Below are positions 1 through 15,774 of a stretch of DNA of 15,774 bases, in pieces; within the stretch, counting starts at the first letter, position 1; each line of letters opens with the position of its first letter. The stretch is from a bacterium. Lineage in GTDB: Bacteria > Patescibacteriota > Patescibacteriia > Patescibacteriales > GWC2-42-12. The DNA lies in contig JAZDFM010000026.1 in NCBI GenBank assembly GCA_043807825.1, positions 1-15,774 of the forward strand. The letters run 5' to 3'. The notes beneath the pieces are model-generated. The model made no database searches and was not told the DNA's origin. It saw nothing but the letters and a program-made list of their open reading frames with translations. A program made the position numbers and the translations under genes.

Positions 1-204
1 TTATGCTCTTATTTGTGGACCGCCACGGCCGGAGCCAGCATCAATGACGCGGCCACAACCAGTCCGATTATAATTTTTAATTCATCCGGCAATTGCGCGG
101 TTACTTTGAAAGTAACCGATAATGACGGATATTATGTTTCAACTTCCCGCACGATCAATGTGAATGCCAAGCTTCCAAAATGGAAAGAAGTCAAGCCGGA
201 ATAG
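1..204 (+). CDS. PKD/Ig-like domain surface protein, C-terminal fragment (5' end lies outside the window)
   Basis: Frame 1 is open from base 1, so the TTG at 13 in the ORF track is probably internal. Stop is TAG at 202-204. CAVTLKVTDNDGYYVSTSRTINV matches the PKD-type beta-sandwich signature (V.VTD..G). Confidence 0.6.
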   Translation, partial: LCSYLWTATAGASINDAATTSPIIIFNSSGNCAVTLKVTDNDGYYVSTSRTINVNAKLPKWKEVKPE

Positions 205-280
205 CGGCTGATTGCGGTGATAAAATAAAACAACTCGCAGTGTTATTTAAAAATAATTTTTTACAATTAAATTTTAACTT

Positions 281-442
281 ATGAAAAAACAAACCACAAA
301 AAAATTTACAAAAGAATGGGTTGAATTAACTCTTTGTGATATGGTTGACGAGGTTTTGCAATTTATGAGAAACGGAAAAAGCAAGGAGGAAATTTTAGAA
401 AGAATTAAAAATTATTCTGCCGAAATTTATAATGCGCAATAA
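281..442 (+). CDS. small hypothetical protein (53 aa)
   Basis: ATG at 281, TAA at 440-442. It is below the ORF-track length cutoff. Translation: MKKQTTKKFTKEWVELTLCDMVDEVLQFMRNGKSKEEILERIKNYSAEIYNAQ. The stop lies 2 nt before the ATG of the next ORF (445), which suggests translational coupling. No family recognised. Confidence 0.3.
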   Translation: MKKQTTKKFTKEWVELTLCDMVDEVLQFMRNGKSKEEILERIKNYSAEIYNAQ

Positions 443-444
443 TT

Positions 445-1209
445 ATGTCAAAAGAAAAATTAAAAATTTGTTTAGAAACATCGACTTATTTGCCGTTAAC
501 TTGGACAACGCCTTATTCGCAGGATGTGATAAATTTGATTCAGTATTACAGAAATGATGCTGATTTTTATATTCAAGATGATTGTTTGCTTGAGGCATTA
601 TCTTATGTCCACTATCAGAAAAATTGGTTCCGTCACGCTTCGGTAAGAATCAAAAAAATAGCTAAAATACTCACCGATAAACAATTAAATGAATTGTCAT
701 TTCCAAGCACAGCATTTCAAATTTTATTAGGCGGTAAAATGTGGGCGCAAGGTTTATATCTAAATTTTGTAAGGCATACAACATTTTTATACGCTGATTT
801 AGTTGATAAGGTTGATTTTTCAGAGAAAAGGAAGGGGCTTTTGCAGTTAGCAGGTTTGGTTGATAAAAGGTTTGAGGATTTACAAAACAAAATTGAGGGG
901 CATCTTGTTGCAAAGGAATTTGAAATAAATTTCAAAGAAATGTTGCCATATTGGGGAAAGTTTTATCTATTTATGGAATTACCAGAACCATTAAAAGTTA
1001 AAGTTTGGAAAATTGAAGAAAAATTCGTGAAAGGACCAGCAAGAATTAGAGATGTTTTCCATTATAAGAGTATGATAGATTCTAGTATGGGTTTTGAAAA
1101 AATGATCGTTGCTAATACCGGATTTTCTGCACATATCAAAAAAGAACTCGGCAGATTAGAAATAGAGCTTTTATGCGCCAAAAGCAGGCAGATGGAAATA
1201 TATGAGTAA
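445..1209 (+). CDS. hypothetical protein (254 aa), no recognisable family
   Basis: Long ORF in an AT-rich stretch with ATG start and TAA stop. Only short shadow ORFs on the opposite strand. I found no catalytic or structural motif I can name. Confidence 0.6.
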   Translation: MSKEKLKICLETSTYLPLTWTTPYSQDVINLIQYYRNDADFYIQDDCLLEALSYVHYQKNWFRHASVRIKKIAKILTDKQLNELSFPSTAFQILLGGKMWAQGLYLNFVRHTTFLYADLVDKVDFSEKRKGLLQLAGLVDKRFEDLQNKIEGHLVAKEFEINFKEMLPYWGKFYLFMELPEPLKVKVWKIEEKFVKGPARIRDVFHYKSMIDSSMGFEKMIVANTGFSAHIKKELGRLEIELLCAKSRQMEIYE

Positions 1210-1296
1210 TAAAAATATTTAATAAATAATAATTTCACGCTACGGTCTCTGTTGCAGGGTAATTTACAAATTTTTAAATTTTTTAACAACAACTCT

Positions 1297-1809
1297 ATGA
1301 CCAAACAATTTAAAATCACATTGGTTATTTTATTGATTGCTTCTGCGGCGCTGTTTTTGGGCAATTATTATTTTCAAAAATGGGTTGATTTCAAAATGGC
1401 CAAAGTGAGCATCGGACTGGCTGAAAGCAAGTTTCCATACAGAGAATATACTCAAGAAGAATTGAACAAGATGTATCCGCAGATACGATACGCCGATGTT
1501 CCCACAAGAACAACGCCGGAACAGACTTACTCCGCGCTGAAACAAGCGTTGAAAAATGAAGATGTGGAAGCGGCTGTAAATTGTTTCATTGAGGAAAAAC
1601 GGGGGGAGTGGAGAGAAAATTTAAAAAAAATAAAAGAAAAAGGATTTATGCAAGAGATGGAACAGGATTTAACTGAATTAAAATTGGAATTAGAGGGAGA
1701 AGCGAGGATGCAATATAGCTATAGTAAAGTCAAAGATGATAAGATTTATGGTTATTATATAGATTTTATAAAAGACATTAACGGCGACTGGAAAATAGAA
1801 AGCCTTTAA
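1297..1809 (+). CDS. N-terminally membrane-anchored hypothetical protein, paralog A
   Basis: I prefer the ATG at 1297 (MTKQFKITLVILLIASAALFLGNYYF, a TM helix right at the N-terminus) over the TTG at 1252. It shares the blocks Y(T)xEEL...P..Y.DVP...TPEQ.Y....QAL.N.D.E.A and a C-terminal DG.W motif with the next ORF. Confidence 0.7.
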   Translation: MTKQFKITLVILLIASAALFLGNYYFQKWVDFKMAKVSIGLAESKFPYREYTQEELNKMYPQIRYADVPTRTTPEQTYSALKQALKNEDVEAAVNCFIEEKRGEWRENLKKIKEKGFMQEMEQDLTELKLELEGEARMQYSYSKVKDDKIYGYYIDFIKDINGDWKIESL

Positions 1810-1899
1810 ATATAGACGCATTCGCGCGAATAAAGAGATTCCTTCCAGCAGAGCGGGACTTAAAATGACAATTTTTAATTAATTATTTTTATAAACCTT

Positions 1900-2367
1900 A
1901 TGCTAAAAAAAATCTTAAAAATTTTCGCAATCTGTTTCGGCCTATTTATTATTTTATATATCTGCTGGTCGGTTTATATAAAAATTCAAATTGATAAGGG
2001 GAATTTGATAAAATGGGATAACAAGTTTTACACCAAAGAAGAATTAAAGCAAGCCTTTCCTCCGCAAGAATACGATGTTCCTGCAAAAAATACTCCGGAA
2101 CAAGTCTACGCGGAATTCAGGCAAGCTTTGCTGAATAATGATATTGAAGGCGCGCTGGCGCAGATTAGGGAGAAGAACAGGGAAGAATACAGACAGGCTT
2201 TTAAAGATAAGGAAAAGTTTGATAAGTGGGTGAAAAGTTTGCCGGAAAAAATAACCGAGGAAAGCGAATTAGGAAATTTTTCTCATTATGATATTGATTA
2301 TGGAACAGAAAATAAAAATACAATTACTTTTATAAAAAACAGCGATGGTTATTGGCAAGTAGATTAG
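1900..2367 (+). CDS. N-terminally membrane-anchored hypothetical protein, paralog B
   Basis: ATG at 1900. TM helix IFAICFGLFIILYICWSVYI. Colinear with ORF 1297-1809 (YTKEELKQAFPPQEYDVPAKNTPEQVYAEFRQALLNNDIEGA, then SDGYWQVD). Confidence 0.7.
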   Translation: MLKKILKIFAICFGLFIILYICWSVYIKIQIDKGNLIKWDNKFYTKEELKQAFPPQEYDVPAKNTPEQVYAEFRQALLNNDIEGALAQIREKNREEYRQAFKDKEKFDKWVKSLPEKITEESELGNFSHYDIDYGTENKNTITFIKNSDGYWQVD

Positions 2368-2392
2368 ATATAATTGAACTGATTATAAAAAC

Positions 2393-5347
2393 ATGCCAAA
2401 CAAAATATTAAAATTATCAATTTCATTGATTTTGGTAATATCCGCTTGCTGTATTTTCAGCTATGACAATTTTACAACTCACCCGTTGCTGTCGGAATCA
2501 GCCGCCGCCGTGTATGGCAAACAAGCTGGCGCTAAATTAACCGATCAGCAAAAACAATGGATTATTAAAGGCTCAATCAATGAAGACATTGATCCGCGCT
2601 ATCTGAATCATTTTTACGATCCGACAACAGGCAAGGGATTGGACGGCTGGGATGTATATAAGAAATTTAACATAAAAGTCAATGGCAAATCAGCCAAACA
2701 ATGGGCGAAAAATCAAGACAGCGCCACTGGAGATTATTCTGAATCCGCGATTTTAAAAAATTATCAGGATGGCGATTTATCCCGCGCTTATCAGGGAATT
2801 GGCCATATTTTGCATTTAATACAGGATATGGCTGTTCCGGCGCATACAAGAAACGATCCGCATTCCGCCGGCGATCCTTATGAAAAATGGGCCGAACAAC
2901 ACGGAGCTATAGATTCAAGCAGATTGAATTTTATAGCTGTGGATAATCTTGATCAGGCTTTTGATAAAATGGCTAATTATTCTCATGATAATTTTTTCAG
3001 TAGAGATACAGTTAATGTTAATAATATAAAAAATTATAAAACAGCTATTGAATTAGTGGATGGTAAAAATAGAATGTATTTATTAAATACAACTGATAAT
3101 TATTTATATAAATTTGCTTATTCAAAAAATCCTGAATGGATTATGCCAGTTTTTCAAGTTGACGATGACCCCTCACTCCACCAAGACTACTGGAACATGC
3201 TTTATCCAAAAGCCGTGGGCTACAGCGCAGGAGCGATAGATTATTTTGTCAAACAATTCGCCAAAATTGATCAAGCTAAAAAAGAACAAGAGCAAATAAG
3301 TTTGTTTGATAAATTAAAAAATTCATTAGTTGGTTTAACCAATGAAGCAAAATATGTTTGGGGCGATGTATATATGGCGCAGAACAAAGTTTTGGCAAGC
3401 GGGTATGATAATATTGTGAAATTGGCTGGTAAAACTAAAAATAGCCTGCAATTTTCATATTCATACGCTAAACCGACCACTGCCCCCGCCCCTCTTCAAA
3501 TCACGGTGCAAGATAAGCCGGCCGGCAGGGTTTTAGCGGCTTCAGAACAGGCTGGACAGGGAGAAAAATTTCAAATCCCCCCTACCCCCTTTAATAAAGG
3601 GGGTGAAAATGCCAAGCCTGTTCAAACCGTGAATGTTCCGGCAGTCAAACAAACAGCGATTGCAAAAACTGTTAATCCTAAAATCCCCCCTGCCCCCTTT
3701 GATAAAGGGGGTGAAATCAAGCCTGAACCTAAAATCCCCCCTACCCACTTTGATAAAGGGGGAGAAGCCCCGGCAATGCATCGCAAAGGCTCTGACAGCC
3801 TGCCTCCGGAAACATCTATTTTATCGGCTCCGAATGCTGTAAGCAGTTCAACATCTGCCTCATTTGTTTTCTCTTCCAATGAAGCTGATTCTTCTTTTGA
3901 ATGCGATTTGGATAATGCCGGATGGCAGGAATGCTTGCCTGCGCAGGCGGGCGGCGTTACCAATTTAAGCAATCTGTCCGAAGGCTCGCATAATCTGAAA
4001 GTTAGAGCGCGGGACTTGTTAAACAATATTGACCAAACACCTGCCGAATATAATTGGATTGTTGACACTGTTGCTCCGATTGTGTCAATAACAAGCTATC
4101 CTCAATCAATTTCAACTTCAACAACCGCGAATTTTCAAATTGATTCAAATGAAAATGAAGCAAGTTTTATCTGCCAATTAGACATGAATCCGTGGCAGGA
4201 ATGCTCGGCAACGACAAGCGCGGCCGATTTGATTGACGGTTGGCATATTATGGAAGCCAAAGGAATTGATATTGCAGGAAACACAAGTTCGTCAACCGCG
4301 ATAACTTGGATTATTGACACCGCGGCTCCGGCATCGTCTGTTTCCGCGTTGCTCGCCGAATATCCATCAACCGGATTTTCCGTAAGCTGGAGCGGAACCG
4401 ATGGACAAGCTTCCACCACCAGCGGTTTGGCTGATTTTGACATTCAGTATAAAATAGGTTCAGGACAATGGCAGAATTGGATTATGGCAACAACCACAAC
4501 CAATGCTGTTTTTGATATTATTGTTAATAACGGCAGTTCTGTTTATTTTCGTTCTAGAGCTTCTGATTCAGCAGGCAATCTGGAAAATTGGCCGGACAAT
4601 GAAAACGGAGACGCAAGCGCGGCGATTGCGTCTTTACCTCCGGCGCAACCCCCGATTGTTTTAAGCGATGTTTCATCGGCATTAAGCAATTGGAAATCGT
4701 CTTTTTCATGGAAGCATACCGTCAATGGGAATGATCCTGTATTGGTGGTGAGTTTGCATGGAGACGGAGATTATCTTAATGACGATGCAGTGACATACGA
4801 TGGCCAAACATTGAGTTTGGCGGTTAAAAAGATTCATGGCGCGTATGACAATAAAGCCGTATTTATGTATTATCTTGCGAATCCGACTCAAGGGGAGCAT
4901 GATATAACCGCTAAAGTATGGGGATTGCCTTTCGCGGCTTCAGCAGCCACATTTTTAAACTGCGATATCTCAGATCCTGTGGGCTTGGCAGATTCATTTT
5001 TTAAATCGCAGTATGATTATGTGCGAACGATTCCTATGCCTGACTATGTTACGATGTCTAATTATGCCACAACAACTATCAACGGAATGATGCTGATTGA
5101 CGCTGTGACTTATGGCAGGTTTGATGATATTTCAGCAGCATCTCCAGGAGAAGGCCAAACGCAATATTTTGAACAAAAGAGTACTCCGCCGGGCGGAGCG
5201 TGGTTTGGACAAACTATTTATGATTATCTTTACGCGGGGCAAAGCTATAAGTTAGTTGAATCGGCCGGTTTGCATTCCATGGATTGGATAACAGACGATC
5301 CTCAATCCGCTGTTCATGTTATTATAGGATTGAATCCGAAGCCGTAA
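2393..5347 (+). CDS. large secreted/lipid-anchored surface protein: zinc phospholipase-C/S1-P1-nuclease-like N-domain, repeat-derived linker, tandem Ig-like/Fn3-like modules, unknown C-terminal domain
   Basis: 984-aa ORF. Signal peptide with a lipobox-like LVISAC. NHFYDP and GHILHLIQDMAVPAHTRNDPH resemble the His/Asp metal-ligand blocks of the Zn-dependent PLC/P1 nuclease fold. Two about 85-aa repeats (..SASFVFSSNEADSSFECDLDNAGWQEC..WIVDTVAP and ..TANFQIDSNENEASFICQLDMNPWQEC..WIIDTAAP, roughly 3803-4330) are followed by an Fn3-like module (FDIQYKIGSGQWQNW). Confidence 0.85.
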   Translation: MPNKILKLSISLILVISACCIFSYDNFTTHPLLSESAAAVYGKQAGAKLTDQQKQWIIKGSINEDIDPRYLNHFYDPTTGKGLDGWDVYKKFNIKVNGKSAKQWAKNQDSATGDYSESAILKNYQDGDLSRAYQGIGHILHLIQDMAVPAHTRNDPHSAGDPYEKWAEQHGAIDSSRLNFIAVDNLDQAFDKMANYSHDNFFSRDTVNVNNIKNYKTAIELVDGKNRMYLLNTTDNYLYKFAYSKNPEWIMPVFQVDDDPSLHQDYWNMLYPKAVGYSAGAIDYFVKQFAKIDQAKKEQEQISLFDKLKNSLVGLTNEAKYVWGDVYMAQNKVLASGYDNIVKLAGKTKNSLQFSYSYAKPTTAPAPLQITVQDKPAGRVLAASEQAGQGEKFQIPPTPFNKGGENAKPVQTVNVPAVKQTAIAKTVNPKIPPAPFDKGGEIKPEPKIPPTHFDKGGEAPAMHRKGSDSLPPETSILSAPNAVSSSTSASFVFSSNEADSSFECDLDNAGWQECLPAQAGGVTNLSNLSEGSHNLKVRARDLLNNIDQTPAEYNWIVDTVAPIVSITSYPQSISTSTTANFQIDSNENEASFICQLDMNPWQECSATTSAADLIDGWHIMEAKGIDIAGNTSSSTAITWIIDTAAPASSVSALLAEYPSTGFSVSWSGTDGQASTTSGLADFDIQYKIGSGQWQNWIMATTTTNAVFDIIVNNGSSVYFRSRASDSAGNLENWPDNENGDASAAIASLPPAQPPIVLSDVSSALSNWKSSFSWKHTVNGNDPVLVVSLHGDGDYLNDDAVTYDGQTLSLAVKKIHGAYDNKAVFMYYLANPTQGEHDITAKVWGLPFAASAATFLNCDISDPVGLADSFFKSQYDYVRTIPMPDYVTMSNYATTTINGMMLIDAVTYGRFDDISAASPGEGQTQYFEQKSTPPGGAWFGQTIYDYLYAGQSYKLVESAGLHSMDWITDDPQSAVHVIIGLNPKP
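3573..3610 (+). repeat. KGG-type miniature palindromic element, copy 1 (in-frame, encodes IPPTPFNKGGE)
   Basis: aaatcccccctaccccctttaataaagggggtgaaaat. Perfect 8-bp stem CCCCCTTT (3585-3592) / AAAGGGGG (3596-3603) with a 3-nt loop. Confidence 0.85.
3680..3717 (+). repeat. KGG-type miniature palindromic element, copy 2 (in-frame, encodes IPPAPFDKGGE)
   Basis: aaaatcccccctgccccctttgataaagggggtgaaat. Stem 3693-3700 / 3704-3711. Starts 108 nt after copy 1, a multiple of 3. Confidence 0.85.
3731..3767 (+). repeat. KGG-type miniature palindromic element, copy 3, slightly degenerate (encodes IPPTHFDKGGE)
   Basis: aaaatcccccctacccactttgataaagggggagaag. One stem mismatch (CCCACTTT). Starts 51 nt after copy 2, a multiple of 3. 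Confidence 0.8.
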
Positions 5348-5357
5348 GCGTATAAAA

Positions 5358-5900
5358 ATGGAAAAACAAAACAATAAAATAAATAATTCAGGCGGTTTTA
5401 CGATGATAGAGCTGTTAGCGGGCATTTTTATAATTGCCGTGATGAGCGGTTTTTTTATCGTTAATTACCATAACACGAACAAACGATCTGAATTGGGAGT
5501 TATCAAACAAAAATTGGCGTCAAACATAAGATTGGCGCAAAATTACAGTTTGGGATCAAAAACTTATGACGGAATCAACACCCCGGCCGGCGGATGGGGA
5601 GTTCATTTCAGCCTGTCGGATCCGAGCCATTATATAATTTTCGCGGATAAAAATTTGCCTAATGGAGATAAAACATATAACGCCGGCGAAGCCGTGGAAA
5701 CCGTATCTTTGCCTGACGGAATAACCATAAATTCCTTAAGCCCGGCGAATTCGGTTGATATTGTTTTTTTTCCGCCCGATCCGGTAACATATATTAACGG
5801 ATCAGGCAGTTCGCCGGCTAAAATAACTTTAAAAGAAAACATCAATAATTCAACCGCCGAAATTTCAGTTAATTTTTTCGGTTTGATTGACGCGAATTAA
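5358..5900 (+). CDS. type IV pilin-like / pseudopilin protein (GspH/FimT-like minor pilin)
   Basis: Prepilin class III leader and N-methylation motif: NNSGG|FTMIELLAGIFIIAVMSG, with Glu at +5. Starts 11 nt after the stop of the large surface-protein gene. Confidence 0.8.
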   Translation: MEKQNNKINNSGGFTMIELLAGIFIIAVMSGFFIVNYHNTNKRSELGVIKQKLASNIRLAQNYSLGSKTYDGINTPAGGWGVHFSLSDPSHYIIFADKNLPNGDKTYNAGEAVETVSLPDGITINSLSPANSVDIVFFPPDPVTYINGSGSSPAKITLKENINNSTAEISVNFFGLIDAN

Positions 5901-5901
5901 A

Positions 5902-6414
5902 ATGAAAATGAAAGTAATTTCAAATAATTCGGGAATAAGCATATTGGAAGTGATTGCCGCGGTCGCCATAATCGCCATAGGCATGGTCGGAGTTTTGTCG
6001 CTGGTAATTCAGAATGTTGAAGCGCAATATATAAATAAAAATATTTTAATGGCTTCCGGATTGGCGCAGGAAGGTTTGGAAATCGTCAGGAATATCAGGG
6101 ACGCCAATTGGCTGATTGAAGGCAACTTATGGAAACAAAATATAGTCGGAGACGGAACTTACACCGTAAGCTATGCCGGAATTTCAAGCGTTAACATGGC
6201 CGTAAATTCAATAAACGAAGCCGGCGCCAGATTGTATGTTGACGGCAACGGGCTTTATACCAATTCAGTTACGGCATCGGCGACGAATTTTTATCGCCTG
6301 ATAACTATTGTTGACAATGGAGATTATTTGGATGTGAAATGCGTTATCCGATGGGCCGACGGAACGCAAAACCATAATTACGCGGCTGAAACCTATTTAT
6401 ACGATTGGCGATAA
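5902..6414 (+). CDS. type IV minor pilin-like protein (PilV/GspI-like)
   Basis: I prefer the ATG at 5902, 2 nt after the upstream stop, over the TTG at 5887. Motif NNSG|ISILEVIAAVAIIAIGMVGVL with Glu+5. Confidence 0.75.
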   Translation: MKMKVISNNSGISILEVIAAVAIIAIGMVGVLSLVIQNVEAQYINKNILMASGLAQEGLEIVRNIRDANWLIEGNLWKQNIVGDGTYTVSYAGISSVNMAVNSINEAGARLYVDGNGLYTNSVTASATNFYRLITIVDNGDYLDVKCVIRWADGTQNHNYAAETYLYDWR

Positions 6415-6416
6415 AT

Positions 6417-6986
6417 ATGATATTATTATTCAAAAAAATAAAAGATAACAGAGGAGTGAGCTTGATAGAATTGGTTGTTTCAATTGCGATTTTTTCGGTT
6501 TTGATATTATCATCAACGCAAATATTCAAAATGGTCGTTGACGGCCAAAGAGGAGCCGTAAGCGCGCAAAATGTCCAGGATAGCATAAGATACGCCATGG
6601 AAAAAATAAGCAAAGAAATCAGAATGGCTCAAATCAGCAATGCTTCATGCTATGGCGCGGCTGTTTACAAAGTTTTCAATCCGGCGAACGGCGGAACGGA
6701 ATTGTATTTAAAAAACAAAGACGGCAATTGCGTAAATTATTATTTGGAAAACAACCGGCTGAAAATAATGTCCGGAACCGGCGCCGGAGCCATCGCCGAT
6801 TTCATAACTCCTGCCAAAATTGAAGTGAGCAATTTGAAATTTTATGTTAACGACGACTTGATTGGATCTTTCCACAGCAAACAGCCTTATGTAACCATGG
6901 CAATGGATATTAAAGCGGCCGGTCAGGCGATGCACGAGCAGAGAATGAAAATTCAAATGACTATTTCTTCAAGATATTATGAATAA
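6417..6986 (+). CDS. type IV minor pilin-like protein (PilW/GspJ-like)
   Basis: I prefer the ATG at 6417, 3 nt after the upstream stop, over the TTG at 6405. Motif DNRG|VSLIELVVSIAIFSVLIL with Glu+5. Confidence 0.7.
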   Translation: MILLFKKIKDNRGVSLIELVVSIAIFSVLILSSTQIFKMVVDGQRGAVSAQNVQDSIRYAMEKISKEIRMAQISNASCYGAAVYKVFNPANGGTELYLKNKDGNCVNYYLENNRLKIMSGTGAGAIADFITPAKIEVSNLKFYVNDDLIGSFHSKQPYVTMAMDIKAAGQAMHEQRMKIQMTISSRYYE

Positions 6987-7356
6987 TAATAACAAAAATC
7001 AAGAAGGCGTGATTTTGCTTTTAACCATGTTTATTTTGTCCGGAATTTTAATAGTTTCATTAGCCGCGGCTGATTTGATTTTTTTGGGAATAAGAATGAA
7101 CCGCCTTACAGGCTATTCCAATATCGCTTTTTTCGCTTCCGAGGCGGGCATGGAGCGGGCGCTGTGGGAGGCCAGAAAAAACGGCTATGTCCTTCCGAGC
7201 TCAAGCCAAAATAATATTTTTGAAAGTTTGAATATAGGGAATTCAAGCGCGTACCATGTGAATTACGCCACTTCCACTCCGGATGTTTTTTTGAAATCAA
7301 TCGGAGATTATTTGGGAGTTAAAAGATCGGTTGAAACTGTTTATCAGACGCAATAA
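6979..7356 (+). CDS. PilX-like minor pilin / pilus assembly protein
   Basis: The ATG overlaps the upstream stop (ATGAATAA, 8-nt overlap). The N-terminus NQEGVILLLTMFILSGILIVSLAAA is a hydrophobic pilin-like helix lacking Glu+5, as in PilX-type N-domains. Confidence 0.6.
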   Translation: MNNNNKNQEGVILLLTMFILSGILIVSLAAADLIFLGIRMNRLTGYSNIAFFASEAGMERALWEARKNGYVLPSSSQNNIFESLNIGNSSAYHVNYATSTPDVFLKSIGDYLGVKRSVETVYQTQ

Positions 7357-7360
7357 ATAG

Positions 7361-9457
<2,097 letters not shown>

Positions 9458-9474
9458 TTACGCATAATAAAAAC

Positions 9475-9768
9475 ATGAATTTGTCTAAAGACGAAATAAA
9501 GCATATCGCCAAATTGGCCAGGCTGGAATTGACTGACGCCGAATTGGAAAAATACGGCGGACAGCTGTCGGCTGTTTTGAATTATATAGATCAATTAAAA
9601 GAAGTTGATGTAAAAGGAATTGAGCCTATGGCGCAGGCTTCATGCTTGGAAAATGTTTTGCGGGAAGATGAAATAAAAAATTGGGATGAGCAAGAAATTG
9701 AAGAAGCTCTAGCCGGAGCGCCGGAAAGGGAAGGCGGGTTTATAAAAGTTAAAAGAGTGATTGAATAA
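9475..9768 (+). CDS. gatC: Asp/Glu-tRNA(Asn/Gln) amidotransferase subunit C
   Basis: 97 aa. IKHIAKLARLELTDAELEKYGGQLSAVLNYIDQLKEVDVKGIEP is the canonical GatC pattern. It sits directly upstream of gatA. Confidence 0.9.
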   Translation: MNLSKDEIKHIAKLARLELTDAELEKYGGQLSAVLNYIDQLKEVDVKGIEPMAQASCLENVLREDEIKNWDEQEIEEALAGAPEREGGFIKVKRVIE

Positions 9769-9779
9769 AAATATTATAT

Positions 9780-9848
9780 TGTCATCCTCGCGAAAGCGGG
9801 GATCCATTCAGATTTTAAATCTGGATTCCCGCCTGCGCGGGAATGACA
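9780..9848. repeat. 69-bp nested inverted-repeat (REP/MITE-like) element in the gatC-gatA spacer
   Basis: tgtcatcctcgcgaaagcggggatcca...ctggattcccgcctgcgcgggaatgaca. The arms match at about 22 of 27 positions when one is reverse-complemented. Each arm also folds on its own (CTCGC-GAAA-GCGGG and CCCGC-CTGC-GCGGG). In the gatA frame it reads SSSRKRGS..LDSRLRGNDK. Confidence 0.8.
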
Positions 9849-9856
9849 AATTAAAT

Positions 9857-11320
9857 ATGACATTAAATCAATTAACAATAGCTGAAGCTATAAAAAAGCT
9901 TGATAAAAAAGAAATCACCTCGGTTGAACTTGCCAAGGCGTGTTTGACGCGCGTAAAAAATATTGACGGAAAAATCAAGGCGTGTCTGGCGGTTTGCGAA
10001 GAACAGGCGATGAAAGACGCGGAAAAAGCCGATGAGCGGCGCGCTCAAGGCGAAACTGGAGAATTGCTCGGCATCCCGTATTTTGCCAAAGATAATATTT
10101 TGACTCGCGGCGTAAAAACCACGGCTGCTTCCAAAATTTTGGAAAATTACATCGCGCCTTATGACGCGTCTATTATAAAAAAATTAAAGCGAGCCGGCGC
10201 GGTTCTTTTGGGAAAAACCAATTTGGATGAATTCGCCCATGGGGCTTCAACTGAAAATTCCGCTTTTGGGACGACGCGCAATCCATGGGATTTGTCCCGC
10301 GTTCCCGGGGGTTCTTCCGGCGGGTCGGCCGCCGCGGTCGCGGCTGATATGTGTTTGTTCGCTTTGGGAACGGATACCGGAGGCTCAATCAGATGCCCGG
10401 CAAGTTTTTGCGGAGTCGTCGGCATGAAGCCGACTTATGGCAGAAGCTCCCGCTTCGGCTTGATCGCGATGACAAGCTCAACCGATGTTCCCGGGCCTTT
10501 GGCGAAAACCGTGGGAGACGCCGCGATGATCTTGTCCGCTATCGCGGGAAAAGACGGGAATGATGGGACAACAGTTAAAATCCCCCTTACCCCCTTTGTT
10601 AAAGGGGGTAAAATGCAAGGCTTAACTATCGGCTTGCCTGAAGAATATTTTGTTGAAGGTGCGGAAAAAGGCGTGGAGCAAGCGGTGGAAAAAGCCATTG
10701 AAGATTTGAAAAAACTTGGCGTTAAGTTTAAAAAAGTGAGCCTGCCGCATACGAAATACGGCGTGCCTGCTTACTATATCATCACTCCTTCGGAAATAAG
10801 CTCAAATTTGGCAAGATTTGACGGCATTAAATACGGTTTAAGCATAAACGGCGAAGAAAAGATAAAAGCGGATTTGGCGGATGTCTACGCCAAAAGCCGA
10901 GGAAAAGGCTTTGGTGCCGAAGCCAAACGGAGAATTATGCTCGGAACTTACGCTTTGAGCGCCGGTTATTTTGACGCGTATTATCTGCAGGCGCAAAAAG
11001 TGAGAGTTAAGATAAAACAGGAATTTGACGAAGTTCTGAAGCAAGTTGACTGCCTGCTTACGCCGACCGCTCCGCATGTCGCTTTTAAAATCGGCGAGCA
11101 GTCAGGCGATCCTTTAAAAATGTATCTTGAAGATATTTTCGTTACCGGCGCGTCTTTGGCCGGGTTGCCAGCGATTTCCATTCCATGCGGTTTCAGCCGC
11201 GGCATGCCTGTAGGACTTCAACTGATTGGCAGGCATTTTAATGAAGACTTGCTGTTTAAAATAGGCAATGGTTATGAACAAGCAACGGAATGGCATTTGA
11301 AAAAAGCCGAAATTGTTTAA
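9857..11320 (+). CDS. gatA: Asp/Glu-tRNA(Asn/Gln) amidotransferase subunit A
   Basis: Start placed at ATG 9857 (MTLNQLTIAEAIKKLDKKEITSVEL, a typical GatA N-terminus). Amidase signature GGSSGGSAAAVAA and DTGGSIR. The ORF-track start at 9761 only adds translation of the intergenic repeat. Confidence 0.93.
   Translation: MTLNQLTIAEAIKKLDKKEITSVELAKACLTRVKNIDGKIKACLAVCEEQAMKDAEKADERRAQGETGELLGIPYFAKDNILTRGVKTTAASKILENYIAPYDASIIKKLKRAGAVLLGKTNLDEFAHGASTENSAFGTTRNPWDLSRVPGGSSGGSAAAVAADMCLFALGTDTGGSIRCPASFCGVVGMKPTYGRSSRFGLIAMTSSTDVPGPLAKTVGDAAMILSAIAGKDGNDGTTVKIPLTPFVKGGKMQGLTIGLPEEYFVEGAEKGVEQAVEKAIEDLKKLGVKFKKVSLPHTKYGVPAYYIITPSEISSNLARFDGIKYGLSINGEEKIKADLADVYAKSRGKGFGAEAKRRIMLGTYALSAGYFDAYYLQAQKVRVKIKQEFDEVLKQVDCLLTPTAPHVAFKIGEQSGDPLKMYLEDIFVTGASLAGLPAISIPCGFSRGMPVGLQLIGRHFNEDLLFKIGNGYEQATEWHLKKAEIV
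10577..10614 (+). repeat. KGG-type miniature palindromic element, copy 4, in-frame inside gatA (encodes IPLTPFVKGGK)
   Basis: aaaatcccccttaccccctttgttaaagggggtaaaat. Stem 10590-10597 / 10601-10608. Same strand and same codon phase as the three copies in the surface-protein gene. Confidence 0.85.
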
Positions 11321-11349
11321 TTTTAATTTTTACGCTATAATAGCGAGTA

Positions 11350-11772
11350 ATGAATAAAAAAGATTTAAAAATAATCGGGGCGATGCTTTATGTATGCGAA
11401 GGCACTAAAGCAAGAATTGACAGGAGATATAATAGATTGCTTTATTCTGTTGAATTAACTAATTCAGACCCTAAAATTATAAAAATTTTTAGATTATTTC
11501 TTGATAACATAATAAAAATTGATAAAAATCGCATAAGAGGGCAATTATTTTTTTATCCGGATTTGAATGAAAAAAGATTGATAAATTTTTGGTCAAAAAT
11601 ATCTTCTATCCCATTTTCACAATTTAATAAAAGCATATGTTTAAAAGCGAAAAATGGTAAATTTAAAGCAAATCCTTTGGGGACATTTAAAATAAGGTAT
11701 AGTTGCAAAAAGGATTTTTTAAAAATACAAAAAATGATAGATGATGTTTGGAGAGATGCAAGAGTGGCTTAA
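11350..11772 (+). CDS. hypothetical protein, possible single-motif LAGLIDADG-like homing endonuclease
   Basis: 140-aa AT-rich ORF. The N-terminal IIGAMLYVCEGTK fits the hhGhhh.(D/E)G pattern of LAGLIDADG motifs, and the size is compatible with homodimeric enzymes. This assignment is weak. The last 23 nt overlap tRNA-Ser. Confidence 0.45.
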   Translation: MNKKDLKIIGAMLYVCEGTKARIDRRYNRLLYSVELTNSDPKIIKIFRLFLDNIIKIDKNRIRGQLFFYPDLNEKRLINFWSKISSIPFSQFNKSICLKAKNGKFKANPLGTFKIRYSCKKDFLKIQKMIDDVWRDARVA

Positions 11773-11837
11773 TTGGCAGTCCTGGAAAGACTGTATACCG
11801 CAAGGTATCCAGGGTTCGAATCCCTGTCTCTCCGCCA
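11750..11837 (+). tRNA. tRNA-Ser (anticodon GGA), class II with long variable arm, CCA encoded
   Basis: Folded by hand. Acceptor GGAGAGA/TCTCTCC. 3-bp D stem (CAA/TTG). Anticodon stem CAGTC/GACTG with loop CTGGAAA. Variable arm ATACC-GCAA-GGTAT. T arm CAGGG-TTCGAAT-CCCTG. Discriminator G, then CCA. Confidence 0.9.
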
Positions 11838-11881
11838 GATTTCCAAGTTTGAACCGAAGTAAGATAAGGGGTTTTGGACAA

Positions 11882-11906
11882 AAAAGCTGGGCACCACCCA
11901 GCTTTT
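11882..11906. terminator. intrinsic (potentially bidirectional) terminator downstream of tRNA-Ser
   Basis: AAAAGCTGGG-cacca-CCCAGCTTTT. The GC-containing stem AGCTGGG/CCCAGCT has a 5-nt loop and is flanked by an A-tract upstream and a T-tract downstream. Confidence 0.6.
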
Positions 11907-11923
11907 AAGTTTTGTGCAGTTGT

Positions 11924-11968
11924 TTGCTATATGGCAATTTGGAATATAACACAATGGAATAATATAAT
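11924..11968 (+). promoter_or_regulatory. candidate promoter and C-box-like operator for the controller-protein/endonuclease operon
   Basis: TTGGAA (11939-11944), 18-nt spacer, TATAAT (11963-11968). The -10 ends only 8 nt before the ATG at 11977, implying a leaderless or near-leaderless mRNA. An imperfect palindrome TTGCTATATGGCAA (11924-11937, 12/14 symmetric) abuts the -35. Confidence 0.4.
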
Positions 11969-11976
11969 ATCAACAT

Positions 11977-12198
11977 ATGCCGAGAGCAATATATACAAAA
12001 GATCATAACGCAATCGTTGAACGCTTGAAGACAGCTCGTATTGAGGCTGGACTTGGGCAGGTTGAAGTTGCAAAGAAACTCGGAAAAACTCAATCTTATC
12101 TTTCAAAAATTGAATCAGGGCAAAGACGATTTGATGTATTACAGTTGAAAGAATTTGCAAAGATTTATAATAAATCATTAGACTATTTTGTTAAATAA
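11977..12198 (+). CDS. XRE-family helix-turn-helix protein, likely R-M controller (C) protein
   Basis: 73 aa. RLKTARIEAGLGQVEVAKKLGKTQSYLSKIESGQRRFDVLQL is the classic HTH_3 pattern (Q..lA...g.s...is..E.G.r). Its stop is 3 nt before the next ORF. Confidence 0.8.
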   Translation: MPRAIYTKDHNAIVERLKTARIEAGLGQVEVAKKLGKTQSYLSKIESGQRRFDVLQLKEFAKIYNKSLDYFVK

Positions 12199-12201
12199 TT
12201 T

Positions 12202-12897
12202 ATGTTAGTACAAAAATTCGATAATTTTCTACAATCAGTTGACCTAAAATCCTATCGGGATAAATATAGACCTATTAAAATTGTGGAAATGGATTTACCA
12301 AAAGAGATCCAAGCTATAAACTTACTCTACAAAATATATTGGAACAAGAAAGAGTTCTTGAGTTTTGAAAAATTTTATGAAGAATACCTAAAAGAGTATG
12401 GGGCTGATATTAAAAAATTTCAAGAAAAGACTGGGATGTGCGAGAAGTGTTTTAGTAAAGGATTGCCCGCGAGAATTTATAGAACATGGGCAAGCATTAT
12501 TACTCAGATACATGCTGGCTATGTAGCGGAGTCGGTTTTCGGTGTTGGTACAGTTTCAATGTCAGGGGAGCTTGATCATCAAGGGGCTGATTTTCAAATT
12601 CTGTATAAAGGAAAAATTCTAAATTATCAAGTAAAAAAGAAATCATTCAGTGGTGAGGTAAGACGCGGTAAAGGCGGAGTTAAAACTAAAATAGCTGGCG
12701 AATTTATTGATATTAATTACGAAGTTCCAAGTAGTGATTACTTCGAAAATCCAAAGAAAAAAGACGGTGAGTATAAACTTCCGTACAAAAGATTTCAAGA
12801 TAACAAGGAATTAAAAAGATTTTCAAATGGTTTTGTAGTTTTTACTTCTTACGCTTTTGAACAAAAGAAAAAAGAGATTGATGTAAACTTAAAATAA
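12202..12897 (+). CDS. candidate type II restriction endonuclease (PD-(D/E)xK-like), otherwise hypothetical
   Basis: 231 aa. Placement follows the usual C-then-R operon order, convergent with a methyltransferase. ELDHQGADFQILYKGKILNYQVKKK can be read as E...D-x13-QxK on alternating hydrophobic strands. I recognise no specific REase family, so the functional call rests mainly on context. Confidence 0.45.
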   Translation: MLVQKFDNFLQSVDLKSYRDKYRPIKIVEMDLPKEIQAINLLYKIYWNKKEFLSFEKFYEEYLKEYGADIKKFQEKTGMCEKCFSKGLPARIYRTWASIITQIHAGYVAESVFGVGTVSMSGELDHQGADFQILYKGKILNYQVKKKSFSGEVRRGKGGVKTKIAGEFIDINYEVPSSDYFENPKKKDGEYKLPYKRFQDNKELKRFSNGFVVFTSYAFEQKKKEIDVNLK

Positions 12898-14415
12898 TTT
12901 AGGAATAACTGTTACGGAAGAAATAGTTTTTTCGGCAATTTTTATATAATCAGGATTAATTTCAAACCCGATATAATTTTGACTCAACTCTTTTGCGGCT
13001 GCACATTCAGCCCCTGTTCCGACAAAGGGAACCAAAACCACTCCATCTTTTTTAGGCATGGCTGATTTTATTAATTTTCTGCAAATTTCTAATGGCTTTT
13101 GTGTTGGGTGTTTAACTATCTCGTGATCAGCGTGTTTTTTTAGTTCTCTTGGCTCAAAAACATTTCTTCCACAGGTATTACAGATAAACCATCTTTCATT
13201 CATACCGGCTCCTCCGGCTAATGCTGGTATTTTTATTACATCTCTTGGCAAGGCACCACCCTCGTGTGCCTTATAAACAGTTTCTTGACCGTTTGTACTG
13301 TATCGTCCAATTGTTCCTTTGCGTATTTTCCCAGCCGCTCCATTTAAAAAACCCTCAGTGTACGGCTCTCTTACTTCGTCACGATTAAAAACTGGGCTAT
13401 TTTTCCAAGCACAAATTATAGATTCATGGCTTCGTTGCCAAAAATTTAGAGAAGCAACATTTTTGTTTGTGTAATGCCAAATAAGCCACCTTTTACTTAT
13501 CGGTATTTCAACCGAAAGATAAGCAAGAATTTCGCTAAAACCATAAATAAACATTGTGCCGGTTGGTTTTAAGACTCTAATAGATTCATCTATCCAACTT
13601 TTTGACCAACGAATGTACTCGTTCATTTCTCGTTTATCCATGTTATTACCAAAATCTTTGCCGATATTATATGGTGGATCAATTATAATAACATCACAAC
13701 ATTCATCTGGTAATTTTCTTAATTCTTCAACTGCGTCATTTAAAATAATTTGATTGAGTGGTAATTTATTATTTCGTTTAATATTTTTTGATGTAATCAA
13801 CTCTTCTACAAAATTATTTTCATCGTTTTTTATTACATCAATTACAATACCCTGTATTGTTAGCGGAGTTTGTTTGGAAATAATTATGGGATCCATTGTT
13901 CTGTTGGCTGGCTGAAGTCTAATATGTCCTCTTTCCTTGTAAAACTTTTTTAATGTGGTTTCATAATTATCAATCAACGCTACAATCTTTTGTCCATTTT
14001 CGGCAGTATCTTGTTGTTTAACTAACACGACATCACCATCATTAATATTCTCTTCGATCATGCTGTTACCAATAACTCTTAATGCATAAAAATTGCCGTG
14101 GCTCGGTAATTTGCTCTGTGGTACAGCAACGATTTCTTTTTCTTTAATTGCTTCGATTGGTTGCCCGGCTGCAATATTCCCCATAAGCGGAATATTTATC
14201 ATTTTTTCACTCTCAAAAACAGAAATTGCTCTTGGCTGGTTATCTTCTTTTCTTAAAAAACCTTTTTCTTGAAGTTTTTTAATATGAAAATGGGCAGTAG
14301 AAACAGAAGCTATTTTTAGATGTTTCTTAATTTCTTCAAGAGAAGGGGCATATTTATGCTTGGAATAATATTGTTTTATAAAATCCAAGACATCTTTTTG
14401 TTTTTTAGTAAGCAT
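12889..14415 (-). CDS. LexA-like repressor/autoprotease fused to a beta-class (DPPY) N6-adenine/N4-cytosine DNA methyltransferase
   Basis: I prefer the ATG at 14415 (MLTKKQKDVLDFI, a typical LexA N-terminus) over the TTG at 14430. LexA part: wHTH, then Ala83-Gly84 in IAAGQPIEA, Ser118 in GNSM, Lys156 in TLKKF. MTase part: IIIDPPYN (13669-13680), HPTQKP, and a C-terminal VPFVGTGAE...GFEINPDY (motif IV before motif I, which defines the beta class). The stop overlaps the convergent ORF by 9 nt. Confidence 0.85.
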   Translation of the reverse strand: MLTKKQKDVLDFIKQYYSKHKYAPSLEEIKKHLKIASVSTAHFHIKKLQEKGFLRKEDNQPRAISVFESEKMINIPLMGNIAAGQPIEAIKEKEIVAVPQSKLPSHGNFYALRVIGNSMIEENINDGDVVLVKQQDTAENGQKIVALIDNYETTLKKFYKERGHIRLQPANRTMDPIIISKQTPLTIQGIVIDVIKNDENNFVEELITSKNIKRNNKLPLNQIILNDAVEELRKLPDECCDVIIIDPPYNIGKDFGNNMDKREMNEYIRWSKSWIDESIRVLKPTGTMFIYGFSEILAYLSVEIPISKRWLIWHYTNKNVASLNFWQRSHESIICAWKNSPVFNRDEVREPYTEGFLNGAAGKIRKGTIGRYSTNGQETVYKAHEGGALPRDVIKIPALAGGAGMNERWFICNTCGRNVFEPRELKKHADHEIVKHPTQKPLEICRKLIKSAMPKKDGVVLVPFVGTGAECAAAKELSQNYIGFEINPDYIKIAEKTISSVTVIPKLF

Positions 14416-14419
14416 ATTA

Positions 14420-14481
14420 TTGACAGACAATTTTTGTTAGGTGTATAATAGTATTATAGAAAATAAATAGAAAACTTACAA
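14420..14481. promoter_or_regulatory. overlapping divergent promoter pair with palindromic and phased-repeat candidate operator
   Basis: Plus strand: TTGACA (14420-14425), 18-nt spacer, TATAAT (14444-14449). Minus strand: TTGTAA (complement of 14476-14481), 17-nt spacer, TATAAT (complement of 14453-14458). The two -10 boxes form the palindrome TATAATAgTATTATA (14444-14458). ATAGAAAA occurs twice, 11 bp apart (14456-14463 and 14467-14474). Confidence 0.5.
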
Positions 14482-14503
14482 TAGCCCACTTATCCACAAC
14501 TGC

Positions 14504-15475
14504 ATGCCAAAATCATTTTTTTCAGAAAAAATAGATTTAATAATGAAATCTAGGGAGGCCATGCTTTCTGCTGTTCAGATTTATAATAATCCACTGATTT
14601 TATTTAAAACAGAATCTTTTATTGTCCTTTCTTTAATTGCATGGACTTATCTTTTGCATTCGCACTACAGAGCGATCGGGGTTGATTACAGATATTTTGA
14701 AAAAAATGGTTCCCGAAAAAGATTTATTAAAAATCCTGACGGAAGTATAAAATATTGGGATCTTAAGGAATGTATTTCAAAAGAATTTTGTCCGCTAGAT
14801 AAAGATACGAATAATAATCTTTCATTTTTAATTGGTTTAAGAAATCAAATAGAACATCGTAAGGCAAGCGGATTAGATTCTTGTCTCTCAGCTCGCTATC
14901 AGGCCCGTGCTTTAAATTTGAATTTTTATCTTAAAAAATTGCATGGTGAAAAATACGGACTTGATAATAACTTGGCATTAAGCTTGCAGTTTTCAGAATT
15001 AGACGATTCGCAATCAAAGATATTAAAAGATAAAGAATCCTTAATACCTCAAAATATTATTTCTTATCTTGCTGATTTTGATAGTAAGTTATCGGAAAGC
15101 GAAATAAAAAGCGATCGTTTTGCATACCGTCTTTTATTTACTAAGGTTTTAGCAAAAAGGAAGGGGCAAGCCGATCGCGTTATTGAGTTCATAGATCCAA
15201 AGTCTGATTTAGCAAAGAATATTTCTAAAGAATATTGGATCAAAGAAGAAACAGAAAAGCCAAAATTTTCAGCCACTCAGACAATTCAAAAGGTAAGAGA
15301 AGCAGGATATAAAAATTTTAGTATGCATCAGCACACGCAATTTTGGCAAAAACATGATGGAAAAAATCCAAATAAGGGATTCGGTTCAATGATTGTCAAA
15401 ACTTGGTGTTGGTATCAAAATTGGGCGGATTATATTATTAGCGAATTAAACAAGATAAAAAAAATAATTATTTAA
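14504..15475 (+). CDS. DUF3644-like protein with HEPN-type Rx4H motif (candidate RNase / abortive-infection effector)
   Basis: 323 aa. The N-terminal AVQIYNNP...ESFIVLSLIAWTYLLHS resembles the DUF3644 pattern as I remember it. LIGLRNQIEHR (R113 at 14840-14842, H118 at 14855-14857) matches the HEPN R-N-x-x-x-H signature seen in AbiD/AbiF-type proteins. Confidence 0.55.
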   Translation: MPKSFFSEKIDLIMKSREAMLSAVQIYNNPLILFKTESFIVLSLIAWTYLLHSHYRAIGVDYRYFEKNGSRKRFIKNPDGSIKYWDLKECISKEFCPLDKDTNNNLSFLIGLRNQIEHRKASGLDSCLSARYQARALNLNFYLKKLHGEKYGLDNNLALSLQFSELDDSQSKILKDKESLIPQNIISYLADFDSKLSESEIKSDRFAYRLLFTKVLAKRKGQADRVIEFIDPKSDLAKNISKEYWIKEETEKPKFSATQTIQKVREAGYKNFSMHQHTQFWQKHDGKNPNKGFGSMIVKTWCWYQNWADYIISELNKIKKIII

Positions 15476-15641
15476 TCGAATAATCAACCTCATTTTTGCC
15501 CCTGTTGGACTCTGGGCGAGGTGTTTCAAACCATTCCGGATGAACCTTGAAGATACGCCTTAATTCCTGTATGCTTTTATCAATATCCTTGAATTTGAGC
15601 CGCTTTTTCGGTTCAAACTTCGGGACATCGTCCCCGCCAAT
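15468..15641 (-). pseudogene. possible start-less gene remnant (57 codons)
   Basis: Hand translation of the minus strand: IGGDDVPKFEPKKRLKFKDIDKSIQELRRIFKVHPEWFETPRPESNRGKNEVDYSIK*. It is bounded upstream by TAA and has no ATG/GTG/TTG start. Composition is protein-like, and the region is more GC-rich than the island beside it. Confidence 0.2.
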
Positions 15642-15678
15642 TTACAGTTTCTCAAAAATATTTTAAAATATAAAGAAC

Positions 15679-15774
15679 ATGAAGTTTAAAAACAAAGGTT
15701 TTACTATAATAGAATTAATGGTAGTAGTAGCCATTATCGGCATCTTAACTGCTCTTATAACTATTTCTTTTTCT
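15679..15774 (+). CDS. type IV pilin (prepilin) N-terminal fragment, continues beyond the window
   Basis: MKFKNKG|FTIIELMVVVAIIGILTALITISFS. Canonical class III leader, with Phe+1 and Glu+5 followed by a hydrophobic helix. Confidence 0.8.
   Translation, partial: MKFKNKGFTIIELMVVVAIIGILTALITISFS

Follow-up and report, generated by a model that had tools for sequence, protein, structure and literature searches.

The window analysed here is a stretch of 15,774 nucleotides that makes up the whole of a patescibacterial contig (JAZDFM010000026.1, assembly GCA_043807825.1, forward strand). Copies of a short palindromic repeat were found in two of its genes (Table 1). The first is the essential gene gatA, whose product matches the Amidase family (E 2.6e-152) and solved GatA structures (E 5e-156), and the second encodes a secreted protein. 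The original prediction had described a 38-nt element with a perfect 8-bp stem at 10577-10614, inside gatA. Its place and perfect pairing were confirmed, but the stem is 11 bp long (TTACCCCCTTT/AAAGGGGGTAA, 10587-10597/10601-10611). The predicted RNA fold has an energy of -16.1 kcal/mol (z -3.25), and 1 of 200 shuffled sequences was equally stable. As the open reading frame is intact, the element is expected to be translated as K-IPLTPFVKGG-K, corresponding to GatA residues 241-252, and the predicted peptide across it reads ...TTVKIPLTPFVKGGKMQGL.... The copy lies in the middle of the reading frame and is followed by TAAAATGCAAGG with no T-run, and thus does not have this feature of an intrinsic terminator. 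No Rfam family reached its gathering score anywhere in the window, and permissive Rfam scans of the element regions returned only generic hairpin noise. The TAAAAT present on both sides of the gatA copy is an isolated observation; it may be what is left of a target duplication, or else the beginning of another unit next to this one.

Table 1. Features of the window that bear on the gatA element.
Feature	Position	Strand	Remarks
Secreted multidomain protein, 984 aa	2393..5347	+	N-terminal Zn-phospholipase-C-like region, then Ig-like domains
Copy 1, surface-protein gene	3573..3604 (core 3585-3603)	+	AAATCCCCCC-TA-CCCCCTTT-AAT-AAAGGGGG-T; translated QIPPTPFNKGGE
Copy 2, surface-protein gene	3680..3712 (core 3693-3711)	+	translated KIPPAPFDKGGE
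Copy 3, surface-protein gene	3731..3763 (core 3744-3762)	+	translated KIPPTHFDKGGE
gatA CDS, host gene, 487 aa	9857..11320	+	intact, in frame through the element; P0001
Mosaic patch around the gatA element	10540..10639	+	diverged from L001, closer to more distant element-bearing orthologues
gatA copy of the three-arm repeat unit	10577..10611 (element to 10614)	+	matches the family consensus
gatA copy, tag and outer C-run AAAATCCCCC	10577-10586	+	
gatA copy, spacer TTA	10587-10589	+	
gatA copy, inner hairpin CCCCCTTT-GTT-AAAGGGGG	10590-10608	+	
TAAAAT, directly 3' of the G-run	10609..10614	+	repeats the TAAAAT at 10576-10581 before the outer C-run

Three further copies sit in a low-complexity inter-domain linker (aa 395-457) of the surface protein. 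The claim that the same element occurs there three times, in the same orientation and phase, at 3573-3767 was borne out, with the copies spanning 3573-3763. The predicted folds have energies of -14.9 (z -2.75), -14.0 (z -2.3) and -11.1 kcal/mol (z -1.4) for copies 1, 2 and 3, respectively, and the hairpin of copy 3 is weakened because of one stem mismatch (CCCAC). Together with the gatA copy, they share one strand and one codon phase, following the pattern ATC CCC CYT RCC CMC TTT NNT AAA GGG GGW. The four copies account for eight matches to the element pattern on both strands of the window, compared with 0.06 expected from shuffled sequences. Over 44 nt, the gatA copy shares 84% identity with the copies in this unrelated gene on the same contig. 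Codon usage within the copies is atypical for the genome: CCC makes up 6.7% of the proline codons in the genes of the window but 7 of 10 in the copies (p 6e-7), isoleucine is ATC in four of four cases and threonine is ACC in three of three. Such codon usage shows a common DNA ancestry and not a selected peptide. Differences among the copies are about six non-synonymous to one synonymous. Homologues of the surface protein (P0124, P0125/6 and P0148), the best of which are only about 50% identical, have similar peptides at aa 395-455.

In GatA, the element lies between a helix (residues 219-229) and a strand (257-261). Its site consists of variable alignment columns and is modelled by AF2 as coil with a pLDDT of about 60, in agreement with the variable linker that had been proposed. 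It had also been proposed that the element adds about IPLTPFVKGGK, as a clean insertion of 11-12 residues. However, the linker from the D-x-T-T motif to the L-x-I-G-x-P strand has 16 residues here and 18 in 50 distant orthologues, and in the alignment to solved GatA structures the element peptide overlies an existing segment, where the query is 2 residues shorter. A canonical linker plus the element was found in none of 120 GatA orthologues. Judged from these alignments, the unit stands in place of the gatA linker and causes no net lengthening. A metagenome scan with GatA yielded mostly distant relatives of 50-69% identity, which served as an outgroup only. The canonical linker pattern, (V)P(V)PDY, loosely resembles the element peptide IPLTPF.

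Within the Patescibacteria clade with GatA identities of about 75% or more (many of 75-81%), this or related C-run/G-run hairpins are present at the same site, and element-bearing GatAs are interleaved with canonical and decayed linker versions; P0023, P0036, P0048 and P0057 have canonical linkers and no hairpin. A strong hairpin at the same codon position was found in the window, L002, L244, L245, L247 and L001 (shuffle z -3 to -3.9), a weakened or lost one in L241, L243, L003 and L242 (z -0.4 to -1.6), and none in the distant GatAs with canonical linkers (median z +0.25). The stems differ by lineage and include CCCCCTTT/AAAGGGGG, CCCTCTCCTT/AAGGAGAGGG and CCGCC/GGCGG. The element peptide decays freely across the orthologues. 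Re-phasing, nesting and swapping of variants at the site are seen in L246, L247, L244 and L245: the gatA of L246 uses a different frame of the same DNA by way of compensating +1 and -1 indels, nested palindromes add 11 residues in L247/P0015, and the L245 variant resembles the copies in the ligA of that genome, which gains about 20 residues from two palindromes. Beyond L247/P0015, nested palindromes also lengthen P0031, P0032, P0040, P0046 and P0064. The original prediction reasoned that sharing of the peptide by orthologous GatAs of unrelated lineages would make it ancestral sequence. Such sharing was found in part, as many related GatAs (about 75-81% identity) have this element or a relative of it in the same place. 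Because orthologues only about 74% identical in nucleotides also have it, the element is old at this site.

The closest comparison showed a sharply localized divergence. Against L001 (GCA_041643175.1), whose gatA is otherwise 93% identical, the window shows 46 differences within the 116 nt from 10530 to 10645 (40%), compared with 6.2% elsewhere in the gene (Fisher p 7e-22), and the sliding identity profiles agree. Such a diverged patch of about 100 nt relative to a 93%-identical relative points to patch replacement or recombination. Conversely, L241 is 94% identical to the window over 54 nt at the site, against a gene median of 74%; apart from L241, the nucleotide identity at the site is ordinary. 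The orthologue comparisons thus indicate a gatA site that is both old and patchy, with a mosaic patch around the element.

The gatA copy belongs to a much wider family. The family unit is about 34-36 nt long and consists of (A/T)AAT-C5-6, a spacer of 2-5 nt, C5-6TTT, a 3-nt loop and AAAG5-6. In 243 oriented instances, the unit has sharp edges and unconserved flanks: in the flank logo, (A/T)AAT precedes the outer C-run and an A follows the G-run, with neither GTAG nor CGTC, and no T-run on the right. The core was found in at least 120 stretches of the collection, in which mirror hairpins of matched composition gave 19 and 7. The third arm accompanies 145 of 173 genome and 173 of 193 viral core sites, compared with 0 of 19 and 0 of 7 mirror hairpins. 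These controls exclude a generic GC hairpin or chance. Members were found in Desulfobacterota, Nitrospirota, Planctomycetota, Omnitrophota, Chloroflexota, Proteobacteria, Patescibacteria and further groups. The family also extends to viral contigs and to plasmids from cultured cyanobacteria and Acinetobacter. In L020, another patescibacterium, an intergenic copy is identical to the gatA copy at 30 of 31 positions. The element also lies in the prepilin-peptidase gene pilD of L243, where it again matches the gatA copy at 30 of 31 positions, and of L245, as well as between genes in L246; the gatA, L020 and L243 pilD copies agree in tag and spacer and right down to the GTT loop. The proposed dispersed DNA-level repeat is thus borne out, with the same subfamily in gatA, in pilD, in the linker of a surface protein and between genes of related Patescibacteria. 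These comparisons establish, at the level of sequence, a repeat family of defined architecture whose copies share ancestry as DNA.

Most family members are non-coding, with 72-80% of copies outside long open reading frames, although the heuristics behind this figure are crude for GC-rich metagenome-assembled genomes. Arrays of units adjoin stop codons, the clear cases being on proviral contigs; a wider tally of positions at gene ends was blurred by spurious reading frames in GC-rich assemblies and by double counting, and only these cases are used here. Copies within reading frames use both strands and several frames, only the TAA-containing frame being closed, which, with the re-phased L246 copy, contradicts the idea that the element survives in one reading phase only. 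We clustered all open reading frames of about 155 element-bearing loci and found no recurring transposase, RAYT or integrase; the only recurring neighbours were phage structural genes, among viral contigs. The proposed check for target-site duplications revealed no family-wide signal (k=4, 20 versus 20.9 expected; k=5, 8 versus 4.3, p 0.04; k=6, 2 versus 0.9). Mobility in the strict sense is accordingly no more than a possibility, since neither a transposase nor a RAYT recurs next to the surveyed copies and no target duplication is seen. In Acinetobacter plasmids, the third arm varies by local duplication or deletion of an 11-nt arm. This polymorphism implies that the architecture can partly arise in situ, and the similarity across phyla could be partly convergent. 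Literature searches with sequence strings returned unrelated primers only, and those on in-frame palindromic elements in CPR bacteria returned nothing relevant.

We compared the unit with known repeat classes. The small dispersed repeats (SDRs) of Nostocales, which Elhai and colleagues reportedly described in 2008, are said to be dispersed, hairpin-capable sequences of 21-27 nt that replace sequence of similar length. Our unit is likewise very small and dispersed, is present on cyanobacterial plasmids and, going by that description, shows a similar replacement-type behaviour at gatA, but its family reaches far beyond cyanobacteria. REP, BIME and REPIN elements are GC-rich imperfect palindromes of 20-40 nt that are mobilized by RAYT, are extragenic and form tandem or inverted arrays at the 3' ends of genes (PMC3116915; PMC3733652), with a GTAG or CGTC tetranucleotide tag at one end (PMC3733652). 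The unit resembles them as a short, dispersed, imperfect palindrome that is mostly extragenic, arrayed and high-copy in some genomes. It differs in its tag, which is (A/T)AAT at the outer C-run without GTAG or CGTC. No RAYT-like gene was seen near the copies, in a survey that covered the neighbourhoods of about 155 loci and that a distant single-copy RAYT would escape. Furthermore, REP families are usually lineage-specific and by definition extragenic, whereas the unit is nearly constant in sequence across phyla and several copies are predicted to be translated. Rickettsia palindromic elements (RPEs), which are about 100-150 bp long, occur in and outside genes and are translated in frame in unrelated and even essential proteins at permissive positions (PMC10969869). 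The unit is similarly found both in reading frames (gatA, pilD and the surface-protein gene, by predicted translation) and in non-coding DNA (L020 and L246), so that RPEs, named as a precedent by the original prediction, are a fair analogy. However, RPEs are restricted to Rickettsia, are about 150 bp long, encode a conserved peptide specific to each family and add tens of residues, whereas the unit is about 34 nt long, crosses phyla, has a three-arm C-run/G-run architecture and replaced the gatA linker with no gain in length. Some copies look like terminators: in Acinetobacter, the unit begins right behind a stop codon and has a T-run after it, the plain form from A. radioresistens resembles an ordinary terminator, and repeated terminator-like elements have a precedent in the pneumococcal SPRITE (PMC10969869). 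However, the gatA and surface-protein copies lie in reading frames without a T-run, and neither the third arm nor the WAAT tag is a terminator feature. Compared with MITEs, the unit is far smaller and has no excess of flanking direct repeats.

Several explanations of the gatA copy were considered. The hairpin in gatA mRNA or DNA might be under selection as a cis-acting structure, for example for a pause between GatA folding units or for mRNA stability or processing, with the family supplying ready-made hairpins. The strong hairpins with different stems at one codon position, their absence from distant canonical-linker GatAs, and the seemingly compensatory CCCCC/GGGGG versus CCGCC/GGCGG between 93%-identical genes would fit this idea. 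However, the hairpin is weakened or lost in four relatives, hairpin-free canonical linkers persist in the clade, and nucleotide identity at the site is not raised except in L241. The variant stems also match multi-copy families elsewhere in the same genomes, as in gatA and ligA of L245, which suggests swapping of elements rather than covariation in place. A selected structure is therefore unlikely on the whole. Selection at the protein level, with IP(P/L)TPFxKGG as a short linear motif for binding or processing, is extremely improbable. The same peptide and frame do recur in gatA, pilD and the surface protein, and comparable peptides occupy this position in homologues of the surface protein. 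But synonymous positions are kept while amino acids vary, most family members are intergenic, in other frames or on the other strand, orthologues show free decay of the peptide, and in L246 the same DNA is read in a different frame; this idea was rejected on the strength of codon usage and reading frames.

Two further explanations concern the origin of the unit. A recent, clean, in-frame, RPE-like insertion in one permissive phase, adding 11-12 residues to GatA, could draw on the real and dispersed nature of the repeat, on the residues that nested palindromes add to the GatA of L247/P0015 and to the ligA product of L245, and on the TAAAAT on either side of the copy. We consider it improbable, and for the gatA copy it is already largely refuted: the linker is shorter than the canonical one with no linker-plus-element orthologue, the element is old, the closest relative differs by a diverged patch instead of a clean-edged indel, and the family uses several frames and both strands with no family-wide target duplication. 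Alternatively, the unit could have arisen or been perfected in place, by slippage and quasi-palindrome mutation of a proline-rich, CCN-rich linker, its likeness to other copies being convergent. C-runs and G-runs are prone to slippage, the Acinetobacter third arm is gained and lost by local changes, and the canonical linker is already like IPLTPF. However, the matches to the copies in the unrelated gene, to L020 and to the L243 pilD, the strongly atypical codons and the complete absence of the third arm from mirror hairpins make this origin very unlikely.

We therefore favour, with a probability of roughly 0.6, the reading that 10577-10611 is a REP-like passenger, translated and tolerated within a permissive loop of GatA. 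In an ancestor of the Patescibacteria clade, the unit would have taken the place of the canonical linker of about 18 residues, in a frame that has no stop codon and gives the Pro/Gly-rich peptide IPLTPF-KGG; because this peptide is loosely like the canonical linker, the enzyme would tolerate the unit. On first arrival, the linker may have been overwritten by template switching or short-patch conversion, or an insertion may have been followed by a compensating deletion. Since then, the site would have been a passenger evolving almost neutrally and at the same time a hot spot, changing by point-mutation decay, by re-phasing through +1 and -1 indels, by nested palindromes and by swaps for other family variants, and related lineages would exchange it as a homologous patch of about 100 nt. 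The hairpin probably has no required function for gatA, although its persistence with differing stems is what selection on structure would also give. More tentatively, the family may represent an undescribed, cross-phylum class of very small elements with the fixed architecture WAAT-C-run/spacer/C-run-TTT/loop/AAA-G-run that spreads by copy-and-overwrite, through template switching or short-patch conversion at hairpins, and not by cut-and-paste or target-duplicating transposition. Such a mode, which we regard as doubtful, would explain the replacement of a coding linker without lengthening, the re-occupation of the gatA position by variants, and the lack of a transposase or target duplication. 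If true, the near identity of the units between Patescibacteria, Desulfobacterota, Nitrospirota, cyanobacteria, Acinetobacter plasmids and viruses would mean either horizontal spread or dependence on a universal host function.

The units have practical consequences, as metagenome annotation acquires spurious peptides from them (such as IPLNPPFSKGE and PPLKKGGRGDL) and they can mislead alignment-based phylogenies of marker genes. The conservation of the three-arm architecture across phyla without a known enzyme poses a question for research on bacterial repeats. By analogy, the palindrome within gatA resembles the Rickettsia precedent and differs in that it takes the place of a loop. Canonical linkers and intact, decayed, re-phased, nested and swapped versions all occur side by side in the gatA of this clade, which offers a compact natural system for the arrival, decay and renewal of a repeat. 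If the replacement behaviour is general, very short hairpin repeats would rewrite protein loops at unchanged length, even in essential enzymes of bacteria with minimal genomes, and linkers would thereby vary rapidly in a way that ordinary indel-based scans miss.

The gatA of the window (Pfam Amidase, E 2.6e-152; solved GatA chains, E down to 5e-156), which has gatC directly 5' of it, contains a hairpin with a stem of 11 perfect pairs (TTACCCCCTTT/AAAGGGGGTAA). The perfect stem had been anticipated, although at a length of 8 bp. The calculated fold of -16.1 kcal/mol (z -3.25) was equalled by 1 of 200 dinucleotide shuffles. Three surface-protein copies share its strand and codon phase, as the original prediction stated, and peptides like theirs recur at the same inter-domain linker in surface-protein homologues. 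The core pattern gave eight matches in the window (four sites, both strands) where 0.06 were expected, so the repeat is real and beyond chance. CCC makes up 7/10 of the Pro codons in the four copies, compared with 6.7% in the window's 15 ORFs (p 6e-7); ATC is used 4/4 times (background 16%) and ACC 3/3 times. Differences among the copies are nearly all non-synonymous (P/L, T/A, P/H, N/D/V, E/K), GGT/GGA being the sole synonymous one. The atypical codons and non-synonymous differences argue against a peptide motif. The four copies are of common DNA ancestry, with no conservation of the encoded peptide. The chance test, the codon usage and the copies in unrelated contexts thus bear out a dispersed palindromic DNA repeat.

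The element in gatA occupies the place of the canonical GatA linker. A structure alignment placed 'kipltpfvkg..gk' over 'eqpvddylaalqkp' (4WJ3) and 'kvpvpewseevkke' (3H0L), leaving the window GatA two residues shorter than these chains at the element. In 50 distant orthologues, the linker from D-x-T-T to the L-x-I-G-x-P strand is 18 aa long, follows the type xxPVPDYxxALTGDVKG and gives no sign of a hairpin (median shuffle z +0.25); in the window it has 16 aa, and in close relatives 14-19 aa. This length of 16 versus 18 aa, and the finding of canonical linker plus element in 0/120 GatA orthologues, contradict the proposed clean insertion adding residues. An AlphaFold2 model (mean pLDDT 71.6) predicted residues 242-251 to be coil (pLDDT about 60) between helix 219-229 and strand 257-261, and the alignment columns here are variable, consistent with the variable, tolerant loop that had been proposed.

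All close GatA homologues of the window are from Patescibacteria. Most GatAs at about 75% identity or more have an element-like peptide at exactly the same site, which argues against the recent insertion of the original prediction. The peptides, and the site DNA compared in ten close gatA orthologues (L-numbers denote DNA stretches), are listed in the table. The L245 gatA stem resembles two palindromes within ligA of its own genome. A site-masked GatA NJ tree interleaved canonical, A, B, C and decayed states; being poorly resolved, it indicates patchiness rather than a number of events.

Features of the window, and states of the element site in relatives
Feature	Sequence	Position	Strand	Description
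gatA element	window	10577-10614	+	AAAATCCCCCTTACCCCCTTTGTTAAAGGGGGTAAAAT
gatA	window	9857-11320	+	487 aa; host gene of element
Three further copies	window	3573-3604, 3680-3712, 3731-3763	+	one gene, 984-aa secreted multidomain protein
TaqI-like restriction endonuclease gene	window	12202-12897	+	overlaps convergently with 513-aa fusion gene
513-aa fusion protein	window	12889-14430	-	LexA DNA-binding domain, S24 peptidase domain, N6/N4 DNA methyltransferase
Peptide flavour A	GatA site			IPLTPFVKGG
Peptide flavour B	GatA site			TPPAPLVRGE
Peptide flavour C	GatA site			PHPNPLLSKERE
gatA site	L241, L243, L002			window's unit, identical frame
gatA site	L246			window's DNA with compensating +1/-1 indels; first six codons SPLPPL
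gatA site	L244			CCCCCCCCAGCCCCCCTTGTCAGGGGGG
gatA site	L245			10-bp stem, different sequence, CCCTCTCCTT-GGT-AAGGAGAGGG
gatA site	L247			extra 33-nt palindrome nested in spacer, +11 aa
gatA site	L003, L242			decayed element
gatA site	L001			CCGCC...GGCGG
Acinetobacter polymorphic site	L159, L248, L249	L159 2500-2600		between CoA-transferase B stop codon and pcaF

Secondary palindromes nested in the spacer or loop of the gatA element (L247 7640-7705, protein P0015; P0031, P0032, P0040, P0046, P0064), for example CCCGCC-tcgaccaagtctt-tGGCGGG encoding 'PPASTKSLAGKP', are real net insertions by which some GatA orthologues gained 11-30 residues. One MAG, GCA_030689945.1 (L241 and L244), holds two different gatA genes, of flavour A (P0006) and flavour B (P0035), suggesting a mixed bin or strain mixture.

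Compared with L001, the closest gatA relative (GCA_041643175.1; 93% nucleotide identity), 46/116 positions differ within 10530-10645 (40%, versus 6.2% elsewhere; Fisher p 7e-22), the differences spanning 10540-10639. The L001 allele of this patch is shorter and common to L242, an 80% relative. L241, a 74% relative, matches the window at 94% over 54 nt of the patch, a value reached by 1.5% of gene windows. The diverged patch and the match to L241 indicate that the site changed state by homologous-patch replacement, most simply through recombination among related lineages. Relatives other than L241 show ordinary identity to the window here, which argues against a general DNA-level constraint on the gatA site.

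Other features surround gatA. A second, unrelated palindromic repeat with an 8-bp stem (GGATTCCCGCCTGCGCGGGAATGAC; 9812-9850, core 9825-9844) lies after gatC and before the start codon of gatA; in-frame reading gives 'DSRLRGNDK' and shifts the mechanical ORF start to TTG 9761. L001 and L243 have the same palindrome upstream of gatA, and L245 has two intergenic copies (ATTCCCGC-N4-GCGGGAAT). The ligA of L245 (7630-7700) has two other in-frame GC-rich palindromes, CCCTCCCCTT-GGT-AAGGGGAGGG and CCCCTCCTT-ACG-AAGGAGGGG, near the N-terminus of the NAD-dependent DNA ligase (705 aa, versus 685-695 aa in relatives); L243 also has the second (18468-18488), close to a recombinase gene. Three consecutive small pilin-like ORFs with N-terminal prepilin methylation motifs (5358-6986) sit between the surface-protein gene and ligA, and the order pilins-ligA-gatC-gatA is conserved in relatives. 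Because relatives have a DsbA-like gene after gatA in place of 12202-14430, this region resembles an inserted restriction-modification island, one that includes an unusual fusion of LexA and a methylase; a DUF3644 gene follows the fusion gene.

Scanned with a 19-nt core (17 specified bases), a collection of one genome per species gave at least 120 loci, those listed coming from Desulfobacterota, Nitrospirota, Nitrospinota, Planctomycetota, Omnitrophota, Elusimicrobia, Chloroflexota, Ignavibacteria, Beta- and Gammaproteobacteria, Patescibacteria and others. At a distance of 2-5 nt from the inner hairpin, nearly all matches listed have a second C-run after (A/T)AAT, or the reverse complement of this arrangement; the window copy has this extension too. 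The consensus of 243 oriented instances was (A/T)AAT-C5-6 / spacer / C5-6TTT / NNN / AAAG5-6 / A, with no conservation beyond the unit edges. Among the matches listed, the third arm was present, usually on one side only, at 145/173 genome and 173/193 viral core sites, and control mirror hairpins of the same composition in the same collection were 6-17 times rarer than the core, with the third arm at 0/19 and 0/7.

About 72-80% of the copies among the matches listed lie outside long ORFs. Those within ORFs lie on either strand and in several frames, so the predicted restriction to one reading phase does not hold for the family. The unit also occurs on viral or proviral contigs, sometimes as dense arrays in intergenic gaps adjoining stop codons, and, without annotation, on plasmids from cultured cyanobacteria and Acinetobacter. 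The 23.6-kb proviral contig IMGVR_UViG_3300035670_001258 (L124, L134, L155) holds more than 20 units; almost all of its intergenic gaps contain tandem arrays of them, repeating every 40-50 nt or so. Since such arrays have four or more G-runs on one strand, a G-quadruplex or i-motif is conceivable. Within Patescibacteria, one intergenic unit (L020) is identical to the gatA copy at 30/31 positions, and near-identical units lie in L246 intergenic DNA and in gatA. The same unit, in the IPLTPFxKGG frame, occurs about 30 codons into a prepilin peptidase (A24) gene in L243 (407-438) and L245 (2535-2566), at what looks like an orthologous site.

We found no protein family recurring beside unit copies at about 155 element-bearing loci, no family-wide target duplication and no matching Rfam family. 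Three Acinetobacter plasmids differ in whether they have the third arm, the difference being an 11-nt stretch of the 3' arm (TTTAGGGGGAT) that was duplicated in tandem or deleted; part of the unit architecture can therefore change locally by slippage. The plain form resembles an ordinary terminator. An adjoining CCCTCCC-type hairpin on these plasmids shows a similar arm-duplication polymorphism.

We favour, with a probability of roughly 0.6, a reading in which a REP-like repeat settled in a permissive GatA loop in the clade ancestor and has since been a translated, nearly neutral passenger, with patch recombination and swaps for other members of the family accounting for its renewal or loss. 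On first arrival the linker may have been overwritten, or an insertion may have been followed by a compensating deletion. Translation is suggested by the open frame in use and a Pro/Gly-rich peptide loosely like the canonical (V)P(V)PDY linker. The persistence of hairpins with different stems at one codon position would also be expected if the hairpin itself were selected in gatA mRNA; however, several lineages have a decayed hairpin and the clade still includes canonical linkers that lack one, and we consider this main rival unlikely.

Rickettsia palindromic elements (RPEs) are the closest in working, as translated palindromes at permissive sites (PMC10969869), and the analogy drawn with them in the original prediction holds as such. 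However, the unit is a quarter of their size, ranges beyond Rickettsia and does not lengthen its host protein at gatA; it is not a member of the RPEs. In size, location and clustering it resembles REP/BIME/REPIN sequences (PMC3116915, PMC3733652), but the GTAG/CGTC tag is missing, and a search of the neighbourhood of the copies brought up no RAYT. Some extragenic members have the appearance of terminators or of SPRITE-type terminator-like repeats, whereas the coding copies have no T-run. The replacing, non-adding behaviour at gatA recalls the small dispersed repeats (SDRs) of Nostocales, which in Elhai 2008 reportedly replace rather than add. The general phenomenon of palindromic repeats translated at permissive sites has precedent; what is surprising is that the unit replaces sequence at a site, in an essential gene, that has been occupied repeatedly, and that its three-arm architecture is found across phyla.

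Follow-up and report, generated by a model that had tools for sequence, protein, structure and literature searches.

A type II restriction-modification cassette with a controller protein and a LexA-methyltransferase fusion in an uncultured Patescibacteria bacterium

The window analysed here is the whole 15,774-nucleotide stretch of contig JAZDFM010000026.1, which derives from a MAG that is 92% complete. It contains a defence cassette of about 3.7 kb that is horizontally acquired and carries a type II restriction-modification (R-M) system, whose genes C, R and LexA-M together span 2.4 kb. A second copy of the cassette is present in the same genome (contig C24). The features of the locus are listed below in the coordinates of the window.

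11750-11837, forward strand: tRNA-Ser(GGA), the left neighbour of the cassette (ARAGORN)
11882-11906, forward strand: terminator-like hairpin (10-bp stem, then a T run), conserved in loci L001-L003
11929-11962, no strand: C-box, two overlapping imperfect dyads, ATATGGCA-ATT-TGGAATAT and ATATAACA-CAA-TGGAATAA, a predicted operator over -35/-10
11939-11968, forward strand: C-R promoter TTGGAA-18-TATAAT (promoter scan, 10/12 matches)
11977-12198, forward strand: C gene, 73 aa, XRE/HTH_3
12202-12897, forward strand: R gene, 231 aa, TaqI-family type II restriction endonuclease
12889-12897: 9-bp 3' overlap of R and M, stop codons included
12889-14415, reverse strand: LexA-methyltransferase (MTase) fusion gene (M), 508 aa, convergent with R
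12928-13695, reverse strand: beta-class DNA MTase domain with DPPY motif (PF01555, E 3e-37; PADLOC MTase_II)
13214-13227, forward strand: weak 5-bp hairpin inside M
13840-14190, reverse strand: LexA S24 autopeptidase/dimerisation domain, aligned with T. maritima and E. coli LexA (3k2z, 1jhh)
14062-14064, reverse strand: catalytic residue Ser118 (LexA alignment)
14164-14169, reverse strand: Ala83-Gly84 cleavage site (LexA alignment)
14227-14412, reverse strand: LexA winged-HTH DNA-binding domain (PF01726, E 4.5e-17), recognition helix SVSTAHFH
14420-14449, forward strand: DUF3644 promoter (12/12 matches), directed across the predicted LexA operator
14453-14481, reverse strand: M promoter TTGTAA-17-TATAAT (promoter scan, 10/12 matches)
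14456-14473, reverse strand: direct repeat TTTCTAT-TTAT-TTTCTAT, the operator predicted for the fused LexA, lying between the -35 and -10 elements of the M promoter
14490-14498, reverse strand: DnaA-box-like 9-mer TGTGGATAA, upstream of the M promoter
14504-15475, forward strand: DUF3644/HEPN-like gene (PF12358, E 6e-52; PADLOC PDC-S19, E 7e-127)

An earlier note on this DNA had described a 73-aa XRE-type reading frame that is followed after 3 nt by a 231-aa frame, with both converging on the LexA-MTase gene and the 3' ends overlapping by 9 bp; the coordinates were re-checked and all hold. The fusion starts at the ATG rather than at an upstream TTG at 14430, since alignments to homologues 507-508 aa long cover the 508-aa product completely. 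Among 30 orthologous loci, R and M overlap by 9 bp in 23 and by 4 bp in three, and are separated by a gap of 4-13 nt in a further three. Because it recurs in this way, the overlap is not due to chance, and LexA-MTase cassettes of other specificities also show 3' overlaps (4-68 bp). The statement that the junction leaves no room for a terminator was likewise confirmed, as no terminator-like site was detected between or near the 3' ends, the weak hairpin inside M being the sole exception. The convergent transcripts therefore probably overlap. All three genes are under purifying selection (dN/dS 0.03-0.15).

R was assigned to the Pfam family RE_TaqI (PF09573; E 8e-36, 124 bits against a gathering cut-off of 26.1, profile positions 2-219 of 229) and called REase_II by PADLOC (E 6e-34); its homologues carry the NCBI name 'TaqI family restriction endonuclease'. 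The family-invariant residues E110, D130 and Q143-V-K145 are all intact, and in the predicted structure (pLDDT 89.8) E110, D130 and Q143xK145 sit on one helix and two strands. A Foldseek search of this model against the PDB returned non-significant matches (best E 0.33), nearly all of them to PD-(D/E)xK nucleases, and a solved structure of R.TaqI was not detectable by sequence search. The earlier proposal that the 231-aa protein is a nuclease is thus upheld by its Pfam family, whereas the PDB fold search did not add a significant match. The gene shows a dN/dS of 0.03-0.09 and adjoins the gene whose N6_N4_Mtase domain (129 bits) carries a DPPY motif; PADLOC reports REase_II together with MTase_II. 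Pairing with a MTase, which the earlier reading presupposed, was recovered in nearly all homologous neighbourhoods; R lies beside the orthologous LexA-M gene and converges with it in about 28 of 36 loci. RE_TaqI was detected in four of 400 sampled Patescibacteria genomes, and all four also have the orthologous fusion. Among related loci, some have the orthologous M but lack R, and in one R is disrupted (L008, L018, L019, L023, L032, L010).

Judged by family membership and site depletion, the system most likely recognises TCGA. The observed/expected ratio of this tetranucleotide is 0.092 in this genome, a roughly 10-fold depletion that is matched by ACGT. Near orthologous cassettes the ratio is 0.41 and 0.29, compared with 0.80 near LexA fusions to other MTases. 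R.TaqI and M.TaqI of Thermus act at T^CGA, and R belongs to the same family over nearly its full length; the depletion fits a shared specificity. The present system differs from TaqI in that R is shorter (231 aa), C and LexA regulators are added and the partner is a beta-class (PF01555) enzyme, whereas the classical partner M.TaqI is of the gamma class.

The fusion protein comprises the Pfam domains LexA_DNA_bind, Peptidase_S24 and N6_N4_Mtase. Relatives of its MTase domain in the PDB are M.RsrI, M.MboIIA and CcrM, and the enzyme is probably of the N6-adenine type. The LexA part scores 189 bits against the NCBIfam lexA equivalog TIGR00498 (cut-off 110.95). The same three-domain architecture, at a length of 501-520 aa, recurs in more than 120 protein clusters drawn from independent assemblies (JGI, ENA, NCBI and Logan), and at least 40 species-level genomes carry it. 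Of the cleavage residues, Ala, Gly and Ser are kept in 133/133 fusions and Lys in 132/133, with a gap in the remaining one; this conservation extends to LexA parts that are only about 51% identical and to fusions with different MTase families. The fused LexA is complete and, to judge from these residues, apparently self-cleaving. RecA is also encoded in the genome, as is a canonical LexA of 210 aa, whose separate gene on contig C45 is associated with a different operator repeat unit.

The direct-repeat operator predicted for the fused LexA overlaps the -10 element of the M promoter. Such a repeat is found in almost all fusion promoters, and its unit co-varies with the LexA recognition helix across the fusions. 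Its period of 11 bp is the same as at canonical Patescibacteria lexA promoters; a direct-repeat LexA motif has been reported for Patescibacteria (as cited in PMC7739468). Sharing of the host LexA operator by the fused LexA was considered and rejected because the repeat units differ. Within this genome, the operator variant occurs only at the promoters of the two cassette copies, so the fused LexA is not the SOS regulator of the cell. The 9-mer TGTGGATAA is present exactly in 31 of 43 fusion promoters, compared with 0.09 expected from shuffles, and is found at canonical lexA promoters too. Its reading as a DnaA box could not be anchored, since Bac_DnaA gave no match in the 92%-complete MAG.

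C is a small HTH protein (Pfam HTH_3, E 1e-14; dN/dS 0.15) that is co-oriented with R, its stop codon lying 3 nt ahead of the R start. A PDB sequence search (E<=1e-3) matched XRE proteins and the 434 repressor, and none of the classical C proteins with solved structures (C.PvuII, C.AhdI, C.Esp1396I and C.BclI). The C-box architecture was found upstream of every C homologue. Across 17 loci the half-sites change together with the helix of C: GKTQSY..ESGQRR goes with half-site TGGAATAT and KKPQSY..E(R/Q)GERR with TGGGATAT/TAGGATAT. Only 8 nt separate the -10 element of the C-R promoter from the ATG, and the C-R mRNA should therefore be leaderless or nearly so. About half of the orthologous loci contain R and LexA-M without C, which indicates that C is dispensable for the design. 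Regulation of M by C, as in Esp1396I, was rejected, as the C-box dyad is absent near the M promoter.

The earlier note had assigned the nuclease and the methylase to separate regulators, and both halves of this assignment stood up: C has its own predicted operator with half-sites that co-vary with its helix, and M carries a LexA module with a private predicted operator, as seen from position and helix co-variation. Two independent regulators of R and M are, at the level of sequence, well supported. The description of the whole as a controller-type type II R-M cassette also proved sound, given a TaqI-family endonuclease, a conserved pairing with LexA-MTase and a C protein with its own operator. 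The cassette is a real, mobile R-M system.

On its left side, the cassette is insulated from tRNA read-through by the hairpin at 11882-11906. Several orthologous cassettes adjoin a tRNA gene, and the C24 copy lies about 520 bp from a tRNA-Ala gene; att-like repeats of the tRNA-Ser 3' end were not found at the far side of the cassette. DUF3644 accompanies the cassette in C24, L002 and L003 and is absent from most orthologous cassettes. In the C24 copy, DUF3644 is interrupted.

Parts of this arrangement have precedents. In AhdI and Esp1396I, a C-R operon likewise converges with the methylase unit and C acts via a paired operator (PMC2275141, PMC2691842). AhdI has two independent regulatory loops, for CR and for M, and thus provides a precedent for two such loops within a convergent C-R/M layout (PMC2275141). 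Its M loop consists in the methylation of a promoter site, whereas here a LexA domain with its own direct-repeat operator is fused to M. In Esp1396I, C itself represses M, a role that would fall here to the fused LexA and its predicted operator. M.SsoII, M.Ecl18kI, M.EcoRII and M.MspI repress their own promoters via an N-terminal DNA-binding part (PMC3874152), as is predicted for the fusion. Those enzymes bear a short HTH on C5-cytosine MTases without a protease. The fusion instead joins an entire LexA, with its wHTH, cleavage loop and S24 Ser/Lys domain, to a beta-class MTase of the N6A/N4C type. The two kinds are not homologous, differing both in DNA-binding domain and in MTase class, and the operator of the fusion was deduced from position and co-variation. 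Unlike them, the fusion is potentially signal-cleavable, as its sequence suggests. With the LexA SOS repressor it shares full-length homology, an intact cleavage site and catalytic dyad and a direct-repeat operator; it differs from it in being fused to an enzyme and in having an operator variant confined to the cassette. Convergent two-loop C-R/M systems (AhdI) and methylases with N-terminal repressors (SsoII type) are therefore known, but a complete LexA in this position was not found in the literature searched. A full-text literature search returned no description of a LexA-MTase fusion; the study of Sanchez-Osuna et al. 2017 on the SOS response of Patescibacteria lies outside that search and may mention fusions.

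With moderate confidence, we interpret the cassette as a C-controlled TCGA R-M system in which the LexA head autorepresses M and DNA damage leads, through cleavage, to more M. By analogy with classical controller systems, C would delay and then cap endonuclease synthesis, given that the weak, near-leaderless promoter of the C-R operon is embedded in the two-dyad C-box. The LexA head would bind its private TTTCTAT-N4-TTTCTAT operator, which would result in homeostatic autorepression of M, and at the same site would block the face-to-face DUF3644/HEPN promoter. RecA-ssDNA filaments, arising from phage attack, repair or cutting of under-methylated DNA by R itself, would trigger cleavage at Ala83-Gly84, free the operator and raise the expression of M (and DUF3644). 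The outcome would be a damage-to-methylation feedback that is functionally akin to restriction alleviation. The sequences themselves show the gene identities, the co-variation that pairs each regulator with its operator, the conservation and the depletion of TCGA, while we infer repression, LexA cleavage, any antisense effect and the direction in which R:M would shift; the LexA-fused methylase probably ties self-protection to DNA damage. If the S24-MTase fragment left by cleavage were broken down instead of staying active, as it might be, the R:M ratio would shift the opposite way.

The LexA head could instead serve solely as a constitutive autorepressor or dimerisation module, like the N-terminus of M.SsoII, without a damage response in vivo. 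R-M control through MTases that repress their own synthesis by way of an N-terminal DNA-binding region is established (PMC3874152), and the position of the operator suits simple autorepression, but irrelevance of cleavage is hard to reconcile with Ala-Gly and Ser/Lys residues that stay invariant across 133 fusions, down to about 51% identity of the LexA part and in different MTase families, in a genome that has RecA; we regard this explanation as unlikely. Even less likely is a damage-triggered suicide switch. In that case cleavage would expose degrons and lead to destruction of the methylase fragment, methylation would fall upon phage-induced damage, and R together with the derepressed HEPN protein would kill the cell or bring it to arrest, as in abortive infection. 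It would account for the HEPN/DUF3644 gene (PDC-S19) under the same predicted operator and for an N-terminal cleavage fragment ending in ...IAA, which resembles the ssrA-like terminus of cleaved E. coli LexA and would act as a degron. Derepression of the M promoter would, however, resupply M, DUF3644 is missing from most orthologous cassettes, and the effect would be slow because existing methylation persists once M is lost.

That the cassette is inactive, with its endonuclease in decay and its methylase left as a solitary regulatory enzyme, appears highly improbable: related loci with M but an absent or disrupted R, and the interrupted DUF3644 in C24, would agree with such decay, but R is full length with all family-invariant residues, evolves at a dN/dS of 0.03-0.09 and resides in a genome depleted 10-fold in TCGA. 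An assembly or frameshift artefact joining lexA to a separate methylase gene, for which nothing speaks except the MAG source, is effectively refuted by the recurrence of the fusion in more than 120 clusters and at least 40 species-level genomes and by the second copy in this genome, and its probability is negligible.

How type II R-M systems spare the host when methylation lags (after entry, repair synthesis or stress) is a long-standing question, to which C proteins, methylase autorepression, promoter methylation and antisense RNA are known answers. To these, a methylase bearing the whole of a conserved LexA would add DNA damage as a direct input and so form a type II counterpart of restriction alleviation. 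More tentatively, and with a probability short of even, LexA-headed methylases may represent a general, previously undescribed control design for R-M systems of Patescibacteria. RecA-activating damage, including cuts by the system's own R, would cleave the repressor off and thereby boost methylation (here together with the HEPN effector); the LexA head would travel between unrelated methylases as a single module with its promoter, operator and DnaA-box-like site, and the C-R module would be swapped independently. If true, type II systems would thereby have an autoimmunity feedback built into them. The bacteria that carry these methylases are ultra-small, and how they defend themselves is almost uncharted. 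The pairs of operator and recognition helix form a natural set of orthogonal LexA-operator pairs.

The coordinates proposed in the earlier note for the controller gene (C), the endonuclease gene (R) and the convergent LexA-methyltransferase gene (LexA-M, or M) were confirmed by the ORF map, as follows:

11977-12198, plus strand: C, 73-aa HTH_3 protein (ORF map)
12202-12897, plus strand: R, 231-aa ORF starting 3 nt past C (ORF map)
12889-14415, minus strand: LexA-M, 508-aa ORF with LexA_DNA_bind, Peptidase_S24 and N6_N4_Mtase domains (ORF map and domain matches)

The start of LexA-M was assigned to the ATG at 14415 because homologues of 507-508 aa align with it end to end. The convergent overlap described previously was recovered as well, with the stop-inclusive 3' ends of R and M having 9 bp in common (12889-12897). 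Among 30 orthologous loci, the overlap amounts to 9 bp in 23 and to 4 bp in 3, with gaps of 4-13 nt in 3 others, and the 9-bp overlap is, by this comparison, an inherited feature. An overlap with the convergent partner, there of 4-68 bp, is also found in LexA-methyltransferase cassettes with a different specificity. All three genes, C, R and M, are under purifying selection (dN/dS 0.03-0.15). In agreement with the earlier note, no terminator-like structure was found near the R/M junction other than a weak hairpin located 317 nt inside M, so the convergent transcripts likely overlap; antisense and convergent-promoter control is already known in R-M systems such as EcoRI (reviewed in PMC3874152). 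A 22-nt stretch of R (12407-12428) shows 95% complementarity to plus-strand sequence in the LexA part of M (14264-14285), and the two mRNAs thus share a near-identical 22-mer encoding IKK(F/L)QEK, which is not kept among R homologues and is probably a coincidence.

The 231-aa protein was identified by profile as a restriction endonuclease of the TaqI family (PF09573, E 8e-36, with positions 2-219 of the 229-position profile covered; PADLOC REase_II, E 6e-34), and its homologues carry the NCBI name 'TaqI family restriction endonuclease'. E110, D130 and Q143-V-K145 are invariant in an alignment of 27 homologues. In a confident structural model (pLDDT 89.8), these residues map to one long helix and to strands one and two of the sheet, which is, as modelled, the usual PD-(D/E)xK arrangement. 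The proposal that this protein is a nuclease held at the level of family. A Foldseek search of the model against the PDB gave no significant match (best E 0.33). The top 50 hits, all non-significant, were nearly all PD-(D/E)xK nucleases (Hjc, HincII, EcoRV, RecU), and the model is consistent with this fold.

The methylase part of LexA-M contains a DPPY motif, and its nearest solved relatives are the beta-class adenine enzymes M.RsrI, M.MboIIA and CcrM. Pairing with R was assessed across 51 related loci, one genome representing each species, in which a TaqI-like gene is convergent with and adjacent to the orthologous LexA-methyltransferase gene in ~28/36 cases. RE_TaqI was detected in 4 of 400 evenly sampled Patescibacteria genomes, all four of which encode the orthologous fusion (adjacent and convergent in three; on another contig, at the contig end, in the fourth). 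Neighbourhoods of R homologues do include a methyltransferase, contrary to one of the refuting conditions set in the earlier note. In the genome containing the window (a MAG of 826 kb in 47 contigs), TCGA occurs at 210 sites vs 2285 expected (O/E 0.092). It is also the most depleted 4-bp palindrome in the flanks of orthologous cassettes, with an O/E of 0.41 where R is present and 0.29 where only M is present. At loci with LexA joined to other methylases, its O/E is 0.80. On this indirect evidence, TCGA is the likely specificity of the cassette. ACGT is depleted as strongly in the same genome (78 vs 966 expected, O/E 0.081), which suggests a second restriction specificity; further PF01555-like methylase genes are located on contigs C33, C6 and C19.

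Upstream of C, a predicted C-box (11929-11962) comprises two overlapping imperfect dyads, ATATGGCA-ATT-TGGAATAT and ATATAACA-CAA-TGGAATAA, beneath which lies a promoter (TTGGAA-18-TATAAT) whose -10 element ends 8 nt ahead of the C ATG. Two dyads arranged in this way are found ahead of all C homologues, and their half-sites vary together with the C protein sequence, TGGAATAT accompanying proteins with GKTQSY..ESGQRR and TGGGATAT or TAGGATAT those with KKPQSY..E(R/Q)GERR. Sequence comparison of C with solved C proteins gave no match. The C-R arrangement conforms, as previously suggested, to the classical controller design. C itself is an optional, swappable module, because about half of the orthologous cassettes lack it.

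The N-terminal 200 residues of LexA-M score 189 bits against the NCBIfam lexA equivalog (cut-off 111) and align with Thermotoga maritima and E. coli LexA across the cleavage site (Ala-Gly) and both catalytic residues, Ser (in GNSM) and Lys. In 133 fusion proteins, a set that takes in unrelated methylases and LexA parts only ~51% identical, the cleavage-site Ala and Gly and the catalytic Ser are invariant; 132 of the proteins also retain the Lys, and one has a gap there. Within the M promoter (TTGTAA-17-TATAAT), a predicted operator, TTTCTAT-TTAT-TTTCTAT, lies between the -35 and -10 elements (14456-14473), and the repeat unit changes with the LexA recognition helix across loci.

LexA recognition helices and the associated repeat units
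SVSTAHFH: TTTCTAT
SVSTVDFY: TTTCTAG
(V/I)H(E/Q)H: TTTCGG(T/G)
SPATIHAH (canonical LexA of the window's genome): TTTCGTA/GTTCGTG at its own promoter

Canonical lexA promoters of other Patescibacteria contain a direct repeat with the same 11-bp period as the fusion operator, in agreement with PMC7739468 (citing Sanchez-Osuna 2017), which gives a direct repeat as the recognition motif of LexA in Patescibacteria. Autorepression of LexA-M is well supported by these comparisons. The window's genome also encodes RecA and a separate canonical LexA, and since the TTTCTAT variant is found there only at the two cassette copies, the fused LexA would be a private regulator. Damage-induced cleavage of LexA-M may be inferred from residue conservation only. 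Overall, the earlier interpretation was largely right for anatomy and regulators, including the postulated pair of regulators, C and a LexA-type module, for each of which a separate operator is now predicted.

Convergent C-R/M systems are already established for AhdI, including 'two independent regulatory loops' (PMC2275141), and Esp1396I (PMC2691842), as are methylases that repress their own promoter via an N-terminal DNA-binding region (PMC3874152). The novelty, as predicted from sequence, is a complete, cleavage-competent LexA serving as the N-terminal repressor of a methylase; among the full-text papers searched, none describes a LexA-methyltransferase fusion. Significance rests on this design, less on the C-R layout or the overlap.

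A DnaA-box-like 9-mer, TGTGGATAA, is located at 14490-14498 (minus strand), with 9-16 bp between it and the LexA direct-repeat operator downstream. The 9-mer occurs exactly in 31/43 fusion promoters vs 0.09 expected from shuffles, and also at several canonical Patescibacteria lexA promoters (comparison loci covered: upstream regions of L001-L049; L059, L062, L063, L069, L071). It could convey replication status or belong to an extended LexA site; the 92%-complete MAG gave no detectable DnaA gene. A perfect TTGACA-18-TATAAT promoter (14420-14449, plus strand) begins in the M 5' UTR and faces the gene for the HEPN-like DUF3644 protein across the LexA operator, opposing the M promoter (14453-14481, minus strand). 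TGTCAA, immediately preceding the M start codon, is kept even at loci lacking DUF3644, so an outward-facing promoter appears to belong to the LexA-M module.

The cassette (C, R, LexA-M and DUF3644) has a G+C content of 32.6% vs 39.9% in the rest of the window, contains 5/7 of its TCGA sites and is preceded by a tRNA-Ser gene and then a predicted terminator. A second whole copy with ~90% nucleotide identity lies near tRNA-Ala on contig C24 of the same MAG (2381-6035, corresponding to window 11992-15650). It is mosaic, with amino-acid identities of 65% (C), 83% (R), 96% (LexA-M) and 98% (DUF3644), and in C-box specificity its C falls into the other class. DUF3644 of this copy is broken by a stop. 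The ~175 bp past DUF3644 (window 15476-15650) are still common to both copies and form, on C24, the 3' portion of an ORF of 90 aa on the minus strand (5853-6125). The ORF is truncated in the window, and this truncation sets the right-hand limit of the cassette, immediately ahead of a pilin-like gene.

LexA lies within an open frame of at least 470 aa in ~22/400 sampled Patescibacteria genomes and is elsewhere fused to several unrelated methylases, some accompanied by the same C family. Large serine recombinases adjoin some fusions of other specificities, hinting that these cassettes are carried on integrative elements; neither a recombinase nor an att repeat was found adjoining the window's cassette. 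The large serine-recombinase-like ORFs, with an N-terminal YxRxS-type motif, are located in comparison loci as follows:

L042, 8653-10167
L043, 6247-6498
L044, 7488-9470
L045, 9050-10585

In several distant lineages (L004, L007, L013, L021), R directly follows a tRNA gene. Such neighbourhoods point to a single tRNA-linked site at which the cassette was inserted more than once or through which it recombined. At L007 (10781-12262), a GatA homologue (50% identity) is close by, as in the window, and R and M are 77-86% identical to those of the window.

Follow-up and report, generated by a model that had tools for sequence, protein, structure and literature searches.

A complete LexA repressor fused to the methyltransferase of a TaqI-family restriction-modification system in Patescibacteria, with a predicted operator in its own promoter

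The stretch of DNA analyzed here (the window; 15,774 nucleotides of a Patescibacteria contig) encodes a single genuine polypeptide that consists of a complete LexA, a flexible linker and a beta-class N6-adenine DNA methyltransferase (MTase). Through the fusion, DNA damage probably controls both the methylation of the genome and the phage-defence genes next to it, a link for which there is no biochemical evidence.

12889..14415, minus strand: LexA-MTase fusion gene, one ORF of 508 amino acids (GenBank MFH1255178.1)

In agreement with the sequence-only reading, the gene is an uninterrupted minus-strand ORF when counted from the ATG at 14415. The only alternative start is an in-frame TTG at 14430, and homologues begin with MLTK or MITK at the ATG. 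A Pfam profile search places LexA_DNA_bind, Peptidase_S24 and N6_N4_Mtase on this one polypeptide, which PADLOC calls MTase_II. The same architecture recurs in over 120 clusters (90% identity), all of about 507 amino acids with the same three domains and drawn from independent NCBI, JGI, ENA and Logan assemblies; the cluster of the window protein itself has 25 members. Adjacent lexA and MTase genes could in principle have been joined by a sequencing or assembly frameshift, since unfused lexA-MTase operons with gaps of 4–36 nt exist in the lineage (loci L127 and L130) and one indel could fuse them. Against this stand the identical frame and length of the clusters from independent projects, the membership of the protein's own cluster, and a linker that is in frame and flanked on both sides by conserved residues. 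A frameshift or chimeric assembly is thus excluded in practice, and we give it practically no credence. The AlphaFold model of the fusion (mean pLDDT 62; residues 302–406 below 50) is good for the LexA half only, and no conclusion is therefore drawn on domain packing.

Conservation was assessed in alignments of 19 homologues (A1), 47 diverse fusions (A2) and 46 close homologues (A3). The LexA half comprises the following features.

14227..14412, minus strand: LexA winged-HTH DNA-binding domain, residues 2–63 (Pfam LexA_DNA_bind 4.5e-17; pLDDT ~85)
Within 14227..14412, minus strand: recognition helix SVSTAHFHIKKL, in which F43 varies together with the type of operator half-site
13840..14190, minus strand: Peptidase S24 self-cleavage/dimerisation domain, residues 76–192 (Pfam 7.8e-29; aligns with LexA structures 3k2z and 1jhh)
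14164..14169, minus strand: predicted scissile Ala83-Gly84, invariant in A1, A2 and A3 and aligned to the Ala-Gly of T. maritima and E. coli
14062..14064, minus strand: Ser118, predicted nucleophile (GNSM), invariant in A1, A2 and A3
13948..13950, minus strand: Lys156, predicted general base (TLKKF), invariant in A1, A2 and A3

This half passes the lexA equivalog model TIGR00498 with 189.3 bits (cutoff 110.95) and is predicted to be confidently folded, whereas pLDDT marks the linker as disordered. The LexA hallmarks and their coordinates, first assigned from the letters alone, are arithmetically right. A83-G84, S118 and K156 share alignment columns with A84-G85, S119 and K156 of E. coli LexA, and also align with the T. 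maritima structure 3k2z. The organization is that of known LexA proteins (TIGR00498; 1JHH from E. coli, 3K2Z from T. maritima), with an N-terminal winged HTH followed by an S24 domain that contains the Ala-Gly site and the Ser/Lys dyad, and with an operator that sits in the gene's own promoter. Unlike known LexA, the fusion carries a DNA methyltransferase of about 300 amino acids C-terminal to S24, its predicted operator is a tandem direct repeat with an 11-bp period instead of a palindrome, and its promoter adds a DnaA box and a back-to-back divergent promoter.

S24-mediated dimerisation is required for DNA binding by LexA, S24 repressors that do not cleave exist, and no evidence here demonstrates cleavage. 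The domain might thus be a mere dimerisation module in a constitutive autorepressor-methylase like M.SsoII, without any DNA-damage input. We consider this very improbable, because neither the 46 close nor the 47 distant fusions show any change at the Ala-Gly, Ser and Lys residues, although positions around them vary, and the active-site motifs and cleavage-site loop match cleavable LexA structures. The 47 distant fusions are only about 30–40% identical to one another and carry unrelated MTases, so that this invariance argues for selection on cleavage and not on dimerisation alone.

13696..13839, minus strand: Asn/Lys/Glu-rich linker and MTase N-terminal lead-in, residues 193–240, between the Pfam envelopes and poorly conserved in A1
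12928..13695, minus strand: beta-class N6-adenine DNA methyltransferase domain, residues 241–496 (Pfam N6_N4_Mtase 2.9e-37)
13669-13680, minus strand: DPPY motif, residues 246–249, invariant
13123-13182, minus strand: CxxC...HxxH insert in the MTase, conserved, before the HPTQKP motif
13012-13026, minus strand: FxGxG motif (FVGTG), residues 464–468, invariant

The Pfam envelopes and the motif order bear out the proposed succession of a short linker and a beta-class MTase. Residues 199–226 of the linker have pLDDT values below 50. The N6_N4_Mtase match spans model positions 2–221 of 221, and DPPY (motif IV) lies N-terminal to FxGxG (motif I), which is the order of beta-class amino-MTases. The nearest solved structures are 8urk, M.RsrI, M.MboIIA and CcrM (best sequence matches 6e-31 to 1e-17). 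They share the order IV (DPPY), X, I (FxGxG) but lack the LexA N-terminus, and the insert preceding HPTQKP further sets the fusion apart from them. LexA-less relatives of the same MTase bear other N-terminal DNA-binding modules (HTH_17, C2H2 finger), which fits a regulatory N-terminal module on the methylase.

The genes on the other side of the fusion's 3' end place it in a restriction-modification (R-M) context.

12202..12897, plus strand: TaqI-family Type II restriction endonuclease, R (Pfam RE_TaqI 8e-36; PADLOC REase_II)
11977..12198, plus strand: controller (C) protein, HTH_3, 73 amino acids, 3 nt upstream of R (Pfam HTH_3 1e-14)
11925..11976, plus strand: C-R promoter TTGGAA-18-TATAAT (11939-11968; promoter scan) with a C-box-like repeat
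11882-11906: terminator after tRNA-Ser(GGA) (terminator scan)
11750..11837, plus strand: tRNA-Ser(GGA), left border of the defence segment (ARAGORN)

Read from gene content, the fusion is the predicted M subunit of a TaqI-family Type II R-M system. The R gene is convergent with it, the 3' ends overlapping by 9 bp, and the convergent TaqI-family partner is kept in nearly all close relatives; the locus is syntenic with that of a relative at 76% identity. The sequence TCGA is depleted in the window (7 observed against 31.4 expected, ratio 0.22), with only 1 copy in the 11 kb of housekeeping sequence at its left. Because of this depletion and the TaqI-family partner TCGA is the presumed target; it is probably the specificity of the system, methylation itself being inferred. 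The −10 of the C-R promoter ends 8 nt before the ATG, which predicts a near-leaderless mRNA, and 8 loci have conserved C-box-like repeats of putative function ahead of the C gene. No LexA repeat was found upstream of C or R in the window, nor in the C-gene upstream regions of the 8 loci. The window thus shares with C-controlled R-M systems of the PvuII, AhdI and Esp1396I type a small HTH gene before R, a C-box-like repeat and a near-leaderless promoter. Those systems either express M constitutively or control it through C or methylation, whereas M in the window has its own LexA-based control, as predicted from its promoter. C genes, moreover, are found in some relatives of the fusion locus but are absent from many, unlike in systems of that type.

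The region upstream of the fusion gene is compact.

14453..14481, minus strand: fusion-gene promoter, −35 TTGTAA (14476-14481), 17-nt spacer, −10 TATAAT (14453-14458) (promoter scan 10/12)
14457..14474, minus strand: predicted LexA operator TTTTCTA-ttta-TTTTCTA (TTTCTA-N5-TTTCTA), an 11-bp-period direct repeat without binding data
14490..14498, minus strand: DnaA-box consensus TGTGGATAA (TTATCCACA on the plus strand), just upstream of the −35
14420..14449, plus strand: back-to-back divergent promoter TTGACA-18-TATAAT (promoter scan 12/12)
14504..15475, plus strand: DUF3644 gene, the PADLOC candidate defence gene PDC-S19 (Pfam DUF3644 6e-52; PADLOC PDC-S19 6.7e-127)

The predicted operator occurs once in the whole window, where it fills the 17-nt spacer between −35 and −10 of the fusion promoter, a geometry that recurs across loci. 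The motif is present in 39 of 42 fusion promoters, nearly always within the spacer and abutting the −10, where the background of 0.2 per kb would predict about 0.03 copies per promoter. It is also found upstream of unfused CPR lexA genes. Direct-repeat recognition is ascribed to Patescibacteria LexA, among others, with reference to Sanchez-Osuna et al. 2017. Half-sites ending in A pair with F, Y or H in the recognition helix (31/31) and TTCGG or TTCGT half-sites with Q or E (21/21), and both types are present inside each of four MTase families. The half-site type, as inferred from these pairings, thus co-varies with the recognition-helix residue and not with the MTase. This covariation is confounded, because there are few LexA clades, each inherited with its promoter, and independent changes are few. 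The palindromic Gram-positive/Thermotoga-type LexA box GAAC-N4-GTTC (at most one mismatch) was dropped in favour of the direct repeat, since it gave 5 matches against 3.7 expected, none of them in the promoter. A second palindrome, TATAATAcTATTATA at 14444-14458, was likewise rejected as an operator and instead represents the two opposed −10 boxes of the back-to-back promoters.

The exact DnaA-box 9-mer is present in 22 of the 42 fusion promoters, and 26 of the 39 copies in the loci fall in lexA or fusion promoters; locus L114 carries tandem copies of the same 10-mer between dnaA and dnaN. The box beside the operator probably adds a replication-status input.

The divergent promoter has a predicted start near 14456, so that the operator would cover roughly +1 to +18 of the transcript, and the same back-to-back arrangement across the operator is found in at least 10 other loci. 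A promoter region shared between the methylase and its neighbour had been proposed before. The sharing itself stands, as the divergent promoter crosses the same operator; the gene that shares it is DUF3644/PDC-S19 and not R, which is convergent at the 3' end of the fusion and under its own C protein. DUF3644 is not a constant partner, as it recurs in only one other locus (L027), where the PDC-S19 gene is in the same divergent position. The conserved feature is, therefore, a divergent gene, often a defence gene, and not DUF3644 itself. Of the close pairs, about half have a defence gene as the divergent neighbour, and CBASS and Pycsar cyclases are divergent from the LexA operator in other loci. 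CapH/CapP of CBASS and BrxR/WYL of BREX similarly place beside a defence operon a repressor whose inactivation, by proteolysis or a DNA-damage signal, switches on the defence genes; CapH, however, is cut by the separate metalloprotease CapP, whereas the repressor here is LexA, predicted to be self-cleaving and fused to a methylase. A phage origin is unsupported, no relative having been found in a scan of viral contigs. The operator, its covariation with the helix and the divergent promoter make the earlier inference of coupling to damage considerably stronger, in the absence of biochemical data.

The fusion family is very abundant in Patescibacteria and not rare. The sequence-only reading knew of no described methyltransferase carrying an entire LexA. 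The protein itself is abundant and in GenBank, in records whose annotation gives either 'LexA' or 'DNA methyltransferase' alone (MFH1255178.1 for the window). A literature search yielded no description of a LexA-MTase fusion, a mention in Sanchez-Osuna, Barbe and Erill 2017 (Environ Microbiol 19:3465) not being excluded. Throughout this LexA clade of the Patescibacteria, a complete LexA is either joined to an MTase or encoded immediately before one, and the MTases belong to four Pfam groups. The endonucleases adjoining them represent at least four families, with Bsp6I, MvaI/BcnI and R.PabI types beside other fusions, and the genes have in common a promoter module formed by a DnaA box and then the tandem repeat operator in the −35/−10 spacer. 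The phenomenon is wider than one methylase, since LexA is fused to all main MTase classes. Fusions are the dominant form (at least 47 clusters at 50% identity). Among the genome and metagenome matches listed, a sample and not a census, CPR-type LexA genes retrieved on LexA similarity alone are fused in about 14 cases and unfused in 3. LexA and MTase phylogenies are discordant by pairwise identity: loci L098 and L119 have LexA halves that are 80% identical and MTases that cannot be aligned, while L085 and L087 have MTases 83% identical and LexA halves only 53%. No second LexA was found in any locus (the gene and 10 kb on each side), and the loci include no promoter of recA or of a repair gene.

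Taken in full, the best explanation is, with moderate confidence, an autorepressed methylase that is derepressed by RecA*-induced self-cleavage; binding, cleavage and methylation are all inferred. Dimers of the fusion would bind TTTCTA-N5-TTTCTA in the spacer of their own promoter and hold methylase synthesis at a set-point, as in the self-repressing SsoII-type methylases with an N-terminal HTH. The bound operator, located at the start of the back-to-back promoter, would also block the neighbouring defence gene, here PDC-S19. RecA-ssDNA filaments, which could arise from DNA damage, self-restriction at unmethylated sites, or phage or incoming ssDNA, would cause the S24 domain to cut Ala83-Gly84. 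This would release an 83-residue DNA-binding domain whose C-terminus, ...IAA, is like that of the E. coli LexA fragment, whereas the S24-methylase would stay and both promoters would be derepressed. The net result would be a rise in methylase with no rise in endonuclease, because R lacks a LexA box and the stronger M transcription would run through it in antisense; the antisense effect is pure inference. The outcome would amount to a Type II equivalent of restriction alleviation, together with damage-induced expression of the adjacent defence genes. In Type I alleviation, ClpXP degrades HsdR after damage. The proposed shift from restriction to modification, which protects unmethylated new DNA, is the same, but it would be achieved by derepression of M through a self-cleaving repressor fused to it and not by proteolysis of R. 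We know of no Type II counterpart of restriction alleviation.

Repression of their own promoters by methylases with an N-terminal HTH is established (PMC3874152). Enzymes of the M.SsoII, M.Ecl18kI, M.EcoRII and M.MspI type have, like the fusion, an N-terminal DNA-binding module and an operator that overlaps their own promoter, and Ecl18kI likewise has divergent promoters, which compete there (PMC3874152). The likeness is limited to architecture and operator position. SsoII-type modules are small HTHs without protease or signal input on C5 methylases, whereas the fusion has a whole LexA on an N6-adenine enzyme; the gene divergent from those methylases is R, while in the window R is convergent under the control of C and another defence gene takes the divergent place. 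By analogy, the fusion would work like this family but is not a member of it.

Unfused lexA genes of the lineage have this operator too, so that the fusion may simply be the general SOS repressor of the cell, without R-M-specific logic. In this host-centred account, R-M cassettes were repeatedly inserted at, and fused to, the 3' end of a resident lexA that acts as a housekeeping SOS repressor, and the methylase is a passenger that gained a regulated promoter and perhaps protection from loss, the coupling having no specific function in restriction control. We regard this account as rather unlikely, though not to be dismissed. Unfused lexA genes have the same promoter module of DnaA box, repeat operator and back-to-back promoter, the score of the LexA half exceeds the equivalog cutoff, and the discordance of the LexA and MTase phylogenies is expected if lexA is resident while cassettes are swapped. 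The absence of a second LexA within 10 kb in any locus, the excess of fused over unfused genes among the matches listed, and the synteny with the relative at 76% identity point in the same direction. An accidental passenger, however, is unlikely to recur with four MTase Pfam groups and to dominate in at least 47 clusters, and even the unfused lexA genes have an MTase gene beginning 4–36 nt downstream, which points to selected functional coupling. The host-centred account and the autorepressed-methylase explanation are largely compatible, and the former does not exclude the latter.

The cleavage fragments of E. coli LexA are degraded by ClpXP and Lon. SOS could, therefore, lower rather than raise methylase activity, which allows for a suicide or abortive-infection switch: cleavage exposes degrons, the S24-methylase is degraded, methylation collapses and the stable endonuclease kills the cell. 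The process is likened to post-segregational killing, with phage infection or severe damage as the trigger. The new C-terminus ...NIAA, as read from sequence, resembles the E. coli ...VAA degron, and the surroundings of the loci include defence genes of the abortive-infection type, CBASS and Pycsar among them. R-M systems are also known to behave as toxin-antitoxin-like modules in which R/M imbalance induces SOS and death (PMC3874152). Such a switch is nevertheless improbable. Methyl groups already placed persist, so that killing needs replication; cleavage derepresses the same polypeptide and would continually supply new methylase; it is the DNA-binding fragment, and not the methylase fragment, that ends in the ...IAA degron; and a system near-universal in tiny genomes would carry a high cost if it killed its host at each SOS episode.

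The R-M systems of a cell must balance methylase and endonuclease, and how Type II systems handle DNA damage and repair synthesis is, to our knowledge, an open question. A methylase with an SOS sensor in its own polypeptide offers a direct and testable answer to it. In a major uncultivated radiation LexA, usually seen as a stand-alone global repressor, has become a regulatory module at the N-terminus of other proteins, and database entries that name just 'LexA' or just 'methyltransferase' are mis-described by the thousands. The frequent presence of CBASS, Pycsar or other defence genes under the shared bidirectional promoter suggests DNA damage as a general trigger of immunity in organisms largely without CRISPR. 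A bolder view, which we advance only tentatively and consider doubtful when taken as a whole, is that in a large part of Patescibacteria the canonical lexA is the control hub of cellular immunity, with the fusion as the cell's only LexA. If so, the fusion would integrate replication status through the DnaA box with damage and phage ssDNA through RecA*-induced self-cleavage, and would set the methylation capacity for whichever R-M cassette is plugged in. The shared promoter would fire neighbouring CBASS, Pycsar, PDC-S19, Shosta and GmrSD-like defence, and the whole would constitute a lineage-wide SOS-immunity circuit and the first example of restriction alleviation in a Type II system. Knowledge of these R-M systems and of their induction is relevant to the genetic tractability of Patescibacteria, and the fusion proteins are a possible source of damage-inducible methylation switches.

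The ORF at 12889–14415 on the minus strand runs without interruption; translated from the ATG at 14415, it gives a protein of 508 aa. Its sole alternative start is an in-frame TTG at 14430, and homologues start at the ATG. The sequence-only reading had taken this ORF for an entire LexA joined to a beta-class methyltransferase (MTase), and profile searches bore this out, with three Pfam models matching the one polypeptide:

Residues 2–63 of the fusion, minus strand: LexA_DNA_bind (Pfam, 4.5e-17)
Residues 76–192 of the fusion, minus strand: Peptidase_S24 (Pfam, 7.8e-29)
Residues 241–496 of the fusion, minus strand: N6_N4_Mtase (Pfam, 2.9e-37)

The N-terminal 197 residues score 189 bits against TIGR00498, the NCBI lexA equivalog model (cutoff 111), and the LexA half aligns end to end with the LexA structures 3k2z (T. 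maritima, 4e-35) and 1jhh (E. coli). Ala83-Gly84, Ser118 and Lys156 lie exactly where they had been placed from the DNA alone, share alignment columns with Ala84-Gly85, Ser119 and Lys156 of E. coli LexA, and are invariant in alignments of 19 and of 46 homologues. The PDB matches are consistent with this alignment. In the methylase half, motif IV DPPY (246–249) precedes motif I FxGxG (464–468), an order that assigns it to the beta class; its closest solved structures are 8urk, M.RsrI, M.MboIIA and CcrM. In the AlphaFold model the LexA half is of high confidence (pLDDT about 80–89), the linker (199–226) is of low confidence, and the MTase half is poor because of a shallow alignment. Just ahead of HPTQKP lies a CxxC-x12-HxxH motif (C412, C415, H428, H431; residues 412–431, window 13123–13182), invariant in 46 homologues. 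This insert may bind zinc, within the target-recognition region or close to it.

The fusion serves as the M subunit in a Type II restriction-modification (R-M) system, in which it is accompanied by two genes:

11977–12198, plus strand: controller-type HTH_3 gene (C), 73 aa, 3 nt ahead of R
12202–12897, plus strand: TaqI-family endonuclease gene (R), 231 aa, convergent with the fusion gene, 3' ends overlapping by 9 bp (RE_TaqI 8e-36; PADLOC REase_II)

A convergent R gene of the same kind is found in nearly all close relatives, and the C gene in only some. Copies of the TaqI site TCGA are far fewer in the window than expected (7 against 31.4): the cassette itself has four of the seven, and the 11 kb of housekeeping sequence on the left has only one. 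A separate, near-leaderless promoter serves the C gene, with a C-box-like repeat that is kept in eight loci, and the C/R side of the cassette has no LexA-type repeat. The palindrome ACGT is absent from the window (1–15774; about 18 expected from trinucleotide frequencies), which suggests a second R-M system of ACGT specificity acting on this genome; GGCC (observed/expected 0.60) and CTAG (0.47) are likewise low.

The M+R pair also occurs without LexA, as in two relative loci from DPANN archaea (L009, L010), where M has no N-terminal extension, and with other N-terminal modules, namely HTH_17 (locus L095) and a C2H2 finger (L097). LexA is thus an exchangeable N-terminal module of the methylase. 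At L095 (3600–3760), where the HTH_17 is of excisionase type, TGTGGATAA and a degenerate TTTACTTTCTT remain upstream; these elements look like the remnant of a lexA promoter, and LexA may have been replaced in situ.

Among the matches listed, the LexA modules nearest to that of the window (46–80% identity) are almost all fused. We assembled a diverse set of 47 LexA-bearing representatives of 50%-identity clusters (307–890 aa), in all of which LexA_DNA_bind and S24 are present and the Ala-Gly, Ser and Lys residues are invariant. Their MTase domains are N6_N4_Mtase (31), Eco57I (7, of which 5 also match N6_Mtase), D12 (5) and C5 (3). Partners of LexA include several other beta-class subtypes as well as the following:

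Loci L013, L027, L134: C5 cytosine methylases
Loci L080, L133, L138: D12/Dam-type methylases
Locus L131: gamma-type N6_Mtase/Eco57I methylase
Loci L012, L124, L149, L156: permuted N6_N4 methylases

A convergent ORF begins at the stop codon of nearly every fusion, and those that are recognisable are restriction enzymes (Bsp6I, MvaI/BcnI and R.PabI, besides TaqI). Even among the 'stand-alone' lexA genes of the clade, two of three (L127, L130) have a same-strand MTase gene 4–36 nt downstream; at the third, L128, the contig stops at the gene end. The LexA modules of L098 and L119 are 80% identical and their MTases unalignable, while the MTases of L085 and L087 are 83% identical and their LexA modules only 53%; judged from such alignments, the two halves have different histories. 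The protein encoded 4 nt after the unfused lexA of L130 (1368–3887) is an 839-aa double methylase, C5 cytosine plus Eco57I/N6-type; it is followed by a convergent ORF of 395 aa that belongs to no known family.

Among 5.8 billion proteins searched, more than 120 clusters (90% identity) from NCBI, JGI, ENA and Logan assemblies matched the query at 71–96% identity; each is about 507 aa long and has the three domains of the window protein. The fusion is neither an artefact nor rare. Named hosts are Patescibacteria (Kuenenbacteria, Paceibacterota, Minisyncoccales, Shapirobacteria, Nomurabacteria, Parcubacteria, Saccharibacteria). Homologues are labelled 'transcriptional repressor LexA' or 'site-specific DNA-methyltransferase', never the two together; the window protein is GenBank MFH1255178.1, 'MAG: transcriptional repressor LexA [bacterium]'. 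Some fusion contigs are binned elsewhere (L014 and L015, labelled Gammaproteobacteria; L012, Omnitrophica; and the further relatives P0063, Pacearchaeota, and P0276, Bacilli). Their LexA-MTase genes and promoters are of the typical Patescibacteria type, and the labels probably reflect mis-binning; real horizontal transfer is not excluded.

The region upstream of the fusion gene contains two promoters and a predicted operator:

14420–14449, plus strand: divergent promoter, perfect TTGACA-18-TATAAT, its -10 abutting the -10 of the M promoter
14453–14458 and 14476–14481, minus strand: fusion promoter, -10 TATAAT and -35 TTGTAA, with the operator occupying the 17-nt spacer
14457–14474: predicted operator TTTTCTAtttaTTTTCTA, the sole copy in the window
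14490–14498: TGTGGATAA, adjoining the -35 on its upstream side; read in reverse complement it is the DnaA-box consensus TTATCCACA
14504–15475, plus strand: divergent gene for a DUF3644 protein (candidate defence family PDC-S19 of PADLOC, 6.7e-127)

The operator is one instance of a tandem direct repeat, TTCKD-N6-TTCKD with an 11-bp period, that precedes fusion genes of every MTase class (39 of 42); two of the three promoters lacking it have an ATCGG variant. At the background density of 0.2 per kb, about 0.03 copies would be expected in a promoter. The repeat is also present at unfused lexA genes of the clade, and a later paper from the Erill laboratory lists that group's 2017 Patescibacteria study among the cases of evolved direct-repeat recognition by LexA. 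A-ending half-sites (TTCTA or TTCGA) pair with a recognition helix ST-x-H/D-[F/Y/H] (31/31), and TTCGG or TTCGT half-sites with ST-x-H/Y-[Q/E] (21/21), counts that are inflated by the common ancestry of a few LexA clades. Half-site type thus tracks one residue of the helix, and this covariation supports, as far as sequences alone can, direct read-out by the LexA module. Both half-site types occur within each of four MTase families. The pattern also shows that LexA with its promoter forms one evolutionary unit, and MTase with R another.

The exact DnaA-box 9-mer is found in 22 of the 42 fusion promoters. The fetched loci, 1.27 Mb in all, have 39 copies of it, and for 26 of these the start codon of a lexA or fusion gene follows within 170 nt. 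In locus L114 the 10-mer TGTGGATAAC stands in tandem between dnaA and dnaN (3483–3503) and again upstream of dnaA (5139), so that these organisms very probably use it as their DnaA box. We know of no description of DnaA input into lexA expression. In L114 (1691–2143 and 2254–5039) some 0.6 kb separates the LexA-MTase gene from dnaN and dnaA, so that it adjoins the probable replication origin; the convergent ORF downstream of it belongs to the Endonuclease VII family (1.9e-17) and is no classical restriction enzyme.

Divergent transcription is predicted to start near 14456, so that the operator would span roughly positions +1 to +18 of that transcript. At least ten further loci have their promoters back to back in the same way, an arrangement that accounts for a conserved GTCAA 15–25 nt before most fusion start codons. 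The upstream gene is divergent in 35 of 38 scorable loci, and about half of the roughly 21 divergent pairs no more than 200 nt apart have a recognisable defence gene:

Locus L027, 1039–1989 (Saccharibacteria contig): PDC-S19, beside a C5-MTase fusion
Loci L003, L124: CBASS oligonucleotide cyclases
Locus L123: Pycsar cyclase
Locus L163: HEPN protein, then a PycTM-domain protein
Locus L112: GmrSD/NsnA-like protein
Locus L113: KAP NTPase
Locus L138: DUF3800/PDC-M04A
Locus L092: ShosA

In the window, the perfect promoter overlapping the LexA operator is that of the PDC-S19 gene. The order gatC-gatA-small ORF-gap-R-M is common to the window and L163 (76% identical protein), indicating that in this sub-lineage the cassette occupies a stable chromosomal site and the promoter-side defence gene varies. 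The small ORF between gatA and tRNA-Ser (window 11350–11772) encodes 140 aa without a family match and covers the first 23 nt of the tRNA; a 170-aa ORF holds its position in L163 (12639–13151). In the left part of the window (2393–6986), the gene for a 984-aa protein, which matches Big_13/Ig-like models and, weakly, zinc phospholipase C, is followed by three others whose products have an N-terminal methylation motif like that of type IV pilins. These may belong to a pilus or competence apparatus, and its relevance to the LexA module, should uptake of ssDNA activate RecA, is speculation.

Architecture, catalytic-residue invariance, R-M context, operator position, covariation, bidirectional promoter and spread were established computationally; dimerisation, binding, repression, cleavage and derepression are inferences from what is established for LexA and R-M systems. 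The S24 domain would dimerise the fusion, and the dimer would bind the repeat, repressing its own promoter, as is known for methylases that bear an HTH at the N-terminus (review PMC3874152), and would also block the divergent promoter. Autorepression through the repeat appears very likely to us. RecA-ssDNA filaments would then stimulate cleavage at Ala83-Gly84, for which the fusion is probably competent, releasing an 83-residue DNA-binding fragment ending in NIAA. The corresponding E. coli LexA fragment ends in VAA, a ClpXP degron. The S24-methylase would persist, and derepression would increase methylase synthesis without raising R, which lacks a LexA box, is C-controlled and would be read antisense by the convergent M transcript. 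Such feedback would shield the chromosome when self-restriction or repair synthesis yields unmethylated sites, a Type II analogue of restriction alleviation, and the adjoining defence gene would be induced at the same time. We lean towards the mechanism as a combined statement; its net outcome of more methylase remains tentative and could well prove otherwise.

The fusion might instead be the housekeeping LexA of the cell, carrying the methylase as a passenger. The promoter module common to unfused lexA genes, the discordance between LexA and MTase phylogenies and the small share of unfused lexA genes among the matches listed all speak for it. Near-universal coupling to MTases in the clade, among the same matches, would then be unexplained, and the proposal overlaps with the methylase feedback loop that we favour; as a separate account we consider it unlikely. 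A suicide switch, in which cleavage would lead to loss of the methylase, seems improbable, and an S24 domain retained for dimerisation only is hard to reconcile with invariant catalytic residues and is quite improbable. A frameshift artefact is excluded in practice by the more than 120 independent clusters.

The literature found, which did not extend to the 2017 Patescibacteria LexA study, describes neither a fusion of LexA to a methyltransferase nor an R-M system under LexA control, and the belief that no methyltransferase with an entire LexA had been described stands within that limit. LexA and the methylase families are well known, and the public records of these sequences name one half or the other. 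We place the fusion with two known kinds of protein, LexA repressors and methylases that carry an autoregulatory domain at the N-terminus, and regard its regulatory logic as new.

Follow-up and report, generated by a model that had tools for sequence, protein, structure and literature searches.

How is transcription shared between two neighbouring genes when the 88 bp that separate them hold two consensus promoters pointing at each other, and which of the repeated motifs in that gap would be the site of a repressor? These questions are raised by positions 14416-14503 of a stretch of Patescibacteria DNA of 15,774 nucleotides, which we call the window. The control region is the exact gap between the ATG of a gene for a LexA-methyltransferase fusion (LexA-MTase; 14415, minus strand) and the ATG of a DUF3644 gene (14504, plus strand). 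According to Pfam, the fusion consists of a LexA wHTH, an S24 self-cleaving peptidase and an N6/N4 DNA methyltransferase, in this order. A TaqI-family nuclease and a small C-type HTH protein are encoded downstream of the methylase and convergent with it, and a tRNA-Ser precedes the whole island. A Shine-Dalgarno sequence is absent from both genes flanking the control region. The DUF3644 ORF has three in-frame ATGs (14504, 14543 and 14561), with GGGAGG located 2 nt before the third only, and the start at 14504 is favoured because the Pfam match begins at residue 12.

We consider it reasonably probable that the gap controls transcription in both directions for a mobile cassette of Patescibacteria, a TaqI-family restriction-modification (R-M) system whose methylase carries a complete N-terminal LexA; this judgement covers the whole of the explanation developed below. 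Relatives of LexA-MTase form a very large family (>7000 proteins at E <= 0.001), and the best 120 of them, with 71-96% identity, are almost all from Patescibacteria. We collected 51 homologous loci from genomes and 79 from metagenomes, and upstream regions were usable for 112 fused loci, 87 of them distinct. The convergent TaqI-like nuclease is kept in most homologous loci and the C protein in only some. Action of the C protein at the control region is unlikely, since many loci without a C gene keep the control region. No TCGA (TaqI-type) site, through which control could be methylation-sensitive, was present within 14416-14503.

A second copy of the cassette is present in the same assembly (contig C24:2366-5849), with a control region identical to that of the window. 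Identity between the two copies is mosaic (C protein 65%, nuclease 83%, LexA-MTase 96% and DUF3644 98%), and the C24 copy may be a genuine paralogue that recombination has shaped, or else belong to a second strain in the bin.

Two predicted promoters facing each other and the neighbouring gene

A string check recovered, at its coordinates, every feature that a preliminary description of the region had listed. The genes and the boxes of the minus-strand promoter (P_M), directed at the LexA-MTase gene, and of the plus-strand promoter (P_div), directed at the DUF3644 gene, are as follows.

12889..14415, minus strand: LexA-MTase gene, 508 aa; Pfam PF01726 (residues 2-63), PF00717 and PF01555
14504..15475, plus strand: DUF3644 gene, 323 aa; Pfam PF12358, E = 6e-52
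14420..14425, plus strand: P_div -35 box TTGACA, inside the P_M leader and 4 nt from the LexA-MTase ATG
14444..14449, plus strand: P_div -10 box TATAAT, predicted start near 14456
14453..14458, minus strand: P_M -10 box TATAAT, predicted start near 14446; invariant in close relatives
14476..14481, minus strand: P_M -35 box TTGTAA, the TTG of which is kept in relatives

P_div has an 18-nt spacer and matches the consensus at 12/12 positions; P_M, read from 14481-14476 to 14458-14453, has a 17-nt spacer and matches at 10/12. With the usual 7-nt distance from -10 box to start, the two predicted transcripts cross by ~11 nt, in agreement with the about 10 nt given earlier. The proposal that P_M and P_div face each other in such a way that their joint occupancy would be precluded is supported by the consensus geometry, which is present and conserved.

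Perfect 12/12 promoters number 16 in the whole 826-kb genome against 1.15 expected from composition (14-fold), so that the sigma-70 consensus is meaningful in this host. Two of the 16 are the two cassette copies, and the expectation by chance for a 12/12 promoter in the 3.9-kb island is 0.012. Facing promoter-like pairs, defined as two promoters of at least 10/12 each with -10 boxes 0-6 bp apart, occur only four times genome-wide, and two of these are the control region and its C24 copy. Contig C14 (C14:24100-24260) has another facing -10 pair, 3 bp apart, with matches of 12/12 and 10/12 and flanked by three AACCGTGAAAA copies; it looks like a different repressor-controlled two-way promoter.

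Homologous loci fall into a long-leader type, to which the window belongs, with ~37 nt between the P_M -10 box and the ATG containing the reverse promoter, and a leaderless type with no room for a reverse promoter. In seven distinct leaderless loci the end of the -10 hexamer and the ATG are 6-7 nt apart, a leaderless-mRNA geometry that supports the P_M hexamer as a working -10 box. The leaderless variants, all devoid of a reverse promoter, are L006, L009, L025, L037, L195 and L199-L201.

Columns were compared among nine close relatives (83-97% protein identity). Neither the forward -10 box nor the reverse -35 box varied in any of its 6 columns, the reverse -10 box varied in 2 of 6, and the direct repeat proposed below as operator in 1 of 19. 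The reverse spacer varied in 11 of 18 columns, and the 3 nt between the -10 boxes in 2 of 3. Conserved hexamers with a drifting spacer are the pattern expected for a promoter under selection. The 3-bp gap between the -10 boxes was found in about 35/38 long-leader loci despite differing hexamers, a count in which 12 'gap 6' cases are read, following the promoter calls, as TATACT-ATA-AGTATA. The hexamer pairs of distant loci are TATAAT/ATTATA, TATACT/AGTATA and TATAAT/AGTATA.

A divergent ORF lies within 200 nt of 37/52 strong reverse promoters (>=10/12) as compared to 13/29 weak ones (odds ratio 3, p = 0.03, uncorrected), and support for the association of a strong reverse promoter with a divergent ORF is thus real but moderate. 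Elsewhere the divergent gene encodes a DUF4209 protein with an RNDFAHG motif, a small HEPN protein, a ClpP-like SDH protease, a SEC-C protein or a protein without family match, and in two loci it is a housekeeping gene. Sequence conservation stops around a TTATCCACA box within the gap. Since conservation ends there and the divergent gene varies, P_div would belong to the cassette and read into any neighbour; on this comparison of loci, the neighbouring gene is swappable cargo, often HEPN-like.

The same leader could be read in another way, with P_div unused, its boxes (TGTCAA and ATTATA on the methylase mRNA) serving translation or stability of that mRNA, and DUF3644 read otherwise or by read-through. 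Consistent with this, a divergent ORF of >=60 aa is missing from the 200 nt next to the strong reverse promoter in 15/52 loci, and the leader spacer in the wider set of loci is A-rich, partly conserved and devoid of a Shine-Dalgarno sequence, so that it could have a part in translating the methylase mRNA as well. This reading has to account, however, for a perfect match to a consensus that is enriched genome-wide, for hexamers that stay while the spacer drifts, and for the association with divergent ORFs. Moreover, no other promoter-like site was found between 14459 and 14503, and leaderless loci dispense with the leader altogether. We regard an unused P_div as improbable, and P_div as a promoter of the cassette is the reading followed here.

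A proposed repressor site in the methylase promoter

Three motifs in the gap are candidates for a repressor site.

14456..14474, minus strand: proposed LexA operator TTTTCTATTTATTTTCTAT, two 8-nt units in direct repeat with 11-bp phase
14444..14458, unstranded: palindrome TATAATAgTATTATA, here read as a by-product of the facing -10 hexamers and not as an operator
14427..14437, unstranded: ACAA-N3-TTGT dyad, located in the most variable stretch among close relatives, judged to be chance

The direct repeat ATAGAAAA (14456-14463 and 14467-14474) has the 11-bp phase and the position in the P_M spacer that were first reported for it. As TTTTCTAT-N3-TTTTCTAT it fills the spacer, overlaps the P_M -10 box by 3 nt and spans ~+1 to +19 of the P_div transcript. 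A search for a TTC-containing 7-mer repeated at 11-bp phase with <=1 mismatch was positive in 81/87 distinct fused regions, as against 0.5% of shuffled regions, and nearly all fused loci share a common plan of -35 box, spacer-filling direct repeat and -10 box. The unit shifts jointly in both copies of the repeat, being TTCTAT in 60 regions, TTCGGT in 13, TTCGGG in 3 and TTCTAG in 3. The stand-alone lexA of the host, on contig C45 (C45:4860-5566), has an equal layout with another unit, TTGACT-[TTCGTAttttgTTCGTG]-TATAAT, and tandem TTC units at 11-bp phase lie over the lexA promoter in 43/74 stand-alone Patescibacteria lexA loci. Since the promoter-operator plan is common to the fusion and to ordinary lexA, it is presumably shared by descent.

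The exact TTCTAT operator is present in the host genome solely in the two cassette copies. When a wider regulon of the fused LexA was looked for, the one-mismatch operator matches in the genome were without promoter context, bar one doubtful case. This is an operator-like string at C28:7994, TTCTCTgtttaTTCTATTATACAAT, which resembles the operator and -10 box of L012-type cassettes and may be a remnant or chance.

The repeat unit covaried with the recognition helix of the LexA domain. In the LexA-operator structure, Glu45 of the E. coli protein is among the residues that contact bases, and residue 43 of the LexA recognition helix aligns with it. Where the unit carries GGx (GGT/GGG), residue 43 was E, Q or D in 34/34 cases, and where it carries TAx (TAT/TAG), ~80 cases had F, V, T, A, L or H at this residue and none had E or Q, neither count being corrected for phylogeny. 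With TA(T/G) units it is Phe in the fusions and Val, Thr, Ala or Leu in the stand-alone proteins, and the covariation is seen within each of the two lineages, fused and stand-alone. The helix reads STAHFH in the fusion and ATIHAH in the host stand-alone LexA, and the unit is TTCTAT in the cassette and TTCGT(A/G) in the host LexA box. As the host LexA has a different helix as well as a different box, the cassette appears, on these comparisons, to carry a private repressor-operator pair. We observed this concerted change of operator and helix directly, and binding of the one to the other is predicted; the repeat covaries with the helix and touches the -10 box, so that co-location of the operator with P_M is probable. 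The preliminary description had named the LexA domain as the obvious candidate for the repressor of the control region, and it remains the probable one.

The LexA-MTase of locus L007 is 78% identical overall to that of the window and yet has a different LexA head and operator. When L007, L024 and L145 are compared with the window, the proteins are 74-78% identical, the LexA heads are quite different, and the unit is TTCGGG or TTCGGT; promoter and DNA-binding domain seem, from these sequences, to have been exchanged between cassettes as one block. Part of the covariation of helix and repeat could therefore be linkage rather than function, because the promoter and the DNA-binding domain are adjacent and movable as a module (promoter plus first 200 bp).

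The fusion also has the features of an SOS-type repressor, namely an Ala-Gly cleavage site and a Ser/Lys catalytic dyad, from which its cleavage is predicted. Ala83-Gly84, Ser118 and Lys156 are conserved in 85-86/87 fused homologues, and the damage-sensing part is thus under selection. In the host genome, the TTCGT-N6-TTCGT box was found only at lexA and at one doubtful site on contig C2, and no recognisable LexA-type direct repeat was seen upstream of recA on contig C5 (C5:1450-1712); on these grounds the host SOS regulon appears very small.

The operator had earlier been placed not in the repeat but in the 7+1+7 palindrome, to which one LexA dimer was thought to bind and so shut both promoters. 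The -10 hexamers are 3 bp apart and give the palindrome as described; it is without mismatch in the window as well as in the C24 copy and several close relatives, and a passage of PMC7739468 has most LexA proteins outside Patescibacteria binding palindromes. However, two opposite-strand consensus -10 hexamers 3 bp apart form a 6+3+6 palindrome by definition, and only the seventh pair is extra information; the 7+1+7 form is present at three places in the genome. The palindrome is not maintained in relatives that are 83-97% identical, its centre and seventh pair varying in L001 (TATAATACTACTATA), L138 (TATAATAGCATTATA) and L142 (TATAATATTGTTATA), and unlike hexamers are paired in many loci, e.g. 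TATAAT with AGTATA. Leaderless loci lack the palindrome and retain both the LexA domain and the repeat, and it is with the direct repeat, not with the palindrome, that the helix covaries. Besides, the same part of PMC7739468, with reference to Sanchez-Osuna 2017, counts Patescibacteria among the phyla in which LexA came to recognise a direct repeat in place of a palindrome. Being automatic from the facing -10 boxes, variable in relatives and absent from leaderless loci, the palindrome is read here as a by-product and not as a binding site, and a LexA operator at this position is very unlikely.

The likely repressor site is instead the direct repeat inside P_M, as far as the comparison of loci goes. 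The idea that one repressor shuts both genes survives in part, since one bound repressor would be positioned to affect both, with its site being other than the palindrome. The ACAA-N3-TTGT dyad is likewise present where it was reported, but is broken in L002, L003 and L004.

A DnaA-box consensus beside lexA promoters

The TTATCCACA box at which conservation stops was absent from the feature list of the preliminary description. It is a perfect match to the DnaA-box consensus quoted in PMC8203912.

14490..14498, plus strand: TTATCCACA, perfect DnaA-box consensus; centre at ~-48 from the P_M start, and +35 to +43 of the P_div transcript

TTATCCACA or a one-change variant lies within 160 nt upstream in 32/43 fused loci. 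Upstream of stand-alone lexA, TTATCCACA/TGTGGATAA was found within the same distance in 49/73 loci (L052-L124). In both sets the orientation of the box and its distance from the gene vary. The density of DnaA boxes upstream of lexA is 3.4-4.4 per kb, as compared to 0.03-0.08 per kb in the flanks, a 40- to 130-fold enrichment. Since the box also occurs in leaderless loci without a divergent gene, we assign it to the lexA-type promoter. In a complete Patescibacteria chromosome, 16 perfect boxes were counted against 1 for the reversed control, and the 12 other boxes in the host genome are a mix of intergenic and coding sites. The dnaA gene was not found in the 92%-complete assembly, and clustering of perfect boxes beside dnaA was not seen in the complete relative. 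The leader of the host lexA on C45 has a one-mismatch, DnaA-box-like string, TGTGTATAA.

By these counts, the pairing of the DnaA-box consensus with the lexA promoter is phylum-wide. These bacteria have very small genomes, and conservation of the box hints that their SOS repressor may be coupled to the initiation of replication, possibly through DnaA.

The proposed switch and known systems

The explanation that we favour, with moderate confidence, is a two-way region with self-repression through a direct repeat, co-repression of P_div, induction, and competition between the freed promoters. P_M has the same layout as the promoter of stand-alone lexA in the phylum, in which a direct repeat of 11-bp units fills the spacer and touches the -10 box. 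LexA-MTase, probably a dimer through its S24 domain, would bind TTTTCTAT-N3-TTTTCTAT and thereby block P_M. P_div is predicted to start at the operator edge, and repressor bound over +1 to +19 would most likely shut P_div too; as the operator lies between the -35 and -10 boxes of P_M and covers this part of P_div, bound protein should, by geometry, exclude polymerase from both promoters. Upon DNA damage, RecA filaments would trigger self-cleavage at Ala83-Gly84, and both promoters, once freed, would compete. The 37-nt P_M leader holds a consensus promoter on the opposite strand, and polymerase at either promoter would melt the shared ~15 bp, so that only one could be used at a time; simultaneous use would be excluded once the repressor is gone because both open complexes would melt 14444-14458. 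One output would be the methylase and the other a swappable gene, often of HEPN type. The DnaA-box consensus just upstream of the P_M -35 box probably adds a replication-linked signal.

A more far-reaching reading, which we consider rather improbable, is that a three-input switch of this kind operates in thousands of Patescibacteria defence cassettes, composed of a private cleavable LexA with an operator insulated from the LexA box of the host, a DnaA box as reporter of the state of replication, and mutually exclusive promoters. If so, each cell would commit after DNA damage either to more methylase or to the swappable, often HEPN-type, defence gene, and the DnaA box would place lexA itself under DnaA control across the whole phylum.

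In R-M systems the protection given by the methylase has to be matched to the danger posed by the nuclease, which is known to be achieved by C proteins, by methylation-sensitive promoters or by a small repressor fused to the methylase. The design described here, a complete SOS repressor fused to the methylase and having its own type of operator, is very common and apparently undescribed; the operator is placed where a second, exchangeable defence gene could also be gated through a head-on promoter. A complete LexA fused to an R-M methylase was not found in the searchable literature, and a 2025 review of R-M biology makes no mention of LexA. Methylases with a fused repressor and facing promoters were already known, as were direct-repeat LexA boxes; added here are an operator assignment together with covariation in the protein, the observation that the head-on geometry is conserved, a lesser standing for the palindrome, and the DnaA box. 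The pairs of operator unit and helix residue (TAT with Phe, Val or Thr; GG with Glu or Gln) offer a testable recognition code for direct-repeat LexA.

Ecl18kI, with head-on promoters under a repressor borne by the methylase, is a known system of this kind (PMC2760811, PMC3874152 and PMC12707154, for the Ecl18kI/SsoII type). There, as here, the methylase carries an N-terminal DNA-binding domain (PF01726 in our case) with an operator in its own promoter (proposed in our case), and this promoter is faced by another, located in or near the beginning of the methylase gene, such that polymerase can be bound at only one of the two (predicted in our case). The facing promoter of Ecl18kI drives the restriction gene, whereas here it would drive DUF3644, a swappable non-R-M gene, and the restriction gene, a TaqI-like nuclease, is convergent downstream and in some loci has its own C protein. 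The Ecl18kI operator is one long palindrome read by a plain HTH, in contrast to the direct repeat and the full cleavable LexA proposed here.

This precedent suggests a different logic for the window, in which the repressor would block P_M only, P_div would profit from the silence of P_M, and the cargo would be on at steady state and fall when LexA is cleaved and P_M resumes its competition. The Ecl18kI methylase, when bound, does not act directly on the facing promoter, which stays free, and transcription passes the operator complex; P_div is, moreover, the stronger of the two promoters by consensus match. However, the starts are 50 bp apart in Ecl18kI whereas they are predicted to cross here, and the operator covers a part of P_div that lies, by geometry, within the usual polymerase footprint. 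Constitutive expression of a HEPN-type cargo would also be costly. We consider this logic unlikely for the present locus and retain the co-repression of P_div that the geometry predicts.

Direct-repeat LexA boxes resemble the proposed operator in their tandem TTC units, 11-bp phase and position over the promoter of lexA itself, and differ from it in the unit, which is TTCTAT here as against TTCGT(A/G) for the host LexA. A direct repeat, GTTC-N7-GTTC, is also the LexA box of alphaproteobacteria. Recognition of direct repeats by LexA evolved several times independently, as stated in a passage of PMC7739468 that has Sanchez-Osuna 2017, on Patescibacteria, among its references, and direct-repeat boxes are also present in Balneolaeota (PMC7739468).

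The symmetric bidirectional promoters of E. coli and Salmonella (PMC12825309, PMC10268837) likewise have close -10 boxes on both strands, and the binding of one polymerase excludes the other. They are divergent, with non-overlapping starts typically 18 bp apart (~10-23 bp), whereas the order of hexamers is reversed here, so that the promoters face each other and the transcripts cross. With predicted starts that cross, owing to this order of hexamers, the region falls outside this class.

Joint control by DnaA and LexA is described for E. coli uvrB and recN (Wurihan 2018, as reported in PMC8203912). The likeness is that a DnaA box adjoins a LexA operator at one promoter, both being predicted in the present case. 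In contrast to uvrB and recN, the DnaA-box consensus is found here at the lexA-type promoter itself and, judging from the loci compared, throughout the phylum, with stand-alone as well as methylase-fused lexA.

Follow-up and report, generated by a model that had tools for sequence, protein, structure and literature searches.

Layout of the cassette and the LexA::MTase fusion

The DUF3644 gene is the last of four genes in a mobile cassette of ~3.8 kb within the window (the whole stretch of 15,774 nucleotides that was analyzed). The other three genes encode an HTH_3 protein, a restriction endonuclease (REase) and a fusion of LexA to a methyltransferase (LexA::MTase). The features are:

11750..11837, + strand: tRNA-Ser(GGA), adjoining the cassette on its left (ARAGORN)
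11832..15640, no strand: mobile four-gene cassette of HTH_3, REase, LexA::MTase and DUF3644 genes (nucleotide identity to other loci)
11977..12198, + strand: HTH_3 protein of 73 aa, a candidate C-protein-like controller upstream of the REase (PF01381, E=1e-14)
12202..12897, + strand: TaqI-like type II restriction endonuclease (PF09573, E=8e-36; PADLOC REase_II)
12889..14415, - strand: LexA::MTase fusion of 508 aa, counted from its ATG at 14415 (Pfam LexA_DNA_bind, Peptidase_S24 and N6_N4_Mtase)
14504..15475, + strand: DUF3644/HEPN protein gene of the PADLOC PDC-S19 type, an ATG-started ORF of 323 aa plus stop (Pfam, PADLOC, homologues)
15473..15640, - strand: conserved frame of ~55 codons with no canonical start in the window, its translation ending in FEPKKRLKFKDIDKSIQELRRIFKVHPEWFETPRPESNRGKNEVDYSI before the stop (frame conservation)

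The boundaries were set by comparison with other loci, all of which are metagenome assemblies. Nucleotide identity to L001, L002/L083 and L082 is 83-90% over exactly 11832..15640, and the flanks are unrelated. The cassette has a GC content of 0.31-0.36, and the ligA/gatA windows have 0.39-0.50. In L001, L002/L083 and L140, the cassettes also adjoin tRNA-Ser genes, which carry other anticodons. Rfam, searched at the gathering threshold, found no RNA family in the window. Within the cassette, the REase gene is convergent with the MTase gene and overlaps its 3' end by 9 nt. The HTH_3 gene co-occurs in eight other LexA-linked cassettes (L001, L002, L004, L005, L008, L025, L094 and L097).

The fusion combines a LexA HTH plus S24 autoprotease (~13840-14415) with an N6/N4 MTase domain (~12928-13695), and it matches the lexA model TIGR00498 with 190 bits against a cutoff of 111. 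The autocleavage site A83-G84, Ser118 and Lys156 are all present. All 29 aligned fusions keep the A/S/T-G site and the Ser/Lys dyad. By these residues (Ala-Gly site, Ser-Lys dyad), the fusion repressor should be competent for RecA-stimulated autocleavage, although its LexA bears a C-terminal MTase of 300 aa. Among the 120 fusion clusters listed (71-96% identical), all have the same three domains, and the named ones are almost all Patescibacteria. The 'lexA' of L012 is another fusion.

The DUF3644 protein and its relatives

Three features were defined within the DUF3644 gene:

14537..15088, + strand: N-terminal HEPN (DUF3644) domain, aa 12-195 (Pfam envelope; AF2 model)
14840..14857, + strand: Rx4H motif RNQIEH (R113...H118), putative active site (no other Rx4-6H present; conservation)
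15089..15472, + strand: C-terminal half, aa 196-323 (AF2 model from 129 sequences)

An earlier note on this DNA had assigned the ORF to DUF3644 from its letters alone, and Pfam confirmed this. PF12358 matches aa 12-195 over model positions 2-182 of 183 (E=6.1e-52, 176.3 bits against a cutoff of 27.6). The PADLOC model for PDC-S19, PDLC04948, matches the protein full-length (aa 4-318, E=6.7e-127, 421 bits), and no NCBIfam model matched it. A homologue search returned 1727 proteins at E<1e-5; the best 120 of these are 69-92% identical, with many phyla represented. On sequence grounds, the 323-aa ORF is a genuine DUF3644/HEPN protein, a predicted RNase and a defense candidate.

The same note had singled out LIGLRNQIEHR, which lies at aa 109-119 as described. 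The presence of an Rx4-6H motif was rejected as evidence by itself, as one arises in 60% of composition-preserving shuffles of this protein. The motif is meaningful because it is the sole Rx4-6H in the protein and because its R and H are conserved in close and distant homologues. Every one of 121 close homologues has H118; R113 is retained in 120 and replaced by K in one. In the 129-sequence alignment, H118 is again invariant and R113 is retained in at least 90%. In an alignment of 14 distant members, which are 23-38% identical to its first sequence, the equivalent R and H are invariant, and conservation extends to relatives of ~25% identity. The note had named a lack of such conservation as a sign against its reading, and the conservation holds. 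The residue directly after the motif R is N or H in homologues, in keeping with the polar residue of the HEPN superfamily. N or H at this position was reportedly described as typical of HEPN families by Anantharaman in 2013.

The HEPN superfamily is characterized by a four-helix up-down bundle and by metal-independent RNase activity. AF2 modeled the N-terminal domain with confidence (helices 8-28, 35-57, 100-116 and 124-147; pLDDT ~90-97). Two models were compared with the PDB using Foldseek, and a target TM-score above 0.5 was found only for HEPN proteins, with all E-values at 0.4 or higher. The best superpositions on the N-terminal domain, subject to those E-values, were 2hsb (TMt 0.74, rmsd 3.9, prob 0.90) and the HepT chain 7bxo_G (TMt 0.57). 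No match at E<1e-3 was found in the PDB (two models) or BFVD. The comparison to HEPN and DUF3644 models that the earlier note had called for gave a firm match to DUF3644, and the predicted N-terminal fold resembles HEPN structures only, weakly.

The C-terminal half is conserved on its own account. Residues 164-170, 211-232 and 240-250 were poorly modeled, and aa 251-322 form a confident alpha/beta module (H257-266, H274-283, hairpin 294-303, H305-322; pLDDT 86-95). In the 129-sequence alignment, G268, G294, W301 and Y304 are invariant and H277, W281, W303 and W307 are retained in at least 90%. The domain is full-length in relatives down to ~30% identity. It has no Pfam match, no PDB sequence match with a C-terminal sub-profile and no Foldseek fold match. 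A PDB sequence search with the family profile also gave nothing significant. When both structure models are combined, 3 helices and ~5 short strands follow the linker; two of the strands appear in the first model alone, which is of low confidence.

Several known systems resemble this protein. PDC-S19 is PADLOC's single-gene DUF3644 candidate. The likeness lies in the full-length HMM match, the single gene and the association with defense islands and R-M. PDC-S19 is itself a computational candidate only, its descriptions that we found give no regulatory partner, and it was not mentioned in the literature searched. DUF3644 corresponds to the 'EC042_2821' family, which the accessible part of PMC3710099 assigns to the HEPN superfamily, notes in R-M operons, and records as fused to wHTH, REase and Zn-ribbon domains. 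The window protein shares with this family the PF12358 match, the conserved Rx4H and the occurrence in R-M operons. Its subfamily differs in having its own conserved C-terminal half of ~125 aa with no detectable match, and the LexA::MTase partnership is not mentioned in that part of PMC3710099.

HEC-08 is a DUF3644-annotated HEPN protein with C-terminal zinc fingers, and its anti-phage activity depends on the HEPN His (Payne et al. 2024; bioRxiv 10.1101/2024.01.29.577857). Like the window protein, it has an N-terminal HEPN domain with Rx4-6H and is a single gene among defense genes. Membership of the window protein in HEC-08 was rejected using the published sequence, as the hhalign probability was 0.2 with no detectable sequence relationship. 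HEC-08 does not match the current PF12358 model at E<0.05, and the C-terminal half of the window protein has no Cys clusters, in contrast to the zinc fingers of HEC-08. Ishtar1/2 are monogenic HEPN anti-plasmid systems that cleared plasmid RP4, with an N-terminal HEPN (DUF4145 or DUF3644) and a C-terminal alpha/beta domain of 5-7 strands and 3 helices (bioRxiv 10.64898/2026.07.06.735840). They share with the window gene this small two-domain layout and a patchy distribution near defense genes; unlike it, they have no reported LexA or R-M linkage. HEC-08 and Ishtar are relatives of the window protein at the domain level.

The likeness to Ishtar raises a different function, in which incoming replicons are cleared, for example by degradation of RNA primers, and phage infection is not aborted. 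The strands and helices predicted after the linker would fit this function. However, the PADLOC lists for the ist1 and ist2 strains (Ishtar supplementary tables) lack PDC-S19. By these lists alone, the Ishtar proteins are therefore set apart from the window subfamily. Members of the DUF3644 family are also themselves plasmid-borne, and we consider an anti-plasmid role quite improbable.

Another explanation is that the protein is not a nuclease. R and H would then bind nucleotide or nucleic acid without cleavage, DNA would be bound by the helix-helix-hairpin of the C-terminal module, and the protein would serve R-M as a regulator or accessory and not as an effector. In the model, H257-266, H274-283 and hairpin 294-303 look winged-helix-like by eye, wHTH fusions are recorded for the family (PMC3710099), and Foldseek support for any fold is not significant. 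Against this, the jointly conserved R and H, combined with N or H in the position that follows R, make up the catalytic signature, and the equivalent His is required for defense in the relative HEC-08 (bioRxiv 10.1101/2024.01.29.577857). We regard a non-catalytic protein as highly unlikely.

Linkage to LexA and the shared spacer

A LexA::MTase gene lies divergently beside DUF3644 in the window and in L001/2, L004, L005, L008, L025, L094, L097, L105 and L129. The partners vary across these loci. LexA fusions with at least five different MTase/REase sets sit beside close DUF3644 homologues. The REases differ, and the MTase domains are 22-28% identical where aligned. The nucleotide homology of the window with L004, L005, L025, L094 and L097 covers the LexA domain, the spacer and DUF3644 only.

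This linkage is confined largely to close relatives. It is found at eight of 30 non-redundant loci at ≥74% identity, and all but two of the 47 non-redundant homologues below 74% are without LexA. The co-occurrence with S24/LexA-MTase fusions that the earlier note had suggested looking for thus recurs among the close homologues and is missing from most of the others. The proposed association with defense genes holds more widely. Among 94 non-redundant upstream neighbors, about one third are R-M genes (17 N6_N4 MTase, 8 HsdS, 5 D12, 2 Eco57I, 2 N6_Mtase and 1 C5, counts that may overlap), and 10 are LexA fusions. Other members of the family were found on plasmids and at prophage or satellite ends. 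No conserved downstream partner or antitoxin was found in 93 downstream genes, and no NTP_transf-type neighbor, as expected for an MNT nucleotidyltransferase antitoxin, occurs among the 25 most frequent families of the 94 upstream and 93 downstream genes. In L136, a 217-aa neighbor was considered as a second HEPN protein in the same slot. It was not counted as convergent evidence because its PF05168 match is only 24 bits and it has no Rx4-6H.

The most likely start of the LexA::MTase gene is the ATG at 14415 (MLTKKQ...) and not the TTG at 14430 that was called mechanically, so that 88 nt separate it from the DUF3644 gene. This spacer contains:

14420..14449, + strand: sigma-70 promoter into the DUF3644 gene, TTGACA 14420-14425, 18 nt, TATAAT 14444-14449 (12/12 consensus match)
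14444..14458, no strand: palindrome TATAATA-G-TATTATA, two face-to-face -10 boxes (spacing comparison across loci)
14453..14481, - strand: LexA::MTase promoter, TTGTAA 14481-14476, 17 nt, TATAAT 14458-14453 (10/12 consensus match)
14456..14474, no strand: direct repeat ATAGAAAA-N3-ATAGAAAA with an 11-bp period, the putative LexA-domain operator (repeat search; LexA linkage)
14490..14498, + strand: TTATCCACA, matching the DnaA-box consensus perfectly, separated from the DUF3644 ATG by 5 nt and from the MTase promoter's -35 by 8 nt, and upstream of both

The two promoters are divergent and overlap, so the two genes do share a promoter region, as the earlier note had said. Strong rightward promoters also lie directly upstream of the repeat in L004 and, by eye, in L005, L008, L025 and L105. 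The layout of the leftward promoter is repeated at every LexA::MTase locus examined. Relative to the leftward promoter, the repeat falls between -35 and -10; relative to the rightward one, it spans ~+1 to +19.

The repeat tracks LexA. It is found in 9 of 12 LexA-linked DUF3644 upstream regions compared to none of 93 unlinked ones (Fisher p=7e-11), and also in all seven LexA::MTase loci without DUF3644. The pattern TAGAAA[AG]N4TAGAAA has 24 matches in 1.7 Mb, all at LexA::MTase promoters. The half-sites co-vary between lineages (TAGAAA, CCGAAAG, TCGAAAA, ACGAAC).

Two other elements were considered and set aside. The TATAATA/TATTATA palindrome was judged to be two -10 elements and not an operator or dimer site because the spacing between the boxes differs between loci. 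TTATCCACA has two matches in the window, compared to 0.14 expected. It occurs in all LexA-linked loci, is absent from unlinked loci of the genome collection, and keeps a distance of 6-8 nt to the leftward -35 (counted by eye). It was rejected as a LexA operator because it also lies beside non-LexA MTases (L088, L123) and occurs in either orientation at variable positions (L008, L025, L095, L138); the GAAA direct repeat tracks LexA strictly instead. No Shine-Dalgarno sequence was seen by eye before the DUF3644 ATG, which counts against our best explanation below, and the TTATCCACA box occupies that position. The region upstream of a stand-alone lexA (L022) was tried as an SOS-box reference and was uninformative, since its site is different and palindrome-like by eye.

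A candidate damage-responsive circuit

SOS-type co-repression of both genes is architecturally well supported, as judged from sequence, because a LexA-exclusive repeat lies at both promoters, the linkage recurs, and the autocleavage residues are intact. Our best explanation, which we hold with slightly better than even confidence, is that the gene encodes a single-protein HEPN-type effector at the edge of the R-M cassette, under the control of LexA::MTase. The analysis shows the family membership, the conserved motif, the cassette boundaries, the recurring linkage, the layout of promoters and putative operator, and the intact LexA catalytic residues. Operator binding, RecA-dependent induction, RNase activity, toxicity, and growth arrest or abortive infection are the parts of this explanation that we infer.

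The proposed mechanism is as follows. A mobile type II R-M cassette would have acquired, at its edge, a predicted RNase effector of the DUF3644/PDC-S19 family. The effector gene would be transcribed from the consensus promoter, with the first ~20 transcribed bases serving as the putative operator of the cassette repressor, a complete LexA (HTH plus S24 autoprotease) on the N-terminus of the methyltransferase. Dimers of LexA::MTase on the 11-bp-spaced direct repeat would turn off their own promoter, where the repeat lies between -35 and -10, and the divergent DUF3644 promoter, where it lies just past the transcription start. RecA-ssDNA filaments would arise as the REase or host nucleases chew phage DNA or under-methylated self DNA. 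These filaments would stimulate cleavage at A83-G84 and free the DNA-binding domain. Cleavage would yield more MTase for self-protection and more HEPN protein as a second line. The HEPN protein probably stays latent, in a PrrC-like manner, until a trigger is sensed by its conserved C-terminal half, and LexA control would then set its dose and not be the sole switch.

The case for latency comes from type I loci. In L027 and L115, the gene order is hsdS-DUF3644-hsdR, and in at least two homologues the gap on the hsdS side is 6-7 nt. These homologues are therefore probably co-transcribed with the type I genes. If so, expression alone does not make the DUF3644 protein toxic, and de-repression by itself is improbable as the trigger. 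Activation would then need a post-translational step, probably through the C-terminal half. Expression of the type I-embedded homologues is probably constitutive, so the HEPN protein is probably latent. The earlier note had proposed a second-line effector de-repressed when LexA is cleaved. That proposal is partly supported. The LexA-tracking repeat at both promoters and the cleavage residues found in 29 of 29 fusions agree with it, while release by de-repression alone is unlikely in view of the type I loci, and the coupling to LexA is not universal.

In the prr locus, prrC lies between hsdS and hsdR, and PMC3710099 cites the PrrC precedent. The HEPN anticodon nucleases PrrC/EcoprrI and RloC are found in type I R-M loci, and by analogy the position of DUF3644 in L027 and L115 suggests the logic of a latent second-line nuclease. 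The coupling of LexA to DUF3644 is facultative: DUF3644 is missing from seven related LexA::MTase/TaqI units, and some homologues of the protein lie PrrC-like between hsdS and hsdR. At least two of these DUF3644-less units (L140 and L143) retain a strong divergent promoter in the same place, by eye. It may thus be that this promoter is part of the circuit by which the R-M unit controls itself, and that DUF3644 simply arrived downstream of it.

These observations, together with the lack of LexA linkage in most of the family, could mean that the protein is a PrrC-like guard. In that case, a latent HEPN nuclease would watch the R-M enzymes or another cue and be activated post-translationally, for example by phage anti-restriction factors, with the conserved C-terminal domain as a possible sensor. 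The adjacency to LexA would be incidental, reflecting a permissive cassette edge, with no meaningful LexA control. However, at least five different R-M enzyme sets take part in the linkage, and what remains homologous is the block of LexA domain, spacer and DUF3644. Wherever the spacer of a linked locus could be read, the putative operator separates a strong rightward promoter from the start of DUF3644. PrrC and RloC also have an N-terminal ABC-ATPase, and Pfam detected DUF3644 alone in the window protein. Their partner is a type I R-M system, in contrast to the type II partner and proposed transcriptional LexA control here. We regard a guard with incidental LexA adjacency as possible but doubtful.

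The privacy of the putative operator, which in 1.7 Mb lies only at cassette promoters, could also point to an SOS-induced dormancy or addiction toxin. The HEPN protein would then be expressed on loss or cleavage of the repressor-methylase and arrest cells that lose the cassette or suffer DNA damage, thereby stabilizing the mobile element and not acting in phage defense. The mobility of the cassette, which adjoins tRNA-Ser and has unrelated flanks between loci, would suit such a toxin, and the very strong consensus promoter would fire as the repressor decayed. However, the homologues have neither an antitoxin-like partner nor a conserved downstream gene, and some of them sit in type I R-M loci or alone on plasmids without such a repressor. 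R-M systems also already provide post-segregational killing. An addiction function is unlikely.

Control of the effector by LexA::MTase, the explanation we favor, has parallels among regulators of defense. DNA-damage-responsive regulators include CapH/CapP for CBASS and the WYL-type BrxR/CapW. These, as well as LexA-repressed toxins and colicins, share with the proposed circuit a costly defense or toxin that is raised on DNA damage by protease-dependent release of a repressor. What differs here is that the sensor-repressor of the window is a bona fide LexA, covalently fused to an R-M methyltransferase and with a putative private operator.

Since HEPN effectors are already familiar beside R-M systems and DUF3644 is on the list of defense candidates, the protein by itself is an ordinary new member. 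The literature searched does not describe a full LexA that is joined to a type II methyltransferase and has a private putative operator evolving along with it. This arrangement is abundant in Patescibacteria and repeatedly paired with this HEPN gene, with one putative site for both genes. If the wiring is true, the universal RecA/LexA signal would let a first-line defense inform a second-line effector of whether it is active or has failed, which would make a compact and testable example. It would also offer a handle on gene regulation and immunity in as-yet-uncultured organisms, and the very small cassette (3.8 kb) would be suited to heterologous reconstitution.

More tentatively, Patescibacteria might carry self-contained, mobile 'SOS-wired' immune cassettes. 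The complete LexA in the fusion would be a private damage sensor; restriction breaks in invader or self DNA would lead to RecA-dependent self-cleavage, raising methylation and releasing a latent HEPN RNase from one shared bidirectional control region. One operator would couple R-M to RNA-targeting immunity, and the block of LexA domain, operator and DUF3644 would be a portable regulatory-effector module, able to recombine with MTases and REases of differing specificity.

At the right end of the cassette, the frame at 15473..15640 has no Pfam match. It is kept without frameshifts in L001, L002, L081, L082 and L127 and partly in L003, and it is either a gene remnant or a small gene.

The DUF3644 protein and its HEPN signature

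The earlier note described the ORF at 14504-15475 (+) as a candidate damage-gated HEPN abortive-infection effector. The 323-aa ORF is genuine, and the LIGLRNQIEHR motif named in the note lies at aa 109-119. The note's guess of DUF3644 was borne out when the HMM comparison was run, with a PF12358 match over aa 12-195 (E=6.1e-52). The PADLOC single-gene candidate PDC-S19 matches across the full length of the protein (E=6.7e-127). The protein is a member of both Pfam DUF3644 and PADLOC PDC-S19; NCBIfam has no model matching it, and PDC-S19 was mentioned by no paper found in a search of open-access text. Anantharaman et al. (2013, PMC3710099) place DUF3644 in the HEPN superfamily, overlapping 'EC042_2821', and in R-M operons.

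By itself, an Rx4-6H string carries no information for this protein, because 60% of shuffles with its composition contain one. LIGLRNQIEHR holds the only such string in the protein, and its R113 and H118 are conserved among homologues. H118 is invariant in 121 close homologues, while R113 is Arg in 120/121 and its position is followed by N or H. An alignment of 129 sequences, with 40-92% identity to the window protein as query, likewise shows no change at H118 and retains R113 in at least 90% of them. Among 14 aligned distant members (23-38% identity to the sequence heading their alignment), the corresponding R and H never vary.

An AlphaFold2 model was built from the diversified 129-sequence alignment (mean pLDDT 81). 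The N-terminal domain is helical and confident, with helices at 8-28, 35-57, 100-116 and 124-147 and one small inserted hairpin. The model is poor at residues 164-170, 211-232 and 240-250. A confident alpha/beta module at aa 251-322 consists of two helices, a hairpin and a long helix. The HEPN fold expected earlier was checked with Foldseek: only HEPN proteins gave a target-normalised TM-score >0.5, namely 2hsb (0.74, rmsd 3.9, probability 0.90) and HepT 7bxo_G (0.57), but no match to the models reached E<1e-3. The protein thus bears a HEPN signature, and the fold comparison is only suggestive. The C-terminal half has no counterpart in Pfam, PDB or BFVD and is kept full-length in relatives down to ~30% identity. 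The 129-sequence alignment shows G268, G294, W301 and Y304 of this half without exception, and at least 90% of the sequences share H277, W281, W303 and W307.

The family is large, with 1727 proteins at E<1e-5 and, after clustering at 50% identity, 1107 clusters at E<1e-3. Since the best matches (69-92% identity) span unrelated phyla, including Patescibacteria, Zixibacteria, Xanthobacteraceae and others, horizontal spread is indicated by these sequences. Members are also carried by 27 plasmids and by Streptococcus prophage and satellite genomes, in the latter two close to the genome ends.

The cassette and its restriction-modification neighbors

The DUF3644 gene comes last in a block of four. 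One of its neighbors, LexA::MTase, has a complete LexA (HTH and S24 autoprotease) at the N-terminus of an N6/N4 DNA methyltransferase.

Genes of the block, from profile matches (Pfam/PADLOC/NCBIfam)
11977-12198 (+), HTH_3 protein
12202-12897 (+), TaqI-like REase
12889-14415 (-), LexA::MTase
14504-15475 (+), DUF3644 protein

From ~11832 to 15640, the DNA is 83-90% identical to comparison loci L001, L002/L083 and L082, all comparison loci being metagenomic assemblies, while the flanks are unrelated. The block is AT-richer than the neighboring ligA/gatA genes and is abutted by a tRNA-Ser(GGA) found with ARAGORN, which Rfam did not report at its gathering threshold. Because of the block-limited identity, the AT-richness and the tRNA-Ser adjacency, the block is taken to be a small mobile island. 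tRNA-Ser adjoins the cassette in four genomic contexts with three anticodons (GGA, CGA and GCT), which suggests that insertion is directed by tRNA-Ser; no integrase was seen at these cassettes.

tRNA-Ser genes beside the cassette
Window, 11750-11837
L001, 7055-7142
L002, 56-149
L083, 1861-1954
L140, 5224-5313

The association with R-M genes put forward earlier is also seen in other members of the family. Among 94 non-redundant upstream neighbors, roughly one third are R-M genes: 17 N6/N4 MTase, 8 HsdS, 5 D12 MTase, 2 Eco57I-type, 2 N6_Mtase and 1 C5 MTase. LexA HTH + S24 is carried by 10, and these counts may overlap. Downstream neighbors are heterogeneous, with no conserved partner.

LexA linkage, meaning a divergent LexA fusion beside the DUF3644 gene, is limited to the close clade of the window protein. 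This co-occurrence, which the note proposed to look for, is seen in 8/30 non-redundant loci at ≥74% identity, in 10/57 at ≥60% and in none below 60%. The linkage is not a single cassette copied repeatedly: the REases differ (TaqI-like; an EndoVII/HNH-like 169-aa protein; unrelated 289-, 315- and 432-aa proteins) and the MTase domains are 22-28% identical to the window's where alignable. The DNA of L004, L005, L025, L094 and L097 is homologous to the window over 13889-15448 only, i.e. the LexA domain, spacer and DUF3644. Small ORFs lie between the LexA fusion and DUF3644 in L095 (5661-5954, a 98-aa GIY-YIG ORF) and L122 (~3100-3380, no assigned family).

TaqI-type LexA::MTase fusions are abundant. 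The best 120 clusters (P0391-P0510) are 71-96% identical and uniform in architecture. Those with a named source come almost exclusively from Patescibacteria; NCBI calls them merely 'transcriptional repressor LexA'. Seven such loci were looked up; all have an REase, TaqI-like in 6/7, and 0/7 have DUF3644. The pairing is therefore recurrent but facultative. One DUF3644-less LexA::MTase/TaqI locus, L136 (2694-3889, -), has a 217-aa protein in the divergent slot, followed by a PycTM-domain gene; the protein has a marginal Pfam HEPN match (24 bits) and no Rx4-6H. L012 encodes a 526-aa LexA::C5-cytosine-MTase fusion (449-2029, -), divergent from a Vsr mismatch endonuclease gene (2122-2532, +), with DUF3644 8 kb away on the same contig. 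A search of open-access literature turned up nothing on LexA-methyltransferase fusions or on such a fusion being paired with a HEPN gene.

The control region between LexA::MTase and DUF3644

The LexA moiety of the window fusion scores above the lexA equivalog cutoff. The A/S/T-G cleavage site, Ser nucleophile and Lys base are kept in 29/29 aligned fusions (A83-G84, S118 and K156 in the window). The common promoter region proposed in the note corresponds to a spacer of 88 nt, taking ATG 14415 as the MTase start, with predicted divergent promoters whose -10 boxes face each other.

Elements of the spacer
Promoter toward DUF3644 (+), TTGACA 14420, 18 nt, TATAAT 14449, 12/12 consensus match
Promoter toward LexA::MTase (-), TTGTAA 14481, TATAAT 14453, 10/12 match
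14456-14474, direct repeat ATAGAAAA-N3-ATAGAAAA, 11-bp period, immediately beside the -10 boxes

In the MTase promoter, the repeat lies within the 17 nt that separate -35 and -10; relative to the DUF3644 promoter, its position corresponds to ~+1 to +19. Each LexA fusion promoter inspected has a repeat of the general form [TC][AC]GAA[ACT]-N5-[TC][AC]GAA[ACT] directly adjoining the -10 box, and the half-sites co-vary between lineages (TAGAAA, CCGAAAG, TCGAAAA, ACGAAC). In L095 the repeat is ACGAAC-N5-ACGAAC, and the L012 fusion has the LexA::MTase promoter layout of box, -35, CGAA-N7-CGAA repeat and TATAAT. Upstream of DUF3644, the repeat is present in 9/12 linked loci versus 0/93 unlinked ones (Fisher p=7e-11), and it occurs in 7/7 fusion loci without DUF3644. 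In 1.7 Mb of comparison sequence there are 24 matches to the strict form TAGAAA[AG]N4TAGAAA, all of them at LexA::MTase promoters. We infer that the repeat is the putative operator of the fused LexA, giving LexA::MTase a private, autoregulatory site. In half-site and in 11-bp direct-repeat spacing, it is reminiscent of the alphaproteobacterial LexA box, GTTC-N7-GTTC.

By eye, linked loci whose spacers measure at least 74 nt have a strong rightward promoter ahead of the repeat. Where the spacer is 57 nt, the MTase mRNA would lack a leader, and the overlapping promoter is a weaker one of the extended -10 type. The main rival explanation is that LexA adjacency is functionally irrelevant to the DUF3644 gene. 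A strong divergent promoter is still there, at the same place (by eye), in at least two loci without DUF3644, L140 and L143, so this promoter may be part of the R-M unit's own circuit. We consider irrelevance unlikely.

A perfect DnaA-box consensus (TTATCCACA / TGTGGATAA, 14490-14498 in the window) is conserved among loci at 6-8 nt upstream of the -35 of MTase promoters. This puts it 5-7 nt ahead of the DUF3644 start codon, and no Shine-Dalgarno sequence was seen there. Besides the window, the box occurs in L001, L002, L004, L005, L008, L025, L012, L088, L123, L138 and L141-L143, in either orientation and with non-LexA MTases too. DnaA-coupled MTase expression is one possibility.

A proposed mechanism and related systems

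In sequence, a mobile R-M cassette carries a HEPN-family candidate defense gene behind a consensus promoter, and a LexA-specific repeat is common to this predicted promoter and that of the putatively autoregulated LexA::MTase. LexA::MTase would repress both promoters. DNA breakage would lead through RecA* to its autocleavage and to de-repression, and the HEPN protein would then cleave RNA and arrest the cell or invader. This control would resemble that by CapH/CapP and WYL proteins, which are damage-responsive defense regulators.

L027 and L115 have the order hsdS-DUF3644-hsdR, with gaps of 6-7 nt on the hsdS side. In the prr locus, the PrrC gene occupies the same position between hsdS and hsdR. 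The L027/L115 homologues probably share a transcript with the type I R-M genes, in which case merely being expressed could not be lethal. A second, post-translational trigger is therefore expected, acting through the conserved C-terminal half with PrrC-like guard logic; LexA control would set the dose of the HEPN protein. The window protein plausibly works like R-M-associated nucleases of the PrrC/RloC type. We lean modestly toward the composite of LexA repression, RecA* release, RNA cleavage, a C-terminal trigger and LexA as dose-setter. The type I HsdR directly downstream of the L027 homologue (6245-9745) has a C-terminal Peptidase_S24 domain (E=2e-8), another, independent case of a LexA-type autoprotease domain fused to an R-M subunit.

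Two systems annotated with DUF3644-type HEPN domains are HEC-08, an anti-phage system in which mutation of the motif His abolishes activity (bioRxiv 10.1101/2024.01.29.577857), and Ishtar, which clears plasmid RP4 (bioRxiv 10.64898/2026.07.06.735840). PDC-S19 is absent from the PADLOC lists of the ist1 and ist2 strains. The window protein was ruled out as HEC-08 (hhalign probability 0.2 between the family and the published sequence), whose Cys-rich C-terminus it lacks, as PrrC (no ATPase domain) and as a HEPN-MNT toxin (no MNT neighbor among the 25 most frequent families of upstream and downstream genes).

Several minor features were seen in the window. A terminator-like hairpin with a perfect 10-bp stem (AAAAGCTGGG/CCCAGCTTTT, 11882-11906) lies inside the conserved cassette, between tRNA-Ser and the HTH_3 promoter. 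A ~55-codon frame at 15473-15640 (-) (…VHPEWFETPRPESNRGKNEVDYSI*) converges on the DUF3644 stop codon and is conserved in-frame in L001, L002, L081, L082 and L127. It has no canonical start within the window and no Pfam match, and could be either what is left of a gene or a small gene that starts unusually. The TaqI site, TCGA, is far rarer than expected across the whole window (7 observed versus ~31 expected by a trinucleotide Markov estimate), which would fit a long history of exposure to an R-M system specific for TCGA. The peptide motif IP(P/L)(T/A)(P/H)F.KGG(E/K) occurs three times in a 984-aa ORF (2393-5347) and once in a GatA-like ORF (9761-11320); it may stem from a DNA repeat that is translated as part of more than one gene. 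A type IV pilin-like or pseudopilin gene cluster with N-terminal GFT(M/L)IEL motifs lies at 5358-7356, and a prepilin-like gene (15680-15774) begins directly past the cassette.
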